From sequence record MG748547: a stretch of DNA of 64,000 nucleotides; one strand, given 5' to 3'. Made by a program: the position numbers and the translations under genes. Of the stretch, positions 1 to 64,000 are shown one piece after another; position 1 is the first letter of the stretch, and the number at the start of each line of letters is the position of its first letter. The notes under the pieces were generated by a model that was not told the origin of the DNA, did no database searches, and saw only the letters and a list, made by a program, of their open reading frames with translations. The DNA comes from Escherichia phage EP75.

Positions 1-1111
1 TCATAATGCGATCAAACACGCCGTCAACATCTATGGTGATGAGAAACGTAAAGATGAGATGAACACGATTCCAACTCTCCTACAAGAGGCGTTGGCGATA
101 AGTTTTGATTCTTATCTTGGCCATATCTATTGGGAAATGGCTGAACAACAATACGACCACATGAACTCTAATGAAGCGAAGATTCCTTTCGCTGTAGAGA
201 TATTCAACAAAGCGACTCGTGGTGGTGTTGGTAAGAAAACGCTGAACATCGTGACGGGTGCAATTAATGCGGGTAAGACAACAACTCTGATTGATTTGGC
301 TGCTGGTTACTCCGAGCAAGGGTTGAACGTATTCGTATTCACCCTAGAAGTGGCTGAGAACGTCTGGCGTCACCGCCTTGATGCCCGTATGATGCGCAGG
401 GACTTCGAGTCCTTAGAGAAGCTCTCACGACATGAATATGTCGCTACGATACAAAAGTTGCGAACTCGTCAAGACGGTTCCATGAAGGGTGATATTGTTA
501 TCAAGGAATATCCTTCAGGCGCTGGGCATACAGGACTGTATCGCCGCGATATTCTTGATTACGCGACATCAACGGGAATTACGCCGGACGTCATTATTAT
601 AGACTACTTGGGTGAATCAGCGTCTTCTCGTCTTCCTGCTCATTTAATGCAGAACACCAACGTGTATTATACTTCGGTGGCGCGTGAATTCCGTGCGCTT
701 GGATTTGAATTTGATTGCCCTGTATGGACGGGTATGCAATTTAACCGTGAAAAACAATCGGCGACTGATGGTGATATTAGCGACCTGGCAGATGCTATCG
801 GTATTCCGAAGGTTGCAGACTTCATCATGGCGTTCTATGCTCCTGATGAACTGGCGGCTGTTAAGAAAGCCAGAGCATCAATCTTGAAAAATCGTTATGC
901 CAACAAGCAGAAACTCAAATCATTCTTGTTTGGTATGGACCAAGATAAACAGATCTTGTTCGACTTGGACTGGAATGAAGTCAAACGAGACCTGACTGAT
1001 GAAGAAGCCCGTTATGTTGAGAATGTTCATATCAAACATGACTTAAACAAAACAGGCGACTCGAATGATGTCAAGAAAGCCGAGACCGTGAATAATTGGA
1101 ATTTCGGTTAA
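1..1111 (+). CDS. replicative DNA helicase, DnaB family (T4 gp41-like), 5' partial
   Basis: Frame open from nt 2 with no stop, so start is upstream of window; Walker A 'GAINAGKTT'; collinear with C-terminal two-thirds of T4 gp41 as recalled. Confidence 0.85.
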   Translation, partial: HNAIKHAVNIYGDEKRKDEMNTIPTLLQEALAISFDSYLGHIYWEMAEQQYDHMNSNEAKIPFAVEIFNKATRGGVGKKTLNIVTGAINAGKTTTLIDLAAGYSEQGLNVFVFTLEVAENVWRHRLDARMMRRDFESLEKLSRHEYVATIQKLRTRQDGSMKGDIVIKEYPSGAGHTGLYRRDILDYATSTGITPDVIIIDYLGESASSRLPAHLMQNTNVYYTSVAREFRALGFEFDCPVWTGMQFNREKQSATDGDISDLADAIGIPKVADFIMAFYAPDELAAVKKARASILKNRYANKQKLKSFLFGMDQDKQILFDLDWNEVKRDLTDEEARYVENVHIKHDLNKTGDSNDVKKAETVNNWNFG

Positions 1112-1112
1112 C

Positions 1113-1140
1113 TTCAATAATGGTGATCATAGGGTATAAT
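1113..1140 (+). promoter_or_regulatory. sigma70-like promoter candidate (TTCAAT-N16-TATAAT)
   Basis: TTCAAT at 1113-1118, TATAAT at 1135-1140, 35 nt upstream of the 1175 ORF. Confidence 0.4.
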
Positions 1141-1174
1141 CTCTATGATCTGAATATTAACCCAGGAGCACATC

Positions 1175-1507
1175 ATGTCGGATGTTGCATTTATAGCTGA
1201 CCTGATTCGGGCGGCACAACAGGTGTGCCAGTCTGGAGAAACCAGTCTCAAACTCACTACAGAGCAGACTCTAGAATTTTATAAGAATCGTCGGCATTGG
1301 GGTAAGAATGTCAAGATACATTGCGAACCAGGTGAATTGGTTCAGCTTGATCTTCCGTCTTTTCCATTGCCAGTACAGACCAACACTCAGGAATATTACA
1401 ATGTTGAAGGCGTTGATATTATTCCTAAGTTTGGTTTTCACAGTATCGTTTATTTCTTCCTGCGCCGTTTGGGAACTAGTATCGGTCCACTCGGTTCTCG
1501 TCATTAA
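1175..1507 (+). CDS. hypothetical protein (110 aa)
   Basis: ORF with AGGAG ribosome-binding site 7 nt upstream; no recognisable motif. Confidence 0.5.
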   Translation: MSDVAFIADLIRAAQQVCQSGETSLKLTTEQTLEFYKNRRHWGKNVKIHCEPGELVQLDLPSFPLPVQTNTQEYYNVEGVDIIPKFGFHSIVYFFLRRLGTSIGPLGSRH

Positions 1508-1519
1508 TGAGGATATATT

Positions 1520-1822
1520 ATGTCAGTTGAACAAATTGGTTTTTATCAACTCCCTTCTGATCCAAAACTGCGTCAAAAGATGATGCAGACTTTAGAAAAT
1601 TGTCGTGCCGCCCAGATCCGTATCAAGTCTGAACAGACCTTTGTTACCGAAGCCCTGGCTGAATTGGCAAAAGAAACAGGCATCAAAGCCGTTGATCTGC
1701 GCAAAGTCGTTACCGATCGCGCTGGTGGAACTTATACCAAGACCATCGAGACCAGCGCCAAATACCAAGATCTTTATGAGTCGCTGTATCCTAACGCCGC
1801 GCCTGATCGCACGGATGAATAA
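1520..1822 (+). CDS. hypothetical protein (100 aa)
   Basis: ORF with GAGGA upstream, tightly follows previous gene. Confidence 0.5.
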   Translation: MSVEQIGFYQLPSDPKLRQKMMQTLENCRAAQIRIKSEQTFVTEALAELAKETGIKAVDLRKVVTDRAGGTYTKTIETSAKYQDLYESLYPNAAPDRTDE

Positions 1823-1830
1823 TATCGGTT

Positions 1831-1854
1831 AAAGCCCAACATTTGTTGGGCTTT
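1831..1854 (+). terminator. stem-loop, candidate intrinsic terminator
   Basis: AGCCCAAC-loop-GTTGGGCT hairpin directly after the 1822 stop. Confidence 0.5.
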
Positions 1855-1882
1855 ACTTCAATAAAACTTTACTTCAATAAAA
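1851..1882 (+). repeat. perfect 16-bp tandem duplication (CTTTACTTCAATAAAA x2)
   Basis: Identical copies at 1851-1866 and 1867-1882; contain the recurrent intergenic TTCAATAA motif. Confidence 0.8.
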
Positions 1883-1939
1883 CTTGCGGCTATCATTTAA
1901 CCTACATTGAAAAGTTTCACTACATCATGAGAGGCAAAA

Positions 1940-3133
1940 ATGAAAGCCAAGACCTTCAGCATCCCAATTGATAACATTGGTCGTGTCAAGGAACGTCTTG
2001 CCAAACTTGAAAGAACGGCAAACCGCCTGAAACTCGAGTTCCCTCTTGTTGAGTTCAGTGAACCATACAAAACACAACACCGCTATTCTATCACTGGCGA
2101 AAAATTTTATCGTTGGTGGCAAGATTGTACTCTAACTGGTGAAGGCATCGACCGCCCCGTTTCTTATGGTGGGTGGAGTATCATTGGACAATTCAACCAC
2201 CAGTATCCAAAAGTCATTCTGAATAAACTGTCAGATGACATCCACCAAAATTTCGTTCAAAGATTTGAAGCTGAAAACGTATCTTGGTGCGAGCATTGCA
2301 ACAAATCTGTGCGTCGTCATAACACATATGTCGTTCGTAACGAACAATCTGGCGCACAGATGCTCGTGGGTAGCAGCTGTATGCATCATTATGTCCCGCA
2401 TCAGAAATCCCTTGATGCGGTTATGTCTTATTACATGTCTATTCACGAAATGTTTACCCCCGATGAAGATGACCCAGAAGGGATTTATCGGGTTAATGAA
2501 CCAGATTATGTTGACACAGAAGGATATTTGCGTAAATGCTTTCAGGTTTTGCTGTCCGGCCTGAGCATTAAAAGTGATGATTTTGGTCGAGTTCTTGGTC
2601 ATATCTCTAGCGGTACTCGTCCAGAGAAAGGTTCTGACATTGATATATTCTATAACAAGGCTGTTAAAGCCCGTGAAGATGCTCAATCAGAAATGTACCA
2701 TATGATGCTTTTCATCTCATCGTTGTCTGAAAATAACGATTTCAACGTCCGGCTGAAACGTATGTGCGAACCTGGTTATCACCTTGTTAAAGACTCAACA
2801 ACAGTTCGTTGGGGAGCAGCAAAGTATTATGATTATATCCACACCCCCCGCCAAACGCGCACTGTATCAAATTGGGTTGGTGAAGTTGGTGAAATGTTAG
2901 AAGCACAGGTCAAATTTGAAGCAAGGATTTTCCTGTATTCATCTGATTATGGTGACACGTATCTGTATACTTTCAAAACCAAGGAAGGCAATACCATTAC
3001 ATGGAAGACTTCCTATATGGAAACCGAATTCCTGGAAGGTGATATGATCATTCGTGGTCGCGTCAAAGAATTGACCGAATTCAAAGGTGTTAAACAAACT
3101 CAGATCACAAGGGCAAAACTGAGGAAATTATGA
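1940..3133 (+). CDS. hypothetical protein (397 aa) with Cys/His cluster
   Basis: GAGAGG ribosome-binding site; 'CEHCNKSVRRH...SSCMHHY' putative zinc-binding cluster; no Walker A, so not UvsX. Confidence 0.6.
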   Translation: MKAKTFSIPIDNIGRVKERLAKLERTANRLKLEFPLVEFSEPYKTQHRYSITGEKFYRWWQDCTLTGEGIDRPVSYGGWSIIGQFNHQYPKVILNKLSDDIHQNFVQRFEAENVSWCEHCNKSVRRHNTYVVRNEQSGAQMLVGSSCMHHYVPHQKSLDAVMSYYMSIHEMFTPDEDDPEGIYRVNEPDYVDTEGYLRKCFQVLLSGLSIKSDDFGRVLGHISSGTRPEKGSDIDIFYNKAVKAREDAQSEMYHMMLFISSLSENNDFNVRLKRMCEPGYHLVKDSTTVRWGAAKYYDYIHTPRQTRTVSNWVGEVGEMLEAQVKFEARIFLYSSDYGDTYLYTFKTKEGNTITWKTSYMETEFLEGDMIIRGRVKELTEFKGVKQTQITRAKLRKL

Positions 3134-3245
3134 TTATTTTTCAATTTGTTTTGAAAGCATTTGCATTCGGTCTTATCGCATGCGGAGTGATCACAGCTAT
3201 GCTGTTAATCATAGCCCTGATCATCCCCTTTAAGAGGAAACGCTG
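3130..3245 (+). CDS. small hydrophobic protein (38 aa), not in ORF track
   Basis: ATG overlaps upstream stop (ATGA), GAGGAAA ribosome-binding site, stop abuts next start; translation MIIFQFVLKAFAFGLIACGVITAMLLIIALIIPFKRKR. Confidence 0.4.
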
Positions 3246-3455
3246 ATGGAATGTTCATGCGGAGGGCAAGGCACAAGTGCATACTTGCCATTTAACACCG
3301 TCAAGGAAGCCGAAGACGCTGGATATGCCGTGGACAAGGCTCCCTGTGTAATTGCCACCAAGGATTGTCCGTGCTGTAAGAGGCACTCTCAGAACGTTTG
3401 GTATGCCCCAGAAGCAAAGGGTAAAATTAATTTATTGAATATGATGAGGAAGTAA
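3246..3455 (+). CDS. small Cys-rich protein (69 aa)
   Basis: AGAGGAAA ribosome-binding site; CSCGG...CPCC cysteine cluster. Confidence 0.5.
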   Translation: MECSCGGQGTSAYLPFNTVKEAEDAGYAVDKAPCVIATKDCPCCKRHSQNVWYAPEAKGKINLLNMMRK

Positions 3456-3456
3456 T

Positions 3457-3795
3457 ATGACCACACTCGTAGAAACATTATTCCCAGGATGCACCCTTGG
3501 GCGCGGCGGTAGCGAAGCCAACGGGCTGGCAATTGACGCCGAACCCCAGAACTGCGTTGTTATCGACAAATTCCATGACAATCACTATCCTTTGAGCCAT
3601 CGCCGTGATCATTATCTGGTTTCTGTTGGCGAAACATTGGTCTCTCTTCGTATTTGTGAAGCAATGCCTGGTTATGGTTACGATGCATTTGCATATATCC
3701 ATAGCGTTTCCAATGGGGAAATGGGGAAAGAATCCCTGACCGAACAATTTAAAGGATGGAAAGAATCTTTCACTTCTGTCAAGGAAAGGAGTTAG
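3457..3795 (+). CDS. hypothetical protein (112 aa)
   Basis: GAGGAAG ribosome-binding site; operon context. Confidence 0.5.
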   Translation: MTTLVETLFPGCTLGRGGSEANGLAIDAEPQNCVVIDKFHDNHYPLSHRRDHYLVSVGETLVSLRICEAMPGYGYDAFAYIHSVSNGEMGKESLTEQFKGWKESFTSVKERS

Positions 3796-3853
3796 AATAA
3801 TTCTATTGAAGTCTCTGGGGTTATAATAGCATGACGAATAACCCTGGAGACAC

Positions 3854-5281
3854 ATGATGCTTCCTCTTTTAGAAATAATTCAAAATCTTCGCGATACCAA
3901 AGGCACCAACGCCAAGAAAGCTGTGCTGACCGAGGCGTTCAGAACCAATCCGGAATTGGTTGATTTCCTTCAATACGTCTACGACCCGATGCGTTCTTAT
4001 TACCGCACTCAATTCAATATAAACGCATTCCCTCGCATGCTCTCGCGCGGCGTTGTTGGTAGCTGGGATCAGGTTTATGACGTTCTTGATATGATGGCCG
4101 AACGCAAGATCGGTGGGATGAAGGCAGATCAAGAACTTGCGAAGGCCGCGACCAACATCCATCCGGATTACCATACCCTGATACAAATTATACTCGACAG
4201 AGACATCAAAGCGGGAATTGCCGAGAAAGGTATAAACGCAGCATTCAACGCAGCAGGTGGTACAGGGCGTCTGATTAATATCCTTCCATATCACCGTTAT
4301 GATAACATGACGATTGACTTGCTGAAGAAGATGGACTTCAAGCGCGGCGTCTTCAGCCAGCTGAAGTCAGATGGCATGTTTGCCAACATCATCTGTCGTT
4401 ATGGAAGAGACCCAGAGATTCGTTCTCGTTCCGGTTCTCTTATTGCGGGTGGTTCCGTTGATAACCTATCATTGGTTTTCAAAGACCTGATCTACGATGC
4501 GGGGATTGGTGAAAGCGTCTTCCATGGTGAACTGCTCGTCATTGATCTGAAAACGAATACAGTGTTGCCTCGGGCTATCGGCAATGGTAAGCTCAACAGT
4601 GTTATCCAAACGGGTGAACCCCTGGAAGATCGTTACAAGGTGATCTATCGGGTATGGGACGTTGTGCCGTATGATAATTGGTTCAATGCTCAGCGTGTGG
4701 ACACCCCATATGAGCGCCGTTTTGATATCATACAACAGTTGTTCGAAGGGGATGACGGACTGGTTCAGGTTCAAGAAACCCGTGTTGTTCATTCATTTGA
4801 AGAAGCTGTCGAACACTTCAAAGACGCTTTGGCTCGTCGGGAAGAAGGCACGATTTGTAAGGCCGCAGATATGCCTTGGGAAGATGGAACATCATCTGAA
4901 GGGTTAAAGCTAAAAATGGAAGTAGAATGTGACCTTGAAATCGTTGGCTTCAACGAGGCCGATAAGAAAGGGAAGCACGCCAAGACATTTGGATCTCTCC
5001 TCTGCAAGACCTCTGATAGCCTCTTAGTTGTTGGCGTATCGGGGATCTCAGATGAGTTGAGACTACGAATGTGGGAAAACCAAGAGGACTTCATTGGTAA
5101 GATTGCCGCCGTGCTCTCTAATGGCGTACAGGATAAAACCGATGACGCCATGAAGTCTCTATTCCTTCCACGTCTCGTTGAAGTACGCACAGACAAGAAA
5201 GTCGCTAATACACTGGCTGAAGTCTATGCTATCCAGAAAGCATATATCGAAAATATTTTGGTGTTGTTGGAAGCGGCATGA
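3854..5281 (+). CDS. ATP-dependent DNA ligase (T4 gp30-like)
   Basis: 475 aa; 'KSDGMF' resembles the KxDG adenylation motif; GGAGA ribosome-binding site. Confidence 0.8.
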   Translation: MMLPLLEIIQNLRDTKGTNAKKAVLTEAFRTNPELVDFLQYVYDPMRSYYRTQFNINAFPRMLSRGVVGSWDQVYDVLDMMAERKIGGMKADQELAKAATNIHPDYHTLIQIILDRDIKAGIAEKGINAAFNAAGGTGRLINILPYHRYDNMTIDLLKKMDFKRGVFSQLKSDGMFANIICRYGRDPEIRSRSGSLIAGGSVDNLSLVFKDLIYDAGIGESVFHGELLVIDLKTNTVLPRAIGNGKLNSVIQTGEPLEDRYKVIYRVWDVVPYDNWFNAQRVDTPYERRFDIIQQLFEGDDGLVQVQETRVVHSFEEAVEHFKDALARREEGTICKAADMPWEDGTSSEGLKLKMEVECDLEIVGFNEADKKGKHAKTFGSLLCKTSDSLLVVGVSGISDELRLRMWENQEDFIGKIAAVLSNGVQDKTDDAMKSLFLPRLVEVRTDKKVANTLAEVYAIQKAYIENILVLLEAA

Positions 5282-5286
5282 AAATT

Positions 5287-5304
5287 GGGGTTCTTCGGAA
5301 CCCC
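5287..5304 (+). terminator. stem-loop after ligase gene
   Basis: GGGGTTC-TTCG-GAACCCC hairpin directly after ligase stop; weak T-tract. Confidence 0.45.
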
Positions 5305-5358
5305 ATTCAATAAAGACAGTAGCAGTATAATTCCAAGAAATCATTACCAGGTGTTATT

Positions 5359-5622
5359 ATGAAACTTATTGATAAGAAACCAAGGAAAGACAATGATTCT
5401 CTTCACCTCATAAACATTATGAGGGAATTGGGAGTTTCTGAATTACAGATGATGAAGATGATGAATTGTTCTGACGTTGTCTATAATTGGACAAACGGTT
5501 ATCGTCTTATCCCAAAATCATTCCGTCGTTTTATTTTGGCATTGGTGTTTATTCATCGCCAAGGAAAAACAGAAGAGTTTCAACGTTTCGTTAAATCAGA
5601 GGAGAGATCACGTGGTTGGTAA
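5359..5622 (+). CDS. small protein, possible helix-turn-helix regulator (87 aa)
   Basis: 'LINIMRELGVSELQMMKMM' helix-turn-helix-like segment; by-eye call only. Confidence 0.4.
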   Translation: MKLIDKKPRKDNDSLHLINIMRELGVSELQMMKMMNCSDVVYNWTNGYRLIPKSFRRFILALVFIHRQGKTEEFQRFVKSEERSRGW

Positions 5623-5771
5623 AAATCCGCCGACATATGCCAAAATCGGGATCGCTTTCCGGAACGCCATGCTTTTCATTAAAGAGAAAGGCTTGGTGGC
5701 GGAGTTCAATCAGTTCTGTTCCGAACGCCGCAGATTACAGAAACAGAAACAGAAAAGCAGGGAGAAACGCC

Positions 5772-6434
5772 ATGATAACTGAGTGGGAGAAAATGCAATA
5801 TGAAAGGGCATTCAACGTTTATTGCATCTATATGGCGATCAAATTGCATTTCACCACAAAAGACTTTGATTATGGCCTGTATGGGCCGATGAACAATTAC
5901 AAGTTTGAAACGTTCTATTCTAAACAGGGCGTGGCCAAACAATTTGCTAAACTTGCTCGTCGGTTCGAATCTTCCCAAGGTGAAGTGGTGGAAAATTATA
6001 TTATTGCCAACTTTGTTAAATCACCAAAGACGTGGGTGACAACATTACTTACAAGACAGGCCCAAGAAAATTATAATGAATATCGCCGCCTGTATGACAA
6101 CTTCTCATATAATTTTCTTGAACATTTTGAGAGATATATGATCCCTGAGATAAAAGAAAGAGGCGTGAATTTTATCCAATATATCAAAGGAAATGGTAAT
6201 GGGCATCCACCTTTACTGACAGATATTATTGTTAAACGCTATCCAATTTGGTTTCTCGTTGGATTGAATAAAGTAGTGGGGTTCATCCATTTATATGATA
6301 CAATACTCAAGGATGACATCTATTGGAACTCTGAGTCTTTTTTATTAAAGAAAACCAATTCAGTTGTTCCTGATGAAAACACAGAATACACAAAAGGAAA
6401 ACTCCGTGAGCTAATCCTTGCCCACGGAATTTGA
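5772..6434 (+). CDS. helicase loader (T4 gp59-like), putative
   Basis: Internal ATG at 5772 with GGGAGAAA ribosome-binding site; about 220 aa; N-terminal pattern resembles gp59 as recalled; upstream part of the track ORF is likely non-coding. Confidence 0.5.
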   Translation: MITEWEKMQYERAFNVYCIYMAIKLHFTTKDFDYGLYGPMNNYKFETFYSKQGVAKQFAKLARRFESSQGEVVENYIIANFVKSPKTWVTTLLTRQAQENYNEYRRLYDNFSYNFLEHFERYMIPEIKERGVNFIQYIKGNGNGHPPLLTDIIVKRYPIWFLVGLNKVVGFIHLYDTILKDDIYWNSESFLLKKTNSVVPDENTEYTKGKLRELILAHGI

Positions 6435-8375
6435 TTACCAATCCCAGAGAATGCGCCCTGTATCAGTACGGTTGGACGGCTCCAGTTGTGAACTGTTGAA
6501 GTTGTTCGTCGTACTGACTTTCTTCGAGTTGTCCACATTTTGTTGTACAGGCATTACCACACTGGCTGGCGGGTTAGCATAGGCGGATTTAACTTCTTCG
6601 ATGTTATTGGCTGCTCTTCCTTGAACCGGATAAGCCCCGCCCAGAGTACCTCCCCCGATCCCAGCATATGCATCTTTCAATTGAGAAGTGCGATCTGTTA
6701 CGTTCACAGCATCCGAAGAAACCCCAGAAGGCATTGGAGTCAGCGTGCTGATATCTGCATTAGGTTGTGCTGGCGATTGACTGTTCGGTGGTACAGAGGC
6801 ATTCTCAGGAGCCTTATCGTCTTGGCTTATCAGCATAGACTGTCTTGCTTCCACCATCTTATTCCTGGCTGCTTCACCACCCAACGCATCGGGGATAATG
6901 CTGACAAACTTATCTACGATATCAAACATCGCATTGGTGATAGCATTCAACATGTTGAAGAAAGGTTTCTTCACATTTTCAGCAAATCCTTTCTTCATGT
7001 CTTCAACGACTTTGTTTGCAGCCGCCATGCCGTCATCTATCAGGCCAGTTATTCCACCCGTTACCCAATCAACCAATTTTATCAATTGGCCTTGCAAGTT
7101 ATCTGCAAGTTTACCAGGTATTTCGGTCAGTGATGTACTCTTCCCGATACCCGCAAACAAATCGTTGGTGACCCAATCAACAATCGAGTTCAACCAACGC
7201 ACGGGCGCTTCGGTCATTTTCAGCACTTGTTCACGGAACGCCTTTCCAAACCCAGCATTGTTCCATCCGAATATTTCAGCAACCCAATCGGCGAGATCCC
7301 CGAAACTACCGACCAGCTCTGTTATCCCTGCCTGAACCCGATCAACGATCGATACTTGCGCTTTACCAAGGATTTCTTTAGCATTAAAGAACCCTTTACC
7401 GAATTCAAATACAGATGTTATCAGAGCCAAAGGTCCGACTCGAAGCATCTTGGTTGCTGCTTTCAGAGGCGCAAGCAACCCGCCGATCCCAGCACCAAAC
7501 CCCATGAATAATTTAATGAAGCCACCAACAAGTTTTAATGGGGACATCAGGAGTTTTAACGCGCCCAGTCCAAGGAGTGCCCCCAGCGCCGCGCCTAACC
7601 CAGAAGATTGACCATCTTGTTTAGGCTCAGACGGAGGGATAGAACCAGCCTCTGGGTTGTTCTTGTTTTCCTTACCTTCTTCGCCACGACGGAATTTCTC
7701 TTCTTCTCTATATTTTTGATCACTTTCATAGATACGTGTCAGAGTATCATTAAGATCTTCGTTCATGTATCCCAATTTGTCATCAATGCTGTCGAGGCGG
7801 GTAACAGTTTCGTTACTGGCATCTTTATTGAAATCCAGCGTGTCCTTATGTGTTTGAAGCATTATGTCAGTCAGGTTTACGATCTCCCCTCCGACCAACG
7901 CCAGCTTATCCTTTAATCCATCAAGGCGTTCAAGACTATCTTCGTTGGCCGCACCCAATTGATCTGATATCATGTCAAGATATTCAACTGACATGTCGTC
8001 AACCGGACCATTCGCCGCTTCACCAAATTTTTCGATCTTGGTGGCGATACGCATCAGTTCTTCATTGCCATCCTTTGTTAGACTGACGGTGTCTTTCATC
8101 CAAGTGCTGTAATCCCTTGTGAAAATAGGACTGACGCGGACAAACCCACCAACAATATCATTCACCGATGGGAATTTAATTGGCGGGACTTTCTGCTCCT
8201 GATTAGACGCCTGGCGTGTCTTCAGAGATTGCAGTTGTTTGTTGACATCGGCGAGCTGTTTATTCGTCTCGGATTGGGCGCGCAATTGCTTGCGCTCCAT
8301 CATTTCTTTTTTGATTTTATCCAAAACCTTGACGATGTCTTGCTGCCCTGGTGTCGGTTGATTGTTATCTGCCAT
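6435..8375 (-). CDS. tail tape-measure / baseplate hub protein (gp29-like), putative
   Basis: 646 aa; N-terminal coiled coil, Gly-rich hydrophobic blocks, repeated W/F-containing motifs typical of tape-measure proteins. Confidence 0.5.
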   Translation of the reverse strand: MADNNQPTPGQQDIVKVLDKIKKEMMERKQLRAQSETNKQLADVNKQLQSLKTRQASNQEQKVPPIKFPSVNDIVGGFVRVSPIFTRDYSTWMKDTVSLTKDGNEELMRIATKIEKFGEAANGPVDDMSVEYLDMISDQLGAANEDSLERLDGLKDKLALVGGEIVNLTDIMLQTHKDTLDFNKDASNETVTRLDSIDDKLGYMNEDLNDTLTRIYESDQKYREEEKFRRGEEGKENKNNPEAGSIPPSEPKQDGQSSGLGAALGALLGLGALKLLMSPLKLVGGFIKLFMGFGAGIGGLLAPLKAATKMLRVGPLALITSVFEFGKGFFNAKEILGKAQVSIVDRVQAGITELVGSFGDLADWVAEIFGWNNAGFGKAFREQVLKMTEAPVRWLNSIVDWVTNDLFAGIGKSTSLTEIPGKLADNLQGQLIKLVDWVTGGITGLIDDGMAAANKVVEDMKKGFAENVKKPFFNMLNAITNAMFDIVDKFVSIIPDALGGEAARNKMVEARQSMLISQDDKAPENASVPPNSQSPAQPNADISTLTPMPSGVSSDAVNVTDRTSQLKDAYAGIGGGTLGGAYPVQGRAANNIEEVKSAYANPPASVVMPVQQNVDNSKKVSTTNNFNSSQLEPSNRTDTGRILWDW

Positions 8376-8385
8376 TTGTCACCTC

Positions 8386-9774
8386 TCAGACCTTCTGGGC
8401 TTGTCCTTTCTCTATTGGCGTCGGAGTTGGTGTAGAAGCCACAGTTTGACCAGTCTGAGGCGGTAAGACCTTCTGGATCATACTATCTTTGGCAATCTCG
8501 GCGACGCATTGATAATCATTTGTCAGGCGTGAAATCTTATGGCGTATCTTTGTGACGATATAATGGCCTGATGATAACTTACTTAACTCGGCAATGTTTT
8601 CATTAGATTTAGGGCGGTTCGACAAATCTTCAATATAATAAACCTGCCCAACATTCAGACGGTTATCCCCCACGACCAGCAAACGCATAACCGTTGACGC
8701 GAGGCTGAATTCTATAACGCGTCGTGCGTAATCTATTTGTTCGGCACCATCCGGTTGCGCTTCAATGTACCTAACGTTCTCGCGGTCGAATTGATCAGAG
8801 AACAAAGGGAAAGGATCAAGGTGAGCAGTGCTGTCGAACCATTCTGAATAAATGCGTTGGGTCGCTGTCGTGGATTTTGTACTAAAGTCATACACGCGCT
8901 CGTTCACTGCCAAGATATCCCGATAATTCGCCATGTACTGATCACGCGCCAGTTTCTTTTCAGCCTTGATGATAGTCCGCATGAAACGTTCTGAGTTGAA
9001 ATTGTTATCCTGCATCAACGGCGCATCTTGAGGGTCTCGGAAGAATTTCTTTTCAATAGAAGCCTCTTGCTTCTCTTCAGCAGTCATAGACTGGTTGCCC
9101 TGGTTGAACAATGTTGTCATGCTTTTGAAGTGATAACCCGTAAAGTCTTCATAGAAAACGAATGGCATGAATAATTCGTCATATGCACGGCTGGCCATAT
9201 AATCTATGGAGCGGAGTACAGGCCAAAGAGGGGTGGCGAACCTTTCTTGTATCCCATATGAAGGATCTATGTCTTCAAATTTGGTGCGTGAATTCAGTTG
9301 CTCAAAGATCTTAGCTGCCATCTCAGAATAAGAACCGCTTAATCCAAGAGATTTACGCAACATGCTATCTCGATACGCGTCTGTTGTCACCAAGTGTAAC
9401 CAGAATGCCTTTTTCGAAGAAGAGTTCGATTCATCAGCAACTCTCCCTACCCGACTGACTCGCAATGAAAGCGTAGTGTAGTCGGAAGCCGCAGGTGATT
9501 TGAACGATACCACTACTTCCTCACCTCCGAGGATTGGCATTGTATCCAATATATCCCAGCCTTCTTTGATCAGAATATTAGCTGTCAGCGACGGTGAAGC
9601 ATTCCCTTCCAGACCAAGATCCTGATATACGTTGAATTCTTGAAACAACGATGAAAGGTCATAAGGCTTGGGAGTACCGCCTTCAGGCGTGTGCGGTAAT
9701 ATCGCCATATATTTCAAATCAAATGTTGTGGACGGAGTTAAAATTCCGTCCTGGGATTCTTTATTTTCGATCAT
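8386..9774 (-). CDS. baseplate hub protein (gp27 / gpD-like), putative
   Basis: 462 aa, co-oriented and start overlaps upstream stop; weak by-eye resemblance to T4 gp27. Confidence 0.4.
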   Translation of the reverse strand: MIENKESQDGILTPSTTFDLKYMAILPHTPEGGTPKPYDLSSLFQEFNVYQDLGLEGNASPSLTANILIKEGWDILDTMPILGGEEVVVSFKSPAASDYTTLSLRVSRVGRVADESNSSSKKAFWLHLVTTDAYRDSMLRKSLGLSGSYSEMAAKIFEQLNSRTKFEDIDPSYGIQERFATPLWPVLRSIDYMASRAYDELFMPFVFYEDFTGYHFKSMTTLFNQGNQSMTAEEKQEASIEKKFFRDPQDAPLMQDNNFNSERFMRTIIKAEKKLARDQYMANYRDILAVNERVYDFSTKSTTATQRIYSEWFDSTAHLDPFPLFSDQFDRENVRYIEAQPDGAEQIDYARRVIEFSLASTVMRLLVVGDNRLNVGQVYYIEDLSNRPKSNENIAELSKLSSGHYIVTKIRHKISRLTNDYQCVAEIAKDSMIQKVLPPQTGQTVASTPTPTPIEKGQAQKV

Positions 9775-10328
9775 TTGGTCAGCTCCTGTTCCAGCTGATT
9801 AACAAAGGAAGAAACATAATCTGGGTCTAGAACCTGAATATTCCGTTTGGCTTCGTTTTTGTTTATAGCATCATCATGATATGTAATACCTGTCAGACCA
9901 TAGTTGGCGATAATCGTGGAATCATCCATAGAACCAAGGCCATATGCTAAACGTATTGCTCTAGGATCTGTTTCATGACCGAATTCGTCAACATAGTATT
10001 TCACATCCCACATTCCGTCAAGGCCGTATCGAGCCGTCAGTTCTTCAATGATACGGCGCTCTGGTTTTGGCCAGTCCTCTGTGATGTCCATGATACCATT
10101 GATAAGACATGGGATCCAAAACAGCTCGAAGGAACCGTAGACGCGTTCGGCAAAAGACCTTGGGGTTTCCCCATCGAAAACAGTATACGGCAGGAGAAGC
10201 CCTTCTATGTCCCTAATTTTCTTAACAACCATAACCCGTCGTGTTAAGTTCTGCAACAGGACTTGGTCATCCTCTTTGACACCAATTAATTGATGCCACA
10301 CGAGTGGAAATTTCTCAAAATATTTCAT
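9771..10328 (-). CDS. putative baseplate-associated protein (185 aa)
   Basis: AAGGAG ribosome-binding site; position within baseplate operon only. Confidence 0.3.
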   Translation of the reverse strand: MKYFEKFPLVWHQLIGVKEDDQVLLQNLTRRVMVVKKIRDIEGLLLPYTVFDGETPRSFAERVYGSFELFWIPCLINGIMDITEDWPKPERRIIEELTARYGLDGMWDVKYYVDEFGHETDPRAIRLAYGLGSMDDSTIIANYGLTGITYHDDAINKNEAKRNIQVLDPDYVSSFVNQLEQELTK

Positions 10329-10340
10329 GGCATCTTCTCC

Positions 10341-11309
10341 TTAGAAGCTGTCGCCTTCGGTATCAAAGCGGCCTTTGTGCAACGGTTCTAGTTCTATAAA
10401 CGTCATGTCGATTTGTGTCGACACGATGCTGTCATCTTTGTGTACAGCATATGAAGAGTCAGGCGTCTCGTTGACAAACATATTTGATAGGACGCAAGTC
10501 GATATCCGATGCAACCATTTGTTGCGTTCTCCCTGGACCATGAACGTGATATCAAACGTGGATGGGTGAAGATAGAATGCGCTGGAATTCTTGTTGTATT
10601 TGTATTCTGGATACATGTGCATCTTGAATAAACGGATAATCTCCCGCACCATTTTCGCCTCTTTTTGCGATCTTGGAGTGAATTTGAATGTGAACGGGAT
10701 TTCTCGGTTGCGCACCCCTTGGAAAATCATCTCCACATACGGGTTGGTCATCGTACCTGTAAACAATTCTAATGTATCATGAGCATTAATTGTCGGCAAG
10801 AAAGGAATTGCTTCCGAAGCAGATTGGATGGCCTTTGTCGCCGCAAATCTCCCCATTTCTTTCCCAACATTCAAAGCATCCCCAAGTTTGAATTGACTCA
10901 TATCTTGGGCGGCGCGTGATAAAAATTGGGCACCCATACCTGCTAATCCCAACTCGGAGCCGTTCCAGCCAACGCCATAGTTGGTTGTAATGGATTCGGG
11001 CATACACAACACAATTGACTCGTTAGAGCGGACATGACGCGCCCAAGCATATTTGCTAATAGACCCCGATTTAGAACCATAAACCACAGGAGTCTTACCC
11101 AATGGATTTTGTATCGGATTTTCGACGGTTTGGGTTGTGGTGTCTCCATATGAAGAACCAGATATTCGGTTGATGTTGAATAGAACATAATGGCCGAGGG
11201 TTTTACCCCCTGTTATGTCTAATGGATAGACCAATTGCTTCTGAGACTTGGCCAAGCCTTTTGTGTTCAGAACTTTGATCTTATCGATGGTCGTCTTGAA
11301 ATTCGCCAT
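10341..11309 (-). CDS. putative baseplate / tail-tube-associated protein (gp48/gp54-like?)
   Basis: 322 aa, first gene of the minus-strand baseplate operon; CCTAAATAG late-like motif about 37 nt upstream. Confidence 0.3.
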   Translation of the reverse strand: MANFKTTIDKIKVLNTKGLAKSQKQLVYPLDITGGKTLGHYVLFNINRISGSSYGDTTTQTVENPIQNPLGKTPVVYGSKSGSISKYAWARHVRSNESIVLCMPESITTNYGVGWNGSELGLAGMGAQFLSRAAQDMSQFKLGDALNVGKEMGRFAATKAIQSASEAIPFLPTINAHDTLELFTGTMTNPYVEMIFQGVRNREIPFTFKFTPRSQKEAKMVREIIRLFKMHMYPEYKYNKNSSAFYLHPSTFDITFMVQGERNKWLHRISTCVLSNMFVNETPDSSYAVHKDDSIVSTQIDMTFIELEPLHKGRFDTEGDSF

Positions 11310-11345
11310 GGTCTGAAGCCCTTTAATTAGAATAGAGTGATGACA

Positions 11346-11354
11346 CTATTTAGG
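11346..11354 (-). promoter_or_regulatory. late-promoter-like motif CCTAAATAG
   Basis: Resembles T4 late promoter TATAAATA; upstream of baseplate operon start at 11309. Confidence 0.4.
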
Positions 11355-11362
11355 ACTAGAAT

Positions 11363-12103
11363 ATGGCTATGTATCTCGTATACCAAATTACCAATCTGAT
11401 AAACAATAAAATATATGTTGGGGTTCATAAAGGAACTCCAGATGATGGTTATATGGGTTCTGGCCGAGTTATAACAAGAGCGATATTGAAATATGGTGTT
11501 GAGAATTTTCGCAAAGATATATTGAAAGTTTGTAAAACATCAGAAGAAATGTATGAAGAAGAATTCAGGATAGTGAATCAAGAATTTATAGATAGAGATG
11601 ACACATATAATTTAACATGCGGTGGGCGTGGTTCATTTACGCACATAAATTCGGATCCATTAATCAGGGCCAACGCTTCGGAGAAGGCTCTCAAAACCCT
11701 AAGTTTAAAATCAAAAGACGAATTACAAAGAATTTACAAATCTAGGGGATTTCCTGGAGAAAGAAATTTTTGGTTTGGTAAAAACAGGTCCGGTGAAAAT
11801 AACTCAAGATTTGGCTATGTAATGGAACAAGAAACAAAGGACAAAATAAGAAATTCCAACAAGAAAAGAGTGGAATCCGGCCTCGTGGATTATTCTAATT
11901 GCAAAGGACCAATCACAAAAGAAGGGAAGAACGCAATATCCCAAGCGAACTCCAGAGAATTCAAATTTGTTAATCCAGAAGGAAATTTGGTCACAGTTAT
12001 CAACCTTTCCAAATTCTGTAAAGAAAATGAATTGAGCGAAGGATCTATGAGACATGTCCATAACGGCCGAAACATACAACATAAAGGTTGGAGGAAAGCA
12101 TAA
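11363..12103 (+). CDS. GIY-YIG homing endonuclease (Seg-like)
   Basis: N-terminal 'YLVYQITNL...KIYVGV' GIY-YIG motif; basic C-terminal DNA-binding region; sits between divergent structural genes. Confidence 0.75.
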   Translation: MAMYLVYQITNLINNKIYVGVHKGTPDDGYMGSGRVITRAILKYGVENFRKDILKVCKTSEEMYEEEFRIVNQEFIDRDDTYNLTCGGRGSFTHINSDPLIRANASEKALKTLSLKSKDELQRIYKSRGFPGERNFWFGKNRSGENNSRFGYVMEQETKDKIRNSNKKRVESGLVDYSNCKGPITKEGKNAISQANSREFKFVNPEGNLVTVINLSKFCKENELSEGSMRHVHNGRNIQHKGWRKA

Positions 12104-12723
12104 TGGCATCGTATTTACAAGGAAAATTTATTCCCAACAATCCTCAAAAATATGTCGGAGACGTAAAAGATATTGTGTTTCGATCCTCTTTAGAATTGGT
12201 TGCATTCAAATTCTGTGACATGAATCCTGCTATCGTGAAGTGGGGTTCGGAAACTTGTGTAATCCCTTACATATCTCCGGTTGATGGCCGCGCCCATCGT
12301 TATTTCATGGATTTGAAGGTTTGGACTCGTCGGCAGGATTCCGATGAATTACAAATTACTCTTATTGAAATAAAACCCAAAGACCAGATTAAAGAACCTC
12401 GCAAAACTAAAACGATGAAGGAATCAACATTCAATAATTCAATGCGCACTTGGTTGGTAAATCAGGCAAAGTGGACAGCAACTAAAGAACATTGTGCAAA
12501 GGTAGGTTGGAAATTCATTATCTGGACAGAAGAACATTTGGTGCCAGGTGAAGACCCAGAAGTTAAAAAACAATTTGCTCTTCGTTCTAAGAAAAAGCGC
12601 GAAGTCGAAATGGAAGATCGACGCCGCGCTCAAAGGATTAATGCGTTGAAAGAGCAAATGAAGAAGGAAACTGCTAATAAACAACCAACGCAATCGGAAG
12701 ATGATGGTTTGTTATTACCCTGA
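12103..12723 (+). CDS. head completion protein (T4 gp4-like)
   Basis: ATG at 12103 with GGAGGAAAG ribosome-binding site; 'YVGDVKDIVFRSSLE...VIPYISPVDG' resembles gp4 as recalled. Confidence 0.65.
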   Translation: MASYLQGKFIPNNPQKYVGDVKDIVFRSSLELVAFKFCDMNPAIVKWGSETCVIPYISPVDGRAHRYFMDLKVWTRRQDSDELQITLIEIKPKDQIKEPRKTKTMKESTFNNSMRTWLVNQAKWTATKEHCAKVGWKFIIWTEEHLVPGEDPEVKKQFALRSKKKREVEMEDRRRAQRINALKEQMKKETANKQPTQSEDDGLLLP

Positions 12724-12933
12724 TTTCCTTGGATGTCCAGGGGCAAAGCAAGTTTGTTTGTCCCTGCATATCATCCATCCATCAGCACGGGCTTGTCTAG
12801 CACAGTCTCCCCAAGATTCACCAGCATAAGACTTCATCCCACATCTGGGGTGATGTTCTTGCCAAGCCCAATTACAAGATTTGCATTCAACACACTCACA
12901 ATACAAATCGACGGTGTATCCTGCAGTAATCAT
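12715..12933 (-). CDS. small Cys-rich protein (72 aa)
   Basis: Nine cysteines; co-oriented with neighbouring minus-strand genes. Confidence 0.35.
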   Translation of the reverse strand: MITAGYTVDLYCECVECKSCNWAWQEHHPRCGMKSYAGESWGDCARQARADGWMICRDKQTCFAPGHPRKSG

Positions 12934-13341
12934 TTAGTCACCCAGATGATCATAAATTTTTTGACGGAATTCGTTCCCTTTAGCACAACCTGTAGCCAAC
13001 AGGCGAGTACCGCCCGTACCAATAACACTGATGGTCGAAAACTTCAGGATACGGCCTGTAATAGACTGGTCCACCTTAATGGTTTCTACTTTACCAAGAC
13101 GGAGTTCATCAGCATCACGACGAATAAATCCCCGTTTGACAATAACACGCTTGTTGGTGACTGCGAATTCAGTTGTCAATACATTTAAAATTGTTGGTAT
13201 CAGAAATAACAAGCTGAATCCAAATGTTGGGATAATCGTTAAAATAACCAGAACATAAATCCAAAAACCGCTCCACCAAGTCGGGCGGGTGAAAGCGATG
13301 ACATGTTCATTTTCGCCGAGCATGCGGTCTACATAACGCAT
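12934..13341 (-). CDS. membrane protein (135 aa)
   Basis: Two predicted transmembrane helices then a soluble domain. Confidence 0.5.
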   Translation of the reverse strand: MRYVDRMLGENEHVIAFTRPTWWSGFWIYVLVILTIIPTFGFSLLFLIPTILNVLTTEFAVTNKRVIVKRGFIRRDADELRLGKVETIKVDQSITGRILKFSTISVIGTGGTRLLATGCAKGNEFRQKIYDHLGD

Positions 13342-13342
13342 T

Positions 13343-13864
13343 TTAATTCCTTACTTTGTCTGGGTTGGATAAGATTTGTTCGTATCCGACTTCGCCTTGA
13401 TCGTCGAAAACATGCTGAAGAATCGCCATATCGTCTACCATCCGATAAACTTCAATTCCAGCGTTCATCAATTTTTTGATTCCATCCATGATACGATATG
13501 GCTCTTGATAATATACTTTATCGATCTTGCCGTTGTCGATGATCTTCTGAGTGCAATCAGGGCATGGGCTATGTGTCACAAACATAACCAACCCTGTGAA
13601 ATCATCTGCATTTTCGGGGATACGCATTAGAGCATTTTCCTCCGCATGAATGACACACGGGTTTGTAACAATTTGCCCGTGTTGTTCCATCTCACAAACA
13701 TTCGGCATGCCAGGAGGCGTTCCGTTCCATCCGATAGCCACAGGCTGATCAGTTTCAGGGTTTACGATAACACAACCGACTTGCAGACGCCGAGCATAAC
13801 TGGTTACACCATATGCTGCAGCTGATCGCATATGGGCGAACATCATTCGTGGTTTGATAGCCAT
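13343..13864 (-). CDS. dCMP deaminase (zinc-dependent)
   Basis: 'HAEENAL' and 'SPCPDC' (H-A-E / PCxxC) deaminase zinc motifs. Confidence 0.8.
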   Translation of the reverse strand: MAIKPRMMFAHMRSAAAYGVTSYARRLQVGCVIVNPETDQPVAIGWNGTPPGMPNVCEMEQHGQIVTNPCVIHAEENALMRIPENADDFTGLVMFVTHSPCPDCTQKIIDNGKIDKVYYQEPYRIMDGIKKLMNAGIEVYRMVDDMAILQHVFDDQGEVGYEQILSNPDKVRN

Positions 13865-14181
13865 TATTTTACCAGAGCCTTTTCAAGTAAAAAGATCATG
13901 TCATCCTGGTCGGCGCGGCCAAAGATCTGACCGAGGGACACCATGGAATGAACCTCTTTGACAATCAGGTCTTTGCCTGTTACACCGCTGTTGTCCAATT
14001 CGAGAATTGTAGACATGCGCTCAACCATATGAGGTGGATGATTGATATAACGTTGAAGATACTTTTCACGCAACGCAATTTTTTCGATAAGATCTGACAT
14101 TTCTGCATTCTCTTCTGAATACAGACGTTCTTTAGATTTCAGTTCTTCGAGGCGTTCGTACATTTCTTTTAATGAAATCAT
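13864..14181 (-). CDS. hypothetical protein (about 106 aa)
   Basis: Start re-assigned to ATG 14181 (GGGAGAGA ribosome-binding site) because a terminator hairpin lies inside the longer track ORF. Confidence 0.45.
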   Translation of the reverse strand: MISLKEMYERLEELKSKERLYSEENAEMSDLIEKIALREKYLQRYINHPPHMVERMSTILELDNSGVTGKDLIVKEVHSMVSLGQIFGRADQDDMIFLLEKALVK

Positions 14182-14204
14182 GTTTGTCTCTCCCAATAAA
14201 TTAA

Positions 14205-14223
14205 GGGGAAGTATACCTTCCCC
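14205..14223 (-). terminator. intrinsic terminator hairpin
   Basis: GGGGAAG-GTATAC-CTTCCCC stem-loop followed by T-rich run on minus strand. Confidence 0.6.
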
Positions 14224-14244
14224 TTTCTTCAATAACCTAAAATA

Positions 14245-14595
14245 TTATTCAGTACATGCTTTACCGAGGTCTGTAAGCCTATAGAATGTTACTTCAGACT
14301 TCGGCCAATGCTTATACTCTTCAGAGTTGTCATGAACCATTGTAAACGCAGGTTCTATCAGACCTTTAGACAACAAGGATTGACCTGAACGCGTATCCCA
14401 TGGATCACCCTTTACAGAACGAAACCCGCCAGATATCGGTGGCGCATGAAAAGTCCAAACCGTTTTCCCTTTATCGTTCGTCCAAGATTTGGGATTGAAA
14501 TACCAATGACAAAGGCGTCTGGCTTCACCTTTTTCAAAATTCAACATTCCTAAAAGGACGCAGAGTTGATGTCCTGTGATTCTTGGCTTTTTCAT
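14245..14595 (-). CDS. hypothetical protein (116 aa)
   Basis: ORF co-oriented in operon. Confidence 0.5.
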   Translation of the reverse strand: MKKPRITGHQLCVLLGMLNFEKGEARRLCHWYFNPKSWTNDKGKTVWTFHAPPISGGFRSVKGDPWDTRSGQSLLSKGLIEPAFTMVHDNSEEYKHWPKSEVTFYRLTDLGKACTE

Positions 14596-14963
14596 AATAT
14601 ATCTCTCTTCTTCAACATGCGTTCCACCTCTGGCCAGTTCACGCAGGGGCGATTGGAAACTTCATCCCATACCAGAGGGCAGCCAAGAGCGGCGTCGTCG
14701 ATGTAAACCTGGGCATATGCCTTTGGAGACTCCGTCCAAGTCTTCTGTGATGGGTTTGTATTAACTCCATACAGAGGGATGCCACGGACATGGAACCAGG
14801 TTTTCGCTTGCTCCAATTCCGCACCAGAACGCATCGTGAACAAAATCAGCTGATGCCCTTTGGCAACGAGCCTCTTCAGGCAGGCATCAGCACCGATGTC
14901 CCGCCCGACCTTTGGGTATTCGTGGGTCACACAAGTCCCGTCAAAATCCACTGCAATGATCAT
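14592..14963 (-). CDS. HAD-superfamily hydrolase-like protein
   Basis: N-terminal 'IAVDFDGTC' matches HAD motif I (DxDGT); 'YIDDA' near C-terminus. Confidence 0.5.
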   Translation of the reverse strand: MIIAVDFDGTCVTHEYPKVGRDIGADACLKRLVAKGHQLILFTMRSGAELEQAKTWFHVRGIPLYGVNTNPSQKTWTESPKAYAQVYIDDAALGCPLVWDEVSNRPCVNWPEVERMLKKRDIL

Positions 14964-15292
14964 AAGATCCCCAAGTCAGTAAGGTAACGATAAAACAAGA
15001 TTATAGACAGAAATCCAATTAACACCCAAGACGACAGGATGGGCTTGCAATTTAGCGTAGTCTTTCCATTGGGTATGTTGGGACTTCCAGTAATAACAAC
15101 CGAATCCGTTTTAGCTCTCAGCGTCATGACAGAACCCATGAGGATGATTGGGCGCACATAATGCCCTTCATGATTGCGCTTCACGATACATGGTGAAGAA
15201 AATCGCAGGAACGGATCACCGCTTTTATAACCAAATAACTCGACCTTTTGTATTTCTTCGGGTACTTTCTGACCAGGAAAGAATATTTTCAT
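14960..15292 (-). CDS. hypothetical protein (110 aa)
   Basis: Start/stop overlaps with neighbours. Confidence 0.45.
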
Positions 15293-15849
15293 AGCACAAT
15301 TCCTAAATTTGTGTATAACAACTCAGCCAGGGTTACAGGACGCTTGAATTGTTCCCAACTGCAGTTCAGGTATTCGCGCTCTTCGCGAATATTTTCGTGA
15401 AGATGACCATGGATATTATACGCCCAACGGTCTAATTGATAAGGAACATGTGTTGTCAACACACGGCCAACAGGCGTGTCACGTTCATACATAGCGCCGA
15501 AGGAGCTAATCCAGCCGTCCAGATACAGAGACAACAACATCTTAAAGCTGTCATGGTTGCCTTGTGCCACCCTGATGATAAAGTTCGGACGCCAGTCATC
15601 GGGAACGGGGCGGCGTTTGAACTCATCAATGTTTCGCTTGGCACCCTCTCGCATCAGGCGAATGAACCCTTCAGCCCCGATGAAGCATATATCACCAGCC
15701 AGTTCAAGAACGTCCCGAGACTTCAACCCCTGAAAGATACTGTCAATGACCGCAGCGTCATGGGCTTCCTGTGTATCAAATCCACGCGGTTTAAAGACCT
15801 TCTTATGCCCAAGATGAGTGTCACCAAGGTGCTTTACAATTCCCGCCAT
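15289..15849 (-). CDS. metallophosphoesterase (calcineurin-like)
   Basis: 'GDTHLG', 'GNHD', 'GHLH' motifs; start re-assigned to ATG 15849 (GAGGAAA ribosome-binding site, TAATG overlap). Confidence 0.65.
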
Positions 15850-16190
15850 TATGGTTTCCTCAGCCATTCTAAAATCGGCACTTTCACAAACCCTTTATGC
15901 CAACGATGCGGTTTGTGACCTCTATTATATTCGAGCAAACACGTGTCTGGTGGGACACTGAAGTGGATGCCTTCGATGTCGTAGTAATGTCCGTCAATCA
16001 GAGTATACACATGACCTTCGATCTGGCTGTAATGGATCTCTGCTTGAGGATACACATGCTTCAGAACCAGAGCAACCTGATAGCACTTTCCGTTCTTCCC
16101 AACATACTCAACATCCACCTGTTGTGGGAAGACGTCTTTGATAAGATTTATCAATCTCGTGATGTCATTTACAACAACTGAACGTTTCAT
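15849..16190 (-). CDS. hypothetical protein (113 aa)
   Basis: ORF in operon. Confidence 0.45.
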
Positions 16191-16192
16191 CT

Positions 16193-16855
16193 CTATGATA
16201 ACTCATGGCGATGTCGAACACACGCAGGACAATCACAATTCTTTTTCAAAATTGGCAATTCACACCATGTCATTAAGTCATGTATTGGGGACATGTGATG
16301 ATAGAACCAAGATTTCTTGAGACTAATCAATGGATATAAAATTTCAATAGATCTTTCCCCGTCTCTGGTCATCATGTTGTATCCTTCAATAACTTTATTA
16401 AAGGCGGGTATCCAGTGTATTGCGTCATCGCCGTTAACATATGCCAAGATATACGTGGAAGGCAAGCCACTGCCTTTAAATTGCGTGTTTAATAACCATA
16501 TCGGGGCTTGTGCTAAACAAGCGCGAAAACCACCGTTCGGGACGTTGATGCTACTGATAGGTTCTTGATGATGTGTCCAACGATACATGAGAAGTGGGGC
16601 ATTTTTATTAATCCAGTTGTATATTTTATTCCTCGCCCAATTTTCGCGTTTAGATTTAAATTTATTATTTTCGAGGTGGCAATACACAGTATGAACTGAA
16701 TATCCTTTCGATAGCAACCAAATCAACATGTATGTGCTATCCACCCCACCAGACCAGAACAACGTCACTTCTTGATTATTCTGCGGCAATGGAGCATCCC
16801 CTTGAAGAACACGGTATACAAAATCACAATCAGATATTGAGACAACAATTTCCAT
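16193..16855 (-). CDS. QueC-like PP-loop ATP pyrophosphatase
   Basis: 'LFWSGGVDSTY' PP-loop and C-terminal 'CDCPACVRHR' zinc motif as in QueC. Confidence 0.55.
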   Translation of the reverse strand: MEIVVSISDCDFVYRVLQGDAPLPQNNQEVTLFWSGGVDSTYMLIWLLSKGYSVHTVYCHLENNKFKSKRENWARNKIYNWINKNAPLLMYRWTHHQEPISSINVPNGGFRACLAQAPIWLLNTQFKGSGLPSTYILAYVNGDDAIHWIPAFNKVIEGYNMMTRDGERSIEILYPLISLKKSWFYHHMSPIHDLMTWCELPILKKNCDCPACVRHRHELS

Positions 16856-17151
16856 TAAAATATTCCTCTTAAAGAATCATTTATCCTGCGCAATTCGTTT
16901 TCCACTTTTATCTTCATATTTTTATCGTCGTTCACGAAAATCATTTTATCTAAATCTTCGCCATTAATCTTTGTATAAAAATAAATGTCATGCTCAAAGA
17001 AAATCGTTTTTCCAACAGAACGCATGGCAAAGAACGTTGCAATAGTTCTTGGTAAAGGTTTGAATTTAATGGCATTGAAACGCAAAGCCTGATAGAGAGG
17101 TTTTAATGTTCCTAAGCGAATACAATGCTGGATAATTTCTTGCTCTTTCAT
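16855..17151 (-). CDS. hypothetical protein (98 aa)
   Basis: ORF in operon. Confidence 0.45.
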   Translation of the reverse strand: MKEQEIIQHCIRLGTLKPLYQALRFNAIKFKPLPRTIATFFAMRSVGKTIFFEHDIYFYTKINGEDLDKMIFVNDDKNMKIKVENELRRINDSLRGIF

Positions 17152-17206
17152 TTGTTGTGCGCCATAAAGATATGATGGTACAATGATAATACATTATACA
17201 AATAGA

Positions 17207-17226
17207 AAAGCCCCTTTCGGGGCTTA
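17207..17226 (-). terminator. intrinsic terminator (possibly bidirectional)
   Basis: AGCCCC-TTTC-GGGGCT hairpin flanked by T/A runs on both strands; overlaps the 17224 stop. Confidence 0.6.
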
Positions 17227-17514
17227 TTTGTCTTCAGATTCGTATAAACGCCAATTGCCGATGCTAAACCACTCCCCCACATTATTTGAATATCTGGTTG
17301 TTCGGACTCCTCCGACTTCATACGCCCATTTGAAGAATTTCCATTTGGACGATAAAGAAGGACATTCGCTTCCGGATTTCAAAGAACACGCTGTGAGCCA
17401 ACGCGTAATACTGAGAGCCTGAAAAATCGGATGGATAAATGAAGAATACAATATCCAAAGCGTTATGGCAACAAAAACAATGGTCGTGATCACCCCGACA
17501 ATTTGAAAGAACAT
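17224..17514 (-). CDS. small membrane protein (96 aa)
   Basis: N-terminal hydrophobic helix. Confidence 0.45.
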   Translation of the reverse strand: MFFQIVGVITTIVFVAITLWILYSSFIHPIFQALSITRWLTACSLKSGSECPSLSSKWKFFKWAYEVGGVRTTRYSNNVGEWFSIGNWRLYESEDK

Positions 17515-17590
17515 TTAAGAACCTCCAAAATATTGAACACAGACTATGAAGAAAACTATGATTGTAAACAACCATGAAACAAGGAAAGAT

Positions 17591-18223
17591 TCATCCTTCC
17601 ACCTTCAGCCCCATCAGGTCTTCCATGGTTTTCTGAATGCGTAGCCAGTCAAGCGCCGCATCATAACGAGGGTCATGATAGATCATACCTTCCAGTTCCC
17701 ACGCCTTGATACCAGCATATCGATCCTGCTGCCCAATACCCTTCAGCCAGCTTACGATGTCAAATGTGTGGTGATAGTCCCAAGGTTCGTTGGAATCTTG
17801 CTTACACGTCACCTCAATGATGTGCTGAGCCTTGCGTAGGTCAAACAGATTCCTATCACACCAGTCAACCGATCGCGGGTCGATCCCAAGGCGATGGCAT
17901 CCCTTGCGAATTTCATCGGCCAATTTGAAAATAGAAATATCCTTGTCGGTCGGATATAGACTGATAGCTCGGGCGGCGTCGCACGGGTTGCGTTTACCTG
18001 TACCCAGCCACCATTCCACAGTGCCCTGGTCTTTCACACGGCCAAGTTCAATCTGTTCTTTGACATCCAGTTTGATAAATGTCGTGCGCTCTACAACAAG
18101 CTGCTGAAGAGTATAACGCTTGGTCAGGTCGGCGATAGTCTGTGCCCAAGACAACATGACAGCATCATCCCAACGACCGAGAGTTTCGCTATCAGCGACG
18201 GCCAAGAAATTAGATTTATACAT
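17591..18223 (-). CDS. DEDDh 3'-5' exonuclease (T4 DexA-like), putative
   Basis: 'FLAVADSETLG' (exo motif I) and 'YHDPRYDAAL' (motif III H/D). Confidence 0.55.
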   Translation of the reverse strand: MYKSNFLAVADSETLGRWDDAVMLSWAQTIADLTKRYTLQQLVVERTTFIKLDVKEQIELGRVKDQGTVEWWLGTGKRNPCDAARAISLYPTDKDISIFKLADEIRKGCHRLGIDPRSVDWCDRNLFDLRKAQHIIEVTCKQDSNEPWDYHHTFDIVSWLKGIGQQDRYAGIKAWELEGMIYHDPRYDAALDWLRIQKTMEDLMGLKVEG

Positions 18224-18560
18224 CAGTTTCCCCTGCTTTCTCTAAAAGGAGTTTCAAAGGATATGTCCCACAAGCGGTGGCATACTCGACTTTGAAATAT
18301 GAATTATCGTTCATGGCGAAATTGCGATGTGGGAAATATTCCCCGTCATCCAACCCGCCTAATCCCCCGCCGACGCGATATTGTTTTAACTCGACTTCGC
18401 CGCCATAACGGAGTTGGGCATATAGGCCGATAGGAGCGCGAACGTAATGCTCCAGCCATACCCAATTTCCATCGTGTAAACGTGTAGGGATAAATGCAAA
18501 ACGCACCTTGGGATGAAGAACGGCTTTGGCGAGCATCTCTTCTGTTATTTCACGCTTCAT
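18216..18560 (-). CDS. hypothetical protein (114 aa)
   Basis: ORF in operon. Confidence 0.45.
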   Translation of the reverse strand: MKREITEEMLAKAVLHPKVRFAFIPTRLHDGNWVWLEHYVRAPIGLYAQLRYGGEVELKQYRVGGGLGGLDDGEYFPHRNFAMNDNSYFKVEYATACGTYPLKLLLEKAGETDV

Positions 18561-19177
18561 CCAATACCTTCCTCTTCGATGATATCTTCTTCACTAGCGA
18601 CGACAGAGATTCCGTAGTCTACCATCTGGGAAAGTTCTTGTAAATCTTGTTCAAACCCGTCACCCTGTCGGATATAAAAGACGGGTACGACACGACGCCT
18701 GGTATCTTCGAAGATAGTCTCCGCGATTTTATTAATCTGACTCACCACGTGAAACAGTTTTAATCCACCGATGCCACAGCCGATGGCGGGTAAACCAACA
18801 TAGACTGTTTCGTCAGTTTTTGCCTCAATGATATCGTGAACTTGTTCAAACATAATCTGAACTGAACTGATAATGGAAGGCATGCGTGCGTTAGGACCAG
18901 GGTAGAACTGAGTATACAAATTGAATCCCCAGACACCAGTGTCATGATCAAACGCATAGGACATGTTCCCCAAACGTTGTTCCGGACCACGTTCATCTAA
19001 TTGGTCGGCTCGGTAAATTTCTGGGAAATCTAATCGAACATGGTTGGCGATACCTGCGCCCATCACAGACCAACAATTTGCTCCATGAGCGAAAGCATTG
19101 ATGAGATTAAAACTCGTAGCGGCTTTCAGTAAATCGCCGTTTGTGATAACATATGTGGTCATGCGTAACGTCTCCAT
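18557..19177 (-). CDS. macro domain protein (ADP-ribose binding/hydrolase), putative
   Basis: 'VITNGDLL...INAFAHGAN..MGAGIA' and 'GLPAIGCGIGGL' resemble macro domain signature motifs. Confidence 0.55.
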   Translation of the reverse strand: METLRMTTYVITNGDLLKAATSFNLINAFAHGANCWSVMGAGIANHVRLDFPEIYRADQLDERGPEQRLGNMSYAFDHDTGVWGFNLYTQFYPGPNARMPSIISSVQIMFEQVHDIIEAKTDETVYVGLPAIGCGIGGLKLFHVVSQINKIAETIFEDTRRRVVPVFYIRQGDGFEQDLQELSQMVDYGISVVASEEDIIEEEGIG

Positions 19178-19395
19178 TGTATAATTTCGTTGTTGACACA
19201 GCTAACCTGGATGATACACATATTCTGGCGATGGTCAGTGAGTGTCATAATAAAACTGTCTGTCTGTGCCATAACACAATTGACAGATATTCCTCGCATT
19301 ATCAAACGAACACAGATTTCTTGATATAATCGTTTCATGTATCCTGAAACTGAAGCGGACTCATACACGCGTTCAAATTCATATAACTCGTTCAT
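19159..19395 (-). CDS. hypothetical protein (78 aa)
   Basis: ORF in operon. Confidence 0.4.
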   Translation of the reverse strand: MNELYEFERVYESASVSGYMKRLYQEICVRLIMRGISVNCVMAQTDSFIMTLTDHRQNMCIIQVSCVNNEIIQWRRYA

Positions 19396-19616
19396 TTATT
19401 CAGACCATCAATAGCGTGTTCAGAAATATATTCAACGAATTGGTTATCAGCTGCCATCTTTAAAAGTTCAAATAATTCCGTTCCAACGGTACTCCCAAAC
19501 ATCCCTTCCAATACACCCTGAACATCTTCATCTATTTCTTCGATGACGAGTCCATACGATTTCAGGCGGCGTGAAATAGCACGGAACTGGGCAATATCAC
19601 CAATTTCATTTGCCAT
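19392..19616 (-). CDS. hypothetical acidic protein (74 aa)
   Basis: ORF in operon. Confidence 0.4.
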   Translation of the reverse strand: MANEIGDIAQFRAISRRLKSYGLVIEEIDEDVQGVLEGMFGSTVGTELFELLKMAADNQFVEYISEHAIDGLNK

Positions 19617-19665
19617 GTTATTTGTCTCATTATGGGGTTAGGCGGCAATTATACCGCCAATTTAT

Positions 19666-20079
19666 TCAATAGAGGTCTTCGGAAAAGAGTTCTTTGAAAG
19701 GAGTGTTCTTCAAACGGACCTGATTAGTTTGTCCGGCTTCACGAGCGACCACAGCAGCCTCTTCACGGGACATCCATTGCCCATAGTTATCAATAAACCC
19801 TTGTTCACGAGTGTGGGTGGTTTCGATAATACCTGCTTCCTTCAATCGTTTGAGTTGCGTGTTCATCAATTTGTCGTGATGTCGGGCGCTTACAACGATC
19901 ACATCACCATATTTGTTGGCAGCAGCCACAACACGCCGATCAAACTTGGTTGGGTCAGGTATATCACGAGTATACAAGGCGATGTGAGTGTCGTCCACGT
20001 CCCCTTTCACCTCAGAATATAACTGACACCCATTAGGAGATCCAGTAGGTAAAGAACGAAAATATCCAAGTAATTTCAT
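19666..20079 (-). CDS. hypothetical protein (137 aa)
   Basis: ORF in operon; no confident motif. Confidence 0.45.
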   Translation of the reverse strand: MKLLGYFRSLPTGSPNGCQLYSEVKGDVDDTHIALYTRDIPDPTKFDRRVVAAANKYGDVIVVSARHHDKLMNTQLKRLKEAGIIETTHTREQGFIDNYGQWMSREEAAVVAREAGQTNQVRLKNTPFKELFSEDLY

Positions 20080-20082
20080 AAT

Positions 20083-20442
20083 CTAATCTATCCATATTTC
20101 AGGTTCGGGGATATCAACCATCTCCACCGTTTGATTCTTTAATTCGTGGAAACAGTCACCAAGGAATTGTAATTTACCATCAGTCAAGAACAAATGACAA
20201 CGACTCGCCGGATCAGAATGATTCACCAACAGACTAGGAGTGAAAGTCGGTGATTCGAGATCGTGATTCCATTGCCATATTGGGCCAGGCGTTTGCCCTG
20301 AAATGCGATAAGGATGAAGCATATTACATCCAGGACAATGAAAATATATGGAACCACCCATTGATAATAATTTTGGAGTCAATAATTTTGACATATCACG
20401 CCTCCACTTCTTCATCAGGATTGTATGGGCGTAATTCTCCAA
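20083..20442 (-). CDS. hypothetical protein with CxxC motif (119 aa)
   Basis: 'CPGC' motif plus downstream Cys/His. Confidence 0.45.
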   Translation of the reverse strand: MENYAHTILMKKWRRDMSKLLTPKLLSMGGSIYFHCPGCNMLHPYRISGQTPGPIWQWNHDLESPTFTPSLLVNHSDPASRCHLFLTDGKLQFLGDCFHELKNQTVEMVDIPEPEIWID

Positions 20443-20707
20443 TTAACTTAGGGAAGAGGGCAAACCCGAACAGATTAAAAGAACGCATGGTCCCAACCAT
20501 ACCAACATCATCCAATTCGGTAACGTCAGAAAGGGCACACAACGGTATCCACACGTCTTCTTGTCCTTCGTAATTTACGAAGGCAACTTCCTCTTTAATA
20601 AAACGAGGGCATAAGATATCGAACAACCAATAGAAGAAAGTCAGCAATGAGAGACTGCGGAAATATACAAACATGGTGAACCCCTTGCTTGTTTGGAGGG
20701 AATTCAC
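20396..20707 (-). CDS. small membrane protein (about 100 aa)
   Basis: Hydrophobic N-terminus; 3' end overlaps next gene. Confidence 0.4.
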   Translation of the reverse strand: MNSLQTSKGFTMFVYFRSLSLLTFFYWLFDILCPRFIKEEVAFVNYEGQEDVWIPLCALSDVTELDDVGMVGTMRSFNLFGFALFPKLIGELRPYNPDEEVEA

Positions 20708-20716
20708 CCTCCGGAT

Positions 20717-22042
20717 TTATAGGCCCAATGCCTTTTCAAGATCATCTAAATCTTCAGTATAAAGATCGATGTCTTGCTTATTATTTAATTCTTCTCGTTG
20801 AACTTCTAAATTCTTTATCTGGTTCAACAAACGTTCACGTGCGTCTAACGTAATTGATGATAAAGACATCTTGAATAAATCATCGAGATCGCCATCAAAA
20901 TCAGGATAGTCTGTCTGGAATAACGCTTTCAGTTCCGTGAGGCTCCGGCGCATATCTGTAACGACAGCCCACCCAATGAATATGGCACGATTGTTCAAAC
21001 GGTGTATTTTGTCGGTCAATTCCTTGATAAGATACTGACGTCTATCTTCATAGCGACTCAGGCGATAATTGAAAAATGGAAGCAACATGTCTTTCCAACC
21101 ATCATAACGGTGAATAACACCATCTTCATCCCAAGCTGTCCACACGGGCTTATTAGCTGAGTAGAGACGGAACATCTGTTCAACCTGTTCGTCATTCAAC
21201 TTAGACAATTCACCCCGCTTGAATACAACAGTGATATCCCAACCATCTTCGGTCGTATCGTTGGCGTACTCAGTGAGGACACCCGCCTTGTACAGGGGCA
21301 ACAGCACTTTGGTCTCATAGGTTTTAGAGAACCAACCAATAGGAACCTCGGTGATGTTCAAAGTGGTTGCATTAACGCGGGTGAACAAACCACGGCTGTA
21401 TGCTCTTCCTTCCTCAGTATAGCCCGTTTCTCCTTTGAAACCATTCCAGTACGGTTTTAAGTCTTTCGGGTCTTCGCCACGGAGAAGCGCTCTCAGGGCA
21501 CTGAGCACGGACTTAACGGAATGGCATGGGGTGTCGGTGGCATAACCGGAGCCGATACCATTGATACCATTCACGAGAAACATGGGCAGGATGGGTAAAA
21601 AGAATTTCGGCTCTAGTTTCTCTTCCCCAAGATAATTGTATTCCAATATCCCATCGTCCTCCTTTCGGAAGATTTTACGGATAACTTCAGACACTGCCAC
21701 TGAAATATAACGAGCGGAAGACGCTTCGCGCCCCATGATTGAACCAAACTGTCCGTCGCGGTCAAAGTATGGGATGTTATTCGTACCTGGGAACCCCTGA
21801 GCCATGTTCACAATAGTGCCGCTCATGTTCTCGCCACCAGATTTGTAGTTGGTGCGGGCGGCGGCGAACATGCCAAGGCGGTCAACGATCTCCTCCTTGT
21901 TGTACTCAAGAGCAGCAAAGAGGATCTTGCGCTGGCTGGGCTTGAGGCTGTCGATCAGTTGAGGGATTTGACGGATGCTGTTGACCACAGAGAACTCCTT
22001 GTGGTCACCATTTATGAAATCCGTCACGGTAATAGTCGTCAT
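20717..22042 (-). CDS. DNA topoisomerase II medium subunit (gp52-like, GyrA-like)
   Basis: 441 aa; 'KPSQRKIL' DNA-breakage segment characteristic of type II topoisomerase A subunit. Confidence 0.8.
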   Translation of the reverse strand: MTTITVTDFINGDHKEFSVVNSIRQIPQLIDSLKPSQRKILFAALEYNKEEIVDRLGMFAAARTNYKSGGENMSGTIVNMAQGFPGTNNIPYFDRDGQFGSIMGREASSARYISVAVSEVIRKIFRKEDDGILEYNYLGEEKLEPKFFLPILPMFLVNGINGIGSGYATDTPCHSVKSVLSALRALLRGEDPKDLKPYWNGFKGETGYTEEGRAYSRGLFTRVNATTLNITEVPIGWFSKTYETKVLLPLYKAGVLTEYANDTTEDGWDITVVFKRGELSKLNDEQVEQMFRLYSANKPVWTAWDEDGVIHRYDGWKDMLLPFFNYRLSRYEDRRQYLIKELTDKIHRLNNRAIFIGWAVVTDMRRSLTELKALFQTDYPDFDGDLDDLFKMSLSSITLDARERLLNQIKNLEVQREELNNKQDIDLYTEDLDDLEKALGL

Positions 22043-22488
22043 TTATCGTATCCCCCTAAATTAAATACGTCCACTTGGTAATCGACCAACCAAGATACCA
22101 GTTTAATCGCTTGTTCCGATTCATCTGATTCATCAAGAGTGTAATATGGTTTACCCGTCCCTTTAAGCGGGTCATACACCACCAATTTACCATCTCGAGT
22201 GTCCAACAATATCTGATGTAATATGCCAGGGGAAGTCAGGGAAGGGGCGACCAGGACATAAACATAATCGTGATAAATCGTTATATTTTGATTAGCCCCA
22301 CGCCCAGCTATAAATGGCACACCATTGAGATGCAGTGCGTCACCAATAGTCATCTCAAATGATTCGAATGAATCATGGAATTCGTCAATAACATTCTGTA
22401 CAGGGCGGTCGAGAATCATGGCCAAACACGCAGACATACAAGTGTTGCCTGTCGGTTGTTTTTGGTGTACTAATGGATTCAAAACCAT
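22039..22488 (-). CDS. papain-like cysteine peptidase, C39-like, putative
   Basis: 'QKQPTGNTCMSACLAMIL' (Q...C..A.LAM), 'HDYVYVLV' (His) and downstream 'DGKLVVYDP' (Asp) match the C39 catalytic arrangement; start set to ATG 22488 (GGAAGGGG ribosome-binding site). Confidence 0.5.
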   Translation of the reverse strand: MVLNPLVHQKQPTGNTCMSACLAMILDRPVQNVIDEFHDSFESFEMTIGDALHLNGVPFIAGRGANQNITIYHDYVYVLVAPSLTSPGILHQILLDTRDGKLVVYDPLKGTGKPYYTLDESDESEQAIKLVSWLVDYQVDVFNLGGYDK

Positions 22489-22489
22489 C

Positions 22490-24403
22490 TTATTCCCCTT
22501 CCGTTTCAAATAGGCAAACGTCGCTAAACCAGGTTTTGCGGTAGTCGGCGGCCTCATCACCGAAGCCATTCTTCAGTGACTGTTGATAGCCATCGTCCAG
22601 CGTGACCGTCGTAGTATACGCATCCAGGTTGTTTAGAATACGCTTGAAGTCTTCAGTGCTGTTACCGCCAAGACCTTTCAGATATTTATTCTTCGTGATC
22701 TTCTTGGCGTCAGGTGTCTTCAGGAACTCCTCATACTCGGTGTTGTTCATGAACTCATGCATCACCTTACCACACCACACGCGCATGTATGGAGTACGAA
22801 GGAGCTTCAGCCTACCCTGACGAACGTATTCAGGCCAGAACGTACAATACAGAGTTATTAACAACCCACGGATATGAATGCCGTCGTCATCCGCGTCTGT
22901 TGCCACGACGGTCTGTGGATAGCGACTGATATCAAGCGGCTGGCCTGGCACAGCACCGCCGTGAATGGTGCATAAATTCTTGAATTCTTCGTTCGCCATC
23001 ACCTTTGAGCGCGGGGCGTTCAGGCAGTTGATGAACTTACCACGAAGCGGGAACAAACCAATTTTCTTGGTATCACGAGCGTTCAGGATAGGGTTGGATG
23101 CGCTATCACCTTCTGTCAGTAGCAGCGAACACCCACTGCGGTCGCCTCTGGCGGTCGCCGGATAATACTTCTCAATCTCACGATAATCCCGTTTGCTGAT
23201 ATCCTTCTTCGCCTTTTCAAATTCGGCATCTTCTTGTTCATTGCGTAATGAAGCCAGTTCTTTACTCAGCCCTGCTGTCACGAACTCAAGCGCCTTGCGA
23301 ATCAGTTTATCGCTGGGCTTGTAGGACGTACCAAACTGGCTCACAGGAGTCGTCATGCGCTCCTTGGTCTGGCTGTCAAAGCGAGGGTTGTTGATGTCGG
23401 CGGCGATGAACAATGACATGTGGTTCTTGATCATCGCTGGCTTCAGTTCGGTCTTGAACTTCTTAACCAGCTGAGGGCGTATAGCCGCCACGATCTGGTC
23501 AGCAACATAATCAACGTGAGGTCCACCGATGTGCGTGGCGATTGAGTTCACGTATGATGCATGCATGAACGCACCAGATGAGGGAGTGATAGCAACAGAC
23601 CAATCATCCGTTTCATCAACAGCCGAGCCAGCGTAGAAGTAATCAACGAAATGACCAAATCGATCAATGCGGATTTGCTTGCCGTTGAGAACAACCTTCA
23701 GGCGCGGGTTGCATGCCGCCACTTCGAATGCACGACGGTAAATCATGAGCAGGTTGTTCTGGTCAAGCCCCTTAACACCCAGGCGCGCATAATCAGGGAT
23801 CCAGGCAATAGTGGTGCCGAACTCTTTCGGTGTATTGCCGATGACCGGATTGGACTTCTTGCTCATGTTGTCTTCAAACAGCTGAGTATAAGACTTCTTG
23901 CCGTCACTGGTAGCAACGCGGAACCACTTTGAGAACACGTTGACGAGCGAAGCCCCTTCACCGTTCTGGCCGCCGGACTTCTGGTTGTTGTACTCCTCGT
24001 CCTCATCGTTGAAGTTGCTGCCCGCATAGAGCGAGCCAAACAACATCTCAGGGAGCCACTCATTGGTGACGCCATGCTTGACCACAGGGATACCCCCGTT
24101 GTCAGAAACGATGATTTGACCGTTCATAGGGGAGACCGTGACGGTGATTTCCGTCAAGCCTTTACCCTCAGGGGTCTTGCTGTGGTCAACACAGTTGGTG
24201 ATGATTTCATCAAACTGTTTGATCAGCGCAGGGGAGTACTCAAAGTTGTCACGGAAGATGACTTTGTCTTTGGTTGGGTCATACACCCACACCGTCCCCA
24301 CAGACGAACGGATACTGCCCAGATGACGCTCTGGGCGAAGTAGGATATGCTCTATGTGAGTGAGCTTTTTGTATTTGCGTTCAATATCAATTTTGTTGGA
24401 CAT
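22490..24403 (-). CDS. DNA topoisomerase II large subunit (gp39+gp60 equivalent, fused)
   Basis: 637 aa; GHKL ATPase N-terminus and TOPRIM 'LLLTEGDSAS' in one uninterrupted ORF. Confidence 0.85.
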   Translation of the reverse strand: MSNKIDIERKYKKLTHIEHILLRPERHLGSIRSSVGTVWVYDPTKDKVIFRDNFEYSPALIKQFDEIITNCVDHSKTPEGKGLTEITVTVSPMNGQIIVSDNGGIPVVKHGVTNEWLPEMLFGSLYAGSNFNDEDEEYNNQKSGGQNGEGASLVNVFSKWFRVATSDGKKSYTQLFEDNMSKKSNPVIGNTPKEFGTTIAWIPDYARLGVKGLDQNNLLMIYRRAFEVAACNPRLKVVLNGKQIRIDRFGHFVDYFYAGSAVDETDDWSVAITPSSGAFMHASYVNSIATHIGGPHVDYVADQIVAAIRPQLVKKFKTELKPAMIKNHMSLFIAADINNPRFDSQTKERMTTPVSQFGTSYKPSDKLIRKALEFVTAGLSKELASLRNEQEDAEFEKAKKDISKRDYREIEKYYPATARGDRSGCSLLLTEGDSASNPILNARDTKKIGLFPLRGKFINCLNAPRSKVMANEEFKNLCTIHGGAVPGQPLDISRYPQTVVATDADDDGIHIRGLLITLYCTFWPEYVRQGRLKLLRTPYMRVWCGKVMHEFMNNTEYEEFLKTPDAKKITKNKYLKGLGGNSTEDFKRILNNLDAYTTTVTLDDGYQQSLKNGFGDEAADYRKTWFSDVCLFETEGE

Positions 24404-24452
24404 CGGCCTATCCCGTCAATGGTAAACACACAAGATTATGTATGGGGTTGGC

Positions 24453-25031
24453 TTATAGACCAAATTTAGTGCGCCATTTTTCCACTTTGTGTTCTATGGC
24501 ATGTTCCACTTTAACGATCGTGTTGATATGGTTTTGATTATATCCACACGCCAATTTGGCAGTATTGCGTATCAGATTTGAAACCAGGTCCACCATATTA
24601 TCTTCTGAACGTTGAGGTTGGTTCAGTAAACGAGTGATGCGGCCTTTGTAATGATTAACCATCGCAAGATATTTGTCTATAGTTTCAACACCACTGCAGA
24701 ACCAATAATCCTCCAACGTATGTTGGCTGAGATCAGTTGTGTGATTGGCCGTAGCCAAAGCAAACACCATGGAGTCAAAGATTTCTTCTTTGGTCATAGA
24801 CCCATGTTGTTGAACTTGTTGATAATCCACAACATATAATAGATCCAGAGCCGAGATGATAACGTCCGCCACTTCACCGTTCAGGGGTTCGGATGCAGCG
24901 ATTCCATAAAGCACATCTGATAGTTCACAAGACTCTTCCACGAGTTTGCAATATACAAACACAGGAGAACGATTAGGATCGCGCTGGCTGAGTTCATATG
25001 ATGTGTTGAAGATAGTTTTTAGAAAATTCAT
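24453..25031 (-). CDS. MazG-like nucleoside triphosphate pyrophosphohydrolase, putative
   Basis: 'KLVEESCELSDVLYG...EVADVIISALDLL' resembles MazG/HisE EExxE...D helix motifs. Confidence 0.45.
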   Translation of the reverse strand: MNFLKTIFNTSYELSQRDPNRSPVFVYCKLVEESCELSDVLYGIAASEPLNGEVADVIISALDLLYVVDYQQVQQHGSMTKEEIFDSMVFALATANHTTDLSQHTLEDYWFCSGVETIDKYLAMVNHYKGRITRLLNQPQRSEDNMVDLVSNLIRNTAKLACGYNQNHINTIVKVEHAIEHKVEKWRTKFGL

Positions 25032-25528
25032 TTCAAATATCCTTCTAGACGGAAGCGGTTAATATGCTGTATGATAAAATCCATAGAGTTTTGAAAACTG
25101 TATTTCCCCTGATGCTCATATGCATGAATAAGGGGAAGACGGCTGTGGGCCAATTGGAATCTCAACTTGGATGGCATTGTCAGCAATTTTTGACTCGTCG
25201 CTGCGATAATGTCTCGTTTAAATTTGGGATCATCAGGGGACAATACAACGATGCGTGACTTGGCCAGGGTTTGTCCAAATTGCTTGGCGTCGTTCCCGTA
25301 AAGACTACGCAAGTCGTCGTGGCGATATTTTAGCCAATACCAGTAGCCTTCTATTGAGTTGAAATTACCATCAACAGTATCCATGGGATGGTATGCAAAA
25401 TGGGAAAGGAATCTGCCTAGTTCTGTGCGACTTCGACTGTATATGTTGTAATGGGTCTTACCTTCACTATCCGGCGTCATACGTTCTTTTGGAACATTGA
25501 GTAATGGGAGCATGATATAGGGTCTCAA
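25028..25528 (-). CDS. NADAR (YbiA-like) domain protein, putative; exact start uncertain
   Basis: 'FLSHFAYHP...DGNFNSIEGYWYWLKY' resembles YbiA 'FSNFA...DGKTWPTSEHYFQAQKF' as recalled. Confidence 0.45.
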   Translation of the reverse strand: MRPYIMLPLLNVPKERMTPDSEGKTHYNIYSRSRTELGRFLSHFAYHPMDTVDGNFNSIEGYWYWLKYRHDDLRSLYGNDAKQFGQTLAKSRIVVLSPDDPKFKRDIIAATSQKLLTMPSKLRFQLAHSRLPLIHAYEHQGKYSFQNSMDFIIQHINRFRLEGYLK

Positions 25529-25794
25529 ATCAAAATTGCTGTGTGTGTGTGTTAAATCAGATCTTTTTGTACGCTTTCAAAGCACTAATAACCGAGACGC
25601 CGCCAAATAGAACTAACAATATGAATCGTTCCATCCTGAAATCAGGAAGGGAAAGCAGTCCCACAAGGCTGTCTAAAGCAATCATGAACGTTACTCCAGT
25701 CAGCATGCCCAACTTAAAGGAGTTGGAACCTCTTTTGCAACGTAGCATAAATCACCTCCGATTCAAATGGGGAGTTCTCTCCCCACACAGATAT

Positions 25795-26304
25795 CTAGCC
25801 CAGAAACACTACTAAAGTCAAATTTGTGAGACTGGTCCGAGCATCCTGCAACATTTCACGGGCAGCGGCTAAACGTTTTACATCATGTAGAGTGTCAGAG
25901 AACACGATTATGTTAGCCTTATCGATCCTGGTCCCCATGAAATGGGTGATTGTCGTCGTGCTCTCTTTCTTGTCGACATCAGGGATAAGTAATTCTTCGC
26001 CCGTCTGAGGGTTGCGGGAAGGATAGAAGAATGCATCACGTTCACGAGAAGTATGGAAGACGCCAAACACATATGCATCGTTTTCGACCTGAAACTTTTT
26101 AGAAAGTAGTTTCTTCAGAGCGGCTGTATGTCCGGTCTGGCGGAGCATTCTGTAGTAGAGCATGTTGCCGGAGCAAATAGGGTCTATCACTCCCCTAATT
26201 TGACGTTCCTTTTGTATCTCATACGCATCTGCCACAAGCTGCTGGATCATATCGACATGGGCATTCATGGAGATTTCTATTTTACGTTTGATCATAGATT
26301 GCAT
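25795..26304 (-). CDS. hypothetical protein (169 aa)
   Basis: ORF in operon. Confidence 0.5.
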   Translation of the reverse strand: MQSMIKRKIEISMNAHVDMIQQLVADAYEIQKERQIRGVIDPICSGNMLYYRMLRQTGHTAALKKLLSKKFQVENDAYVFGVFHTSRERDAFFYPSRNPQTGEELLIPDVDKKESTTTITHFMGTRIDKANIIVFSDTLHDVKRLAAAREMLQDARTSLTNLTLVVFLG

Positions 26305-26370
26305 TTGGTATATCCTCAGTTAGGTTCCGCTCATGGGGAACGGGTCCATTATACACCCAATGCTGGAAAT

Positions 26371-26393
26371 GAAAAAGAGGCCGAAGCCTCTTT
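26371..26393 (-). terminator. intrinsic terminator
   Basis: GAGGC-CGAA-GCCTC hairpin with T-run on minus strand. Confidence 0.55.
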
Positions 26394-26613
26394 AATCGTC
26401 GTATTGGCCTGTCCTGAAATTCCATTTTCGCGCCTTGGATAAATCCAAATCTTTGAAAATGCTGCCAAAGATCTTTTTAAAATCAGACTCTTCTTCAAGA
26501 TCTTTTGGTTTTTTGACAGGCTCCTTAACCATACCGCCTTCGGGTTTCCCCACATCGGCGGTCGTGGTTGCCGGAGCAGAAGAGTCTTCAAGGAAATCCT
26601 GGAAGCTCTTCAT
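26392..26613 (-). CDS. hypothetical Lys/Glu-rich protein (73 aa)
   Basis: ORF in operon. Confidence 0.4.
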   Translation of the reverse strand: MKSFQDFLEDSSAPATTTADVGKPEGGMVKEPVKKPKDLEEESDFKKIFGSIFKDLDLSKARKWNFRTGQYDD

Positions 26614-26616
26614 AAA

Positions 26617-27426
26617 TTACACCACAGCCATTTCACAACGAGTAGACGTGACAGAATGGCCATCTGCATCAGAAACAACACACCAATATTCGCCTTCATT
26701 TGCGGCTTCAACTGCTGTGATAACCAGGTTAGCAGTGGCGGCGGTGGCATTAGTGCCAGCATCGATAACTGACCCCGCACCCCCAGGAGTATCAGAGAAA
26801 TGCCACACATAAGTGTATGGAGTTGTACCGCCCGCAGCAACAACACTAAAGGTTCCGTCTTGTCCAGAAGTCACGTCTTTGGTGGCAGGTAAATCAGTCG
26901 ACAGCGATAGAGCGCCTGCAACTGTAATAACCGTAGAATCTGTGTGATTCCCTTCAACCGTGACACCATAAACCGTTACAGTTCCTGAAGCCAGCAATTT
27001 GAATTTACCACCACCGACATGTACAGCTTTCGTAATATCACCAGAATACCAATTAACGCCTTGATATGTGGCATTGGCAGGGGATACCGTCGCTAGCAAT
27101 TCAACAAATTGTCCGACCTCTCCGCTGGCTGTAGCTGGAGTAATCACAAGTCCGGTGGTTAAAATGGCATTCGGATCGTGGATTTCATAAGATACTTGAA
27201 AGCCGATAGGCTTGGTGGGATCCACTTTGGTGACACCGTCCGCTTGTAAATTGCTCTTGGTGAGCAGAGCGTCAAGACCTTTACATTCGGTCAGGATCTC
27301 ATCAGGATCTTGGTTGAGGCTGGTCTTTTGCCAACCCTTTGCAACACCCGTCACGACATGATTGCGTTCGGTTTCGGGTTTGTTGCGGACAACTTCCGGT
27401 GCGACTAATACTGTGATTGTTGGCAT
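26617..27426 (-). CDS. Ig-like domain protein (two Big_2-like domains)
   Basis: Start at ATG 27426 (GGAGGAAA ribosome-binding site); Thr/Val/Gly-rich beta-strand repeats, 'YGVTVEGNHTD', 'EGEYWCVVSD'. Confidence 0.5.
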   Translation of the reverse strand: MPTITVLVAPEVVRNKPETERNHVVTGVAKGWQKTSLNQDPDEILTECKGLDALLTKSNLQADGVTKVDPTKPIGFQVSYEIHDPNAILTTGLVITPATASGEVGQFVELLATVSPANATYQGVNWYSGDITKAVHVGGGKFKLLASGTVTVYGVTVEGNHTDSTVITVAGALSLSTDLPATKDVTSGQDGTFSVVAAGGTTPYTYVWHFSDTPGGAGSVIDAGTNATAATANLVITAVEAANEGEYWCVVSDADGHSVTSTRCEMAVV

Positions 27427-27797
27427 GGTTTCCTCCACTCATCCAAATCGTTGTTCAGAGCCATCATCAGCTCATTATCTGGTTCGTATGAACCGGAACA
27501 TAAATCATCTCGCCAAACTCCTAACGTCAACAGCGCTGCTTTAAGACGAGGATGTTGGTTCTTATCCGTTTTCAACACCAACATTCGGCACACGGCTTCG
27601 GTTTCAAAGGTATTGAAAAGAATAATCAATTGGTTGATAAGTACGCGAGGACTTTTCCCTGGCACAAATCTTTTCAATGATTGATTAATTAGCGAAATTC
27701 GCTGAATGTCTACCATCAAATCATCTCTTGAGACACCAGGGGTGATATAATGTCTTAGAGCGTACTCCATCAAATTGCTTTCGTCAACGATAGCCAT
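27405..27797 (-). CDS. hypothetical protein (130 aa)
   Basis: ORF in operon. Confidence 0.45.
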   Translation of the reverse strand: MAIVDESNLMEYALRHYITPGVSRDDLMVDIQRISLINQSLKRFVPGKSPRVLINQLIILFNTFETEAVCRMLVLKTDKNQHPRLKAALLTLGVWRDDLCSGSYEPDNELMMALNNDLDEWRKPCQQSQY

Positions 27798-27829
27798 ATT
27801 GAATTATAATCAGCAGTTATACACTGGGA

Positions 27830-28243
27830 TTATTTAATCTGCAGTTTTTCAGTCAATTGCGAGATTATTTCATTACGGTCAGTCGCGTCGATACCCAGGG
27901 GTTCCGCAAGTGTCTTAAGATCATTGATATCAAGCAAAAGAAGAACTTCAACTGTAATATCGGTTGATACCACAGTACCTGGTTTCATAGGTTTACCGAA
28001 TTTATCTAACCCATAACGGCGCAAAGTTCCGGCAAGTCCGGTGAGTTCCTCTAGAAGCTCCTTAGAGCCGTCTTTATATTCACACACCCAACCGTAGTCA
28101 CCAGCGTAGACAATACCGCCGTCGCCGCCCTGAGGCACGTTATCCACCACGCGTTGCAGATAACTGGGAAGTTTATTTTCTTCCTGTGCAGTGATTTCTT
28201 GAATGGTTTGAGTGTTTTCAATTTTCTTTTGTGTCTTCGCCAT
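27830..28243 (-). CDS. hypothetical protein (about 138 aa)
   Basis: Start re-assigned to ATG 28243 (AGGAGA ribosome-binding site). Confidence 0.45.
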   Translation of the reverse strand: MAKTQKKIENTQTIQEITAQEENKLPSYLQRVVDNVPQGGDGGIVYAGDYGWVCEYKDGSKELLEELTGLAGTLRRYGLDKFGKPMKPGTVVSTDITVEVLLLLDINDLKTLAEPLGIDATDRNEIISQLTEKLQIK

Positions 28244-28517
28244 GATCAGTTCTCCTATAGACTGTAATATATTTACCACAACAATTGCAGCAATAAACAT
28301 GCATGGAATATCCGTCGTCGTTAAAGTCACAGCCGCCACAACGACAAAATAATTTCACGAACTGGTCGCCTATGACTTCTCTCGGAGGAAAATTCCTGAA
28401 CGAGTATTCCTTGAGTTCTCCATCAAATTGGAATGAATCAACAAGGAATTTTGTTTTCCGGCGTAATGAACCAAATGCTTGTTGTTCATACACGAAGTAA
28501 ACATCTCTAGTTTCCAT
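28218..28517 (-). CDS. Cys-rich putative zinc-binding protein (99 aa)
   Basis: ATG 28517 with GAGGTG ribosome-binding site; 'CRCGGCD...CCNCCGKY' cluster. Confidence 0.45.
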   Translation of the reverse strand: METRDVYFVYEQQAFGSLRRKTKFLVDSFQFDGELKEYSFRNFPPREVIGDQFVKLFCRCGGCDFNDDGYSMHVYCCNCCGKYITVYRRTDHGEDTKEN

Positions 28518-28530
28518 ATTCACCTCAAAG

Positions 28531-28556
28531 AAAAGGAGGCCGAAGCCTCCCTTTTA
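28531..28556 (-). terminator. intrinsic terminator, likely bidirectional
   Basis: GGAGGC-CGAA-GCCTCC hairpin with T-runs on both strands, just downstream of rIIB-like gene. Confidence 0.6.
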
Positions 28557-28569
28557 TATCCATTTACAC

Positions 28570-30153
28570 TTACTTGTATAGACCTTCAACATCAATGGAT
28601 TTATGTTGGCGGTTGTATTCCGTGGTGTAATCGTCTAATACCAGATATTCACAGCAGCGGATTTTACTGGAGCCATAATCATCAGTGATAGACACGATAT
28701 CTTTCGGGTTCAGTTTGCAACGGACAACGCGTTGTCCCAGGCTACCAAAACATTGTTTCAGATAAGCCAGAGAACAAACGTGAAGACCGTAAGAGCACAG
28801 ATCTTTGTTGTTATCGTTCACGAATGAGCGAGCCATCCGAACAATGGTGCCAGGAGCATTACTAACTTTTCCTGTGCGCTTGTCCATGTAGTTACCGCGA
28901 ACGGATTTATACAGGATGATATCACCGTCTTCATGAATTTCGATATCCGAATATGCCATGAATTCATAGATTCGACCGGACTGAACCAGCGCGGCGCTCG
29001 GGTTTTGGAACATTTTGTCCAGAAAACGACCCAAGCGTTCTAAGTTCGGATAATCGCCTTTTAATGCCAGTGCCAAAATGCGTTTGGCGACGGAAGTTCC
29101 CGTGATGTCATAGCCACCCCAGCGAACACGATTGTCTGAAAGGTCAACCATGCCTGTGGTGAATTTGCTGATGGCTTCACGCGGTTTCATCAGAGTGTAC
29201 GCTGTTTTGACGTCACGATTTTTAATCGCTTCAACAATACGATCATACGCCTGATGGCTTGTGGTTATCGTTTCCGGTTTGCCATCCATAACGATAACGA
29301 TGCTTTCCGGTAAAATCATGATCTGGTGCTCATTCAAGAACACTGACAGATCTTTTTCTTTAAATGAGTTTTGAGTTTGTTTGTCGCCAGACTCTTCCTC
29401 AACAGCCGTTGTCTTAACCGAGAAAACAACAGACGACAACGCCAGTCGAAGTGTACGCCCCAGAATTGCGTCAAAGTATCCCACACGCCGACGGGCATCA
29501 AGGGAACCGCGCATCGGGTATGTTTCGCCGTCATGTTGTACACTGATTACCACGCCGTCATTGACTTTGGTAACGCCATCAACCAGTGCTGTCGCCAATT
29601 CGGCCAACGGAGAAATGTTTTCTTCATTGAAGCGGCTTGACCGAGTTTCTAACGGTTTCAGTTCTTCGCTTCTGAAAAGTTTGGCCTGAATAGCAGCAGA
29701 GCTATCGTAACGCATACAGATAAACACTGTTTGGTTTTCCAGGAAACGGCCAACATACCATTCTTCGCCTTCAGAATCGACAGACACCGAACCTTCCAGA
29801 ACTTCATAGGTGTCGGGGATTTTCCCTTCTTCAGTCAATTCTTTAATTGGCGAAATCACGACCACGTTATTAGATTCTTTGATGATACGAACCATCAGGG
29901 CGCGGGCAATTGTTTTGGCACTGACGCCATAAACTGATGCCAGAGAAGAATTGCTTTCACCTTTGCTGCTCTTGGTTTGTATTTCTTGAATCTGTTCAGT
30001 GGTCAGAGACTTAATCGAAGCTGGATCCACTCCCAGTTCTTTATCCGACACGCGTTGTATCATTGAGCGCGGTACGCCCAATTCACTGGCTATTGAACTT
30101 TGACTTCTGTTCTCATTCAACAGCTTGAGAATACGTTTTTCTATAGCATTCAT
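28570..30153 (-). CDS. rIIB: rIIB-like protein, putative
   Basis: 527 aa immediately downstream of rIIA; N-terminal helix-turn-helix-like segments. Confidence 0.5.
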   Translation of the reverse strand: MNAIEKRILKLLNENRSQSSIASELGVPRSMIQRVSDKELGVDPASIKSLTTEQIQEIQTKSSKGESNSSLASVYGVSAKTIARALMVRIIKESNNVVVISPIKELTEEGKIPDTYEVLEGSVSVDSEGEEWYVGRFLENQTVFICMRYDSSAAIQAKLFRSEELKPLETRSSRFNEENISPLAELATALVDGVTKVNDGVVISVQHDGETYPMRGSLDARRRVGYFDAILGRTLRLALSSVVFSVKTTAVEEESGDKQTQNSFKEKDLSVFLNEHQIMILPESIVIVMDGKPETITTSHQAYDRIVEAIKNRDVKTAYTLMKPREAISKFTTGMVDLSDNRVRWGGYDITGTSVAKRILALALKGDYPNLERLGRFLDKMFQNPSAALVQSGRIYEFMAYSDIEIHEDGDIILYKSVRGNYMDKRTGKVSNAPGTIVRMARSFVNDNNKDLCSYGLHVCSLAYLKQCFGSLGQRVVRCKLNPKDIVSITDDYGSSKIRCCEYLVLDDYTTEYNRQHKSIDVEGLYK

Positions 30154-30185
30154 CTTGTAGTTCTCACTGTGGGGTAATGGGGCTA

Positions 30186-32927
30186 TTATGCCCCGAGAAT
30201 ACGTTTTGAAATAGCCTTCACAAATCTAGTGGCATCTTCAATCGCGTTGTGTGCCGAAGGCTGATATGTTGACATCATGAATTTCACCAAACGATGACAT
30301 TCAACTCGGTATCGGTTTTTGGCCTTTTGCTTTTGAGATATAGTGCTAGTGACCTTTATCTCATCAAATCCTTCAGCAGTTAATTTTTCATTCAATAAAT
30401 CAACAACTTGAGTTAACTGGTTACAGGCGCGGAAAAATCTCGTAGTTGAGAAAGGCATTTCTATATGATAATGTAATTCCTCAACAGCCTTGCGGAAATA
30501 ACCGTACCCCGATCCAGACGGATTTCGTTTGGCCAGCATACGAACAATCTTCCATTCTTCTTCAGTGATTTGTTGTTTCGCATAACCGATGATTGCTTTT
30601 GCCCTGTGTTGATGATGGGCATAGCCATCCGTAACTTTTCCATGGGAATCAATCAACAGCTTGGCACCATAATCAATGCGATGAGACATGATGTTTATGC
30701 CCTTGCGAAGTTTCAGGAGTTTCTTAGATTCAAGCGCCTGAAATTCATCTTTATAATGCTCAAGCAACATATCAAACACTGCGTCAATGGGGATGAATAC
30801 TTCAGGAAATTTCTTCATCATCGGAACAGATTTACGACGCGCAAGAACGATTGTTGGATGTGCTCCCAGCAAATCAAACAGGTTTTCGTTTCCATTCTCG
30901 CCGAACTTCGTTCTTTCCATCGCTTCACGCAAATGTCCAGCCGTGGATTGTCGTAAGGTATTACCATGAATTTTATGGATACCTTCTCGGCCAGATACTT
31001 CGATATATACGATCTTTTTGCCCGAATCAATAATATCTGAAACGGTTTTTCCATCTAATTCATAAACGCTGTCGAAGTTAAATGAATTGTAATGGAAACT
31101 AAACATCCCAGGATCTTTTTCAACGGTCGGGCGAACATATTCCATTTCATGCATGAAATAGACTTCATCCGGATTGAATAAATCGCCAAAGACCTCGATC
31201 AGTTTATCGGCAAAGACCAGGTAGTCCGGCGTTGTTTCTTGTACACCGATCCATGATTCAAAATAAGACTTCAATTCCTCATGGTTGGTAAATGATTCTT
31301 TATGTGCCGCCAGCTGATTCCGATTACTGAAATAATTTTCATTCGGTTTGACGACGATAACGACATTGAAGTTATTGCGTGCTGTTTGTATCTTCAGGTT
31401 TCGAGCACGATTCGAGTTATCAATAATAACAGCAATTTTTGATTTAGATTTCAACCAATTTCCGACAGAGTTCACATAAATGCTGTCGTGTACTACACCG
31501 TTGTCGTGTACTTCAATTTCGTAAGGACTACCAATAGACCGGAAAGGTGCATCCAAAGAGTAATCGCGCACGACGTCCGGCGCTCCGATATAACGGAACG
31601 TGCCTTTGTAGAAACGGTTATCTGCAGGAAATTCTCGCTCCACTAATTTACGGAAACCGCTACCGAACATATCAGTCAGCTGAGTCTTTTTCATATACAA
31701 CATAAGAGGACCCATTGACTCCGCTTGGCGAAGTTCATACATCTTCGCTTGCATGATATTTTCGGCCACATGCTTGAACACGCGGTTCAGGCTTTCACGA
31801 GTGAATTCGTCGTATGACAAGTCTTCGCGTGACGGCGGTACATTCAGTTCTCCAAGTTCGAAGAAGGTATAGGAACTCGGGAATTTTTCCAGCACGGTGC
31901 ATATTTCAGAGTCCAATTGGTCGAGATCTATCGGGTAAGAAACCCCGCCCATGACAGCATAGTGGATGTTGTCGGAATCTGACTTCGGTTGGATATATGT
32001 GTTGCCTACACGGTTTTCGAAGTTGATGTCAGACCAACGGAAAGAATAACTGGCGTTTTCAACCTTCGGTCGCATTGAAGGTCGCATCACTCGACCCAAA
32101 CGGACCAACTCTTGTTCAAAGGCGGTAAAACGCTGATTCTTTACAGGAACTTTAACAGTCAGGCCGTTGAACTCATCAGTGTCTTCCGGTTTAGGATCAC
32201 GGGTATCTAAATCCTTGGTAATGAGATCTACAGTTGGGATTCTGTCCGCATTCAGATACATCAGGAAGCGATACAGTTTCCCTTCATAGCGACTTTCTAC
32301 TGTAAATGAATCAGATACCGCAAATGGGGATTTAGAACCTAGCCCAAACGCCCCTATTTGCCCGTCGTCGTCCTCTTTTGTACTATGGAAGAGTGTTGTA
32401 TACAAACCAGGACCACGAATGATCTCGCCATCCTCAGCGCGGAATACCAGTACCCCATTATAATAACCAGGTGTACCAATAACAGCAGTGCTATCAGGGA
32501 TTTCGTCTTCCTTCACGACGATATTACCTTCAACCAGCACTTCATCTTCACGCGCTGTAATAGGCTCGCCGATGATCATTTCTAATGGAAGACCAACCCC
32601 ATAATCTTTAATTTCCAGCCAGGGTTCCATAACATCCGGTAAATGTACAACAACAGGAGTTCCCTTGGGGGCAAGATGTTTGCTGTATCGTTGAGGCATA
32701 GGAGTGAGAGGAGCATAATGCGATGGCATCCAGCGTTGTTGGCGATCACGCATATTATGTGAGTCTATACCATTACACAACGTCTCACGCAAAGACGCCG
32801 CCTCTTTATATTTGTAGAGACTTGAAAATAATGTTTCAAATAATTTATCCGTCATCTTGACATTGAATGTCTGTCCGACGATGGTAGAAGAAGAGCGCAC
32901 GAAATGCTCGGACTTGCGCATTTTCAT
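30186..32927 (-). CDS. rIIA: rIIA protein (GHKL ATPase-like N-terminus)
   Basis: 913 aa; 'GAFGLGSKSPF' G-x-G-x-G GHKL motif. Confidence 0.7.
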   Translation of the reverse strand: MKMRKSEHFVRSSSTIVGQTFNVKMTDKLFETLFSSLYKYKEAASLRETLCNGIDSHNMRDRQQRWMPSHYAPLTPMPQRYSKHLAPKGTPVVVHLPDVMEPWLEIKDYGVGLPLEMIIGEPITAREDEVLVEGNIVVKEDEIPDSTAVIGTPGYYNGVLVFRAEDGEIIRGPGLYTTLFHSTKEDDDGQIGAFGLGSKSPFAVSDSFTVESRYEGKLYRFLMYLNADRIPTVDLITKDLDTRDPKPEDTDEFNGLTVKVPVKNQRFTAFEQELVRLGRVMRPSMRPKVENASYSFRWSDINFENRVGNTYIQPKSDSDNIHYAVMGGVSYPIDLDQLDSEICTVLEKFPSSYTFFELGELNVPPSREDLSYDEFTRESLNRVFKHVAENIMQAKMYELRQAESMGPLMLYMKKTQLTDMFGSGFRKLVEREFPADNRFYKGTFRYIGAPDVVRDYSLDAPFRSIGSPYEIEVHDNGVVHDSIYVNSVGNWLKSKSKIAVIIDNSNRARNLKIQTARNNFNVVIVVKPNENYFSNRNQLAAHKESFTNHEELKSYFESWIGVQETTPDYLVFADKLIEVFGDLFNPDEVYFMHEMEYVRPTVEKDPGMFSFHYNSFNFDSVYELDGKTVSDIIDSGKKIVYIEVSGREGIHKIHGNTLRQSTAGHLREAMERTKFGENGNENLFDLLGAHPTIVLARRKSVPMMKKFPEVFIPIDAVFDMLLEHYKDEFQALESKKLLKLRKGINIMSHRIDYGAKLLIDSHGKVTDGYAHHQHRAKAIIGYAKQQITEEEWKIVRMLAKRNPSGSGYGYFRKAVEELHYHIEMPFSTTRFFRACNQLTQVVDLLNEKLTAEGFDEIKVTSTISQKQKAKNRYRVECHRLVKFMMSTYQPSAHNAIEDATRFVKAISKRILGA

Positions 32928-33005
32928 AGTATAGAATTCCTGTTCAGATCAAAGAAGAACACATTATTGGGTAAGGTTATGATACTGGCGGGTGGTTCAA
33001 TAGAA

Positions 33006-33025
33006 AAGCCTCCAATCGGAGGCTT
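33006..33025 (-). terminator. intrinsic terminator
   Basis: AAGCCTCC-AATC-GGAGGCTT hairpin with T-run on minus strand. Confidence 0.6.
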
Positions 33026-33034
33026 TAATCAGGA

Positions 33035-33388
33035 TTAACTTCCCTGAACGTTTACAACGGTGGCGTTGAAATTGAATATCGGGTGGGTGGCACCTGGCTC
33101 TAACGTCTCTTCCAGATAACCCACAATATTGCGTGTCACAGATTTCGGCTCTGCGCGGGAAGGCTTCGTTGCGCCGAGGTCAATAATGCTCGAAGTGACT
33201 TGTTCAACCTGAGTGTGATTGACAACAAAATGATAACGACTACCGAAGGCCGCAACTTCAACTTCTGTTATTTCTAAACCACTCAATTCAGAGCTGTTCA
33301 ACTGCTTCACATTCAATTGAGAGCGGAGGTGCTCTACAATATTGCTGTAAACATATTGTGGTGTGATCAGCTGTTCAATAGAACTCAT
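33035..33388 (-). CDS. hypothetical protein (117 aa)
   Basis: ORF in operon. Confidence 0.45.
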   Translation of the reverse strand: MSSIEQLITPQYVYSNIVEHLRSQLNVKQLNSSELSGLEITEVEVAAFGSRYHFVVNHTQVEQVTSSIIDLGATKPSRAEPKSVTRNIVGYLEETLEPGATHPIFNFNATVVNVQGS

Positions 33389-33557
33389 GACATATCCTCA
33401 TTTCTTTGGGGGTTTATTGTTACTTAAACGGATCACCTCTGCTCGAAGGAAGAGGATTTCATCGGCCATCATTTTACCTTCTTGAAACATAACATGACAT
33501 CGTGATGATCTGGGTTCACCTTCCGATAATGCGTAAAGGCGATATTCGGGGATGACA

Positions 33558-33764
33558 TCATTTACGGCGTTTCTTTTTGTTCTTTCCATGGGTCTTGGCC
33601 TTTTTAGGACGACTGACGGAAGGACGAGCATGCCCAGGTTCCCCAGGGGTACACCCTTGTGCATAACGATGATCATCCCAGAGACGACCATTATGCGTCA
33701 TATCTTCAGCCATGGCGGACAAAGCAAGGGTTGCTACAGCCGCAGCAGATAATGGTTTAGACAT
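33558..33764 (-). CDS. small secreted/basic protein candidate (about 68 aa)
   Basis: 'MSKPLSAAAVATLALSAMA' signal-peptide-like N-terminus then Lys/Arg-rich tail; competes with overlapping ORF 33398..33691. Confidence 0.3.
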   Translation of the reverse strand: MSKPLSAAAVATLALSAMAEDMTHNGRLWDDHRYAQGCTPGEPGHARPSVSRPKKAKTHGKNKKKRRK

Positions 33765-34203
33765 TTGTTTCTCCTTTTGCTGCATACGACAGAGCTTTTA
33801 CGATCATAACAGCCAAACCGATAGGATCGTATGCATTGTCGAATTCTTGTTCTATGTTCTGACGAATTTCATCAGAAGATTGTACTTCAGAGCAGTTCTT
33901 ACTCTGTCTGCGTTGCTCTTGCTCGACTAGATCTTTGAACAGAAGGTCTTTGAAAGAATACTCATCGAAGTTTTCAAGATACCGTTGGATGCTTGGTTGT
34001 TTTACATCCATCGTTTGACGCAAATTGCTAATAGTTGAACTTGCCTGTTCGCGGTGTTTGTTCATAACAGCAAAGTTAACGGGCTTGCCCCAAGCATTCA
34101 TCACTGGATTAGAGCATACTTGGCCAAAGAGATCTTGGAAGGCATCATCCATGTGGATCAACGCAGTGGCCAATTCCTCATAAGTCGGTTTTTGAGTAGT
34201 CAT
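33757..34203 (-). CDS. hypothetical protein (148 aa)
   Basis: ORF in operon. Confidence 0.45.
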   Translation of the reverse strand: MTTQKPTYEELATALIHMDDAFQDLFGQVCSNPVMNAWGKPVNFAVMNKHREQASSTISNLRQTMDVKQPSIQRYLENFDEYSFKDLLFKDLVEQEQRRQSKNCSEVQSSDEIRQNIEQEFDNAYDPIGLAVMIVKALSYAAKGETNV

Positions 34204-34577
34204 TTTCGTTTACTCCGATTTTTATATTTCTTAGCCTGACGTTTATGTTGGGCGGCTCCATATAGGCGCGGCGGCTTTTGATAACGTTGTGACGCAATTA
34301 TGTCTCTGTCATCGGCTTCACAATACGAAATATCTGCCTTCCGTAACTGAGCCACCGCTTGAGATACCAAGGTTTTGCGTTCACTTTCTACCAGATCATC
34401 ACAAATTATCATGCGTTCACCTGGTTCACAACGACGTTTAGGAATATCGTCTACACTGATACATTCTACTTCAACGCCTTTCAACTTTTCTTGAAGGATA
34501 AAGGCCATAGCACGAGCGCCCACCCCTCCTCCAATAATTGCAATCTTTCTTGGCTTGTCAGACATAATACATTCCAT
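34200..34577 (-). CDS. mini Rossmann-like protein (about 120 aa)
   Basis: N-terminal 'KIAIIGGGVGARAMA' dinucleotide-binding motif in an unusually short ORF. Confidence 0.4.
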   Translation of the reverse strand: MECIMSDKPRKIAIIGGGVGARAMAFILQEKLKGVEVECISVDDIPKRRCEPGERMIICDDLVESERKTLVSQAVAQLRKADISYCEADDRDIIASQRYQKPPRLYGAAQHKRQAKKYKNRSKRK

Positions 34578-34582
34578 AAAAA

Positions 34583-34612
34583 GGAGGATAGAGCAATAAT
34601 ACCCTATCCCCC
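34583..34612 (-). terminator. terminator-like hairpin
   Basis: GGAGGATAG-loop-CTATCCCCC stem with T-run on minus strand; TTCAATAAA motif directly upstream. Confidence 0.45.
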
Positions 34613-34627
34613 TTTATTGAAGAACGA

Positions 34628-35071
34628 TTAGTCTTTGGATTCTACTTTATCACCGCGCAGATCCTGGACGGGTTTGCCATCCGGCGACATGATGTAGATG
34701 GTGTTAATTGTCTCAAACCAGGATAGTTCATCAACTCCTTCAGTGTATGGAGTTACCGGAACTGAAGTTTTGATATGATCACCATCGTTATTTGGGGTGC
34801 CATCAGACTTCAGCACTGGCACCAGGAAGGCGAAACGACCATTTGGATAAATCACCCCGCCTTTAAACATCCGGATCTTCTTGCGAGGGTTGTTGGCCTC
34901 GCCAAGGCACACGACCAGATGATGGATCATCTCCGGACGGGTAAGCAACGTGTCGTCACGGATGATACCCTGTTTAATAGCGGAGATCACCACTTCGTCC
35001 AACAGCGCCTGCTGCTGGTCCAGCGTCAGTGATTCAGTAAGTTTCAGAGCCATTATTCGTACCCCAAACAT
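34628..35071 (-). CDS. hypothetical protein (about 140 aa)
   Basis: ORF in operon. Confidence 0.45.
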   Translation of the reverse strand: MFGVRIMALKLTESLTLDQQQALLDEVVISAIKQGIIRDDTLLTRPEMIHHLVVCLGEANNPRKKIRMFKGGVIYPNGRFAFLVPVLKSDGTPNNDGDHIKTSVPVTPYTEGVDELSWFETINTIYIMSPDGKPVQDLRGDKVESKD

Positions 35072-35185
35072 TTGTTTAAGAAAGTCAGGACATCGTCCAT
35101 GGTCTTGACCTCAATTTCAATGCCGAGTTGTTCCGCCAACTTGTTGGTGTTCTCGACGATCTCTTTGTCTCGCGCTGACATGATG

Positions 35186-35755
35186 TCAGCCTTTGAAGTT
35201 GATCGGTTTCTGAACCCCAGCGTCAAACGCGGCCTGGGTGCGGGTATCGCTCACCACCTGGCAGGTCTTGTCAAGATCGATGCGCGGGTAGCCAAACACA
35301 CCAGCAATCAACGAACCAGGGAACTGAGCCAGCTTGGTTTCGTACATCGCGCAGATGTCAAGCTTCTTGGTCTGACTGATACGGAACTCATCGCGGCCTG
35401 AGCTGATGACAACCTGGATCTCTTTGTACAGGCTGGAATCGAACTGAATGTTCTGTTCCTGGATCCACTGCATCACAGCCTTGGAACCATCAGCGCCATA
35501 ACGCCCTTCGAATGTACCTTTGATCACTTCCTTCAGGCCGTCTTTGTACATGTCAGGAATCTGCGCCGTCTCCTGAACTTTGAGCGTGTAGTTGCTCAGG
35601 TAGTTCTCGGAGTCTTTGTTGAACTTCTTGACCTGCTGCTCAGTGCGGTTGAAGTCGTTGAAATAACTGACGAAACTACCAACACCGATTACAACAAAAG
35701 CCAGAATCGCCAAACCGATGATCCAACCAATTGAAATACCTTTACGCTGCGACAT
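35186..35755 (-). CDS. LemA family membrane protein, putative
   Basis: 189 aa with one N-terminal transmembrane helix and LemA-like length and composition; by-eye call. Confidence 0.5.
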   Translation of the reverse strand: MSQRKGISIGWIIGLAILAFVVIGVGSFVSYFNDFNRTEQQVKKFNKDSENYLSNYTLKVQETAQIPDMYKDGLKEVIKGTFEGRYGADGSKAVMQWIQEQNIQFDSSLYKEIQVVISSGRDEFRISQTKKLDICAMYETKLAQFPGSLIAGVFGYPRIDLDKTCQVVSDTRTQAAFDAGVQKPINFKG

Positions 35756-35770
35756 CTTTACTTCCTCTTG

Positions 35771-36880
35771 TTAAAACAAACGTTTGTAAGTGCGACCATT
35801 GTACTGCATATGGCCTAATATGAAAATTGCGGTAAACGGAACACAACCTAATAAAACGACGATAATCACTTCCCATGTCTTGAGGTCACGCCATTTCAGA
35901 TACTCCATTTCCTTCATTTCAACGCGGTTATAGCCTTTGCTTATATTGACTGCAACTTCTTGGAATACTGATATCCCCATGGGTTTGCCAGTCAATGAAA
36001 GACCGTTTCGGGAATGAAGTTCCATGTTATTCATCCCATCAGCAAATGACGTGGATTTACCCCAATTGATTTTCATATCCTTCGATATGTCAGTAACCAC
36101 AATGACATCGTTCTTTTTACCACCAGACCATGCATATAGCAGCCCCTGAAAATATTCCACAGGCTGGCCAGAAGTCACTACCCACACGATATTGACCTGA
36201 CGTGATGCCCCCAATGTTTTCAAAGTGTTGTTCAGATAATCATTCCAATAATCAACGGGAATATCCATCCCTGACATATTCAAAACACGGGTTACTCGGT
36301 AATAATCATACACCCTCGGATATGACGGGATATGATCTTTGAACTTCTCAGCGAATTGCTGGTCAGATTTAGAGAATAATGAATCTTTGTTGCCCAGCAC
36401 ATAATTCATATATGAATGTTCACGTGCCGCAGGTTCCCCGATTTTAACTTGTGCCCAACGCGGAGGCTCTGTAGTACCCTGACGATCAATACGGTCAATG
36501 CTCAGATCACCGACGGTTGTTAATACGTCCCAATCAACGTCATAAGAGTGCTCATAGCACGTGCTGCAATGACGCGTTTGTGTACAAGATCGGTTATTTC
36601 CTGAACCAGAGCAAGAAGTTGTGTAATAGCACATACATTCATAAGAATGGCTACAACCCACCTTATTTCGTTGCTTGTCAGTAACGTACCCATTCAAAAT
36701 TTCAACATCTCCCGAACTACCCAGGGAAAATGCAGCGTATGCTCCCGACTGGATAAGGCAAGACAATACGATAACAATGGCCGTGGCGATCAAAGTCTCC
36801 TTTGGCTCATGAGTCTTGCGGTGATATATCACAAACAAGATGGCCAAAATTACAGGAACCACAAACAGAAGGTAAATCAT
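35771..36880 (-). CDS. Cys-rich membrane protein (N- and C-terminal transmembrane helices)
   Basis: 369 aa; transmembrane helices at both ends; 'CSHSYECMCYYTTSCSGSGNNRSCTQTRHCSTCYEH' cluster. Confidence 0.5.
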   Translation of the reverse strand: MIYLLFVVPVILAILFVIYHRKTHEPKETLIATAIVIVLSCLIQSGAYAAFSLGSSGDVEILNGYVTDKQRNKVGCSHSYECMCYYTTSCSGSGNNRSCTQTRHCSTCYEHSYDVDWDVLTTVGDLSIDRIDRQGTTEPPRWAQVKIGEPAAREHSYMNYVLGNKDSLFSKSDQQFAEKFKDHIPSYPRVYDYYRVTRVLNMSGMDIPVDYWNDYLNNTLKTLGASRQVNIVWVVTSGQPVEYFQGLLYAWSGGKKNDVIVVTDISKDMKINWGKSTSFADGMNNMELHSRNGLSLTGKPMGISVFQEVAVNISKGYNRVEMKEMEYLKWRDLKTWEVIIVVLLGCVPFTAIFILGHMQYNGRTYKRLF

Positions 36881-37263
36881 AACACACCATCCACGAGTTG
36901 TTCCTTCGTCATACCAAGAAGTTGATTTTTATGAGAACTGTGCGCCCCGTTCAATTTGAGCAATTCCCAGCGTTCTTCATGATACTGTGGAGTTATTGCA
37001 TCGTCAAAAGAAACATGGTGGCGATGCATAATTGTTGCAACGGTGTGAAGAACGATTGCTGTTGCTCTTTTTAAAGCACGTGTATCCGTGATGTGGTCTT
37101 CGTATTCGATTCCCATCAAATCGAGTTCTTTTCGGATATATGCTATAGACAAATCACCTTCAGAATGCAATTTAACGATAGTCGCTTTCTTAGGATGTAA
37201 CACGCCGTCTGTTTCTTTCATGAACAGATCGTACAAATATTGTTTGTATTCGGGGCGCTTCAT
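36877..37263 (-). CDS. hypothetical protein (128 aa)
   Basis: ORF in operon. Confidence 0.45.
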   Translation of the reverse strand: MKRPEYKQYLYDLFMKETDGVLHPKKATIVKLHSEGDLSIAYIRKELDLMGIEYEDHITDTRALKRATAIVLHTVATIMHRHHVSFDDAITPQYHEERWELLKLNGAHSSHKNQLLGMTKEQLVDGVL

Positions 37264-37481
37264 CTCGTAATCCCTCCGGCACAGATAATATTCAGTTCAC
37301 CGCGACGGAAACCGCCTTGCCCACCGTTCAATTTAGTCGGAAGCGTATCTTGAACTTTTTGTGCGAACCCTTCCGACACTACCAGATGACCCTTTTCTTG
37401 TTTCGGGGTAGATTCAAAATAATCGCCAAATGTCGCTTCCATATCGAGCACAGACATGTCTTCAATTCGTTGCATTGCCAT
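37260..37481 (-). CDS. hypothetical protein (73 aa)
   Basis: ORF in operon. Confidence 0.4.
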   Translation of the reverse strand: MAMQRIEDMSVLDMEATFGDYFESTPKQEKGHLVVSEGFAQKVQDTLPTKLNGGQGGFRRGELNIICAGGITR

Positions 37482-37492
37482 GATATAGGACC

Positions 37493-37684
37493 TCAGTATA
37501 ATTTCGTATAAACTTGTTTAACGCCAATATCGGCAGGAGCTGTGCTCTGCTGCATATTATAGAATGCCAAATCTGCTTGTTCTTTGTTTTCAAAATCAAC
37601 TACAACTGTGTGTACTGATATTGCTTCACCCTGTCCATAAGCATAACAACGGCTGGTGACCAATATTTTGTATTGAGGTGTCAT
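37493..37684 (-). CDS. hypothetical protein (63 aa)
   Basis: ORF in operon. Confidence 0.4.
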   Translation of the reverse strand: MTPQYKILVTSRCYAYGQGEAISVHTVVVDFENKEQADLAFYNMQQSTAPADIGVKQVYTKLY

Positions 37685-37706
37685 AAATCAATCCTTGCAA
37701 AAGAAA

Positions 37707-37736
37707 GGGGAACGGGCTAATAATAACCCATTCCCC
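37707..37736 (-). terminator. intrinsic terminator
   Basis: GGGGAACGGG-loop-CCCATTCCCC stem with TTTCTTTT on minus strand; near-identical flank to the 34583 hairpin. Confidence 0.55.
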
Positions 37737-37764
37737 TTTATTGAAGAACGCAATCGCAGTCAGA

Positions 37765-37932
37765 TTACTTTTTCTTCAGCTCTTCCAGCTTGGCTTCAAT
37801 TTGGTCCAGAATCTCTTTACCTTTCTGGACGATGGCTTCACCGTCTTGCGCGTGTTTACGAAAAACCAGAGCGCCAGCTACGAAGCCGACAACAACGCCA
37901 GGAAGCGCATACACCAACAGATCTTGTAACAT
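37765..37932 (-). CDS. small membrane protein (55 aa), not in ORF track
   Basis: ATG 37932 with GAGGAAA ribosome-binding site; MLQDLLVYALPGVVVGFVAGALVFRKHAQDGEAIVQKGKEILDQIEAKLEELKKK; plus-strand ORFs 37695..37934 and 37741..37929 are its antisense shadow. Confidence 0.45.
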   Translation of the reverse strand: MLQDLLVYALPGVVVGFVAGALVFRKHAQDGEAIVQKGKEILDQIEAKLEELKKK

Positions 37933-37970
37933 GATTTATTTCCTCACTTTTATAAGCAAGGATATTTATA

Positions 37971-39206
37971 TCATCGTTTCAACAAAGACATGAGGTTTAC
38001 ACTGGTCGACTTCGGATTGTCCTCTATATTCCGGACGGGCATTTTCAGATTAGTGTAAACCTCAGATGGTTCCCAACGCGTACCCTGCTGCAGGTGCCAT
38101 ATATGTAGAGGAACACCCGTTTCAAAGAACACAGGCATCTTCCACTTCTGGACGCCAGGAACGTGCCCTGCAGGAGCTTTTTCGCACAACAGGGTATCTG
38201 GTAGCCAGAGGGAACGGGCTTCCCATAATGCCTTACAGGAGTACTCAGGCCAGATGCGTTCCATGTAGTCGATCTCATCCCAAGTACGCTCGGCATCCCA
38301 CCCGATGTAACGGGTATTCTTCAGACGGAAGAATTTCTTAAGCCAACAAGCACCGGAGGTCTCAAAGTTCAGACGATTGATGAACGTGATGTGGCCGAAC
38401 TCTTCAACGCATTCCTGAAACGCTTTCTCAAGGTCGTTTTCGAGTATATCACATTCTTCGTCTGTAATAGGACAACCGTTGATCTTTTTCTTCCCGTGCT
38501 TGGTCACCCAATCATCACGGTTGGATAAGAACGCCGCGCCGTTACGATTGGATTCGCTACCATCACGGTCACGCAACATGAAACCAGGGACGTCTATATC
38601 CCATATGTTACCGAAGACCATGTTCAGGGCTTCCAGGAAGTTCCATGCGCTCAGGCGACCGAAGTATTTCCATGACATCGCCGTATTCCACAGTTCAGTG
38701 AACTGGTCTTCCTTGGTAGTGCATTCCAACATCCAACGAAAAGAATCCATTTGGGTTTTACCACCCAACCAATCGATATAGGACTGAACGCACGGAATCA
38801 TCTTCGACTTACGATAACGACAATCTGTATCGAAGCGCATACGATCAAAGTTCAGGTTATACCAATCAGAAAATCGCTGAAACTCTTTCGGAGATTGTGG
38901 GGGTACAGGAAATTCACTGTAAATTGTCCATGGTCCAATCCCATTATAGCAACAACCCCACAAAAAGGCCATCCAAATCTTGCGCTCGATCTTCTCGAGC
39001 TGTGTGATGCCTTCTGTAACCTCTATGGCATAATCCATCAGACGGACTTGCTGGTTATGCTCTTCAGTGTAGGATAGCGCCTCCACCCATGCCTTGAGCA
39101 GGTACATGCGATTTTCTGGCTTACGATAATCTACTGCCAGATCAATCGGGTATTTCCATTTTTCAGGGGCTTTATACCCCTGCGGCATTTTAGAAATGTG
39201 TATCAT
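37971..39206 (-). CDS. hypothetical protein (411 aa), Trp/Cys-rich
   Basis: Large conserved-looking ORF upstream of kinase/HAD genes; no motif recognised. Confidence 0.55.
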   Translation of the reverse strand: MIHISKMPQGYKAPEKWKYPIDLAVDYRKPENRMYLLKAWVEALSYTEEHNQQVRLMDYAIEVTEGITQLEKIERKIWMAFLWGCCYNGIGPWTIYSEFPVPPQSPKEFQRFSDWYNLNFDRMRFDTDCRYRKSKMIPCVQSYIDWLGGKTQMDSFRWMLECTTKEDQFTELWNTAMSWKYFGRLSAWNFLEALNMVFGNIWDIDVPGFMLRDRDGSESNRNGAAFLSNRDDWVTKHGKKKINGCPITDEECDILENDLEKAFQECVEEFGHITFINRLNFETSGACWLKKFFRLKNTRYIGWDAERTWDEIDYMERIWPEYSCKALWEARSLWLPDTLLCEKAPAGHVPGVQKWKMPVFFETGVPLHIWHLQQGTRWEPSEVYTNLKMPVRNIEDNPKSTSVNLMSLLKR

Positions 39207-39388
39207 CCGATTTTACTCCCGAGTTCAACACGGAACGCCAGATAGAAGAAAGTGGCGATCGATACTGGACAGATCACCAAGAATGGGCGCTGTTGCACCC
39301 CTTCTGTGACCATGACGCCGACCAGCGAAACCGTAAAGATAACGAACATCAGCATCATGAAGATAAAATCAACATGCTTGATTTTCAT
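39203..39388 (-). CDS. small membrane protein (61 aa)
   Basis: Two hydrophobic helices. Confidence 0.4.
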   Translation of the reverse strand: MKIKHVDFIFMMLMFVIFTVSLVGVMVTEGVQQRPFLVICPVSIATFFYLAFRVELGSKIG

Positions 39389-39755
39389 CTTTCACTTCCT
39401 CTACAGGAGAAACAACTTCAGGCTCAGCTTCGGGAGCCAGCTGAATTTCTTCGGGGCTTACTACGGGCTGTCCCAGAGACCAGATAGGCAGGAAACGACG
39501 ATCATTCGTCACCAACCAAATTTGCTTGGCGGTTTTCGTCTTTTCGGAAATAAAATGCTGGGCATTGACCTGGGTACGAGCCAAACCCACCTGACGCCAA
39601 GAACCGAAATCCTTAGAAGAAGGATTGGTATTCAGTTGAAATTGTGGGACGATTTTATTCTGTTCCGGATAGTAACGGACAGCGTTAATCATCTTCGCAT
39701 CACCACGGTAATCAATAGCAACAGCGACAACGTTGCGTGGAATGAGGATTTTCAT
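39369..39755 (-). CDS. hypothetical protein (128 aa)
   Basis: ORF in operon. Confidence 0.45.
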   Translation of the reverse strand: MKILIPRNVVAVAIDYRGDAKMINAVRYYPEQNKIVPQFQLNTNPSSKDFGSWRQVGLARTQVNAQHFISEKTKTAKQIWLVTNDRRFLPIWSLGQPVVSPEEIQLAPEAEPEVVSPVEEVKDENQAC

Positions 39756-39756
39756 T

Positions 39757-39960
39757 TTAATTCCTTTTGAAACTCTGAATTATGTTATAGACGAAAGGCG
39801 TTAATAAGATAGCACCCCCCAAATAATATAACGCGTAAACGTTCAATATTTCGGTTGAATCCAACTCAACGATGCCCAAATATTTCATGACACCGACAAG
39901 CACAGCTGTGATACACATCACCAATCCGACGAACACAAAATATTTAGACATCTGTTTCAT
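39757..39960 (-). CDS. small membrane protein (67 aa)
   Basis: Two hydrophobic helices. Confidence 0.4.
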   Translation of the reverse strand: MKQMSKYFVFVGLVMCITAVLVGVMKYLGIVELDSTEILNVYALYYLGGAILLTPFVYNIIQSFKRN

Positions 39961-39962
39961 TT

Positions 39963-40868
39963 CTAACCCTTACTCAACAGGCCGAGAAGGGATACAGAGG
40001 ACTTTGTTACCTCTCCCTTGGCGCTCGCCTTGGTTTTAGATTTGGTCGCCTTCTCAGGGACTCGATGCGCTAGAGGATCATCCCCACCGACTTCACGCGT
40101 CATTGGGTCAGTTTCACAGAATCCGTAAAAATCTTTGATGTCCAGACCCATGGCGTGAAACTCACCACGCATTTGATGATGAATAGCGTTACCAATCACC
40201 CACAAAGGTGCATCAAACGGCATCATGGCTAATTCGCTATCATTTCCTGTTTTGAATTCTTGAGTGTTTGTAGACGATTGGCGATACAACACGTCTTGAC
40301 CGCTGTAATCATTGACCACCACTTCCCAACCCAGCGCCAGCATTTCGGCCTTCGACTTCTCAAACTCCTTGGAGTAAGATTCGTTGCGTGACCAGCCGGA
40401 ATCTCCCGCCTCTTTACCAGAACGCCCACGGATACGAGCGTCGTACTGGTAGCGGTCAGGGTATGCAAAGTACAGCAGTGCCAGTGATTCAATCGGATAG
40501 TTCTTGAACATCCATTCAGGACGCCATTTATCCGACAGCATGAGGGGTTCACCCTCGCACACCAAAGTGTAACCCTGAGCCAGCCAACCTTTGACCAGAT
40601 CACGGGCGATATCACCCGAGCCTGTGGCGGCGTGGATGGCGTCCATGGAAGTCCAGGAAGCCAGGCCGGATTTGTTAGACACAGTATACTGGCCAACGAA
40701 GATTAACTTCAGTTCTTCGAACTTCAGGCCGAATGGGCGCGTCTTGTCACCAATGGTGTAGGTGAGTTCAGTAGGGGTTAGGGTAGTGCGCAGCCATTCG
40801 ATGAACTGAACAACACGGGTGCCTTTACCCGTGCCAGAGGTTCCTTTCACTACAATTATTTTAGCCAT
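39963..40868 (-). CDS. P-loop kinase/NTPase
   Basis: N-terminal Walker A 'GTSGTGKGT' in a roughly 300-aa protein. Confidence 0.55.
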   Translation of the reverse strand: MAKIIVVKGTSGTGKGTRVVQFIEWLRTTLTPTELTYTIGDKTRPFGLKFEELKLIFVGQYTVSNKSGLASWTSMDAIHAATGSGDIARDLVKGWLAQGYTLVCEGEPLMLSDKWRPEWMFKNYPIESLALLYFAYPDRYQYDARIRGRSGKEAGDSGWSRNESYSKEFEKSKAEMLALGWEVVVNDYSGQDVLYRQSSTNTQEFKTGNDSELAMMPFDAPLWVIGNAIHHQMRGEFHAMGLDIKDFYGFCETDPMTREVGGDDPLAHRVPEKATKSKTKASAKGEVTKSSVSLLGLLSKG

Positions 40869-41173
40869 TATGCATCTTCCTCAATACGCCAGCTCACACC
40901 ACCCAACCAGGGAGACCAGAAAACAGCAACCTGTGGGCGATCGTTTTCTACAAACTTCACTTTATACTGGTCATCAAAGTTATAGAAAATTTCGTCGTCA
41001 TCAGGTGCCATACCGTTTTCGATCAGAACTCGTTTTAATTCCAACGCTGCGCCAACGGAAGTTGGTGGATTCTGATTACGGATGAAGTTGTTTACATGGA
41101 TAATGATACCATCCATATCACTGTCACCGGAACGCTTGTCAGGGCTTTCTACAACTTTATTTTGTTCTTGCAC
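40868..41173 (-). CDS. hypothetical protein (101 aa)
   Basis: ORF in operon. Confidence 0.45.
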   Translation of the reverse strand: MQEQNKVVESPDKRSGDSDMDGIIIHVNNFIRNQNPPTSVGAALELKRVLIENGMAPDDDEIFYNFDDQYKVKFVENDRPQVAVFWSPWLGGVSWRIEEDA

Positions 41174-41182
41174 GATGTGCTC

Positions 41183-41965
41183 CTATCGGACATATTGATA
41201 ATGAGAAACCAGGCGATTCACCACTTCATCGAGGTTACGATTTAAGAAGTCAAAGTGGTTTTGGCCTTCTACATGCTTAATATAAAGCATATCCTCGCAA
41301 TTCGAAAGATCCAGTTTTTCATAATTGCCCTGAGGGACGAAGATGACGAAGATGTTATTCAGGGCACACGGCTCAACATACTTCGGATTGTCGTCGATCA
41401 GGACATCGCCAGCAAGCAGATGCTTTTCATCCGTGCTCACGAACCCATTAATCAACGATTCAAAGTGATGGTATGTGAACTGACGCTTGCTGCGTTCGTG
41501 TTCCGGTTCGCATTTTGTAACTGCCACCATTTCCACTTGCTCAAACTTCTGAAGGAGAGAGGCCTTTAAATTCGTAAGGAATTCAACAGCCCCTGGCAGT
41601 GGTGACATTCTGGAATACAGATCAGGCATACGCCACCAATCCATCGGATCACGTCCTGTTGGCGAATCCATCCACTGACCAGCAACGAATACACGGCGCG
41701 TTAACCAGGCCGGATGCGCGCGTTCACGCATGAGGATCGCCAGATCACCAGCGTGTGACATATAGCACTCTTTGGTGATTGGTTGAAATTCAGATGGGTA
41801 GTCGTGACATCCCATATTTTCCGCAGCGGCTTTAGAATTAGAGATATTGAACCATTCAACCCACGGCGAAAGGGAATCAACCAGAGTCAAATCCACATCC
41901 ACCAGAACGCGATATAACCCGCCAATTTTAGAACATGCGTCATACAGACCAACGTGATTATTCAT
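41183..41965 (-). CDS. HAD-superfamily phosphatase (deoxyribonucleotidase-like), putative
   Basis: Start set to ATG 41965 (GGAGAAA ribosome-binding site); 'VLVDVDLTL' motif I and 'GDVLIDDNPKY' motif IV. Confidence 0.5.
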   Translation of the reverse strand: MNNHVGLYDACSKIGGLYRVLVDVDLTLVDSLSPWVEWFNISNSKAAAENMGCHDYPSEFQPITKECYMSHAGDLAILMRERAHPAWLTRRVFVAGQWMDSPTGRDPMDWWRMPDLYSRMSPLPGAVEFLTNLKASLLQKFEQVEMVAVTKCEPEHERSKRQFTYHHFESLINGFVSTDEKHLLAGDVLIDDNPKYVEPCALNNIFVIFVPQGNYEKLDLSNCEDMLYIKHVEGQNHFDFLNRNLDEVVNRLVSHYQYVR

Positions 41966-42302
41966 CAGATTTCTCCACTTGATCATAACCAGTTGCGGTG
42001 CATTGTTCTTCGGTGCAATCGGCATACAGAACCACAGAAGATTCCTTCACGTAAGTGGTGCAGTGATAGGTTTCATCTTCCTGGATGGAATCATCATAAT
42101 TGCAAACAGTTTGCAACGGACCAGGAGTGGTGTTGTCCAAAGCTGCATGTGCCTTGATGGTGTCTTCCATCTTATTCACCGCTTGCTGATTGGTGAACGT
42201 CGGCGCATCGAGGTCAACGGTAGACGCAACGTCCAGAAGGGTAGAGCATGCAGTGGTAGAGAAAGCCAGAGCACACACCAGAAGAATCTTATTGAGTTTC
42301 AT
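41958..42302 (-). CDS. putative lipoprotein (114 aa)
   Basis: 'MKLNKILLVCALAFSTTAC' signal peptide with lipobox-like Cys; four more Cys in mature part. Confidence 0.5.
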   Translation of the reverse strand: MKLNKILLVCALAFSTTACSTLLDVASTVDLDAPTFTNQQAVNKMEDTIKAHAALDNTTPGPLQTVCNYDDSIQEDETYHCTTYVKESSVVLYADCTEEQCTATGYDQVEKSDE

Positions 42303-42362
42303 AACAATACCTGTTGTCAAAGGGATAACAGGGGGAATTATATCCCCCTTTGTTTTATTGAA

Positions 42363-45359
42363 TCAACCTTTCTTGCCCATCATGGACAACAGATTAACTC
42401 GACGTTTGTGAGACCAACCAACCACGTCTAGAATAGACTGTATCGGCTCTATGAAGGTCTTTTCAAACGTAGTGTGGTAATCTACCCACTTATCCAGCCC
42501 CAACTCCGGAGGGAGGAAGTCAGGGAAGGCTATGCGGTCGTTCCCCACAGGGTTCCCAGGTTTCAGGTTAATGATTTTAACCTTATCGCCAGATTCTATC
42601 GGCGGGAGACCGAGGTCTTCATGCTTGTCTATCAGCTTGTTGTACATAATACAAGCCTTGGCAGCAAAGTGTGTGCCACTGATATAATTCCCGTTCGCGT
42701 CTAACCACTTCTCAATATCACTAACGCCAGAGGCTTGAGCAATATCATCCACGGTTAATTCCATATATTCCTTCTTATAACCCGCGATCAATTCCTGAAC
42801 TTCAGCCTCCGTCCCCAGCAGAACTTTCTCATAGCATTTAACCAGACGTTCACGACACCATTCCGGCGTTGTAGATTTACGCGCTTCCAGACCTTTGAAT
42901 TTGATCTTTGGCTTCTCATACTTGATGCCTTCGCTATCGTATACTGCCATGCAATACATCTTCTTGGCTCGCCATACAGCAGACGATGCGATGACCTCAC
43001 GTTCCCAGACCATGCGCTGCTCAAACCCGTTCATGGTATTACACAACAACTGCGCCCATTCACTGGTTTTTGGCTGGTAATTCTCTTTGATCCATTGGTC
43101 AATGTTATCAACGAGTTTGTGATGGTCCTTTTCTTCAGGCCACAATTGCTTGACCAGGCGTTCAATGCAAATGTAGTTGGAGTCAGTATCACCCGCGATA
43201 ACAAAATCCTGACCAGTAGTGCCGCAAAGTTTGTTCAGATAATCATCGGTGTGGCGTTTGTTCCATTTGTTGATCAGCTGGCCGGAAGTGGTGATTGCTT
43301 CAGCGATGTTGATGTTGAAGTATTCTTTAAACCAGACGTTAGAAATTGCGCCATATCCTGCGTTCATCAAGATTTTCAGACCTTGTTGTAACGTATCTTG
43401 GGCAACTCCCAAATCTTCCCACTTATGCATGACTTCAGTCAGGTGATCAAGATCGATGTGCTTGTGTTCTTCATACCATTCAGGATCGTAGAAACGAGAC
43501 TTCATGGCGGATTCAAGGTGGAAATCACCTTTAGACATCTCCTTACACCAACCAGCCCATTGCTCATATTTCAGGCCTGTTGCTTTCTCCCCTTTACGGT
43601 CAGCGTATATGCCTCGCATAATTTCGGAAAGGAAGGACATCTTCTCATTACTGAAGAACTGAACGTTCGGGGTAAACGAAACGTTATATCGGCGTAGTGT
43701 TTCAAAATGGAATTCGCCCAGCGCGACCAATTCATCAACAACTTGTATGCGTTCATCAATAGCACGCTGCAACTTGTCGTGAAGATTTTTGAGATGACGA
43801 CGTTTATTCATCGGCGTTGTCATATCATTCATCGCTTTGGTCAATTCCTCACACATGGCCTCAATAATATCACGGCGGGTGTGCTTATCAGAAACGATAG
43901 TCTCTGGACCAAGGTTGTATTGTTGTATAATGTGAGGGTACAGGGAGTTTAAGTCCTCAGAGAAGACCCAGAAATATATCCCTGGTGTAACCTCCATGAC
44001 ATACGCGCCTTCAAAATCTGTTGGCCCGTCATAGACGCGCTGTATTTTAGGGACAATCCCCTTTTCATAAAGACGATAATAGCACATTGCCAGCCACGGT
44101 GCTACAGTGCCGAGACCGTCTTCATAGTTAGATTTGGTGCGATACGCCAATACAAACATCAGCTGTATCAAACGCAGTTTTTGTTCTAAGCGCCACACGA
44201 GTTTGACGTCTTTGATACCATATCGCGTATGCTTGCAATAATCATTGAAATAAAGGTCATACAACGATTTGCTTTCACTATAATCCAACTTCTTCTCGCC
44301 GAGTTCACAATAAGCGATCCAGTCCAGTGAGTATTTTTCGCGGGTGGTGTAAGTGTGCTTCTTGTACACTTGCATGTAGTCCATCATTGGACAACCCACA
44401 AACTGATAAGACGTGACGTCCCCTTTACGGTCTTTGATGAAACGTTTCTTCAGTTTACCCCAAGGGCTGAGACGTTCGGCTTGTGTTTCACCAAGAACCT
44501 GCGTAATTCGTTCAACCAAATAGGGGCTATCGAACGTTTCAATGTTCCACCCCGTCCAACCGTCAAATTGACGTTCCGACCAGTAATCCAAGAAGGCGCG
44601 AAGCAGATCTTGTTCCGTCGTATATTCTTTATATTCGACCTCAAGACCGCCGACTTCTTCATCATTGGGATCATATTTGAATTTATGGCGATCCTTGGAA
44701 CACGGCATACCCCAGACATAGAATTTGTTGGTATTCATATCTTGGAGCTGAATCAGCGTAATAGGGAACGCTGCATTCATGTTCTGGGTGATCTTACCAT
44801 TACTGTCGATGATTGGGAATTGATCAGTAACATTGTTGGAAATAAAGGAACCAGGGAAATGCTCCCGAACGAAGTCATGGTTGGCCAGGACTTGCTTATG
44901 GAAGCGGCGAACCCGCGCCTCGCTGCCTTTAAACGTGTGGGATTCAATGGTTGCGTGTGGGAATGGACCTTTAGTCATTTCTCCGTCACGCCAACCAGCC
45001 GAGAACACTTCGATATCCACGTTGGCGATGTGGATATTTGAATAATCAGGTGTGATCATCCCAGGAAAACTATGGGCGATGAATTGATATGCATAATCCG
45101 TTTGTCCATACACCGCAGCGCCTTCGACCTCCTTGTACTCCTCAAGATAGTTGTCAGCGTCGCGCATTGATGCAAACTTTTTAGACACCAACGGTTCGTT
45201 GAGGAGGCCAATCTTTTCAACTTTGGAATAATCAGCTGTGGGTAAATACAAGGTGGGTTCGAATTTCTTACGCAACATTCGGCGATTGCCGTTGTCGTCT
45301 GCGATACGAATCAGAAGGTCGTTACCCTGTCGGGCAACGTTCGTATAGAAAACAGTCAT
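42363..45359 (-). CDS. DNA polymerase, family B (T4 gp43-like)
   Basis: 'DIEV' exo I, 'SLYPHI' and 'IAGDTDSNY' motifs; start re-assigned to ATG 45359 (GGAG ribosome-binding site), giving 999 aa. Confidence 0.9.
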   Translation of the reverse strand: MTVFYTNVARQGNDLLIRIADDNGNRRMLRKKFEPTLYLPTADYSKVEKIGLLNEPLVSKKFASMRDADNYLEEYKEVEGAAVYGQTDYAYQFIAHSFPGMITPDYSNIHIANVDIEVFSAGWRDGEMTKGPFPHATIESHTFKGSEARVRRFHKQVLANHDFVREHFPGSFISNNVTDQFPIIDSNGKITQNMNAAFPITLIQLQDMNTNKFYVWGMPCSKDRHKFKYDPNDEEVGGLEVEYKEYTTEQDLLRAFLDYWSERQFDGWTGWNIETFDSPYLVERITQVLGETQAERLSPWGKLKKRFIKDRKGDVTSYQFVGCPMMDYMQVYKKHTYTTREKYSLDWIAYCELGEKKLDYSESKSLYDLYFNDYCKHTRYGIKDVKLVWRLEQKLRLIQLMFVLAYRTKSNYEDGLGTVAPWLAMCYYRLYEKGIVPKIQRVYDGPTDFEGAYVMEVTPGIYFWVFSEDLNSLYPHIIQQYNLGPETIVSDKHTRRDIIEAMCEELTKAMNDMTTPMNKRRHLKNLHDKLQRAIDERIQVVDELVALGEFHFETLRRYNVSFTPNVQFFSNEKMSFLSEIMRGIYADRKGEKATGLKYEQWAGWCKEMSKGDFHLESAMKSRFYDPEWYEEHKHIDLDHLTEVMHKWEDLGVAQDTLQQGLKILMNAGYGAISNVWFKEYFNINIAEAITTSGQLINKWNKRHTDDYLNKLCGTTGQDFVIAGDTDSNYICIERLVKQLWPEEKDHHKLVDNIDQWIKENYQPKTSEWAQLLCNTMNGFEQRMVWEREVIASSAVWRAKKMYCMAVYDSEGIKYEKPKIKFKGLEARKSTTPEWCRERLVKCYEKVLLGTEAEVQELIAGYKKEYMELTVDDIAQASGVSDIEKWLDANGNYISGTHFAAKACIMYNKLIDKHEDLGLPPIESGDKVKIINLKPGNPVGNDRIAFPDFLPPELGLDKWVDYHTTFEKTFIEPIQSILDVVGWSHKRRVNLLSMMGKKG

Positions 45360-45438
45360 TGTTTGTCTCCGGTTAACCGTGCCGTCAGCACGTCCCCGTA
45401 ATTTAACCGAGGAACGTTCAATGACCAAGGAGTTTAAA

Positions 45439-46011
45439 ATGGCAATCCCCTTTGTGAGCATGATTCCAGGGGCGCTAAAGCAACTCTGGAATCTTGGGAC
45501 TGATTTGGTGCAATATAAGCGGGAAATTGTTCAGGCTAAACACGATGTTAAACTGGAGGCAATAAAGTCTTCTTCAGAATGGGAACTTTCTAAGATTACC
45601 GAAGTCGGCGGTTCTTGGAAAGATGAATTCTGGACAATCGTTTTGGCTGTTCCCGCTATCCTTGTTATGATCGCTCCGGTTGTGGAACTTCTAATGTTCC
45701 CCACCGAGTATCATAAAGGGGATTTCATCAAAGCAGTAATTGATGGTATGCAAGCCCTTGAAACAGCACCTGATTGGTATACTGCTTCGCTATTGACAGC
45801 AATTAGTGCATCATTCGGTATCAAGGGGTACAACCATTACAAAAGCAATAGCCGGAAGGCGCAAGCTGTGGATGCTCTCAAACAGTTTGGGGTCAAAGTG
45901 GTTAACAAAGATCCCACTGTTGTTACTCAGTCGGGTTCTCCCGATCTTGAGTCTGCTCCCCCAGCTGGGTCTACTGCGACCTCTGGTGCGTGGCCTGATC
46001 TGAAGAAATAA
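45439..46011 (+). CDS. membrane protein (about 191 aa)
   Basis: ATG 45439 with AAGGAG ribosome-binding site; central transmembrane helix 'FWTIVLAVPAILVMIAPVV'. Confidence 0.45.
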   Translation: MAIPFVSMIPGALKQLWNLGTDLVQYKREIVQAKHDVKLEAIKSSSEWELSKITEVGGSWKDEFWTIVLAVPAILVMIAPVVELLMFPTEYHKGDFIKAVIDGMQALETAPDWYTASLLTAISASFGIKGYNHYKSNSRKAQAVDALKQFGVKVVNKDPTVVTQSGSPDLESAPPAGSTATSGAWPDLKK

Positions 46012-46018
46012 GTTCAAG

Positions 46019-46042
46019 GGGAGGAAACTCCCCTTTCTTTTG
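46019..46042 (+). terminator. intrinsic terminator
   Basis: GGGGAG-GAAA-CTCCCC hairpin followed by TTTCTTTT. Confidence 0.7.
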
Positions 46043-46053
46043 GTGTTTAGGGA

Positions 46054-46266
46054 ATGAAAGTGGTAAACAAGAGATTGCTCGTTACCCAAGGCGGGGCGAC
46101 GATAGTACGCGGAAGGATATATGAACAAACACAGCTTGGTGATCATAAGACTCGTCTGACGGTTAAAGCACCCGACGGTGGTTGGCCAACAAAGGTGATT
46201 GTCCCAGACGGCCTCATAGAACGAGGGACGGCGACGTATAAAGGAGCAGAGTTCAAAATTTATTAA
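46054..46266 (+). CDS. hypothetical protein (70 aa)
   Basis: ORF after terminator; weak ribosome-binding site. Confidence 0.35.
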   Translation: MKVVNKRLLVTQGGATIVRGRIYEQTQLGDHKTRLTVKAPDGGWPTKVIVPDGLIERGTATYKGAEFKIY

Positions 46267-46361
46267 AATATTTATTGAATAAAGTTTACTTCTTCAATAA
46301 CTGGCGTATACTTCTAATTGTAGTACGAACAAACAACAATCTGAAGAGAAGGAAATACATC

Positions 46362-46919
46362 ATGGCAATCGAAATTATCGCTCAATCAAAATCAGGCAAA
46401 ACAGTTCTGTTCGGAACCGAAGAAGGTCGTGCAATCACCACCCTGGGTACGGTTGACGGCAGCAATCCAGTAAAAGGCGGTCGCTTTCTGGTTGAATACG
46501 GTTCTCGTGTTGTAATGATAAGCAAAATCGATGGTCGTGAAATCACTGCTCCTCGCCAAGAGTTCTTTGATTCACGTTCCGCTGCCATGCAGTTCTTTTT
46601 CTTCCAGAAACGTCATGAACTGTTCGTTGAAGCGAAAGACGCAGGTCTGGACGACGCGACGGCTGAACTGATTGCCGAAGGTAAAATGACTCTTGAGGCT
46701 GCTCTCGGAGACATGGATTGCGAAGCCGAAGCACATTATATTGAATATTCCGCATATCAGAACGAATGTGAAGATGATCCGGAAGATGACGGCTTCGACC
46801 CTGACCTCCACGGCGGTGAAGACGATAACACCCCTTCCCTAGAAGTTCTGATGGCTGGCGGCCAGGCCGCTTGGGAATGGCAGAACGAGAAGAACGCCTG
46901 GCTGGATTCCCGTATCTAA
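46362..46919 (+). CDS. hypothetical protein with acidic C-terminus (185 aa)
   Basis: ATG 46362 with AGAAGGAAA ribosome-binding site. Confidence 0.5.
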   Translation: MAIEIIAQSKSGKTVLFGTEEGRAITTLGTVDGSNPVKGGRFLVEYGSRVVMISKIDGREITAPRQEFFDSRSAAMQFFFFQKRHELFVEAKDAGLDDATAELIAEGKMTLEAALGDMDCEAEAHYIEYSAYQNECEDDPEDDGFDPDLHGGEDDNTPSLEVLMAGGQAAWEWQNEKNAWLDSRI

Positions 46920-46967
46920 TTGATTGAAGCCCCTTCGGGGGCTTACTTTGAACTGAAGGACTATATC

Positions 46968-47513
46968 ATGAGCAACCCAAAAACTCCTGTCCGTATTGCC
47001 GTCGAGCCTCTACTGGTTGATGCTGAGAATGCTGCTGAGCAGTACGCGAACAAAGTCATCAAGAACATAATGGACGATCTGGCATCCAACGGCTGGGACG
47101 TCGAGAAGTGTGCTCCGTGGCCATCTTCGGTTGGTGTCAAGTTTGGTGATCCAGATTACCAACGAATGAAATCTAAACACGCGCTCTACCGTTCTTTGAC
47201 CCAGGCAGTGAATCCTTCTTACATACCTGGGAAGCCGGATATTGTCAAAGCTGATCTTGATCGCCATGCTCTGTTTGTCAAAGAAGCACGTCGAAACGCT
47301 GCGATGCAATATGAGTCTTTCATTTGTAAACTGGAAAACAAAATTGGTAGTCATAGTGCGGCTGTACTGAACGGTTCCCATGTATGGGGTTATTCAATCC
47401 TAACCGTGACCACACCAGAGGGGATTCAGCGCTGGAAGACTCAGACGATTATCAATATGTCCAAGTTGGGCAAACTCTTTAACCAATATCCAACCAGGAA
47501 GGTGAAGGAGTAA
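46968..47513 (+). CDS. hypothetical protein (181 aa)
   Basis: ATG 46968 with AAGGA ribosome-binding site. Confidence 0.5.
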   Translation: MSNPKTPVRIAVEPLLVDAENAAEQYANKVIKNIMDDLASNGWDVEKCAPWPSSVGVKFGDPDYQRMKSKHALYRSLTQAVNPSYIPGKPDIVKADLDRHALFVKEARRNAAMQYESFICKLENKIGSHSAAVLNGSHVWGYSILTVTTPEGIQRWKTQTIINMSKLGKLFNQYPTRKVKE

Positions 47514-47526
47514 AATTAGAACAACA

Positions 47527-47547
47527 AAGGGGCATTAAGCCCCTTTG
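47527..47547. terminator. bidirectional intrinsic terminator
   Basis: AAAGGGGC-ATTAA-GCCCCTTTG hairpin between convergent genes. Confidence 0.65.
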
Positions 47548-47548
47548 T

Positions 47549-48007
47549 TTATTTCCCATCCCAAAAGTCGTCTTCATCGTCTACTTCATCAAACGCAGAA
47601 TCCAATTCTTCGTCAGAGTACTCTGGAAGGCGACCATTCTGTTTCAGATATTCAATCTCGTCATCTTCCAATTGAAGATCTGTTGCTATAAACAGCGCTC
47701 CAGTCTCTTCATCATGTTCAATGCTATAAGACGTATATTCAGAACCTTGAACTGTAATGATGATAGATGTCGGATCTTCTGGATCCACGTGGGCTTCAAA
47801 CGGGATACCGTCAATCGGAGCGTCTTCTAAGAATGTTGCAAGGGCTACGGCAGCGCGGACAACATCCGTACCCTGTACCGATGCATAAATTTCTTCTGCG
47901 CCCGTTTCCCCGCGCTCAAAGAATTCAATCGTTGTCCCGTCTTGAACCCCAGTCCAGATAGGCATATCGGCTGGTGTATCAGCTTCAAATAATTTTGAAA
48001 TTGGCAT
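47549..48007 (-). CDS. highly acidic hypothetical protein (152 aa)
   Basis: ORF with GAGGAAA ribosome-binding site; CCTAAATAT late-like motif upstream. Confidence 0.5.
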   Translation of the reverse strand: MPISKLFEADTPADMPIWTGVQDGTTIEFFERGETGAEEIYASVQGTDVVRAAVALATFLEDAPIDGIPFEAHVDPEDPTSIIITVQGSEYTSYSIEHDEETGALFIATDLQLEDDEIEYLKQNGRLPEYSDEELDSAFDEVDDEDDFWDGK

Positions 48008-48038
48008 GTTCGTTTCCTCTATGGATAAACCTTATGGG

Positions 48039-48047
48039 ATATTTAGG
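48039..48047 (-). promoter_or_regulatory. late-promoter-like motif CCTAAATAT
   Basis: About 32 nt upstream of the 48007 start codon. Confidence 0.4.

Positions 48048-64000: not shown

Follow-up and report, generated by a model that had tools for sequence, protein, structure and literature searches.

The 64,000-nucleotide stretch of Escherichia phage EP75 DNA analyzed here (MG748547; hereafter the window) belongs to the Kuttervirus lineage (Ackermannviridae, ViI-like), and its positions 13000-25500 are 99.8% identical by sequence comparison to Salmonella phage aagejoakim. Within this region, a preliminary description had drawn attention to four genes, a dCMP deaminase, HAD phosphatases, a DexA-like exonuclease, and a MazG-like NTP pyrophosphatase, as a set of the kind that phages use to exclude a canonical dNTP and feed dUMP into a modified-pyrimidine pathway. 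The four ORFs are real, are all encoded on the minus strand, and are conserved across hundreds of phage genomes. They do not form a cluster but are scattered over 11.7 kb, with about 25 other early genes between them, both topoisomerase II subunits included. Gene order throughout the block matches that of phage ViI.

The dCMP deaminase (13343-13864, minus strand, 173 aa) was correctly named, as shown by matches to Pfam PF00383 (5e-17; 62 bits, with a gathering cut-off of 25 bits) and PHROG 174 (4e-64). All four of its PDB matches are deoxycytidylate deaminases, the group to which it is closest among deaminases with this fold; the best is the solved cyanophage dCMP deaminase 4p9c (1.7e-31), and the related T4 Cd protein (1vq2) matches at 7e-13. 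The translation contains the zinc-binding and catalytic motifs H73-A-E75 and P100-C-P-D-C104 (PCxxC). Identity to the ViI ortholog Vi01_030 is 97%, and to the deaminase region of Acinetobacter phage SH-Ab 15599 (phage 15599) it is 33%.

The ORF at 17591-18223 (minus strand, 210 aa) also bears out its earlier designation as a T4 DexA-like 3'-5' exonuclease. It is a full-length homolog of T4 DexA (residues 6-207, 25% identity, E 1e-10), PDB entry 8kel matches it at 1.4e-5 and PHROG 255 at 1e-53, and a Pfam search gave no match. In the alignment with T4 DexA, 'ADSET' is found opposite 'IDFET' and 'YHDPRYDAALD' opposite 'AHDSIHDCAKD', so that acidic and histidine residues are kept that we take to be the DEDDh signature. 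The ViI counterpart is 95% identical. The DexA-like gene is a generic early gene of T4-like phages.

At 14592-14963 (minus strand, 123 aa), a single small HAD-type phosphatase of the BT0820 kind is encoded; the family assignment of the preliminary description stands, while its plural does not. HAD motif I (DxDGT) is present as D6-F-D8-G-T10 at residues 6-10, and PDB entry 2obb matches residues 1-99 (5.8e-15). NCBIfam model NF046079 (BT0820-family HAD phosphatase) matches at 3.4e-25 with 89 bits, below its 165-bit cut-off, and by that score the protein is a relative rather than an equivalog; a Pfam search found no match. The RefSeq label of this ORF is 'phosphoheptose isomerase'. The gene is missing from ViI, where the syntenic site was checked, and is patchily distributed in Kuttervirus, with 26 Salmonella-phage records versus 164 for the MazG-like gene. 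Homologs are found in unrelated phage groups (crAss-like, Lak, Ralstonia, and Enterococcus phages) and are widespread in bacteria (7776 homologs). The HAD gene is accessory and outside the core thymine pathway. This breadth and patchiness would also fit a polynucleotide 3'-phosphatase or another repair or sugar-phosphate phosphatase rather than a nucleotide-pool enzyme, as would the 'polynucleotide kinase/phosphatase' label carried by its crAss-like phage relatives (52-53% identity). Those labels are annotations only, however, a literature search for the BT0820-family substrate turned up no paper, and a capless HAD of 123 aa could accommodate small nucleotides, so we consider a repair or sugar-phosphate role possible but doubtful.

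ViI-like phages first synthesize DNA with 5-hmdU replacing thymine, and approximately 40% of T becomes 5-NeOmdU (PMC5889632, PMC8989533). The modified base has been demonstrated in virion DNA of phages ViI, CBA120, CBA6, and 1.255.O (PMC5889632), and 3H-thymidine is not incorporated by CBA120 (PMC3184105). Three genes for the modifying enzymes are present in the window, all on the minus strand and all outside the flagged span, with 86-98% identity to the tested ViI enzymes. The first, at 39963-40868, encodes the ortholog of the ViI gp243 5-hydroxymethyluracil DNA kinase 2 (Pfam PF18747, HMUD2, 7e-150; 86% identity), and the second, at 37971-39206, encodes an amino acid:DNA transferase (aGPT-Pplase2/ADDT; Pfam PF18724, 2.5e-57) orthologous to the ViI serine:DNA transferase gp247 (91% identity); the kinase activity of gp243 and the function of gp247 have been demonstrated (PMC8989533). 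The third, at 48532-49857, with an uncertain start codon, encodes a PLP-dependent enzyme that is 98% identical over 395 aa to ViI gp226, the decarboxylase completing 5-NeOmdU; its match to Pfam PALP (4e-7) is below cut-off. We infer from these orthologs that the phage of the window makes 5-NeOmdU.

Two further minus-strand genes in the window bear on this pathway. An NT5C-like HAD 5'(3')-deoxyribonucleotidase with a DVDLT motif (Pfam PF06941, 2.2e-7) is encoded at 41183-42025, the annotated start giving a 260-aa protein (41183-41965); it is 98% identical to ViI Vi01_194 and 23% identical (E 1e-11) to an ORF of phage 15599, and is a candidate dTMPase. A T4-type DNA polymerase is encoded at 42363-45461, according to the annotation of aligned reference genes, the annotated reference gene corresponding to 42363-45359. 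The role of this polymerase is to incorporate 5-hmdUTP (PMC8989533).

In aagejoakim, an operon approximately 1.7-5 kb upstream of the left edge of the window encodes 5-HMUDK1, a ThyA-like protein, a dNMP kinase, a dUTPase_2 protein (PF08761), and an ACT-domain protein; the ThyA homolog, the dUMP hydroxymethylase, is approximately 3.3-4.4 kb upstream of the edge. The operon is present in 352 of 352 matching records. Since it lies outside the window, we infer its presence in this exact genome from relatives. Gp18 of phage 15599, a thymine-hypermodifying phage classified in the Ackermannviridae, is a bifunctional dTTPase/dUTPase that hydrolyzes dTTP and dUTP (PMC13458397); no other dTTPase/dUTPase of these phages has been assigned to a gene. 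Its N-terminal half is 32% identical to the Kuttervirus dNMP kinase (1e-19), and its C-terminal half is 29% identical to the Kuttervirus dimeric-dUTPase-type protein gp122 (3e-9). Both gp18 and gp122 belong to PHROG 173, and each is encoded directly after the hydroxymethylase. PhiW-14, in which dTTPase activity has been measured (PMC5977210), also carries the gp122 type. Of the four residues of gp18 that are named as contacting the base, only the Q and the N are retained in gp122, as read by eye from the alignment, and gp122 alleles include divergent ones. To judge by homology and gene position, the dTTP-excluding enzyme is probably this gp122-type protein, whose gene adjoins that of the dUMP hydroxymethylase a short distance upstream of the window.

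The MazG-like gene (24453-25031, minus strand, 192 aa) encodes an all-alpha NTP pyrophosphatase-like protein. The metal-binding motif EExxE-(12-28)-ExxD of the MazG/HisE/dimeric dUTPase superfamily is intact, with E32, E33, E36, E53, and D56 invariant among 18 homologs, and the predicted fold is the four-helix bundle common to solved superfamily members, with dimeric dUTPases as the nearest folds. The earlier assignment is therefore upheld by motif and fold but not by curated models, as no Pfam or NCBIfam HMM matched at E <= 0.01, and PHROG 1247 (1e-40) was the sole family-profile match. Only Ackermannviridae-like phages carry the family, which has approximately 30 representatives among 1.84 billion proteins and is conserved, always in the same synteny, in those of these phages that were examined. 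The gene is flanked by a NADAR-like gene and topoisomerase II and is not beside the dUMP hydroxymethylase and dNMP kinase. The closest solved relative by sequence is the cyanophage S-2L MazZ protein (PDB 7ody), although this match falls short of significance (E 0.16-0.57); MazZ, at 111 aa, is without the approximately 90-residue helical insert, with its invariant LNQPxR motif, found in the MazG-like protein. The MazG-like protein is thus a predicted, lineage-specific NTP pyrophosphatase with intact catalytic residues.

In this phage, the pathway known from the literature would run as follows. The chemistry and the activities of the ViI and 15599 enzymes are taken from published work, and the present analysis shows the identities, motifs, folds, and synteny, and which genes are present or absent. 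The dCMP deaminase would produce dUMP, which a thymidylate synthase homolog would convert to 5-hmdUMP, and the dNMP kinase together with host kinases would form 5-hmdUTP. A dimeric-dUTPase-type enzyme would destroy dTTP and dUTP, leaving the phage polymerase to insert 5-hmdU where T would be. After replication, the 5-hmdU DNA kinase, serine:DNA transferase, and PLP decarboxylase would turn part of the 5-hmdU into 5-NeOmdU. It is accepted that a phage dCMP deaminase supplies the hydroxymethylase with dUMP (PMC8989533), and the enzyme set co-expressed in E. coli in the work on phage 15599 included a dCMP deaminase (PMC13458397). The deaminase of the window probably supplies dUMP to the phage dUMP hydroxymethylase, and among the four flagged genes it alone is clearly in the thymine-modification pathway.

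We therefore read the flagged span, with considerable confidence, as an ordinary leftward early/middle block, running from rIIB through topoisomerase II to the dCMP deaminase, of a ViI-like Kuttervirus whose lineage has a thymidine hypermodification that is already solved. Only the deaminase has a supported place in the pathway; DexA is generic, the HAD protein accessory, and the MazG-like protein probably not a dTTPase.

The MazG-like protein may be a lineage-specific NTP pyrophosphatase of new specificity on a dimeric-dUTPase-like fold, which either shares pyrimidine exclusion with gp122, dTTP falling to one and dUTP to the other, or acts with its NADAR-fold neighbor against host defense. 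Its fold and its conservation in the relatives examined are the reason for supposing a division of pyrimidine dNTPase work with gp122. We regard this reading as unlikely; if true, in either role, the protein would be a new component of thymidine-hypermodifying phages.

Just as improbable, in our estimation, is that the MazG-like protein and its neighbor serve host takeover or counter-defense, perhaps with a nearby macro-like protein (18557-19177, with a weak DarG match), the possible targets being ADP-ribose-derived or signaling nucleotides rather than DNA precursors. The neighbor (25028-25528, minus strand, 166 aa) has a clear NADAR/YbiA fold and lies directly upstream of the MazG-like gene, with a 4-nt overlap, an adjacency that is kept in distant relatives. 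The two proteins are the most diverged of the block relative to ViI, at 73% (MazG-like) and 70% (NADAR-like) identity versus 89-99% for neighbors, and strong divergence is common for arms-race genes. However, 4-nt overlaps are frequent across the block, and the coupling of the two genes is therefore not specific; gp122 also has divergent alleles, and no defense-related family was matched in searches run without PADLOC. We know of no system that pairs a NADAR protein with a MazG-type enzyme.

The least likely reading, although by little, is the original one, in which the four genes jointly keep a canonical dNTP out: the MazG-like protein would be a dTTP (or dTTP/dUTP) pyrophosphatase, the HAD protein would remove dTMP, DexA would supply nucleotides, and the deaminase would feed dUMP. 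The genome is indeed of the thymine-replacing kind, and the MazG-like protein is a conserved core protein of the lineage, with intact metal-binding residues and the fold class (dimeric dUTPase-like, all-alpha NTP pyrophosphatase) of the proven dTTPase/dUTPase gp18 (PMC13458397). Against this, it has no detectable homology to gp18 (BLASTP E 0.12) or to T4 gp56 (E 4.4), and hhalign gave probabilities below 1% for each of gp18, gp122, and gp56. The true gp18 homolog adjoins the hydroxymethylase elsewhere in the genome, and phage 15599 excludes thymine with no member of the MazG-like family among its 515 ORFs (best E 0.35). The N-terminal helix of the MazG-like protein is, by eye and in an unreliable alignment, without the Q-x3-N base-recognition pair of gp18 and gp122, and MazZ, its closest solved sequence relative, acts on purine nucleotides. 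The HAD gene is not found in ViI, and the NT5C-like protein is a better dTMPase candidate. The MazG-like protein is thus most likely not the dTTP-excluding enzyme.

The conclusion that the genome replaces thymine nevertheless holds, on the evidence of the gp243, gp247, and gp226 orthologs and of the lineage, rather than of the genes from which it was originally drawn. Phage T4 replaces cytosine, not thymine, yet has dexA, cd, and, like Kuttervirus, a dimeric-dUTPase-type NTPase that excludes a canonical nucleotide (the gene 56 dCTPase/dUTPase); the four-gene set is therefore not diagnostic and does not reveal the identity of the replaced base. The genes that can be relied on as markers are those for the dUMP hydroxymethylase, 5-hmdU DNA kinase, and amino acid:DNA transferase. 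Published work already covers how ViI-like phages replace thymine, including the chemistry and the core enzymes, so that nothing new about the genome follows from the finding. The analysis does, however, distinguish the probable dTTPase/dUTPase of gp122 type from a second, uncharacterized NTP pyrophosphatase, the MazG-like protein. Compared with ViI, the window carries, in addition to the HAD gene, a DUF6527 gene and an extra ORF that separates the two topoisomerase genes.

The preliminary description of this Escherichia phage EP75 DNA read four genes as a nucleotide-pool remodelling set that fits a thymine-replacing genome. Thymine replacement in the ViI-like lineage is already published; for the lineage the reading is right, although the genes it was drawn from are not diagnostic. 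In phage CBA120, incorporation of 3H-thymidine is impossible and the "thymidylate synthase" clusters with dUMP hydroxymethylases (PMC3184105), and approximately 40% of thymidine is 5-NeOmdU in ViI, CBA120, CBA6, and 1.255.O (PMC5889632). As first synthesised, ViI DNA has its thymine wholly replaced by 5-hmdU; 5-NeOmdU is then built by gp67 and gp243 (5-hmdU DNA kinases), gp247 (serine:DNA transferase), and gp226 (PLP decarboxylase) (PMC8989533). Three of these enzymes have orthologues in the window, each encoded on the minus strand and beyond the flagged span of 13343-25031: gp243 (39963-40868; Pfam HMUD2, 7e-150; 86% identity to the ViI protein), gp247 (37971-39206; Pfam ADDT, 2.5e-57; 91% identity), and gp226 (48532-49857; Pfam PALP, 4e-7, under the cut-off; 98% identity). 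An NT5C-like HAD deoxyribonucleotidase gene, a dTMPase candidate (41183-42025, minus strand; PF06941, 2.2e-7; DVDLT motif), is placed between the kinase and polymerase genes, and no solved relative of its product was found by sequence search.

The four flagged ORFs were all found on the minus strand, at the coordinates given in the preliminary description; they are unclustered, with about 25 other genes interspersed. Domain, motif, and homology evidence together uphold the four family labels, with two qualifications, a single HAD gene and the wording of the MazG-like label. Of the four products, a role in a modified-pyrimidine pathway is supported for the dCMP deaminase alone. Its identification (13343-13864) is secure, based on PF00383 (5e-17), PHROG 174 (4e-64), the solved cyanophage dCMP deaminase 4p9c (1.7e-31), T4 Cd (7e-13), and the presence of both the HAE and PCxxC motifs. 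A dCMP deaminase homologue is also among the genes of Acinetobacter phage SH-Ab 15599 that were co-expressed in E. coli (PMC13458397).

The other three genes do not sustain the pathway assignment. The DexA-like ORF (17591-18223) encodes a true homologue of T4 DexA (25% identity over the full length, E 1e-10), which also matches the solved exodeoxyribonuclease 8kel at 1.4e-5, with no match in a Pfam search. Since DexA is common to T4 and phage 15599, it is uninformative on which base is replaced. The "HAD phosphatases" are one 123-aa ORF (14592-14963), for which HAD family membership stands on a DxDGT motif and the solved BT0820-type protein 2obb (5.8e-15). The NCBIfam BT0820 HAD family matches at 3.4e-25, under its cut-off, a Pfam search gave no match, and the RefSeq label is "phosphoheptose isomerase"; a literature search found no functional data for BT0820. 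The gene for this small HAD protein is accessory. Only 26 Salmonella-phage records contain it, versus 164 for the MazG-like gene, and searches found no homologue in phage 15599 or in ViI, where the flanking genes abut at the syntenic site. Its relatives are found in crAss-like phages (annotated polynucleotide kinase/phosphatase), Lak, Ralstonia jumbo, and Enterococcus phages, and among thousands of bacterial and metagenomic proteins.

For the MazG-like ORF (24453-25031), the family label holds through PHROG 1247 (1e-40) and an EExxE...ExxD metal motif (E32, E33, E36, E53, and D56, kept in an alignment of 18 homologues), but dimeric-dUTPase-like all-alpha NTP pyrophosphatase describes the protein better. 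Neither Pfam nor NCBIfam gave a match, the AlphaFold model has a pLDDT of 92, and PDB sequence and profile searches gave MazZ as the nearest solved relative, with an E value short of significance. Unlike small MazG proteins, it has an additional helical insert of approximately 90 residues that carries an invariant LNQPxR motif. Invariant residues of the protein further include T10, S11, Y12, R21, H127, R131, N137, Q138, R141, and W186. The family is very small, with 33 representatives at E < 1e-3 among 1.84 billion proteins; about 10 of these span the full length, the others being MazG-like proteins of about 100 aa that match only the N-terminal helices. A tblastn search returned Ackermannviridae records only (270). 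Four more distant full-length relatives whose context was looked up are encoded at the same position in Ackermannviridae-like contigs (rIIB, a 159-174-aa gene, the MazG-like gene, then the topoisomerase II large subunit), and one of the four contigs also has HMUD2 and ADDT. A literature search combining Ackermannviridae and MazG found no functional data.

The MazG-like protein is very unlikely to be the thymine-excluding enzyme. Sequence comparison and hhalign detected no similarity to the 15599 dTTPase/dUTPase gp18, to gp122 (a dUTPase_2-type protein of the near-identical Salmonella phage aagejoakim), or to T4 gp56; the hhalign comparison of the family profile, which also covered aagejoakim gp050, is a weak negative because the profile is shallow (Neff 2.2). 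Against the whole 15599 genome (515 ORFs) the profile found nothing (best E 0.35), and thus a related T-hypermodifying phage excludes thymine without the MazG-like family.

The gp122 orthologue, which lies outside the window, is instead the leading dTTPase/dUTPase candidate. In aagejoakim, an operon approximately 1.7-5 kb upstream of the window's left edge encodes, in order, 5-HMUDK1 (PF18748, 2e-113), a ThyA-like dUMP hydroxymethylase, a dNMP kinase, the dUTPase_2 protein gp122 (PF08761), and an ACT domain protein. Kutter et al. proposed that the operon's "dUTPase/dUDPase" doubles as a dTTPase (PMC3184105). In a 2026 paper, gp18 of phage 15599, itself classified in the Ackermannviridae, hydrolyses dTTP and dUTP and spares 5-hmdUTP (PMC13458397). 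In its N-terminal half gp18 shows homology to the Kuttervirus dNMP kinase (32%, 1e-19) and in its C-terminal half to gp122 (29%, 3e-9), both C-terminal domains belong to PHROG 173, and each gene comes after a hydroxymethylase gene. The base-contacting Q and N of gp18 (PMC13458397) are kept in gp122, as read by eye from the alignment. The gp122 type is also present in PhiW-14, in which dTTPase activity has been measured (PMC5977210).

A third "MazG-like" protein of Kuttervirus genomes (NC_049503, 48296-49159, outside the window; 287 aa; PHROG 2144 and 671; no Pfam match) is encoded beside regA and the clamp loader, giving the lineage three NTP-pyrophosphatase-like genes, just one of which has a characterised relative. 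In aagejoakim this third NTP-PPase is gp050, which was considered as a homologue of 15599 ORF7 (aGPT-Pplase1) and rejected, as BLASTP found no similarity and gp050 is assigned to separate NTP-PPase PHROGs. A QueC-like PP-loop ATPase is encoded at 16193-16855 (minus strand; Pfam QueC, 4e-5; PHROG 1550, 9e-82), and two distant Ackermannviridae-like contigs have genes with faint or weak QueC Pfam matches at the equivalent position; phage 15599 yielded no homologue, and no further 7-deazaguanine genes were seen nearby. A macro-like protein of the T4 Tk.4 type (18557-19177, minus strand) is weakly matched by the NCBIfam model for the DarG DNA ADP-ribosyl glycohydrolase, at 2.5e-9 and far under the cut-off. 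DarT-type toxins ADP-ribosylate thymidine, and it may therefore merit attention that a T-modifying phage has this gene together with a NADAR gene.

The window starts inside a primase-helicase gene, followed by tail and baseplate genes, a leftward early block (rIIA/B through topoisomerase II to dCMP deaminase), DNA polymerase, and tailspikes. Its best-matching ViI-like phages differ along its length, indicating a mosaic Kuttervirus genome segment: PhiSH19 at 1-13000 (97.1% identity), aagejoakim (Kuttervirus, Ackermannviridae) at 13000-25500 (99.8%, a region matched by 283 phage records) and at 25000-45000 (96.1%), and ViI-like relatives at 45000-64000 (about 92%). A scan of 12.5-26.5 kb for promoters and terminators gave 33 promoter-like sites versus 28.7 expected. 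A GC-rich, bidirectional terminator-like hairpin with T-runs flanking on both strands (17208-17225) sits within small ORFs between 17151 and the DexA gene. A 176-aa ORF (22039-22569, minus strand; no Pfam match) that separates the genes for the large and medium topoisomerase II subunits is essentially missing from ViI, whose two topoisomerase genes overlap. The DUF6527 ORF (20083-20442, minus strand) is missing from the ViI block yet shares 53% identity with an ORF of the distantly related phage 15599, suggesting that this accessory gene has been exchanged. A SegE-like GIY-YIG homing endonuclease gene (11363-12103, plus strand) lies between the baseplate tail-tube-cap and head-completion genes in a stretch unalignable to aagejoakim, where PhiSH19 has a "putative homing endonuclease". 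The segment 50534-53193, also unalignable to aagejoakim, carries tRNA-Tyr, tRNA-Asn, and tRNA-Met at 51918-52733 (minus strand).

Follow-up and report, generated by a model that had tools for sequence, protein, structure and literature searches.

A QueC-like orphan protein of a Kuttervirus belongs to an overwhelmingly viral branch of the QueC/Cap9 fold with a divergent predicted substrate pocket

Results

The QueC-like gene and its locus

The DNA analyzed is a stretch of 64,000 nucleotides, hereafter the window. The region 14000-19000 is 99.8% identical to the Salmonella phages rabagast, aagejoakim and S115, and 204 phage records were matched. Judged by this similarity, the source of the window is a Kuttervirus, a ViI-like phage of the family Ackermannviridae. 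An open reading frame on the minus strand at 16193..16855, with an ATG start and 220 codons for amino acids, encodes a protein of 220 residues that profile and fold matches identify as a putative divergent PP-loop ATP pyrophosphatase of the QueC/Cap9 fold. The Shine-Dalgarno sequence AAGAGG (16865..16870, minus strand) lies 9 nucleotides 5' of the ATG, and the start codon overlaps the stop codon of the upstream gene as TAATG. The gene is located within a compact leftward block of seven genes with terminator-like hairpins at both ends, one upstream of the block at 17208..17225 and the other, with a 9-bp stem, downstream at 14203..14225, both on the minus strand and both identified by consensus match only. 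Neighbors in the block encode a 98-residue ORFan, a YunG-like protein, an annotated serine/threonine phosphatase, a DUF7618 protein and a HAD-like protein.

Comparison between Kuttervirus isolates gave dN/dS values of 0.03-0.2, indicating purifying selection on the QueC-like gene. The homologue of phage Sajous1 has been detected by mass spectrometry (PMC10892097). Between genera of the Ackermannviridae the protein is 55-65% identical, whereas neighbors such as DexA are ~90% identical.

Assignment to the QueC superfamily

The product of the gene matches PHROG 1550 ('QueC-like queuosine biosynthesis') with an E value of 9e-82, a match that explains the RefSeq annotation. The Pfam QueC model (PF06508) is passed marginally (23.7 bits versus a cutoff of 22) with only the PP-loop region covered, and the NCBIfam QueC equivalog TIGR00364 is failed (17.8 bits versus a cutoff of 150.3). 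Sequence searches of the PDB returned matches at the level of the PP-loop only. Alignment by hhalign with a profile of five QueC sequences gave a probability of 98.1% (E 6.6e-14) over 181 columns extending from the PP-loop through the zinc motif, and when profiles were compared the family matched E. coli QueC with a probability of 94%. QueC is the best Pfam model for 90 of the 92 members in an alignment of the family described below. The AlphaFold2 model, built with 20 homologues, is of high confidence (pLDDT 85.6, pTM 0.87), and the top matches in the fold search were Cap9 and QueC, with Cap9 the best by two methods. The initial annotation had pointed to SGGVDS and a C-terminal zinc motif as QueC-type features. 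They are located at residues 35-40 and 198-212, and the PHROG 1550 match, the hhalign alignment that includes the zinc motif and the Cap9/QueC fold matches indicate that their occurrence is not due to chance. Profile and fold similarity extends across the full domain, and the protein is a true member of the QueC superfamily (PF06508, QueC/Cap9 fold). No other PP-loop family fits the sequence and the model better, a point on which the initial annotation had asked for a check.

In particular, the features of tRNA and cofactor sulfurtransferases such as ThiI, TtuA/NcsA and LarE, namely RNA-binding or accessory domains and a three-cysteine [4Fe-4S] site or persulfide cysteine, were not found. These results bear on the possibility that the protein modifies a base of RNA or DNA as do ThiI, TtuA, NcsA, TilS or YcfA, with adenylation of a ring carbonyl and then thiolation or amination. 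Such enzymes are matched less strongly than Cap9 and QueC, with similarity at the sequence level confined to the PP-loop; the core of ~180 residues contains neither a THUMP nor another RNA-binding domain, and the four cysteines align with the structural zinc site of QueC rather than with the three-cysteine Fe-S site of thiolases. The long members of the family showed no informative domain fusions, including none to RNA-binding domains, and the DNA of ViI-like phages has no second abundant modified nucleoside (see below). A base modifier of this type is therefore quite improbable.

Extent and distribution of the family

An exhaustive profile search of 1.84 billion representative proteins returned 1154 clusters at E≤1e-3, of which 478 were at E≤1e-10. 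The members are nearly all 180-320 residues in length and are matched over their full length. Canonical QueC proteins fall outside this set, the PDB QueC scoring ~16 bits against the family profile. At least 114 relatives were found in IMG/VR on very diverse contigs, several of which are of jumbo-phage size, and a fold search of BFVD returned the same family alone. Among isolates, the family is present in the sampled genera of the Ackermannviridae, including Kuttervirus and the Vibrio phage genus Campanilevirus, and in the jumbo-phage lineages of PA1C/PS119XW, Noxifer, RSL2/RSF1, Erwinia pEa_SNUABM_54 and Burkholderia SURPRISE13. Cellular genomes were scanned for 185,579 bacterial and archaeal species with one genome each. 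The first scan, in which the divergent Kuttervirus sequence served as reference for confirmation, yielded 0 loci, and the second, with a more typical member as reference, yielded 11 loci, every one of them from a MAG or a metagenome assembly. The family is overwhelmingly viral.

Some of these loci look like isolated genes. Two, both from Verrucomicrobia (L090 and L091), have an ECF sigma factor and a kinase next to them as judged by eye, and another (L089) is flanked by apparent IS3 transposases.

Genomic context and candidate partners

All neighboring open reading frames were clustered at 69 loci, and the context labels were confirmed with Pfam except for SSB-like, which was assigned by eye. 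The gene order is fixed in a large uncultivated clade: a 137-residue ORF, an SNF2 helicase, a 120-residue ORF, the QueC-like gene, a family B DNA polymerase and, further along, a Nudix gene. In other lineages the QueC-like gene is beside genes for SSB-like, RecA/UvsX-like, FEN or DnaB proteins, or upstream of an SNF2 helicase. Thus, the family is usually found in modules for replication, recombination and nucleotide metabolism, in several gene orders.

No conserved or universal partner gene was found among the family loci, and four candidates were considered and rejected. Genes for dCMP/dCTP deaminases are nearby in only ~7 lineages, including the window itself at 13343-13864, which reflects common membership of a module rather than a specific partnership. 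The nearby 'C-N hydrolase' (19666-20079) was considered as a partner glutaminase; it has no Pfam support and at 137 residues is too short. The HAD-like gene annotated as 'phosphoheptose isomerase' (14592-14963) is also near the family gene in RSF1 and at loci L019, L049 and L083, but its occurrence is limited to 8 of 82 loci, and most Kuttervirus loci with the QueC-like gene do not have it, which argues against an obligate partner. Finally, a small adjacent ORF serving as a substrate with an N-terminal glycine, in the style of Cap9 or QatB, was discounted because the 98-residue upstream gene is not conserved within the Ackermannviridae and the N-termini do not have glycine at position 2.

Motifs retained and replaced relative to QueC

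The signature of canonical QueC comprises SGGxDS, YxQxHxxE, VPxRN, YPDC, K165 and C-x8-C-x2-C-x2-C (Libby et al. 2026, PMC13329287), and each of the replacements Y35A, R99A, Y131A and Y189A inactivates the E. coli enzyme (Libby et al., PMC13329287). The window protein contains the first and last of these motifs. The PP-loop SGGVDS (residues 35-40; 16736..16753, minus strand) is the motif that binds the pyrophosphate of ATP; in the alignment of 92 family members G37, D39 and S40 do not vary, and the conservation of S35 and G36 is 94% or higher. K181 (16313..16315, minus strand), the counterpart of QueC K165, is also invariant. The presumed zinc site C198-E199...C207-x-C209-x2-C212 (16220..16264, minus strand) has the sequence CELPILKKNCDCPAC over residues 198-212. 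Its spacing is C-x8-C-x-C-x2-C, as opposed to C-x8-C-x2-C-x2-C in canonical QueC, and the four cysteines align with C188, C197, C200 and C203 of QueC with the second offset by one residue. The PP-loop, K181 and the four cysteines are retained in ~100% of the 92 diverse members. The protein thus resembles QueC in its Rossmann-like PP-loop fold, similar size, SGGxDS motif, lysine (K165/K181) and four-cysteine zinc site of equal span.

The remaining signature motifs are replaced, as revealed by two profile alignments that differ in local register around YPDC. The family-specific segment N63-N64...K67...E71 (16643..16669, minus strand) is found in place of YxQxHxxE, with N63 conserved in 83, N64 in 85 and E71 in 90 of the 92 members. 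The position of QueC Y35 is occupied by Ile or Leu in the family and by L61 or N64 in the window protein, depending on the alignment; H39 is absent and at most the glutamate (E71) is kept. VPxRN is likewise not retained: one alignment places Q116 (16508..16510, minus strand; conserved in 84/92) at R99, and the other has a deletion at R99/N100. The substrate loop ...D-F-S-G-Y-P-D-C of QueC is replaced by the family-specific segment Y139-V-N-G-D143-D144-A...W148 (16412..16441, minus strand), in which Y139 and D143 are invariant and residues 141-143 are the sole part of the AlphaFold2 model with a pLDDT below 50. The equivalent of the YPDC aspartate is P150 or W148 and the cysteine is absent. The column aligned to D133 contains Asp or Glu in about a third of the family. 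Position 148 is aromatic in 88 of 92 members, although W148 coincides with the stacking tyrosine in one alignment only. The alignments suggest that the aspartate and cysteine of YPDC have been lost while an aromatic residue may still fill the stacking position, and for the family as a whole the substrate may be planar, base-like or even deazaguanine-like. At the position of QueC Y189 the window protein has E199, a glutamate in 89 of 92 members. Overall, the window protein differs from QueC in lacking Y35, Q37, H39, R99/N100, the P-D-C of YPDC and Y189, and the family has a conserved set of its own in N63-N64, E71, Q116, Y139 and D143.

Divergence of the substrate-pocket motifs, together with sequence evolution faster than that of neighbors such as DexA, could be expected of a decayed, non-catalytic remnant with a structural or binding role. 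This explanation is scarcely credible, since more than 90 distant members have the PP-loop, lysine and zinc cysteines without variation, Y139 and D143 are new invariant residues specific to the family, and the gene is under strong purifying selection.

Coexistence with canonical QueC

On each of two viral contigs (L019 and L039), a gene for a canonical QueC that has the full set of classical motifs lies ~7 kb from a gene of the family. With L019 as a control, the canonical QueC passed TIGR00364 with 152.1 bits, whereas the family member on the same contig scored 27.1 bits. Redundancy between paralogues coexisting in one phage is unlikely. The initial annotation had suggested that a lone QueC-like enzyme points to a different ATP-dependent amidation or ligation. 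A different chemistry is supported by the remodelled pocket, the failure against TIGR00364 and the coexistence of QueC and family members on the same contigs.

Orphan status and the 7-deazaguanine pathway

Genes for FolE, QueD, QueE and DpdA had been reported as missing from the window. This was confirmed, and the absence extends to the whole of the complete 156.8-kb sister genome of aagejoakim (NC_049503), in which the PHROG-based RefSeq annotation lists no FolE, QueD, QueE, DpdA or TGT. The window and NC_049503 were translated in six frames, and phmmer searches of all ORFs of ≥40 residues, with DpdA, FolE, QueD, Gat-QueC and QueE of phage 9g as queries, returned zero matches at E≤1. Thus, a preQ0/DpdA cluster elsewhere, which the initial annotation had left to be checked, was found in the sister genome neither by annotation nor by phmmer. 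The lack of linkage to queD, queE and folE is a further difference from canonical QueC.

According to published LC-MS, the virion DNA of ViI, CBA120 and CBA6 contains a single non-canonical nucleoside, 5-NeOmdU (PMC5889632), and the pathway for its synthesis has been reconstituted with gp67, gp160, gp226, gp243 and gp247 (PMC8989533). A part for the QueC-like protein in this thymidine hypermodification was rejected, since the five-protein reconstitution needs no PP-loop enzyme. As 5-NeOmdU is the sole extra nucleoside and is made by other proteins, the QueC-like enzyme would make no abundant DNA base in ViI-like phages.

The Salmonella host makes CDG, and the missing phage partners alone therefore do not exclude use of this compound. 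A genuine, divergent QueC would convert host CDG to preQ0, for example for DNA modification or for queuosine in tRNA-Tyr(GUA) and tRNA-Asn(GUU), which are two of the four Q34 tRNAs and are both encoded in the window. The QueC fold, the zinc motif and the marginal pass of the Pfam QueC model are in agreement with such a role. However, of the residues essential by mutagenesis, Y35, R99 and Y189 are not retained, nor is the aspartate partner of Y131, and the TIGR00364 score is far below the cutoff. Furthermore, the host already has QueC, the contigs L019 and L039 carry a family member in addition to canonical QueC, neither DpdA nor Tgt is encoded in the genome, and 5-NeOmdU accounts for the only extra nucleoside in ViI virion DNA. 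A divergent QueC is accordingly considered very unlikely.

The orphan status of such genes has been in print since 2019, and hundreds of genomes carry an annotation of the gene. Hutinet et al. [quoted passage not shown] SFP10 carries the same QueC-like gene as the window at a syntenic place. ECML-4 is presumably also a ViI-like phage. The extent of the family, its motifs, viral restriction and genomic context, and the coexistence with QueC are described here. No functional work on phage PP-loop or QueC-like orphans was found in the literature.

Comparison with Cap9 and QatC

Recent work has shown that enzymes of the QueC fold function beyond preQ0, with Cap9 and QatC attaching a nucleobase to proteins in anti-phage immunity. 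In Cap9, Y115 and D117 (Y129 and D131 in B. subtilis QueC) contact 7-deazaguanine by stacking and hydrogen bonding, together with R86 (PMC13279940, among the structural papers on Cap9 and QatC), and the first zinc cysteine is followed by glutamate in a 'CE' motif (PMC13329287). The window protein resembles Cap9 (PDB 9NTO), the QueC-like N-terminal deazaguanylase of type IV CBASS, in that E199 corresponds to the 'CE' motif. It differs in that Cap9 keeps the CDG-binding residues Y/FxQ, RN and YxDC; R86 and Y115-x-D117 of Cap9, which correspond to the columns of QueC R99, Y131 and D133, are not matched in the window protein. Moreover, Cap9 is bacterial whereas the family is viral, and no gene for a CD-NTase or the TGT-like Cap10, and no DpdA/TGT homologue, is annotated anywhere in the sister genome.

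QatC is a precedent for a QueC fold with a PP-loop and variant zinc motif in which the CDG-binding Y-x-D pair is replaced, and replacement of the equivalents of Y115 and D117 has been taken to indicate a different substrate (PMC13279940). QatC is distinguished from the window protein of 220 residues by a length of ~400 residues with N- and C-terminal extensions, a motif set of its own and an operon with QatA, QatB and QatD. The QatC models of PADLOC and NCBIfam did not match the window protein, and neither an ATPase nor a TatD gene is among the neighbors.

As the residues that hold CDG in both QueC and Cap9 are replaced, the window protein is predicted not to be a preQ0 synthase and not to belong to the 7-deazaguanine pathway.

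The relationship to Cap9 raises the possibility of a protein modifier that joins a nucleobase-like acid to a protein N-terminus, as do Cap9 and QatC, or of a counter-defense enzyme that consumes, mis-conjugates or sequesters the substrate or target of CDG-dependent immunity (type IV CBASS, QatABCD). Cap9 being the best structural match by two methods, the shared 'CE' signature, the almost exclusively viral distribution and the location of the gene in a block of small, early-type ORFans are all consistent with this possibility. The PADLOC Cap9-type 'QueC' model also matches family members over nearly their full length, but canonical E. coli QueC scores equally well on it, so that a specific affinity to Cap9 is not indicated. 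The equivalents of R86 and D117 are absent, and none of the adjacent genes was found to encode a conserved small protein with an N-terminal glycine. In addition, the synteny with SNF2 helicase and family B DNA polymerase in the large clade resembles that of a core replication-module gene, not that of a variable anti-defense gene, and the papers on Qat and Cap9 report no phage antagonist. On balance, a function of this kind is improbable.

Discussion

The results indicate that the window protein is probably a catalytically competent, zinc-binding PP-loop ATP pyrophosphatase from a deep, near-virus-only branch of the QueC/Cap9 fold, acting as an adenylating ligase or amidotransferase on a substrate other than CDG. 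The chemistry module would be that of the superfamily, comprised of the SGGxDS site for ATP, the lysine equivalent to K165 and the C-terminal four-cysteine site. In the first step, ATP-Mg would be bound and an oxygen of the substrate, either a carboxylate or a lactam carbonyl, would be adenylated with release of pyrophosphate. In the second step, an amine or ammonia would displace AMP, a reaction of an amide-forming ligase or amidotransferase like that of Cap9 or the first step of QueC. The minimal core of ~180 residues, which is devoid of RNA-binding domains, suggests that tRNA is a less likely substrate than a small molecule, nucleotide or peptide terminus. The glutamate common with the ligase Cap9, and not with the nitrile-forming QueC, points together with the minimal core to a ligase or amidotransferase for such a substrate. 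The steady placement of the family among genes for replication, recombination and nucleotide metabolism is suggestive of a nucleic-acid precursor or of biology linked to replication. Any specific substrate and nucleophile named for the proposed reaction would be a guess, and the targets offered in the initial annotation, a modified base or an anti-defense function, are speculation.

A broader proposal, possible although doubtful, is that the family constitutes a third, virus-exclusive lineage of the QueC fold beside QueC and Cap9/QatC. Such a lineage would perform an as yet undescribed ATP-dependent conjugation in phage replication, perhaps linking an amine or protein terminus to a heterocyclic or nucleotide acid other than deazaguanine, or would disarm the CDG-dependent immunity of the host (type IV CBASS, QatABCD).

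The analysis adds to the 2019 report a large, near-virus-only branch of the QueC fold associated with replication modules, the finding that the window protein lacks residues characteristic of QueC and Cap9, and the presence of both canonical QueC and a family member in some phages. The label 'QueC-like queuosine biosynthesis', carried by hundreds of Kuttervirus genomes that are candidates for therapy, should not be taken to indicate 7-deazaguanine DNA or queuosine metabolism. The function of the QueC-like gene is readily testable, the phages and hosts being tractable and the protein small and soluble-looking. The branch is present in the replication modules of the Ackermannviridae, several jumbo-phage lineages and many uncultivated phages; that it is large and constrained, and that its ATP site is intact while the pocket has been rebuilt, suggests an undescribed use of QueC-fold chemistry by phages.

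Canonical and divergent QueC-like proteins

Two uncultivated phage contigs, L019 and L039, each encode both a canonical QueC (L019:423-1220 and L039:1428-2231), which has full motifs and passed TIGR00364, and a divergent family member (L019:8004-8759 and L039:7998-8708). The paralogues are separated by ∼7 kb in both contigs, and the intervening genes encode RecA, FEN, DnaB and, as judged by eye, an SSB-like protein. QueD, QueE, FolE and DpdA were absent from the 16 kb examined of L019 and L039.

Homologues of the family were rare in the cellular genome collection (L089-L091), for which the neighboring genes were labeled by reading the sequences by eye. A copy is present in OW818669.1, a metagenome-assembled chromosome of 4.2 Mb, and is flanked by IS3-type transposase-like genes. 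The two loci from Verrucomicrobia metagenome-assembled genomes are syntenic, with the family gene isolated and adjoined by a divergently transcribed pair encoding an ECF sigma factor and a Ser/Thr kinase.

Other features of the EP75 window

A perfect 7-bp GC-rich hairpin (AAGCCCC-GAAA-GGGGCTT, 17208-17225, both strands) is located upstream of the QueC-like gene between ORFs of 96 and 98 aa. It is followed by T-rich sequence on either strand and, from sequence, looks like a bidirectional terminator.

The 192-aa product annotated as a serine/threonine phosphatase (15289-15867, minus strand) returned no Pfam match at E≤0.01; inspection by eye revealed the motifs GDTHLG, GDxxF, GNHD and HGHLH of calcineurin-type metallophosphoesterases. 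The 137-aa product encoded at 19666-20079 (minus strand) is named a C-N hydrolase superfamily protein in relatives, an annotation that looks unfounded; the protein is shorter than needed for the nitrilase fold and likewise had no Pfam match at E≤0.01.

Genes for tRNA-Tyr(GUA), tRNA-Asn(GUU) and a tRNA with a CAU anticodon are clustered at 51918-52733 (minus strand). Four tRNAs are modified with queuosine, those for Tyr and Asn among them. The CAU tRNA could be specific for Met or could be the Ile2 species requiring lysidine, the product of the PP-loop enzyme TilS. The cluster lies ∼35 kb from the QueC-like gene, and a link between the two is not established.

Candidate partner genes

The 123-aa HAD-like protein with a DFDGT motif (14592-14963, minus strand), labeled phosphoheptose isomerase in RefSeq, is encoded by only a subset of Kuttervirus genomes. 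A HAD-like gene is also close to the family gene in RSF1, L019, L049 and L083, all of them distant phages. Since such a gene was found at only 8 of the 82 family loci, the HAD-like protein is ruled out as an obligate partner.

In 27 loci of an uncultivated clade, including L020, L033, L040, L047 and L051, the QueC-like gene is directly preceded by a gene encoding a conserved protein of 120 aa (for example, L051:4514-4876), on the other side of which lies a SNF2 helicase gene. The 120-aa protein, for which there was no Pfam match, could be a functional partner of the QueC-like protein.

Follow-up and report, generated by a model that had tools for sequence, protein, structure and literature searches.

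The stretch of DNA analysed here (the window) comprises 64,000 nucleotides of Escherichia phage EP75 (sequence record MG748547). The locus described lies on its minus strand, where a short open reading frame (ORF) is found between the genes for two subunits of the phage topoisomerase II. The features of the locus are as follows:

20717 to 22042, minus strand: topoisomerase II medium subunit, gp52 type, the downstream neighbour (Pfam, annotation).
22034 to 22482, minus strand: accessory cassette of 449 nt, delimited by alignment with phage pertopsoe, which is without the gene.
22039 to 22488, minus strand: peptidase ORF, 149 aa, PHROG 4049, with the ATG at 22488 and the stop codon at 22039-22041.
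22168 to 22173, minus strand: codons of D106-P107, the predicted third triad residue in a C39-type 'DP..G' motif, conserved in 153 of 153 homologues.
22216 to 22218, minus strand: codon (CAT) of H91, which lies on strand 90-96 and is predicted to be the catalytic His; conserved in 154 of 154.
22270 to 22272, minus strand: codon of H73, the His of 'HDYVYV', non-catalytic; the homologue column holds W, P, E or S.
22438 to 22440, minus strand: codon (TGT) of C17, which opens helix 17-26 and is predicted to be the catalytic nucleophile; conserved in 149 of 150.
22456 to 22458, minus strand: codon (CAA) of Q11, the predicted oxyanion-hole Gln, conserved in 149 of 150.
22490 to 24403, minus strand: topoisomerase II large subunit, 637 aa, fused gp39+gp60 type, the upstream neighbour (Pfam, annotations).
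22495 to 22502, minus strand: Shine-Dalgarno-like element GGAAGGGG (read from the sequence), within the final codons of the large subunit and 6 nt 5' of the peptidase ATG.

The large subunit carries the Pfam domains HATPase_c, DNA_gyraseB, Toprim and TOPRIM_C, and the medium subunit matches DNA_topoisoIV (E 6e-66), in agreement with the first-pass annotation, which had placed the ORF between the two topoisomerase II subunit genes. Pfam searches with the window's neighbouring genes gave nothing informative. A single nucleotide separates the peptidase ATG from the TAA of the large subunit (22490-22492), and the peptidase stop codon overlaps the start of the medium subunit in an ATGA. The ribosome-binding site that had been proposed inside the 3' end of the topoisomerase gene is indeed present as GGAAGGGG, and the record of phage Marshall has a ribosome-binding site annotated at the equivalent position. 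Judging from these coupled start/stop overlaps, the peptidase is evidently co-translated with both topoisomerase II genes. Promoter and terminator scans returned hits at chance level only.

The ORF start bears on how the gene has been deposited. In the GenBank record of the Salmonella phage aagejoakim (Kuttervirus), the CDS begins at window position 22437 (MSACLAM...) and encodes 132 aa, without Q11 and C17. The 149-aa start is used in the allotria and Marshall records, and homologue alignments begin at residues 5-10 of the 149-aa protein. The consequence for annotation is that the deposited phage CDS is too short and is missing the catalytic Cys.

The 149-aa protein matches PHROG 4049, a family for which PHROGs lists no function, with an E-value of 1.7e-53 (181 bits) over its full length (residues 5-143 align with positions 2-142 of the 145-position profile). 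A word-indexed homologue search had given just 5 close relatives before an exhaustive HMMER scan recovered at least 444 representative clusters at 50% identity. Nearly all of the 444 representatives are single-domain proteins of 135-160 aa; among longer homologues, a fused YunG-like domain and a fused zinc ribbon occur as single cases each. The PHROG match, the 444 relatives and the invariant active-site positions together indicate that the ORF is not a chance reading frame.

The ORF contains Gln, Cys, His and Asp in the order, spacing and motif context of C39 peptidases. Both strings highlighted by the first-pass annotation, QPTGNTCMSACLAMIL and HDYVYV, occur in it. However, the His of HDYVYV, H73, which had been named as catalytic, falls in a variable column of the homologue alignment and is ruled out for that role; the invariant His is H91, in the context GILHQILLD. 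The earlier expectation that the catalytic Cys and His would be conserved among homologues is therefore borne out for C17 and for H91, but not for the His originally chosen. The spacing given as Q-x4-N-T-C also needs correction to Q11-x5-C17, whereas the downstream Asp that had been noticed corresponds to D106, which lies in VYDP and is invariant together with P107. Q11 is invariant in sets A1 and A2 too, and it stands six residues before the nucleophile, as do Q26 relative to C32 in CvaB and Q21 relative to C27 in LahT. The Cys-to-His and His-to-Asp distances are 74 and 15 residues in the phage protein, compared with 74 and 16 in LahT (Q21/C27/H101/D117; PMC6363468); the aligned residues of CvaB are Q26/C32/H105/D121. 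In addition, the family has invariant residues of its own that are absent from C39, namely H38, Y77, P82-S83-L84-N85 and Y116.

The AlphaFold2 model of the protein (pLDDT 89, pTM 0.86) shows a papain-like fold, as the first-pass annotation had anticipated. In this model C17 sits on helix 17-26, H91 on strand 90-96 and D106 after strand 103-105, in keeping with the alpha/beta papain fold of clan CA, in which the nucleophilic Cys begins a helix and the His and Asp/Asn lie on beta-strands. The eight best Foldseek matches were all to PCAT1 (probability of at least 0.99), with TM-scores of only about 0.5, which indicates that the family is very divergent and may have a specificity other than Gly-Gly. 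The five best structural matches are true leader peptidases, and structures resembling deubiquitinases (DUBs) scored lower. A search of a viral structure library returned uncharacterised family members and one Bacillus phage protein labelled 'Peptidase C39 domain'.

At the sequence level the relationship is seen by profile comparison rather than with the single protein, whose identity to solved C39 domains is about 13-16%. In hhalign, the family aligned with six real C39 domains of ABC transporters (CvaB-type) at 95.8% probability (E 7e-9), pairing C17 with C32, H91 with H105, D106P107 with D121P122 and G110 with G125 (CvaB numbering). The HMM search against Peptidase_C39 proposed beforehand gave a divided answer: the 149-aa protein itself had no PF03412 match at E<=1, and so did not reach the Pfam gathering threshold, but 31 of 105 family members had sub-threshold matches (E<=1), the best at 5.6e-5. 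Other Pfam matches of family members were to C39_2, DUF3335 and C58. The single-protein NCBIfam search yielded nothing useful. Among PDB sequences no C39 structure was retrieved, either by phmmer with the single sequence or by the family profile. The profile gave marginal matches there, of which the only papain-like one was Cpe1 (9l5u; E 0.31), with the Q/C and H..DP motifs aligned; a match to dystrophin was spurious. Taken with the AlphaFold2 model and the hhalign result, the original proposal of a C39-like papain fold with ordered Gln/Cys/His/Asp stands apart from its assignment of the His, and we consider it very probable that the protein is a single-domain C39-like cysteine endopeptidase of the papain superfamily (clan CA).

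Comparison with relatives shows that the gene does not belong to the topoisomerase but forms an accessory cassette that is dispensable and moves horizontally. The cassette replaces 9 nt at the ancestral start of the medium-subunit gene, for a net gain of 440 nt, takes over the old ATGGTT start with its ribosome-binding site, and gives the medium subunit a new ATG in the ATGA overlap. The peptidase gene is present in 37 of 277 Ackermannviridae (~13%) and the topoisomerase genes abut in the remainder; accordingly, the match at the locus is 951 nt long as against 511 nt in about 240 of the 277. A third topoisomerase subunit is ruled out, as the gene is missing in 87% of relatives. In three Kutterviruses the ORF DNA is 100% identical and the flanks are 75-99% identical. 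The topoisomerase genes flank a slot that is a general hot spot for insertion and that holds, in other phages, a GIY-YIG homing endonuclease or an AP2-domain protein.

In Kuttervirus and Agtrevirus the gene lies exactly between the phage's GyrB-like and GyrA-like genes, but most carriers (Seuratvirus, Nonagvirus, Enhodamvirus and lambdoid prophages of Pseudomonas) have it away from topoisomerase genes. Homologues occur in the early or accessory gene regions of lytic and temperate phages of Enterobacterales, Vibrio and Pseudomonas. A scan of bacterial genomes with a narrower alignment found only nine loci (eight in Pseudomonas and one in a Methylophaga MAG), and the one examined, in Pseudomonas (L021), lies within a lambdoid prophage. 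The PHROG 4049 family is encoded only by phages and prophages. A recurrent neighbouring gene for a substrate, an immunity protein or a transporter was sought across 14 loci and none was found; the neighbours of homologues elsewhere are small early genes without assigned function.

Our preferred explanation, to which we assign a probability of roughly 0.6 as a whole, is that the product of the ORF is a cytoplasmic, catalytically competent C39-like endopeptidase that cuts a host or rival protein. By homology, the nucleophile would be C17, with which the first helix begins; H91, in a central beta-strand, would act as general base and be oriented by D106, and Q11 would add to the oxyanion hole. 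The enzyme would make a site-specific cut at a small-residue (Gly-Gly-type) site in a target protein encoded outside the cassette. Cleavage of the Gly-Gly type seems the likeliest role because the characterised C39-like relatives, the leader peptidases of ABC transporters and the Cpe1 toxins, have a groove that accommodates a short hydrophobic helix and cleave at Gly-Gly, for which LahT (PMC6363468), ComA and Cpe1 provide precedents. The target may come from the host, as some host factor or a defence protein, or from a competing element, and it would be cut early or in the middle of infection in the service of host takeover or counter-defence; on the present analysis this physiological role is only tentatively proposed. 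The literature offered no enzymatic or genetic characterisation of any family member, only an annotation table (PMC9409062). Since the family already carries a label of this kind in one GenBank record and in that table, the novelty of the assignment is moderate.

The position of the gene in this phage makes it tempting to look for its target among the host topoisomerases. Cpe1, a C39-like protease with a papain fold, cleaves GyrB and ParE at a Gly-Gly site (PMC12136450), and a phage enzyme of the same kind would cleave the ATPase domain of host GyrB and ParE at LHAGG|KF, abolishing the host's control of its DNA topology while the phage's own topoisomerase II takes over. The cassette would then be a takeover weapon and, more broadly, PHROG 4049 would be a third branch of C39-like proteases, carried by phages and cutting specific host proteins. 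It is consistent with this that Cpe1 is the sole papain-like PDB sequence match of the family profile, that hhalign aligns the family with Cpe1-type sequences at 94.4%, that the gene is flanked by phage GyrB-like and GyrA-like genes in Kuttervirus and Agtrevirus, and that the phage large subunit has LYAGSNF, without Gly-Gly, at the position of LHAGGKF in GyrB. However, Cpe1 is no closer than the transporter C39 domains, and its match spans only 32 columns. Moreover, Ackermannviridae without the gene share the same Gly-Ser at the site (LFAGSNF), so that co-adaptation of the phage topoisomerase (LxAGSNF) to the protease is rejected. The adjacency of peptidase and topoisomerase genes may be accidental given that the slot is an insertion hot spot, and in most carriers no topoisomerase gene lies beside the peptidase. 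Presumably, those carriers rely on host gyrase. We therefore regard cleavage of host topoisomerases as improbable, both as the reaction and as the general function of the family.

Somewhat better placed, although still unlikely, are two readings that keep the fold and change the chemistry. In one of these the protein would be a deconjugating isopeptidase that strips, as a counter-defence, the ubiquitin-like or cGAS-type C-terminal glycine conjugates of host defence systems (Bil, type II CBASS Cap2 and similar). The Gly-Gly at which C39-like enzymes cut is also the C-terminal motif of ubiquitin-like proteins, the cassette sits among the early genes of many unrelated phages, as is typical of counter-defence genes, and a proposal exists that phages counter Bil with DUB domains (bioRxiv 10.1101/2023.09.04.556158). 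Nevertheless, the analysis found nothing specific in favour of deconjugation: C39 leader peptidases outscored DUB-like structures, the PADLOC defence-system models, their proteases included, gave no match, and the literature held no link of the family to any defence system. We give about the same small chance to a non-proteolytic papain fold, in which Cys-His-Asp would serve an amidase, deamidase, transglutaminase, acyl-transferase or gamma-glutamyl (glutathione/phytochelatin-type) reaction, with a small molecule or the side chain of a protein as substrate. The family-specific invariants suggest a distinct substrate pocket, and one family member has a weak Pfam match to the OspI deamidase family; against this stand the leader peptidases among the best structural and profile matches and the retention of the C39-specific motifs. 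Least credible is that the protein is a catalytically dead C39-like domain of the HlyB type, or that the ORF is spurious and lies in a hot spot for homing endonucleases, with no enzymatic role. Selfish elements do use the same slot, but the ORF is conserved across many unrelated phage lineages with a confident structure prediction, and the four catalytic positions are essentially invariant in more than 150 diverse homologues, unlike in C39-like domains that lack the Cys. This reading is disfavoured, and the invariance of C17 rules out an inactive domain.

Of the known systems, the C39-like endopeptidase proposed here is best compared with Peptidase C39 (PF03412; PCAT1, ComA, LahT and CvaB), with which it shares the order and spacing of Gln, Cys, His and Asp and the motifs Q-x5-C-x3-C-x-A-M and H-x-[IV]-[IV]...D-P-x-x-G. 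Unlike the C39 transporters, the phage protein is stand-alone and cytoplasmic, without transmembrane or ATPase domains. Its loci, in contrast to those of classical C39 peptidases, have no bacteriocin or ABC transporter genes nearby, and the family stays below the Pfam gathering score and has its own invariants. Josephin, bacterial 'clippase' and UFM1-specific proteases are structurally less similar to the family than C39 leader peptidases are, and HlyB-type domains differ from it in the loss of the catalytic Cys. The Cpe1, EvpQ and TsaP toxins of T6SS and CDI systems (PDB 9l5u; PMC12136450) likewise consist of a minimal C39-like domain, with the Q/C and H..DP motifs aligned to those of the family, and they work in the cytoplasm of bacteria, where they attack a cellular protein rather than an exported leader peptide. 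In contrast to these toxins, the phage protein carries no PAAR, VgrG, Rhs or CdiA module and adjoins no immunity gene, the gene downstream being that of the topoisomerase medium subunit. The family is as distant from Cpe1 as it is from the transporter C39 domains. C39 peptidases are familiar as the leader-clipping heads of bacteriocin exporters, joined in 2025 by secreted antibacterial toxins that destroy gyrase. As a free-standing phage cassette, this minimal catalytic domain also circulates in at least 444 sequence clusters. This points to a little-explored class of phage proteases aimed at host or rival proteins, and as the family is small and soluble with a clear active site, its function is directly testable.

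The peptidase ORF lies between the large and medium subunit genes of a type II topoisomerase, in a 3.75-kb region whose sequence Salmonella phage aagejoakim (Kuttervirus, Ackermannviridae; MT074474.1) shares at 100% identity and which also has matches in about 275 related phage records. The genes considered here are the following:

20083-20442, minus strand, 119-aa ORF downstream of the topoisomerase genes; DUF6527, E 1.4e-13
20717-22042, minus strand, topoisomerase II medium subunit; DNA_topoisoIV, E 6e-66
22039-22488, minus strand, peptidase ORF; ATG at 22488, stop at 22039-22041, 149 aa
22490-24403, minus strand, topoisomerase II large subunit; 637 aa, with HATPase_c, DNA_gyraseB, Toprim and TOPRIM_C domains

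The TAA of the large-subunit gene is followed by one base and then by the start of the peptidase ORF, whose stop shares an ATGA overlap with the medium-subunit start. A ribosome-binding-like run, GGAAGGGG, is found within the last codons of the large-subunit gene, and an RBS is annotated at the equivalent place in the record of phage Marshall. The first-pass annotation had placed the ORF directly after the large subunit with its ribosome-binding site inside the topoisomerase 3' end, and in this it was correct. The 119-aa ORF is Cys-rich, with CPGC and C..H motifs. The gene upstream of the large subunit (24453-25031, minus strand) is called a 'viral tegument-like protein' in aagejoakim and a 'MazG-like pyrophosphatase' in SeF6a, and had no Pfam match at E<=0.001.

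The annotated start codon of the peptidase ORF (22437-22569) differs among records. The deposited aagejoakim CDS (aagejoakim_166) begins 51 nt downstream (MSACLAM..., 132 aa), so that Q11 and C17 are missing; the SeF6a CDS (SeF6a_161), at 176 aa, begins 81 nt upstream and shares 80 nt with the topoisomerase gene; allotria and Marshall are both annotated with the 149-aa start. The 149-aa reading is favored because alignments to homologues in unrelated phages begin at residue 5-10; it alone among the three keeps the conserved N-terminus and stays clear of the topoisomerase gene.

The protein has a full-length match to PHROG 4049 (unknown function; E 1.7e-53), and HMMER, run exhaustively over 1.84 billion representatives, yielded 444 clusters at E<=0.001, nearly all of them single-domain proteins of 135-160 aa. 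These matches show that the ORF is more than chance. Additional C-terminal domains, Phage_YunG-like in P0048 and a zinc ribbon in P0061, occur in a few longer homologues and may be either genuine fusions or errors of gene calling. Among the best 153 homologues, conservation was near complete for Q11 (149/150) and C17 (149/150), and complete for H91 (154/154) and D106-P107 (153/153); C21, A23, M24, H38, Y77, P82-S83-L84, G110 and Y116 are further conserved columns, and two other alignments agree. The catalytic His had been sought at H73, in 'HDYVYV', but this column is variable (W, P, E or S in homologues), and the candidates are instead H91 (GILHQILLD) for the His and D106 (VYDP) for the Asp. 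The product is thus conserved and single-domain, and its C39-type Gln/Cys/His/Asp set is intact, as had been proposed except for the identity of the His.

The checks that had been suggested included an HMM search against Peptidase_C39 and a structure prediction. Searched with the single sequence, Pfam, NCBIfam and the PDB gave no match; at the family level, 31 of 105 members had sub-threshold Peptidase_C39 matches (best 5.6e-5) and others matched C39_2, DUF3335 (C39-like) and C58 in Pfam, which is consistent with a C39-like signal. The structure prediction supported the proposal: the AlphaFold2 model, with 81 homologues as input, was confident (pLDDT 89, pTM 0.86), and its best Foldseek matches in the PDB, at TM about 0.5 and a probability of at least 0.99, were eight structures of PCAT1, an ABC transporter with a peptidase domain. 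For residue equivalence, CvaB and five relatives, real transporter domains from plasmid records, were aligned as a reference set. The phage family matched these six C39 domains in profile-profile comparison (95.8% probability, E 7e-9, 98 columns), pairing C17 with CvaB C32, H91 with H105, D106-P107 with D121-P122 and G110 with G125. The Q-x5-C spacing is common to the peptidase, CvaB and LahT, and the Cys-to-His and His-to-Asp distances, 74 and 15 residues, compare with 74 and 16 in LahT (Q21/C27/H101/D117; PMC6363468). Taken together, the residue pairing, spacing and distances make the predicted papain-like, C39-type catalytic architecture well supported.

Homologues with 25-45% identity occur in Queuovirinae siphoviruses (Seuratvirus, Nonagvirus, Vibrio phages), the Vibrio cholerae podoviruses phiVC8 and VP5, Pseudomonas phages SM1 and PMBT14, Vequintavirinae and jumbo Erwinia phages. 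Wherever its surroundings were inspected, the gene stands in a series of small early or accessory genes that are uncharacterised. Nine loci emerged when 185,579 species genomes were scanned with a sequence pattern: eight belong to Pseudomonas and the ninth to a Methylophaga MAG. The bacterial locus that was examined (L021, Pseudomonas canadensis) lies in a lambdoid prophage, with the gene between replication gene P and later genes. An all-against-all neighbor comparison of 14 loci revealed no recurrent partner gene, and no family member matched anti-phage defence models.

Within the Ackermannviridae, 37 of 277 records contain the ORF; in the remainder the flanks give a match of 511 nt in place of 951 nt, and therefore the two topoisomerase genes abut. 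In phage pertopsoe, which has the ancestral arrangement, TAAGATGGTT... aligns with aagejoakim as the start of the medium subunit, whereas in aagejoakim TAAGATGGTT serves as the peptidase start. The cassette (22034-22482, 449 nt) stands in place of 9 nt of ancestral sequence and supplies a new ATG, overlapping the peptidase stop, so that the medium subunit begins MTTITVTDF rather than MVAKSITVTDF. The same slot is empty in most Ackermannviridae phages; in KE28 it is occupied by a GIY-YIG homing endonuclease, and in XF4 and SKML-39 by an AP2-domain protein of 190 aa that is probably also a homing endonuclease, and each insert confers a different medium-subunit N-terminus. Agtrevirus phages such as Ag3 have a 60-68% identical version of the peptidase in this slot. 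The topoisomerase gene junction (22034-22488; loci L006, L007, L008 and L009) is an insertion hot spot in this family. XF4 also has a 'homing endonuclease F-LimI' immediately upstream of its large subunit. The ORF DNA is 100% identical across aagejoakim, allotria and Marshall (L027, L028) while adjacent 150-nt windows show 93-95% identity (93-99% over the flanks, 20700-24450) and the 5' half of the allotria large-subunit gene only 74-79%. These differences indicate a mosaic recombination history and are what a recent lateral spread of the cassette would leave.

The peptidase gene, a dispensable and mobile one, is translated together with replication genes. Its product has no hydrophobic N-terminal segment, residues 1-16 being coil in the AlphaFold2 model. 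We infer that it is an active cytoplasmic cysteine endopeptidase, and put the enzyme assignment at about 0.85; a dead domain or spurious ORF is contradicted by the invariant catalytic residues and hardly credible, and non-proteolytic chemistry on a papain fold seems unlikely. The characterised C39-like enzymes bind a short hydrophobic helix in a groove and cut at Gly-Gly, as LahT does (PMC6363468) and also Cpe1, whose targets GyrB and ParE are cut at LHAGG|KF (PMC12136450). Since the cassette carries no partner gene, the substrate would most likely be a protein of the host, of a competing element or of a defence system, which might be cleaved at a site of small residues in the early or middle phase of infection; we offer this physiological role tentatively.

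Removal of host ubiquitin-like defence conjugates would suit both a Gly-Gly specificity and the gene's accessory status, but we consider such a deconjugase improbable. The position of the gene, flanked by type II topoisomerase genes of the phage itself, might point to a Cpe1-like attack on host GyrB and ParE, as might the phage large subunit, which at residues about 121-127 reads LYAGSNF, without Gly-Gly, where bacterial GyrB/ParE has LHAGGKF, the Cpe1 cleavage site; because of this difference, toxins of the Cpe1 type would be predicted to leave the phage topoisomerase intact. However, the same Gly-Ser (LFAGSNF) is present in relatives without the gene, the slot is a general insertion hot spot, and most carriers have the gene away from any topoisomerase gene, so that such an attack is very unlikely.

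The likely C39-like endopeptidase resembles C39 peptidases in predicted fold and active site and appears to work like them, yet it falls below the classical C39 Pfam threshold and is neither fused nor genetically linked to an ABC exporter. Remote C39 similarity has been noticed earlier, as annotation only, and we found no functional or structural study of the family in the literature. In profile comparison it matches the Cpe1-type C39-like interbacterial toxins at 94.4%, and transporter C39 domains match Cpe1 at 93.2%; therefore the phage family is best seen, by these profiles, as a third, roughly equidistant C39-like branch outside both known ones. The fold assignment itself is unsurprising, but this stand-alone, phage-borne branch of C39-like peptidases is large and lends itself to experiment, and with Cpe1 as precedent there is a sharp hypothesis to test.

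Follow-up and report, generated by a model that had tools for sequence, protein, structure and literature searches.

The closest described relatives of the protein considered here are NADAR proteins, among them those that phages direct against DarT1-type toxins. In T4, the NADAR gp30.3 (AdfN) clears DNA of the ADP-ribose that DarT1 attaches, and it is both necessary and sufficient for DarTG1 resistance (PMC11257639, PMC11825919). Two further diverged phage NADARs, from Bas32 and Bas60, play the same role, and every phage NADAR tested to date has proved able to remove guanine-ADPr and to counteract DarTG1 (PMC11257639, PMC11825919); AdfN(Bas32) and AdfN(Bas60) show that diverged phage NADARs retain the DarT1-neutralising function. 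Guanine-ADPr is hydrolysed by all NADAR families tested (PMC12945103). Neither T4 AdfN nor YbiA rescues uninfected cells from DarT1 toxicity, so activity in vitro is no guarantee of a role in vivo, and phage NADARs have also been argued to act mainly on soluble ADPr derivatives (Iyer et al. 2022).

Three positions are key in these proteins. The first is a Glu (E43 in the Phytophthora nicotianae enzyme PnNADAR, E88 in the E. coli C7 NADAR, E36 in T4 AdfN) and the second a Lys seven residues further on (K50, K95 and K43, respectively) (PMC11543638, PMC11257639); the third is Glu in YbiA and in NADARs generally, Asp in DarG1, and His in phage NADARs (PMC11543638, PMC11257639, PMC12945103). The substitutions E36A and K43A abolish the function of T4 AdfN (PMC11257639), and the equivalent Glu and Lys are also required in the E. 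coli C7 NADAR (PMC11543638). In PnNADAR a D-x2-W-G segment touches ADP-ribose through D130 and W133 (PMC11543638).

We analysed 64,000 nucleotides of Escherichia phage EP75 (sequence record MG748547), a stretch called the window below, which belongs to a Kuttervirus genome (Ackermannviridae, CBA120/Vi01-like). Phages of this family (Vi01-, CBA120-like) are widely used against Salmonella, E. coli O157 and Klebsiella, both in biocontrol and in therapy. On the basis of a motif, an earlier note on this DNA had proposed one open reading frame in the window as a candidate NADAR (YbiA-like) gene. That gene and its immediate surroundings are as follows:

25028..25513, minus strand: NADAR-like coding sequence, 161 aa counted from its ATG
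24453..25031, minus strand: gene for a MazG-like pyrophosphatase (phrog_1247)
25028..25031, minus strand: ATGA overlap, visible in the sequence and its ORFs, of the TGA stop of the NADAR-like gene with the ATG of the downstream MazG-like gene
26348..26393, minus strand: terminator-like hairpin and then the region's best sigma-70-like site (10 of 12 matches), from a consensus scan only

The mechanically called frame (25028..25528, minus strand) is 166 aa long and reaches up to a TTG at 25528, from which residues are numbered throughout. The gene probably starts at the ATG at 25513, giving 161 aa, because the same start is annotated in Salmonella phage dinky and because an Erwinia phage homologue (P0026) has a short N-terminal extension and lacks the next internal Met. 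It is a real, conserved gene and not a chance ORF, as its distribution and conservation make clear: tblastn finds it in 528 phage records, with at least 80% of its length covered in 391 of them; the family alignment has 24 invariant columns; and an exhaustive profile search at E<=1e-3 returned 1,922 cluster representatives, 500 of which remain at E<=1e-30. A word-seeded search recovered 61 relatives. The EP75 protein shares 99.4% identity with its counterparts in Salmonella phages dinky, STP55 and S8, and 96.5% with CBA120 orf012, and the gene order is the same as in CBA120 and dinky (rIIA, rIIB, ..., histone-like, small membrane protein, NADAR-like, MazG-like, topoisomerase II).

By fold and by profile, the protein almost certainly belongs to the NADAR fold superfamily. 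An AlphaFold2 model built from a 41-sequence alignment (mean pLDDT 95.7, pTM 0.88) has the alpha+beta architecture of the superfamily, with a helical core and small flanking beta-hairpins. Its top Foldseek matches in the PDB are all NADARs, found with probabilities of 0.99-1.00: E. coli YbiA (2B3W; E 5.8e-4, TM 0.60), which bears out the fold relation to YbiA that had been anticipated, the Phytophthora NADAR with ADP-ribose (8BAU), and the Geobacter lovleyi NADAR, a DarG1 antitoxin structure (8BAT). The remaining PDB matches all have E>3. Among predicted viral structures (BFVD), the model's own family comes first, as uncharacterised phage proteins, some with DprA/SLOG-like fusions; dozens of phage and giant-virus proteins named 'NADAR domain-containing' follow, with probability 1.00.

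Sequence comparisons give statistically supported homology, provided that the profile is deep enough to carry it. A shallow profile of 41 sequences (A1) drew only spurious weak matches from the PDB (Rrp17, ATG12) and no NADAR. A profile of 79 sequences with mutual identity of at most 50% (A2) was run against 177,635 PDB sequences; its best match, and its only one, is 8BAU_A (E 0.0042), in an alignment that pairs LSNF with LSNF, SxEGYWY with SSEQYF, and AKxxGR with AKKLGR. With hhalign, A2 matches YbiA at 93.4% (E 2.4e-7, 97 columns) and T4 gp30.3/AdfN at 90.8% (E 1.2e-6), and local hmmsearch scores the two at 18.6 and 16.7 bits, respectively.

Curated models behave otherwise. PF08719 and PF08010 (Pfam, even at E<=10) and TIGR02464 (NCBIfam) are silent for the EP75 protein itself, and a PHROG scan returns only phrog_652, 'unknown function'. 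Relatives scanned singly match PF08010 in 18 of 79 cases, PF08719 in 5 of 79 and TIGR02464 in 7 of 41, all under the curated cut-offs: the best relative reaches E 0.012 for PF08719 (gathering threshold 35.1 bits) and 27 bits, in the protein P0116, for PF08010 (gathering threshold 36 bits). The earlier note had held that the lack of any NADAR profile hit would tell against its assignment, and taken to the letter that is the outcome for this protein; as grounds for rejection it is too strict, because relatives match all three models below threshold and the predicted fold resembles NADAR structures only. Because A2 and hhalign reach NADARs while the relatives' matches to curated models stay under threshold, we regard the family as a separate branch of the NADAR superfamily that has no Pfam or NCBIfam model of its own.

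The residues expected of a NADAR are present at the following positions:

25397..25411, minus strand: FLSHF, residues 40-44, corresponding to the NADAR 'LSNF' motif and aligned to YbiA FSNF and AdfN LSNF
25325..25372, minus strand: DGNFNSIEGYWYWLKY, residues 53-68, including E60 and K67, from BLASTP, HMM and MAFFT alignments
25349..25351, minus strand: E60, invariant (79 of 79), in alignment with the NADAR catalytic Glu
25328..25330, minus strand: K67, seven residues after the Glu, as is the essential Lys of NADARs
25124..25126, minus strand: H135, in the strand 'LPLIH', in the third active-site column (Glu125 of YbiA and PnNADAR) and near-invariant (78 of 79)

Both motifs on which the first assignment had rested are thus in the frame, at a spacing that had been overestimated: FLSHF and DGNFNSIEGYWYWLKY are 8 residues apart (13 between their first residues), as against the roughly 20 given before. 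The 14 residues from LSHF to IEGYWY equal the FSNF-to-SEHYFQ spacing of E. coli YbiA. At the His of FLSHF, 70 of the 79 relatives have Asn, and His is found in the Ackermannviridae subgroup. BLASTP pairs E60 and K67 with E36 and K43 of AdfN, the HMM alignment matches the DGNFNSIEGYWYWLKY region to the 'SSEQYF' motif of 8BAU, and in a small MAFFT alignment E60 and K67 share columns with the Glu and Lys of YbiA and AdfN, and H135 with YbiA E125. The protein therefore has the Glu of an S-x-E-aromatic motif with Lys at +7, together with what the alignment indicates to be His at the third catalytic position and a core-only architecture, the combination seen in phage NADARs of the AdfN kind. H135 would be equivalent to the third active-site residue on the basis of sequence alignment and a matching helix-helix-strand pattern, as distinct from a 3-D superposition. 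In the MAFFT alignment with YbiA and AdfN, the NADAR-like protein lacks the D-x2-W-G segment.

Among the described NADARs, T4 AdfN (PF08010, Phage_30_3) has much in common with the EP75 protein. Both are stand-alone proteins of about 150-160 aa that consist of the NADAR core only and are encoded among DNA-metabolism genes of a large lytic myovirus; they share an LSNF-type motif, the catalytic Glu with Lys at +7 (E60/K67 and E36/K43), a His where other NADARs have the third acidic residue, and absence of D-x2-W-G. Unlike this, identity between them is about 24-30% and confined to the N-terminal half, PF08010 is silent for the EP75 protein, and the Kuttervirus protein carries its clade's own signature (HINxYS / EGYWYW / LPxxHYY). 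The DNA of the phages also differs, with modified thymidine here and hydroxymethyl-cytosine in T4. Like the DarT1-neutralising AdfN(Bas32) and AdfN(Bas60), the EP75 protein is a phage-borne orphan NADAR outside the T-even group, but the Bas32 (T5-like) and Bas60 (Vequintavirinae) proteins were found by canonical NADAR domain models (Johannesman et al.), which miss it. A link to AdfN(Bas60) through a 24%-identical homologue in Yersinia phage GN1 was considered and dropped, as no Vequintavirinae or T5-like phage is among the matches listed for two tblastn searches with family members (about 40 sampled matches each).

Three other NADARs compare as follows. E. coli YbiA (2B3W; TIGR02464), an N-glycosidase of riboflavin intermediates, is 14-15% identical; its Glu125 is replaced by His135, D-x2-W-G is missing, the TIGR02464 cut-off is not reached, and there is no riboflavin context, so that the protein falls outside the YbiA subfamily. 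In DarG1 (G. lovleyi 8BAT; E. coli C7) the protein is extended at its N-terminus, the third position is Asp and darT1 is a neighbour, whereas the EP75 protein is a single domain with no extension of that kind, has His, and lies between genes for a 63-aa membrane protein and the MazG-like enzyme. The ADPr contacts E43, K50 and E125 of PnNADAR (8BAU) align with E60, K67 and H135, and its contacts R93, D130 and W133 are without evident counterpart, R93 falling on the conserved F103 in the alignment.

The surroundings of the gene are those of DNA handling. The ATGA stop/start overlap suggests that the NADAR-like and MazG-like genes are translationally coupled. Upstream of the histone-like gene, the hairpin and sigma-70-like site at 26348..26393 possibly mark the start of a transcription unit that would comprise the genes for the histone-like protein, the 63-aa membrane protein, the NADAR-like protein, the MazG-like protein and topoisomerase II; because hairpin and promoter-like site precede the histone-like gene, the NADAR-like gene is probably co-transcribed with these DNA-handling genes.

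On the strength of its fold, active-site residues and context, we hypothesize that the protein does the same job as AdfN, that is, acts as a DNA ADP-ribosyl-guanine glycohydrolase that counters a DarT1-type defence of the host. It would be a stand-alone, highly diverged NADAR-fold enzyme made early or mid-infection, alongside the histone-like protein, the MazG-like pyrophosphatase and topoisomerase II. It would bind ADP-ribose on a DNA base, the N2 of guanine being the known NADAR substrate, with E60 and H135 flanking the distal ribose and K67 holding the diphosphate, and would hydrolyse the ribose-base N-glycosidic bond; the phage genome would thereby be cleaned of ADP-ribose put there by DarT1-type toxins of the host, and replication would continue. 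Catalytic activity, a guanine-ADPr substrate and an anti-DarT1 role in vivo are each what fold, residues and context make most likely, and we judge the complete chain somewhat likelier to be right than wrong. Fusions within the family to other ADP-ribose-processing domains and the DarG-like macrodomain carried by this phage, both described below, also speak for it. Against the anti-DarT1 role stand the argument for soluble substrates, the failure of AdfN and YbiA to rescue uninfected cells, the placement of H135 by alignment, the co-occurrence with a canonical NADAR in P0116, the silence of the curated NADAR models, the absence of D-x2-W-G, and the rarity of K67 in the family.

The last of these is best seen in the wider family. 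K67 is present in 5 of the 79 family sequences, all of them the closest Ackermannviridae relatives, and in most others the position is G, L or S; because the Lys is kept only in those relatives, the predicted phosphate-binding arrangement of the wider family is different or shifted. Long relatives join the domain to Macro, YpsA/SLOG, DUF4326, calcineurin-like phosphoesterase or PD-(D/E)XK domains, and P0116 joins it to a canonical NADAR that passes the Pfam cut-off. Macro, SLOG, DUF4326 and NADAR are the domain set assigned to a viral NAD+/ADP-ribose network, in which most phage NADAR, Macro and SLOG domains are proposed to have soluble substrates (Iyer et al. 2022). The EP75 protein might then degrade a soluble ADP-ribose-derived molecule, either a signal or toxin of TIR, SIR2 or ART defences or a by-product of RNA repair. 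The fusions to SLOG and DUF4326, domains with a predicted role in processing small ADPr derivatives, agree with this, and the family domain and a canonical NADAR in one polypeptide (P0116) suggest a different specificity and a distinct substrate. We nevertheless consider a soluble substrate unlikely: every NADAR tested since 2023, three phage ones included, cleaves guanine-ADPr on nucleic acid; none has a demonstrated soluble substrate apart from riboflavin intermediates; and the neighbours of the gene handle DNA not only in EP75 but also in distant phages, where unrelated contigs place it beside genes for family-B DNA polymerase, ERF, PD-(D/E)XK nuclease, SSB, anaerobic ribonucleotide reductase and exonuclease.

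The loss of the canonical Lys in most of the family, and of D-x2-W-G, would also suit a protein that binds without catalysis. A phage NADAR-like inhibitor of Retron-Eco1 was reported in 2024 to need no enzymatic activity, and the EP75 protein could by analogy be a binder or decoy that recognises an ADP-ribosylated component of host defence. The pattern of conservation is that expected of an enzyme instead, as E60, H135, K82, K114 and R74, the polar residues of the predicted active site, are invariant or nearly so across proteins that are 25-40% identical, and the EP75 protein retains the canonical Glu and Lys; we give the binder a slim chance.

Relatives of the protein have been labelled before. 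The homologue in Serratia phage Moabite is annotated 'N-glycosidase; HHPred match to 2B3W with 98 probability', and a 2024 study of Vi01-like phages reports an HHpred match to 'ybiA' (0.999) for gp49 of Shigella phage ChubbyThor and, in another Vi01-like phage, an 'N-glycosidase' between a hypothetical gene that follows the histone-like one and a MazG-like ('viral tegument-like') gene (PMC10892097 Table S2). The YbiA likeness of the family is therefore already on record, and a link to DNA de-ADP-ribosylation or DarT is in none of these annotations. Most phage records examined, including those of CBA120 and dinky, label the gene 'hypothetical protein', and a literature search for NADAR with Ackermannviridae returned no paper on NADAR enzymes by title or abstract.

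If such labels were taken at their word, the protein would be a YbiA-like housekeeping N-glycosidase that, alongside the coupled MazG-like enzyme, disposes of nucleotides or intermediates that are aberrant or not wanted, such as those of a thymidine hypermodification pathway. The ATGA overlap would fit, as would the 5-hmdU DNA kinase and the amino-acid:DNA transferase encoded within the 64-kb window, the position of the Moabite homologue directly downstream of a dUTPase gene, and that of the Vibrio phage K356 homologue next to NrdD/NrdG. We find this improbable, to about the same degree as a non-catalytic binder, since the label only carries over the YbiA fold match, the Glu that defines YbiA is His here and the TIGR02464 cut-off is missed, many phages that lack hypermodification genes carry the family, and its fusions are to Macro, SLOG and DUF4326, not to domains of nucleotide metabolism.

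The expectation that the NADAR candidate would be one of three ADP-ribosylation-related functions within 64 kb has held, as the window also contains two further genes:

18557..19177, minus strand: Tk.4-like macrodomain protein, similar to DarG (phmmer against the PDB) and to AdfM (pairwise comparison), 6 kb downstream in the same leftward block
48043..48492, minus strand: small ADP-ribosyltransferase-like protein (ART-PolyVal / DUF3990), 23 kb from the NADAR-like gene

The macro gene was not found by Pfam and PHROG scans of about 50 ORFs, nor by motif search; it has no Pfam match, is labelled 'phosphatase' in PHROGs, and surfaced solely when the Tk.4-like protein was compared with PDB sequences by phmmer. 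The matches are 5M3I (E 1e-4), 7OMU and 5M31, of which 5M3I and 5M31 are DarG macrodomains and 7OMU is known by name only ('Macro domain-containing protein'). The protein is also 28% identical (pairwise E 1e-7) to PhiKZ gp104 (AdfM), a phage anti-DarT2 macrodomain, and is listed as a 'putative ADP-ribose binding protein' in a published table (PMC10892097, Table 5). With the NADAR-like gene and this DarG/AdfM-matching gene, the phage has, judged from homology, both types of DarG antitoxin domain as orphans within one leftward gene block.

The ART-like protein passes the Pfam cut-offs for PF18760 (42.3 bits; cut-off 31.2) and PF13151 (32.7 bits; cut-off 32.2). An acidic 152-aa ORF beside it was considered as a macro domain and rejected, being Asp/Glu-rich and without macro motifs. 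That the NADAR-like protein reverses or limits ADP-ribosylation by the phage's own ART-like protein, in the manner of the YarT-YbiA toxin-antitoxin pair, is very improbable: a YbiA-type NADAR is described as antitoxin to a non-DarT ART (PMC11125620), and the two genes do share a genome, but 23 kb separates them and they belong to different gene blocks, the acidic ORF is the ART-like gene's own neighbour, and many phage contigs carry the NADAR-like family with no ART nearby.

The anti-DarT1 reading can be extended, as a rather doubtful speculation, to the clade as a whole. The HINxYS / EGYWYW / LPxxHYY proteins may form a distinct NADAR branch of about 1,900 clusters (at 50% identity), mostly metagenomic, with perhaps a substrate specificity of its own, because they occur in single polypeptides beside canonical NADAR, Macro and SLOG/DUF4326 domains and because the canonical phosphate-binding Lys and D-x2-W-G are replaced in them; in Kuttervirus, such a protein and the DarG-like macrodomain might work as a kit of two enzymes, ridding hypermodified-thymidine DNA of ADP-ribose adducts of both guanine and thymine type (or of types still unknown). 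Conceptually little is gained, because the mechanism is known from T4 AdfN and matches of relatives to YbiA were on record. The NADAR identity does supply a testable reason for a possible resistance of Ackermannviridae phages to DarTG1-type defence, and it carries the 'orphan antitoxin' idea of counter-defence beyond T-even phages, into a further major family of large lytic phages. A large NADAR-related family is left unannotated by the current Pfam, NCBIfam and PHROG models, and a dedicated profile would annotate roughly 1,900 clusters.

Macrodomain and ADP-ribosyltransferase signals come from two minus-strand genes, the second of which is followed by an acidic open reading frame:

18557..19177, minus strand: Tk.4-like protein, 206 aa, macrodomain-like by PDB sequence matches
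48043..48492, minus strand: ART-PolyVal/DUF3990 ADP-ribosyltransferase-like (ART-like) protein, 149 aa
47549..48007, minus strand: very acidic ORF, 152 aa, phrog_3852, unknown function

The Tk.4-like protein is termed a phosphatase in PHROGs and gave no match in a Pfam scan; in the PDB sequence search it matched the macrodomains of the DarT antitoxin DarG (5M3I, E 1e-4; and 5M31), as well as 7OMU, a macro domain-containing protein by name. It shares 28% identity with PhiKZ gp104 (AdfM), a phage macrodomain directed against DarT2. The catalytic lysine of DarG and TARG1 lies within an FPTK segment; since the alignment places YPGP of the Tk.4-like protein opposite that segment, this lysine may be absent. 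In the ART-like protein, LYHGS, GFYLT and EEMVVF hold possible candidates for the H-Y-E residues, and the acidic ORF, which begins 35 bases downstream of its gene, could encode an inhibitor or immunity partner, or a DNA mimic.

Two NADAR-type domains occur together in P0116, a polyvalent-type metagenomic protein of 1415 aa that also carries DUF4326:

residues 10-143: canonical NADAR, over the Pfam cut-off
about residues 550-695: domain of the NADAR-like family to which the EP75 protein belongs

Their presence on one chain suggests that their specificities differ.

The window also encodes genes with an established or possible link to DNA modification:

37971..39206, minus strand: amino-acid:DNA transferase (PF18724, E 2.5e-57)
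39963..40868, minus strand: 5-hmdU DNA kinase (PF18747, E 7e-150)
16193..16855, minus strand: gene for a QueC-like protein (resembling 7-cyano-7-deazaguanine synthase), following the annotation of the related phages CBA120 and dinky

ViI-like phages owe their hypermodified thymidine to the transferase and kinase genes, and this may bear both on the ADP-ribose adducts able to form on the phage's DNA and on which substrate the NADAR-like enzyme prefers. The QueC-like gene shares an early block with the NADAR-like gene, and guanine modification, if present in the phage, would matter for an enzyme acting on guanine adducts.

Upstream of the NADAR-like ATG at 25513 no clear Shine-Dalgarno sequence was found. 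The 28-base spacer separating this ORF from a small membrane-protein gene contains a (TG)6/(CA)6 dinucleotide run (25540..25553).

Elsewhere, a further ORF lies between a head-completion gene and a membrane-flanked-domain gene:

12088..12723, plus strand: TnsA-like endonuclease N-terminal domain (PF08722, E 1e-16)

Because dinky has only about 210 bp at this site, the ORF has the appearance of an insertion encoding a mobile or homing endonuclease.

Among public records, OR844942.1, an unannotated entry of 111 kb named 'Enterococcus phage Efm 3-10', contains a gene whose product is 99.4% identical to the Kuttervirus NADAR-like protein; this suggests mislabelling or contamination of the record.

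Follow-up and report, generated by a model that had tools for sequence, protein, structure and literature searches.

A putative diverged LemA–TPM membrane module in a Kuttervirus genome and its conservation among large virulent phages

The DNA analysed here is a window of 64,000 nucleotides from Escherichia phage EP75 (sequence record MG748547), which was assigned to Kuttervirus (Ackermannviridae) and is 97.5% identical to Salmonella Kuttervirus genomes; positions given below are those of the window, and all features described lie on its minus strand. Two open reading frames, separated by a gap of 15 nt, were found exactly at the coordinates originally predicted. Gene A (35186..35755; phrog_1383, E 1.2e-86) encodes a LemA-like single-pass membrane protein of 189 amino acids, and gene B (35771..36880; phrog_2087, E 1.4e-166) a three-transmembrane-segment protein of 369 amino acids, both of which were modelled with AF2. 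A ribosome-binding site, GAGGA, is placed 8 nt 5' of the ATG of gene A, and the start of gene B overlaps by 4 nt the stop of a 128-aa gene located upstream. To judge from their conservation, both genes are real, with 96 homologs for A and more than 500 for B. In related genomes the pair is found within a block of small non-structural genes near rIIA.

The pair is contained in a 3.1-kb unit bounded by two copies of a repeated intrinsic-terminator element, consisting of a CGTTCTTCAATAAAGGGG box, a 16-bp stem and a U tract. The upstream copy (37697..37750; RNA fold −36.4 kcal/mol, z −6.4), detected by motif search and alignment, forms the 5' boundary, and the downstream copy (34573..34626; RNA fold −35.4 kcal/mol, z −6.4) sets the 3' boundary past a 147-aa gene. 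These were the only two copies in the 64 kb, where 0.08 were expected, and in phage LIMEstone1 a terminator is annotated at the position equivalent to the downstream copy. The sole match to the late promoter TATAAATA lies upstream of a 55-aa gene preceding the pair; sigma-70-like promoter matches did not exceed the frequency expected by chance.

Hydropathy analysis of A revealed one N-terminal hydrophobic segment, as anticipated for a single-pass protein, with the transmembrane helix at residues ∼9–31 (35663..35731), and such an N-terminal segment was present in 132 of 132 family members sampled. It is followed by a helical domain homologous to LemA (residues ∼32–160, 35276..35662), delimited by hhalign and the PDB profile search and ending in the motif FPGSLIAGVFGYP; Cys135 (35351-35353) lies within this domain and Cys165 (35261-35263) just past its aligned part. 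The AF2 model of A is all-helical (pLDDT 84.2), and the predicted architecture of one N-terminal transmembrane helix and then an all-helical domain of ∼150 residues agrees with that of LemA. Comparison of the A family, which comprises 1431 cluster representatives at E ≤ 0.001, with 35 PF04011 proteins by hhalign gave a probability of 97.9% (E 3.6e-13) over 153 columns, extending from the transmembrane helix through the FPG..GF motif. Likewise, the top match of the family profile among PDB chains was the solved LemA structure 2ETD (2etd_A, E 4.7e-6), the next chain having an E-value of 0.22, and LemA was the Pfam family most commonly matched by A relatives, if weakly (26 of 132, best E 6.5e-6). 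The A protein of the window itself matched neither PF04011 at E ≤ 1 nor any LemA model of NCBIfam, and none of the 96 homologs carries a precomputed Pfam domain. Based on the profile comparisons, A is a remote and very diverged homolog of the LemA superfamily. The term ‘LemA-like’ in the original prediction thus holds as a statement of remote homology and fails as one of a direct Pfam match at E ≤ 1. The absence of a LemA profile hit was one part of the condition set for refuting that prediction; taken literally, against Pfam, the A protein of the window has none, but this criterion was too strict because profile–profile comparison detects the homology.

A quite different identity, that of a structural protein of the particle, is given to A by PHROGs, which labels phrog_1383 ‘virion structural protein’, and the same description is attached to LIMEstone1 ORF195, to 121Q gene 69 and to many RefSeq records. 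However, neither ORF195 nor ORF194 is among the 39 proteins in the mass-spectrometry table of LIMEstone1 virions, and A has an N-terminal transmembrane helix and homology to a cellular membrane protein. Other records even name the same gene ‘major capsid protein’, clearly an error. A virion component therefore appears highly improbable.

In B, hydrophobic segments at residues 1–23, 28–54 and 333–359 correspond to helices 4–20, 26–54 and 335–361 of the AF2 model (pLDDT 89.1), which agrees with the earlier claim of transmembrane helices at both ends of the protein. The first two helices form an N-terminal hairpin (residues 4–54, 36719..36871). For its short, basic loop, HRKTHEPKE, and for the short, basic tail that follows the C-terminal anchor (residues 335–361, 35798..35878), a cytoplasmic position is predicted; the family means are 2.4 K+R in the loop and 3.6 in the tail. 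Between these elements lie a beta-rich domain, predicted to be extracytoplasmic (residues 57–158, 36407..36712), and a TPM-like alpha/beta domain (residues ∼199–330, 35891..36286) with the invariant motif GGKKND (residues 253–258). The beta-rich domain harbours a Cys/His cluster composed of C76, H78, C82, C84, C90, C99, C105, C108 and H111 (36548-36655). The 20 cysteines formerly ascribed to the extracytoplasmic domain are not there: B has nine in total, seven at residues 76–108 and a single one in each of TM2 and TM3. D192 and R319 are the other invariant polar residues besides GGKKND, and C76, H78, C82, C108 and H111 constitute a near-invariant group that varies together.

The model of B from residue ∼200 to 330, an alpha-beta-alpha sandwich, superposes on solved TPM domains, its best structural matches being the TPM proteins AtTLP18.3/Psb32, BA41, cg2496, PG_0361, Rhom172_1776 and YdjH. 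TPM_phosphatase was also the Pfam family most commonly matched by B relatives (12 of 44, best E 1.8e-4); these weak matches fall on the alpha/beta region, and the two examples inspected scored 15–17 bits against a curated PF04536 cut-off of 22.1 bits. The B protein of the window had no PF04536 match at E ≤ 1 and no TPM match in NCBIfam, the family profile matched no PDB sequence, and none of the more than 500 homologs has a recorded Pfam domain. Alignment of B with five TPM proteins that are LemA partners, these five sequences making up the template alignment, gave an hhalign probability of 2.4% (E 0.02) over a stretch (215–268 versus 44–103) that spans the core strands. As this alignment is not significant, the TPM assignment of B rests on the predicted structure together with the weak sequence matches. 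DUF2207 was neither matched by B at E ≤ 1 nor found among the 25 families most often matched by the 44 relatives. Hence the HMM searches for LemA, TPM and DUF2207 proposed in the original prediction left both window proteins without a match at E ≤ 1, and it was their relatives that weakly matched LemA and TPM. When A and B were scanned directly with the models of Pfam, NCBIfam and PADLOC, no match exceeded its threshold; PADLOC LeoBC (E 2.9e-4, residues 9–112) and NCBIfam NF004687 (E 5e-4) were rejected as matches to transmembrane or coiled-coil-like stretches far under the cut-off.

Several features suggest that both proteins face the periplasm. In A, C135 and C165 were either jointly present or jointly absent in 175 of 176 rows of two alignments, both of which include the window protein, and in B the pairs C84/C105 and C90/C99 co-vary. 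This covariation points to disulfides and to periplasmic domains in A as well as in B. The two domains of B are predicted to be periplasmic because of the basic residues in the TM1–TM2 loop and in the tail, and because of the cysteine covariation; predicted TM3 (335–361) comes after the TPM-like domain, as expected of an extracytoplasmic domain with a C-terminal anchor. The C-terminal domain of LemA is outside the cytoplasm according to the published topology (PMC3905215). The envelope location formerly proposed is therefore supported by predicted topology and by cysteine covariation of the disulfide type.

One envelope function named in the original prediction is lysis timing, in which the pair would act as a holin, an antiholin or a lysis-inhibition sensor whose periplasmic domains delay or trigger lysis. 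An architecture of small membrane proteins is compatible with this, rIIA is among the neighbouring genes in related phages, and Phage_holin_3_2 was weakly matched by 3 of 44 B relatives, with P0160 matching Phage_holin_3_3 at E 0.007. These holin matches, however, are weak, cover transmembrane helices only and concern few relatives, and B, with its 369 residues and two folded domains predicted in the periplasm, differs from known holins. In the loci examined the pair has no conserved flanking family, and hence no linked endolysin or spanin gene. We therefore consider a function in lysis timing very unlikely.

Examination of 108 loci showed that A and B are adjacent in 100 of them, representing 49 clades of very different large phages, and that in 99 of these 100 the TPM-like gene B comes first with A directly downstream. 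No third gene family was found to be conserved with the pair in the 108 loci. The non-truncated loci L093, L099, L105 and L106 contained no detectable LemA-like gene even when relaxed LemA and family profiles were used. Among cultured phages the host-genus counts for A and B were nearly identical, and the pair was present in ∼500 large virulent phages, including ICP1 and those of the CBA120 type, spanning myo- and T5-like phages with gamma-, beta- and alphaproteobacterial hosts. The copies seen in bacterial isolates appear to be phage-derived and not part of the chromosomal core; the locus of an Achromobacter isolate included a YqaJ-like recombinase and many ORFans, and that of a Variovorax isolate showed one weak Pfam match among 10 ORFs. 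A search of the literature on LemA in phages retrieved no account of a LemA-like/TPM-like phage pair.

This distribution bears on superinfection exclusion, the other function named in the original prediction, by which a pair of inner-membrane proteins would prevent secondary phages from penetrating the cell wall or getting their DNA into the cell, in the manner of T4 Imm and Sp. Neither this function nor lysis timing found support in the analysis. Exclusion proteins tend to be narrowly distributed and fast-evolving. That A and B are phage-encoded inner-membrane proteins with predicted periplasm-facing domains, and that they belong to a block of small non-structural genes near rIIA in related genomes, would suit such a device, but the pair and its invariant motifs are kept over 49 clades of unrelated large phages infecting many host groups, and this, together with the lack of any conserved flanking family, argues against a device specific to one phage or host. 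Homology to a cellular module of the housekeeping type does not lead one to expect exclusion either, and it is accordingly regarded as an unlikely, less favoured explanation.

Bacterial genomes offered a closer parallel. A TPM_phosphatase gene comes directly after lemA in four of the six organisms sampled, namely Thermotoga, Neobacillus, Carboxydocella and Brevibacillus; in a fifth the next gene is an alignable TPM-like one of ∼260 aa without a Pfam record, and in Fervidobacterium, the remaining one, no TPM gene was found after lemA. The earlier statement that bacterial LemA is usually paired with a second membrane protein agrees with the TPM genes that follow lemA in most of the genomes sampled. 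Since bacterial lemA directly precedes a TPM gene, the phage pair looks like a diverged LemA–TPM module in reversed order, and A and B together are very probably a strongly diverged phage version of this two-gene membrane module.

On balance, we think it somewhat more likely than not that this diverged LemA–TPM module forms an inner-membrane complex acting from the periplasmic side. A would be a type-II inner-membrane protein with its LemA-like helical domain facing the periplasm, and B a three-transmembrane protein exposing to the periplasm both a domain of the TPM fold and a Cys/His-rich beta domain stabilised by disulfides. Produced from what would be one transcription unit, A and B may build a membrane-anchored complex on the outer face of the host cytoplasmic membrane, the physical interaction between them being one that we infer. 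Such a complex could stabilise or reshape the membrane, or chaperone membrane-embedded complexes, as a large virulent phage finishes its cycle; this role in membrane maintenance or remodelling is put forward tentatively and by analogy. More speculative, and in our opinion doubtful, is the idea that large virulent phages place the pair in the host inner membrane as a dedicated machine for membrane remodelling or maintenance, in which the LemA-like protein would shape or stabilise the bilayer from the periplasm, as is thought for MamQ, and the TPM/Cys-His protein would chaperone or regulate its LemA-like partner.

It is also conceivable that B is a periplasmic enzyme, its TPM domain acting as a phosphatase or nucleotidase, or its Cys/His cluster in a metal or redox capacity, on an envelope substrate, with the LemA-like protein merely serving as anchor or regulator. 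Some TPM domains have phosphatase or ATPase/ADPase activity in vitro (PMC13456599), and the invariant GGKKND, D192 and R319 of B, together with its near-invariant C76/H78/C82/C108/H111, could be read in the same sense. Against this, catalysis is weak or lacking in several characterised TPM members, and the domain frequently functions as an adaptor (PMC13456599, PMC11237479). We regard an enzymatic role as improbable, and it would overlap with the inner-membrane complex favoured here rather than oppose it.

LemA and TPM-domain proteins occur widely among bacteria, and the functional proposals for TPM compete (PMC13456599, PMC11237479). A pair fixed in ∼500 phages suggests a role at the cytoplasmic membrane general enough for very different hosts, and knock-outs in genetically tractable phages such as ICP1 and those of the CBA120 type could yield the first clear phenotype for a LemA–TPM module. 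Should the membrane-remodelling machine prove true, phages would become the first tractable genetic system for bacterial LemA–TPM function. As regards annotation, two labels that databases give to A, ‘virion structural protein’ and ‘major capsid protein’, lack support, and B, hypothetical in all annotations, gains a domain assignment.

T4 Imm and Sp and the holin/antiholin pair T/RI are, like A and B as predicted, phage proteins of the inner membrane that have periplasmic parts and act on the envelope of the infected cell. They had no sequence or fold relation to A or B in any search, and they are small and lineage-restricted, whereas A and B are a large, two-component pair whose conservation extends to very distant phages. 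In bacteria, lemA may also occur in operons with htpX, an arrangement that our literature search did not confirm. Among LemA-family proteins, only MamQ has been linked to a cellular process, the formation of the magnetosome membrane, an inner-membrane-derived compartment (PMC4902198). MamQ is a single-pass protein whose helical domain is directed towards the lumen, the equivalent of the periplasm (PMC4902198, PMC3905215), but it acts within the magnetosome gene set, and these phages are not known to form any membrane compartment; its link to A is that of family membership only. TPM domains, for their part, assist membrane complexes in an accessory or chaperone-like capacity, with proposed roles in their assembly or repair (PMC13456599, PMC11237479). 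The TPM proteins matched structurally by B are extracytoplasmic or membrane-attached, YdjH being a partner of PspA; the sequence likeness of the B family to them is marginal (the best single Pfam match being that at E 1.8e-4), and the N-terminal Cys/His beta domain of B is absent from all of them. The bacterial lemA–TPM operons, such as that of Thermotoga with the LemA protein TM0961 (PDB 2ETD) and the TPM gene downstream of it, place LemA first, whereas the TPM-like gene is first in phages, and both phage proteins, unlike their bacterial counterparts, fall below the Pfam thresholds. Phage B has a transmembrane hairpin and a Cys/His-rich beta domain in place of the signal peptide of the bacterial partners and lacks their Gly-rich C-terminal tail. 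Common to the bacterial operons and the phage pair are a single-pass LemA-type protein beside a membrane-anchored protein of the TPM fold (a predicted fold in the phage), gene junctions that are tight or overlapping, and a TPM domain followed by a C-terminal transmembrane helix.

Gene A (35186-35755, minus strand), a 189 aa ORF preceded by a GAGGA ribosome-binding site, is separated by 15 nt from gene B (35771-36880, same strand), a 369 aa ORF whose ATG overlaps the stop codon of the preceding 128 aa gene. The pair region showed 97.5% identity to genomes of Salmonella Kuttervirus phages (Ackermannviridae), e.g. vB_Sen_ST2 and Guerrero, and rIIA is located a few kb downstream of the pair in related genomes. 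The gene A product has a single N-terminal hydrophobic segment and two Cys; in that of gene B, hydrophobic segments span residues 1-23, 28-54 and 333-359, and seven of the nine Cys fall within residues 76-108. Position, pairing and membrane character were thus as stated in the original prediction, which had miscounted the Cys of gene B (nine, not 20). A 100% identical gene A copy was also found in the 111 kb record OR844942.1 (search hits H24 and H86), labelled 'Enterococcus phage Efm 3-10' of E. faecium, with a DNA identity of 95.8% across the region; the record is apparently a Kuttervirus sequence that was mislabelled or contaminated.

The pair is contained in a 3.1 kb unit flanked by two copies of a terminator element of ∼50 nt (34573-34626 and 37697-37750, both minus strand), each with a CGTTCTTCAATAAAGGGG box, a 16 bp stem and a U tract. 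The 5' box CGTTCTTCAATAAAGGGG is conserved and the stems differ by compensatory changes; only these two copies are present in 64 kb, versus 0.08 expected. A simple terminator scan listed the upstream copy alone, and terminators are annotated in phage LIMEstone1 at places equivalent to both copies. The unit comprises, in order, the 63 aa, 73 aa and 128 aa genes, B, A, a possible 57 aa ORF and a 147 aa gene. The 57 aa ORF (35053-35226, minus strand), a candidate gene with a TTG start, shares 41 nt with the 3' end of gene A and is annotated in related records at different lengths, 174 nt for AR2819 and 129 nt for Guerrero. Preceding the unit is a 55 aa predicted membrane-protein gene (37765-37932, minus strand) with its own terminator after it and, upstream, the sole match of the window to a T4-type late promoter (TATAAATA, 37963-37970, minus strand); the same layout of late promoter, 55 aa gene and terminator is annotated in the LIMEstone1 record. 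Matches to sigma-70-like promoters occurred at chance level.

Just upstream of the unit, a 411 aa gene (37971-39206, minus strand) matched the Pfam family ADDT (amino acid:DNA transferase, E 2.5e-57), a gene expected in ViI-like phages as part of the thymidine hypermodification pathway; in Guerrero it is labelled aGPT pyrophosphorylase. Around the pair in Guerrero (locus L001), the 147 aa, 128 aa and 125 aa genes are labelled 'rIIB lysis inhibitor', 'ATP dependent DNA ligase domain protein' and 'cytochrome c maturation protein', respectively. A Pfam scan of the window orthologs gave no rIIB, DNA ligase or cytochrome c maturation matches as claimed by these labels, and the 125 aa and 148 aa neighbour proteins matched DUF7231 and DUF7181.

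Direct scanning of gene A revealed no Pfam LemA match at E ≤ 1 and nothing useful from NCBIfam or PADLOC, and none of 96 close homologs carried a precomputed Pfam domain. In PHROGs, gene A was assigned to phrog_1383, 'virion structural protein'. A virion role of the pair was contradicted by the LIMEstone1 proteome, whose 39 proteins include neither ORF194 nor ORF195, the equivalents of the pair. A LemA label is already present on a few database records of gene A (Guerrero, Ecwhy_1 and one UniRef name). The LemA-like nature originally proposed was not borne out by a direct Pfam match, but was recovered by profile methods. With an A-family profile of 44 sequences, the best PDB match was the solved LemA protein 2ETD (E 0.0024); with 132 sequences, drawn from an exhaustive search yielding 1431 cluster representatives, 2ETD was matched at E 4.7e-6 and the next PDB chain at 0.22. 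Individually, 26 of the 132 members touched Pfam LemA, more than twice as many as for any other family. Alignment of the A family with 35 bona fide PF04011 proteins by hhalign (probability 97.9%, E 3.6e-13, 153 columns) started at the TM helix and ran as far as the C-terminal FPG..GF motif. Prevotella Lak megaphages (hits H143 and H144) and LR756511.1 (H145), with genomes of ∼540-600 kb, matched residues ∼60-186 of gene A, the C-terminal two-thirds of the protein. Prevotella was absent from the gene B counts among the genera listed (16 minor genera lie outside these), and the gene B partner may be absent from these megaphages or too diverged.

Gene B was not named by any library scanned (Pfam, PHROGs, NCBIfam, PADLOC), had no Pfam domain across >500 homologs and is called 'hypothetical' or 'putative membrane protein' in all records examined. 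Its confident AF2 model (pLDDT 89.1) predicts a pair of TM helices at the N-terminus, followed by a beta-rich domain (57-158) and an alpha/beta domain (∼199-330), with a further TM helix at the C-terminus. Sequence support for TPM is weak yet consistent: of 44 relatives, 12 matched TPM_phosphatase (best E 1.8e-4), more than matched any other Pfam family, and the matches fell at residues ∼207-263 within the alpha/beta domain. An hhalign comparison with five real LemA-partner TPM proteins placed residues 215-268 on the core TPM strands, with a non-significant probability of 2.4%. DUF2207, the other partner option initially envisaged, was not detected by Pfam in gene B or among the 25 families most often matched by its 44 relatives. 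On its modelled structure, gene B is best described as a probable TPM-fold protein, short of demonstrated PF04536 membership.

As the TM1-TM2 loop and the C-terminal tail of gene B are basic (family means of 2.4 and 3.6 K+R, respectively), its beta and TPM domains are predicted to lie outside the cytoplasm, which is supported by Cys covariation. C84 and C105 occurred together in 184 sequences, were both missing from 41 and stood alone in three, the corresponding numbers for C90 and C99 being 193, 29 and six; cross-combinations revealed independent variation of the two pairs. Such a pattern would be expected of two disulfides. C76, H78, C82, C108 and H111 are near-invariant, change jointly in the few exceptions, and may constitute a metal or redox site. 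In gene A, C135 and C165 were co-present or co-absent in 175 of 176 rows, counted over two alignments that share the window protein, which suggests a C135-C165 disulfide and a periplasmic helical domain, in agreement with the published LemA topology (PMC3905215). The positive-inside rule alone was uninformative for gene A.

In 99 of 108 loci encoding a B relative (80 viral and 28 genome contigs), an A relative follows directly downstream on the same strand; in one locus it lies upstream. Four of the eight exceptions stop right after B; in the other four no LemA-like gene was detectable, two having an unassigned ∼215 aa ORF in its place. The sole locus with the bacterial order, LemA-like gene first (L086, 341-1992), is a 7 kb MAG contig labelled Rickettsia typhi. 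At 55% B identity the loci formed 49 clades, and no flanking family was common to more than four of them; the pair is a self-contained module of two genes. Among cultured phages, 485 records carry B and 498 carry A, and the host-genus counts of the two are nearly identical. Carriers include Ackermannviridae, Aeh1-like Aeromonas phages, T5-like Vibrio, Providencia and Pectobacterium phages, ICP1, ∼100 kb Acinetobacter phages, Rak2/G17-type jumbo phages and jumbo phages of Xanthomonas, Erwinia, Serratia and Sinorhizobium; among the records listed, their genomes are ∼100 kb or more, barring a few partial records. Bacterial-genome matches were mostly MAG contigs, with two isolate loci that appear to derive from phages, or at any rate to lie outside the core. 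In Achromobacter anxifer (L085, 1280-5396), the pair adjoins a YqaJ-like viral recombinase, a RecA gene and many ORFans, suggesting a large prophage or phage-like element rather than core chromosome, and the Variovorax locus has almost no Pfam matches.

These data show obligately linked LemA-superfamily and TPM-fold proteins, anchored in the inner membrane and with predicted disulfide-bearing domains outside the cytoplasm, and we hold the identity of the pair as such a module to be highly probable. From the linkage, the anchoring and these outer domains, we infer that A and B would form a complex on the cytoplasmic membrane acting from the periplasmic side. By analogy, the complex might tentatively be given a role in membrane shaping or maintenance and in chaperoning of membrane complexes. 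MamQ, the sole LemA protein with a known role, is needed for magnetosome membrane formation (PMC4902198), and TPM domains serve membrane complexes as accessory or chaperone-like subunits, as in photosystem II repair, the CIII-CIV supercomplex and YdjH with PspA (PMC13456599, PMC11237479). Superinfection exclusion and lysis timing, the functions originally put forward, are less likely, as the pair is broadly distributed and well conserved and has no lysis genes linked to it; a general envelope function fits better than a phage-specific one because of the deep conservation over hosts and phage types and the restriction to large genomes. A catalytic role of the TPM domain or the Cys/His cluster would be compatible with the proposed membrane role.

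No description of the phage pair was found in the literature; its conservation as a module, its disulfide pattern and the assignment of a TPM fold to gene B seem not to have been reported before. The pair nevertheless belongs to a known kind of system, LemA-TPM pairing, and is no new category. In the genomic contexts fetched for bona fide bacterial LemA genes, a TPM_phosphatase gene follows lemA in Thermotoga (the source of 2ETD), Neobacillus, Carboxydocella and Brevibacillus, with overlapping or near-abutting junctions; no TPM gene follows lemA in the Fervidobacterium context. In Thermincola (L116, 3001-6573), lemA is followed by a TPM-like 263 aa gene and then by NfeD and flotillin (FloA) genes, an order that ties the bacterial module to membrane-microdomain proteins. 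The phage pair is a diverged LemA-TPM module: its gene order is reversed relative to the bacterial operons, and whereas in bacterial TPM partners a signal peptide precedes the TPM domain, which is followed by a TM helix and a Gly-rich tail, phage gene B lacks this tail and adds a TM hairpin and a Cys/His beta domain.

Follow-up and report, generated by a model that had tools for sequence, protein, structure and literature searches.

Gene content and organization of the locus

We analyzed a 64,000-nucleotide stretch of Escherichia phage EP75 DNA (record MG748547), hereafter the window. The window is a Kuttervirus genome sequence (ViI-like, Ackermannviridae); Kuttervirus genomes are 97.5% identical to the region, and the window is collinear over its whole length with Salmonella phage ViI. 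All ORFs named in an initial annotation of this DNA were found where it had placed them, on the minus strand. That annotation had put a kinase, a large ORF and a HAD phosphatase directly downstream of the DNA polymerase. A T4-type family B polymerase gene (42363-45461, minus strand; Pfam DNA_pol_B_exo1 and DNA_pol_B), collinear with the ViI polymerase gene, does lie upstream, but one small gene intervenes before the HAD gene. The polymerase start annotated in ViI corresponds to about position 45359 in the window. The intervening gene (41958-42320) encodes a DUF7292 protein (Pfam PF23964, E 2.9e-53) with a lipoprotein-like signal sequence; it has a hydrophobic N-terminal segment, ending ...STTAC, and its copies in relatives are annotated as lipoproteins.

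The block continues on the minus strand with the HAD gene (41183-41965), a gene for a 101-aa DUF7254 protein (40868-41173; Pfam PF23912, E 7.5e-48), the kinase gene (39963-40868), three further small genes and a 411-aa ORF (37971-39206). The DUF7254 gene is a fourth small gene that the initial annotation lacked. The three others had been described as tiny membrane proteins, which holds for two of them: a 67-aa protein (39757-39960; Vi01_197 ortholog, PHROG 4514) has a transmembrane-like segment with a hydropathy peak of 2.54, and a 61-aa protein (39203-39388; PHROG 7943, 'membrane protein'), which has annotated copies in close relatives, has two such segments. The third, a small soluble protein of 128 aa (39369-39755; Vi01_198 ortholog, PHROG 4163), revealed no transmembrane segment by hydropathy. 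From the DUF7292 gene through the 411-aa ORF, the spacing between neighboring genes is between -20 and +9 nt, and the block therefore looks co-transcribed, judging from gene spacing. The same arrangement is kept in at least 174 phage records, each covering at least 80% of the region, and this set of ORFs is thus not due to chance.

The ORF that the initial annotation had proposed as a HAD phosphatase carries HAD motif I (DVDLT) and a LIDDNP motif. Its coordinates follow the start annotated in ViI, while the longest ORF reaches 42025. The protein is 99% identical to Vi01_194, matches Pfam NT5C at 31.4 bits (cut-off 24.8) and weakly matches structures of the human mitochondrial deoxyribonucleotidase. 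It shares motif I (DxDxT/V) and the DD motif with the human NT5C enzymes cdN and mdN, although it is ~60 residues longer and its identity to them is very low. Distant relatives also have the gene close to the kinase gene, a pattern inseparable from shared ancestry. The modest Pfam score and the conserved position are consistent with a protein resembling NT5C-type 5'(3')-deoxyribonucleotidases, which probably acts at the level of the nucleotide pool; its substrates would be free deoxynucleotides (for example in dTMP removal) rather than DNA.

The kinase and the 411-aa protein are orthologs of ViI hypermodification enzymes

The 301-aa kinase matches the HMUD2 family ('5-hmdU DNA kinase 2'; Pfam PF18747, E 7e-150) over its full length and is 86% identical by BLASTP to its ortholog ViI gp243, which phosphorylates 5-hmdU in DNA (PMC8989533). 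The initial suggestion of a 5-hmdU DNA kinase was thus borne out. Its Walker A sequence, GTSGTGKGT (G9-T17), is conserved with four characterized or predicted 5-hmdU DNA kinases. Both the GenBank and RefSeq records and PHROG 4409 label the protein a guanylate kinase, and it is of the P-loop type, so one could read it as a guanylate or dNMP kinase beside an unrelated hypothetical protein of 411 aa. We consider this extremely improbable: no guanylate-kinase family scores against the protein, the activity of gp243 is exerted within DNA, and the kinase gene is tightly linked to the gene for the 411-aa protein's family (ADDT) in every lineage examined. A guanylate or dNMP kinase is already contradicted by published biochemistry. 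The two outcomes that the initial annotation had set against its own proposal, a dNMP or polynucleotide kinase and DNA without modified bases, are at odds with published work on ViI, CBA120 and phiHS2.

As initially described, the 411-aa protein is rich in Trp (22 residues, 5.4%) and Cys (11 residues, 2.7%). It had also been suggested to be a transferase acting on the phosphorylated base, and it is 91% identical by BLASTP to its ortholog ViI gp247, which was purified as a serine:DNA transferase acting on 5-phosphomethyl-dU (5-PmdU) (PMC8989533). The idea that it has no recognizable motif and founds a new family did not survive, since it matches Pfam PF18724 (ADDT, E 2.5e-57; AADT/ADDT, formerly aGPT-Pplase2), the family that also contains the characterized enzymes M6 gp51 and PaMx11 gp46, and carries the catalytic and metal-binding motif E-T-x(2-3)-C-W-x-K-K, kept in 45 of 46 homologs. 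Residues E282, T283 and C287 align to PaMx11 E243, T244 and C247. Cys-to-Ala and Glu-to-Ala mutants of ViI gp247 are inactive (PMC8989533; PMC5889632), the crystal structure of PUGT shows the catalytic Cys and a Glu/Thr-metal site (PMC11472151), and mutagenesis of a related enzyme backs both (PMC13458397). We read the protein as an amino acid:DNA transferase and consider it highly improbable that it is instead a base-excising helix-hairpin-helix DNA glycosylase.

A third enzyme gene (48532-49857, minus strand) lies outside the coordinates covered by the initial annotation. It encodes a PLP-dependent decarboxylase, the ortholog of ViI gp226 (98% identity over 395 aa by BLASTP), which decarboxylates the serine adduct (PMC8989533; PMC5889632). 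K109 is the conserved equivalent of ViI K92; the Pfam PALP score, 30 bits, falls short of the 35-bit cut-off. Because the first ~46 aa of the protein do not match those of ViI, the start codon is uncertain.

The region encodes the DNA-level half of a thymidine-hypermodification pathway

In ViI, gp243 is the 5-hmdU DNA kinase and gp247 the serine:DNA transferase in synthesis of 5-NeOmdU, 5-(2-aminoethoxy)methyl-deoxyuridine (Lee et al. 2018 PNAS, 2021 NAR). The kinase and transferase found here are orthologs of these already characterized enzymes, which decorate thymidines after replication; the measured activities are those of the ViI proteins, and the EP75 proteins are assigned by orthology. 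We conclude, with a probability of roughly 0.93, that this region of a ViI-like Kuttervirus carries the DNA-level half of its 5-NeOmdU pathway. Following the steps shown for the ViI orthologs, phage DNA would be replicated with 5-hmdU replacing T, and the kinase would use the gamma-phosphate of ATP to phosphorylate DNA-borne 5-hmdU at its 5-hydroxymethyl group, giving 5-PmdU. The transferase would then flip the base out, Cys287 would attack C6 and the phosphate would be expelled to leave an exocyclic methylene, to which the side-chain hydroxyl of free L-serine would add to form O-serinyl-thymidine; a divalent metal bound to Glu282/Thr283 would assist this chemistry. Finally, the PLP enzyme would decarboxylate O-serinyl-thymidine to 5-NeOmdU. 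For the upstream half of the pathway, we found no dUMP hydroxymethylase, dUTPase, second kinase (gp67) or second glycosylase-like protein (gp160) in the window; a complete pathway in the EP75 genome is assumed from relatives.

The kinase, transferase and decarboxylase match the ViI pathway as direct orthologs (86%, 91% and 98%) of the same Pfam families, in the same order downstream of the DNA polymerase. Differences from ViI are minor: the window has ~230 extra bp between the genes, in which the 61-aa membrane ORF sits, the linker ahead of the kinase C-terminal peptide has diverged, and the decarboxylase N-terminus differs. PaMx11 gp46/PUGT (a 5-PmdU glycinyltransferase, PDB 8z2m) and M6 gp51 (a glycine:DNA transferase) are more distant, with 12-27% identity to the 411-aa protein, which is ~120 residues longer and uses the hydroxyl of serine where they use the amine of glycine. 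In a low-confidence alignment, the 411-aa protein has Leu185 and Asn189 where PUGT has its glycine-contacting Trp146 and Lys150. Unlike the 411-aa protein, these siphovirus enzymes do not carry the polymerase-like tail described below.

The modification enzymes share a peptide with the DNA polymerase

One short hydrophobic peptide is common to the DNA polymerase C-terminus, the kinase, the transferase and, within an internal loop, the decarboxylase. The polymerase ends in RRVNLLSMMGKKG (42366-42404, minus strand), a presumed clamp-binding peptide by homology with T4/RB69 gp43 (PMC2988020). When its core, VNLLSMM, was used to query the 494 six-frame segments of the window, the closest match (rank 2) was a 69-aa Cys-rich protein ending KINLLNMMRK (3246-3455, plus strand), whose ViI ortholog, Vi01_049c, also ranks 2 (of 1232). 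Next came the transferase C-terminus TSVNLMSLLKR (37974-38006, minus strand; rank 3), a putative sliding-clamp-binding motif, and the kinase C-terminus SSVSLLGLLSKG (39966-40001, minus strand; rank 4), which follows a Lys/Ser/Thr-rich linker. The transferase tail follows a disordered linker (pLDDT <50 at residues 390-402) and forms a short helix (405-410); across genera the tail is kept while the linker varies. The decarboxylase motif, SVSLAGLL (48844-48867, minus strand), lies in a variable loop and changes with lineage. No polymerase-like tail was found in the HAD protein. Polymerase-like tails on already known hypermodification enzymes are the one new point here, and we did not find a peptide shared by polymerase and modification enzymes in the searchable literature.

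These motifs are short (6-9 residues) and our first regular expressions were designed after the sequences had been seen, both of which favor reading the resemblance as chance, or as a side effect of low-complexity C-termini or of a DNA element repeated where genes end. Unbiased ranking with the polymerase tail as sole query, however, ranked the enzymes 2-4 or 2-5 in ViI, the window and the loci L007 and L009, and an LW ending was present in 9/9 polymerase and enzyme genes of L007 and L009 versus 5 of ~4100 other six-frame segments. The tails are encoded by different codons, and selection therefore acts on the protein. Furthermore, in most lineages examined a change of the peptide in the polymerase is matched in the enzymes, and in phiW-14, a test chosen beforehand, the polymerase, gp33, kinase and transferase again carry the same tail. 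We thus find a chance origin scarcely credible. In five further Ackermannviridae genera the tail is conserved and the linkers have diverged. In the Pseudomonas phage Cygsa01 the tail has changed together in polymerase and enzymes, and the aligned decarboxylase loop, TASLTSFFG, matches that phage's FF-type tails; by ungapped BLOSUM ranking, the Cygsa01 enzymes are not among the top ten.

The shared peptide suggests clamp-tethered hypermodification

In T4, gp43, gp33 and gp55 are established to bind the clamp through their C-termini (PMC2988020). As in these gp45 ligands, the peptide described here is hydrophobic, forms the very end of the protein behind a linker that is flexible and variable, and is common to the polymerase and other proteins of one phage. 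At the sequence level, this suggests clamp-tethered, replication-coupled hypermodification, in which the kinase, transferase and decarboxylase would be recruited to newly replicated DNA as their polymerase-tail-like peptide binds a gp45-type clamp. Here the peptide is carried by enzymes that modify DNA bases, whereas in the T4 family the carriers are transcription factors.

The terminal peptides could instead be real but bind another partner, such as a chaperone, a protease adaptor or a different hub of the replisome or a 'modification factory'. T4 tails combine hydrophobic with acidic residues and Kuttervirus tails hydrophobic with basic ones, and clamp binding in Kuttervirus is putative; ViI gp33 and gp55 have no obvious copy of the motif; and in phiA8-29, an Aeromonas phage, the polymerase tail reads VNVLKFFK but those of the enzymes K-K/R-L-W. 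We nevertheless regard a non-clamp partner as unlikely, given that the polymerase itself ends in the peptide in at least seven lineages, that several variants (e.g., SVMDFFS, NVFDLF and PLFD) resemble classical clamp motifs, and that the peptide of the modification enzymes also ends phiW-14 gp33, the counterpart of an established T4 clamp ligand. Apart from the gp45 clamp, no ligand common to the C-termini of T4 gp43 and gp33 is established.

Tethering to the clamp would have parallels elsewhere. In eukaryotes, DNMT1-PCNA couples maintenance methylation to replication. Binding of T4 alpha-glucosyltransferase to gp45 is a published but contested claim that a recent preprint did not reproduce, and this tells against the tethering proposal. 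Although their enzymes and motifs are unrelated to those found here, both systems embody the same idea, in which the replication clamp recruits an enzyme that modifies DNA after replication.

Kinase and transferase of the predicted 5-NeOmdU pathway

The Pfam profile HMUD2 (PF18747, "5-hmdU DNA kinase 2") matched the kinase encoded at 39963-40868 (minus strand; 301 aa, Walker A GTSGTGKGT) from end to end (profile 1-298/298, 498.6 bits against a cut-off of 25, E 7e-150). The protein is 86% identical to gp243 of Salmonella phage ViI, which makes 5-NeOmdU, and occupies the same position in that genome (orf00243). ViI gp243 and gp67 phosphorylate 5-hmdU in DNA to 5-phosphomethyl-dU (5-PmdU), with ADP as the by-product (PMC8989533). 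We found that G9, G12, G14, K15, T17, E105 and G106 are invariant relative to ViI gp243, ViI gp67, M6 gp54 and PaMx11 gp49, and that the P-loop carries a Gly after the Lys (GKGT), identical to the active ViI gp243. The full-length HMUD2 match and the identity to gp243 argue that this protein is a 5-hmdU DNA kinase, as the initial annotation had suggested. A PDB sequence search with the kinase returned nothing relevant.

The neighboring 411-aa ORF (37971-39206, minus strand; 22 Trp, 11 Cys) matched the Pfam family ADDT ("amino acid:DNA transferase", PF18724, formerly aGPT-Pplase2) with 194.7 bits (cut-off 26.2, E 2.5e-57). ViI gp247, M6 gp51 and PaMx11 gp46 fall in this family too. It is 91% identical to ViI gp247 and lies at the same position in ViI (orf00247). 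We collected 61 homologs (41-99% identity) and aligned 46, of which 45 share the motif E-T-x(2-3)-C-W-x-K-K. Profile alignment placed E282, T283 and C287 of this protein on E243, T244 and C247 of the glycinyltransferase PaMx11 gp46 (PUGT), in whose crystal structure E243 and T244 are metal ligands and C247 is the catalytic cysteine (PMC11472151); mutagenesis of a related enzyme confirms the roles of the Glu-Thr metal ligands and the Cys (PMC13458397). In ViI gp247 itself, a conserved Cys and a neighboring Glu are essential (PMC8989533). An AlphaFold2 model had a pLDDT of 91.5, and the protein has the all-alpha, HhH-containing fold of PUGT. The ADDT match, the orthology to gp247 and the conserved motif together indicate that the 411-aa protein is probably a transferase acting on the phosphorylated base, as had been proposed. 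The same evidence overturns the accompanying statements that it has no recognizable motif and may be a new family: it clearly belongs to a known, structurally characterized one. Because of the 91% identity to gp247, L-serine, linked through oxygen, is the likely co-substrate.

Foldseek missed the PUGT-type relationship, and PDB sequence searches with the transferase, whether queried alone or as a profile of 46 sequences, returned nothing relevant. A four-sequence MAFFT alignment in which the motif was misaligned had pointed to C85 as the catalytic cysteine; hhalign and the 46-sequence alignment give C287. Because hhalign probabilities against single sequences were very low (1-1.5%), correspondences beyond the E-T...C motif (L185, N189) are tentative.

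Other pathway genes and the HAD protein

5-NeOmdU was found in ViI DNA by Lee et al., who reconstituted its synthesis from gp67, gp160, gp226, gp243 and gp247 (PMC5889632). Purified gp247 attaches L-serine to 5-PmdU via the serine hydroxyl; gp226, a PLP enzyme, converts this adduct to 5-NeOmdU by decarboxylation (PMC8989533). The pathway is thus already known, having been biochemically characterized in 2018-2021, and the mechanism guessed for the window was correct. We found a gp226 ortholog at 48532-49857 (minus strand), outside the interval covered by the initial annotation. It is 98% identical to ViI gp226, and its Schiff-base lysine K109 corresponds to ViI K92, while the Pfam PALP score alone is sub-threshold (30 versus 35 bits). 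The first ~46 residues of the ORF find no counterpart in the alignment to ViI gp226, and at 49719-49853 the nucleotide alignment is interrupted; either the start differs or a recombination breakpoint lies here. The HMUD1 kinase (gp67), HMUDK_hel, gp160, ThyA-like hydroxymethylase and dUTPase genes were sought in the window and none is present; on the ViI map, gp67 and the hydroxymethylase gene lie ~4-5 kb past the window's left end.

The HAD protein (41183-41965, minus strand) matched the Pfam 5'(3')-deoxyribonucleotidase family NT5C (31.4 bits, cut-off 24.8) and, weakly, structures of human mitochondrial deoxyribonucleotidase. HAD motifs I (DVDLT, residue 23) and IV (LIDDNP, residue 189) are present. 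It may edit the nucleotide pool, for example by removing dTMP. In each Ackermannviridae genus covered, and in relatives farther removed, a homolog is found close to the kinase; because its distribution follows the phage family, so that function is inseparable from ancestry, this linkage is no proof of a pathway role. The published pathway papers do not mention the HAD protein.

Three further features of the window were recorded. Directly downstream of the decarboxylase gene, a 149-aa protein (48043-48492, minus strand) matches Pfam ART-PolyVal (ADP-ribosyltransferase) and DUF3990. A 220-aa protein (16193-16855, minus strand), "QueC-like" in ViI, has weak QueC/ThiI PP-loop ATPase matches. Three tRNA genes (Tyr-GTA, Asn-GTT and Met-CAT) lie at 51918-52733 (minus strand), in a stretch of which only part can be aligned with ViI.

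Because the pathway was published in 2018-2021, the main value of its rediscovery here is annotation correction. In public records and PHROGs, HMUD2 kinases are labeled "guanylate kinase" and the ADDT transferase "hypothetical protein"; both labels are out of date. HMUD1 kinases (ViI gp67, M6 gp54, PaMx11 gp49 and phiW-14 gp37) are labeled "terminase small subunit", and that of Pseudomonas phage Cygsa01 "baseplate hub". Such mis-annotation is systematic among relatives (ViI NC_015296, PaMx11, M6, phiW-14 and phiA8-29).

Organization and variation of the gene block

All ORFs named initially were recovered at their proposed positions on the minus strand, downstream of the family B DNA polymerase (42363-45461, minus strand), together with a DUF7254 gene (101 aa; 40868-41173, minus strand) that had been overlooked. 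The "three tiny membrane proteins" were partly upheld: transmembrane-like segments occur in a 67-aa and a 61-aa ORF but not in a 128-aa ORF. From DUF7292, the first gene after the polymerase, to the 411-aa ORF, junctions measure only -20 to +9 nt, which suggests a single transcription unit. A promoter scan did not rise above shuffled expectation, and promoter and terminator scans gave no clear operon boundaries. The DUF7292 protein (41958-42320, minus strand) has a lipoprotein-like signal sequence ending ...AFSTTAC and is labeled "lipoprotein" in several relatives; its true start is probably a Met six codons inside the ORF.

The entire window is collinear with ViI in reverse orientation (from ViI 33.8 kb, across the record origin, to 126 kb). 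Salmonella Kuttervirus phages match the kinase-block region at 97.5% identity, and it aligns to 273 phage records, nearly all Ackermannviridae. In the window the kinase and transferase genes are separated by three small ORFs; they are adjacent in the Vibrio-phage contig L007, the metagenomic contig L009, the Cygsa01-like loci L012 and L013, phage phiA8-29 and Serratia phage phiMAM1. Because relatives (Vibrio-phage, two metagenomic and phiMAM1) have the two genes directly adjacent, the three small ORFs are lineage-specific insertions. The 61-aa ORF (39203-39388, minus strand; two transmembrane-like segments, PHROG 7943) falls within ~230 bp missing from ViI (alignment gap 39208-39439), an indel that interrupts the kinase-transferase block and is annotated in the closest relatives. 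Identity is also mosaic across 39963-41965: the kinase is 86% identical to ViI and 98-99% to many other Kuttervirus phages, whereas the HAD gene next to it shows the opposite pattern (99% to ViI, ~86% to those other phages). Homing endonucleases are inserted in the kinase-HAD region of relatives such as SilasIsHot and pertopsoe, and the Dickeya phage LIMEstone1 kinase (531 aa) has a homing-endonuclease-like N-terminal fusion and retains the C-terminal tail described below.

DNA-level enzymes share a polymerase-like tail

In the window, the polymerase ends in RRVNLLSMMGKKG, the kinase in SSVSLLGLLSKG and the transferase in TSVNLMSLLKR, and the decarboxylase carries SKSVSLAGLLMG in an internal loop. 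In ViI, gp160 ends in GSVNLLDRLKKPE and gp67 begins with MSYSLKGLLKR; this N-terminal motif of an HMUD1 kinase, which lacks a clear counterpart in Cygsa01 or L007, is tentatively related. To avoid circularity, we queried with the polymerase tail alone, scoring each six-frame stop-to-stop segment by how well its C-terminus matched. Among 1232 ViI segments, Vi01_049c, gp247 and gp243 took ranks 2-4; with the core VNLLSMM, the Vi01_049c ortholog, the transferase and the kinase took the same ranks among the window's 494. The tails are encoded by differing codons, which points to protein-level selection for their similarity. Linkers before them diverge between genera in sequence and length, and the tails are unchanged. 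In the AlphaFold2 model of the transferase, the tail follows a disordered linker (disorder at residues 390-402), and the chain ends in a helix.

The resemblance extends to other lineages, and in most of those examined the tails follow their own polymerase. L007 has KARKLW on the polymerase, KTKKLW on the HMUD2 kinase, KTRKLW on ADDT and STKRLW on HMUDK_hel; L009 has ETSALW (polymerase), TTNDLW and NKSSLW (two kinases), EENALW (ADDT) and QENSLW (HMUDK_hel). Across all loci examined, just 5 of ~4100 other six-frame segments end in LW. The Cygsa01 polymerase ends in KASVMDFFS, its HMUD2 kinase in TTKNVFDLF, ADDT in TTNDLMGFFQ and HMUDK_hel in TTKSVLDLF; these enzymes were not recovered by ungapped BLOSUM ranking, though the tails are visibly related. 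The aligned internal loop of the Cygsa01 decarboxylase, HTASLTSFFG, is like that phage's own FF-type tails and unlike the Kuttervirus motif. Delftia phage phiW-14 was selected beforehand as a test, being hypermodifying, biochemically studied and outside the Ackermannviridae, with a T4-type replisome. Its polymerase ends in AKLGAFFV, the 5-HMUDK gp37 in HGLGGFFKG, the putrescine:DNA transferase gp109 in TTGLGSFFR, gp72 in TTTTLAQFAP and the late-transcription co-activator gp33 in TTSLGGFAAT. In all, enzymes share the polymerase tail in Kuttervirus, Taipeivirus, Limestonevirus, Miltonvirus, Nezavisimistyvirus, Cygsa01, L007, L009 and phiW-14 (there with gp33 as well), but not in Aeromonas phage phiA8-29.

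Free-nucleotide enzymes (the ThyA-like hydroxymethylase, dUTPase, dNMP kinase and, putatively, the HAD protein) have no such tail, and neither do ADDT homologs in siphovirus-like contexts, including M6 gp51 and PaMx11 gp46. As a sequence observation, a polymerase-like tail common to the DNA-level enzymes is well supported. A tail-less ADDT homolog in the siphovirus-like metagenomic contig L008 (5880-9101) adjoins a Tet_JBP dioxygenase and a ParB_N protein, the same layout as in ParB-dependent T-dioxygenase systems, which were described recently and make 5-hmdU by another route (PMC13229309).

A possible tether to the sliding clamp

We hypothesize that the shared tail reflects clamp-tethered, replication-coupled hypermodification in phages with T4-type replisomes, a reading to which we assign a probability of roughly 0.6. 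The HMUD2 and HMUD1 kinases, the amino acid:DNA transferase, the HMUDK_hel paralog and the PLP decarboxylase would each carry the phage's own clamp-binding peptide and be held on gp45-type clamps at newly replicated DNA, so that base hypermodification would be physically coupled to the fork. Tethering of this kind would apply to the Ackermannviridae, the Cygsa01-like group and phiW-14. The clamp gene (ViI Vi01_135c) lies outside the window.

The precedent is phage T4, where the highly similar and interchangeable C-termini of gp43, gp33 and gp55 are gp45 clamp-binding epitopes, and the RB69 clamp was co-crystallized with the last 11 residues of RB69 polymerase (PMC2988020). Like these epitopes, the enzyme tails are short, hydrophobic and at the extreme C-terminus, following a variable disordered linker. 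The T4 gp43, gp33 and gp55 peptides, however, are hydrophobic and acidic, whereas the Kuttervirus tails (...LLSKG, ...LLKR, ...MMGKKG) are hydrophobic and basic; Cygsa01-type tails (SVMDFFS, NVFDLF) are acidic and hydrophobic. Further points temper the clamp reading. The polymerase of Aeromonas phage phiA8-29 ends in VNVLKFFK, but the three enzymes of that phage end in K-K/R-L-W. ViI gp33 and gp55 have no obvious copy of the tail motif. A recent preprint did not reproduce a claimed interaction of T4 alpha-glucosyltransferase with gp45. A clamp is mentioned in none of the pathway papers, and full-text searches, with incomplete literature coverage, for a link between these enzymes and the clamp returned nothing relevant.

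If the tail does bind the clamp, it would explain how sequential enzymes reach fresh 5-hmdU DNA before packaging, and would offer a handle on why modification reaches just ~16-40% of thymidines, and on the contexts or strands where it occurs. Clamp-coupled epigenetic maintenance is exemplified by DNMT1-PCNA; tethered hypermodification would be its counterpart in a bacterial virus, while the analogous T4 glucosyltransferase-gp45 case is under dispute. The clamp reading also predicts that clamp and clamp loader would stimulate in vitro reconstitutions, which would be useful for enzymatic DNA labeling. If correct, the tail would be a sequence marker that tells the pathway's DNA-acting enzymes apart from those working on the nucleotide pool, and would point to new clamp clients. 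One such candidate is the 69-aa Cys-rich Vi01_049c ortholog (MECSCGG...CPCC...; 3246-3455, plus strand), a putative clamp-binding protein whose end, KINLLNMMRK, is the window's best match to the polymerase tail.

In the Cygsa01-like lineage, sliding-clamp and clamp-loader genes (L012 14898-15578; L013 13852-14535; Cygsa01 33790-34473) lie just 1-3 kb downstream of the HMUD2-ADDT-HMUDK_hel cluster. The small, gp62-like clamp-loader subunit starts with a conserved [SG]-L-F-D-[YW]-L (ViI Vi01_133c, Cygsa01 gp62, L012 16619-17020 and L013 15565-15969), which resembles the FD/FF-type tails of that lineage's modification enzymes. In phiW-14, the exonuclease (gene 32; ...QGLGGFFA, locus L020 26496-27356) and an NrdA.1-like protein (...RGLGAFFT, locus L021 23189-23488) carry the tail seen on the polymerase, gp33 and the modification enzymes, making both candidate clamp clients.
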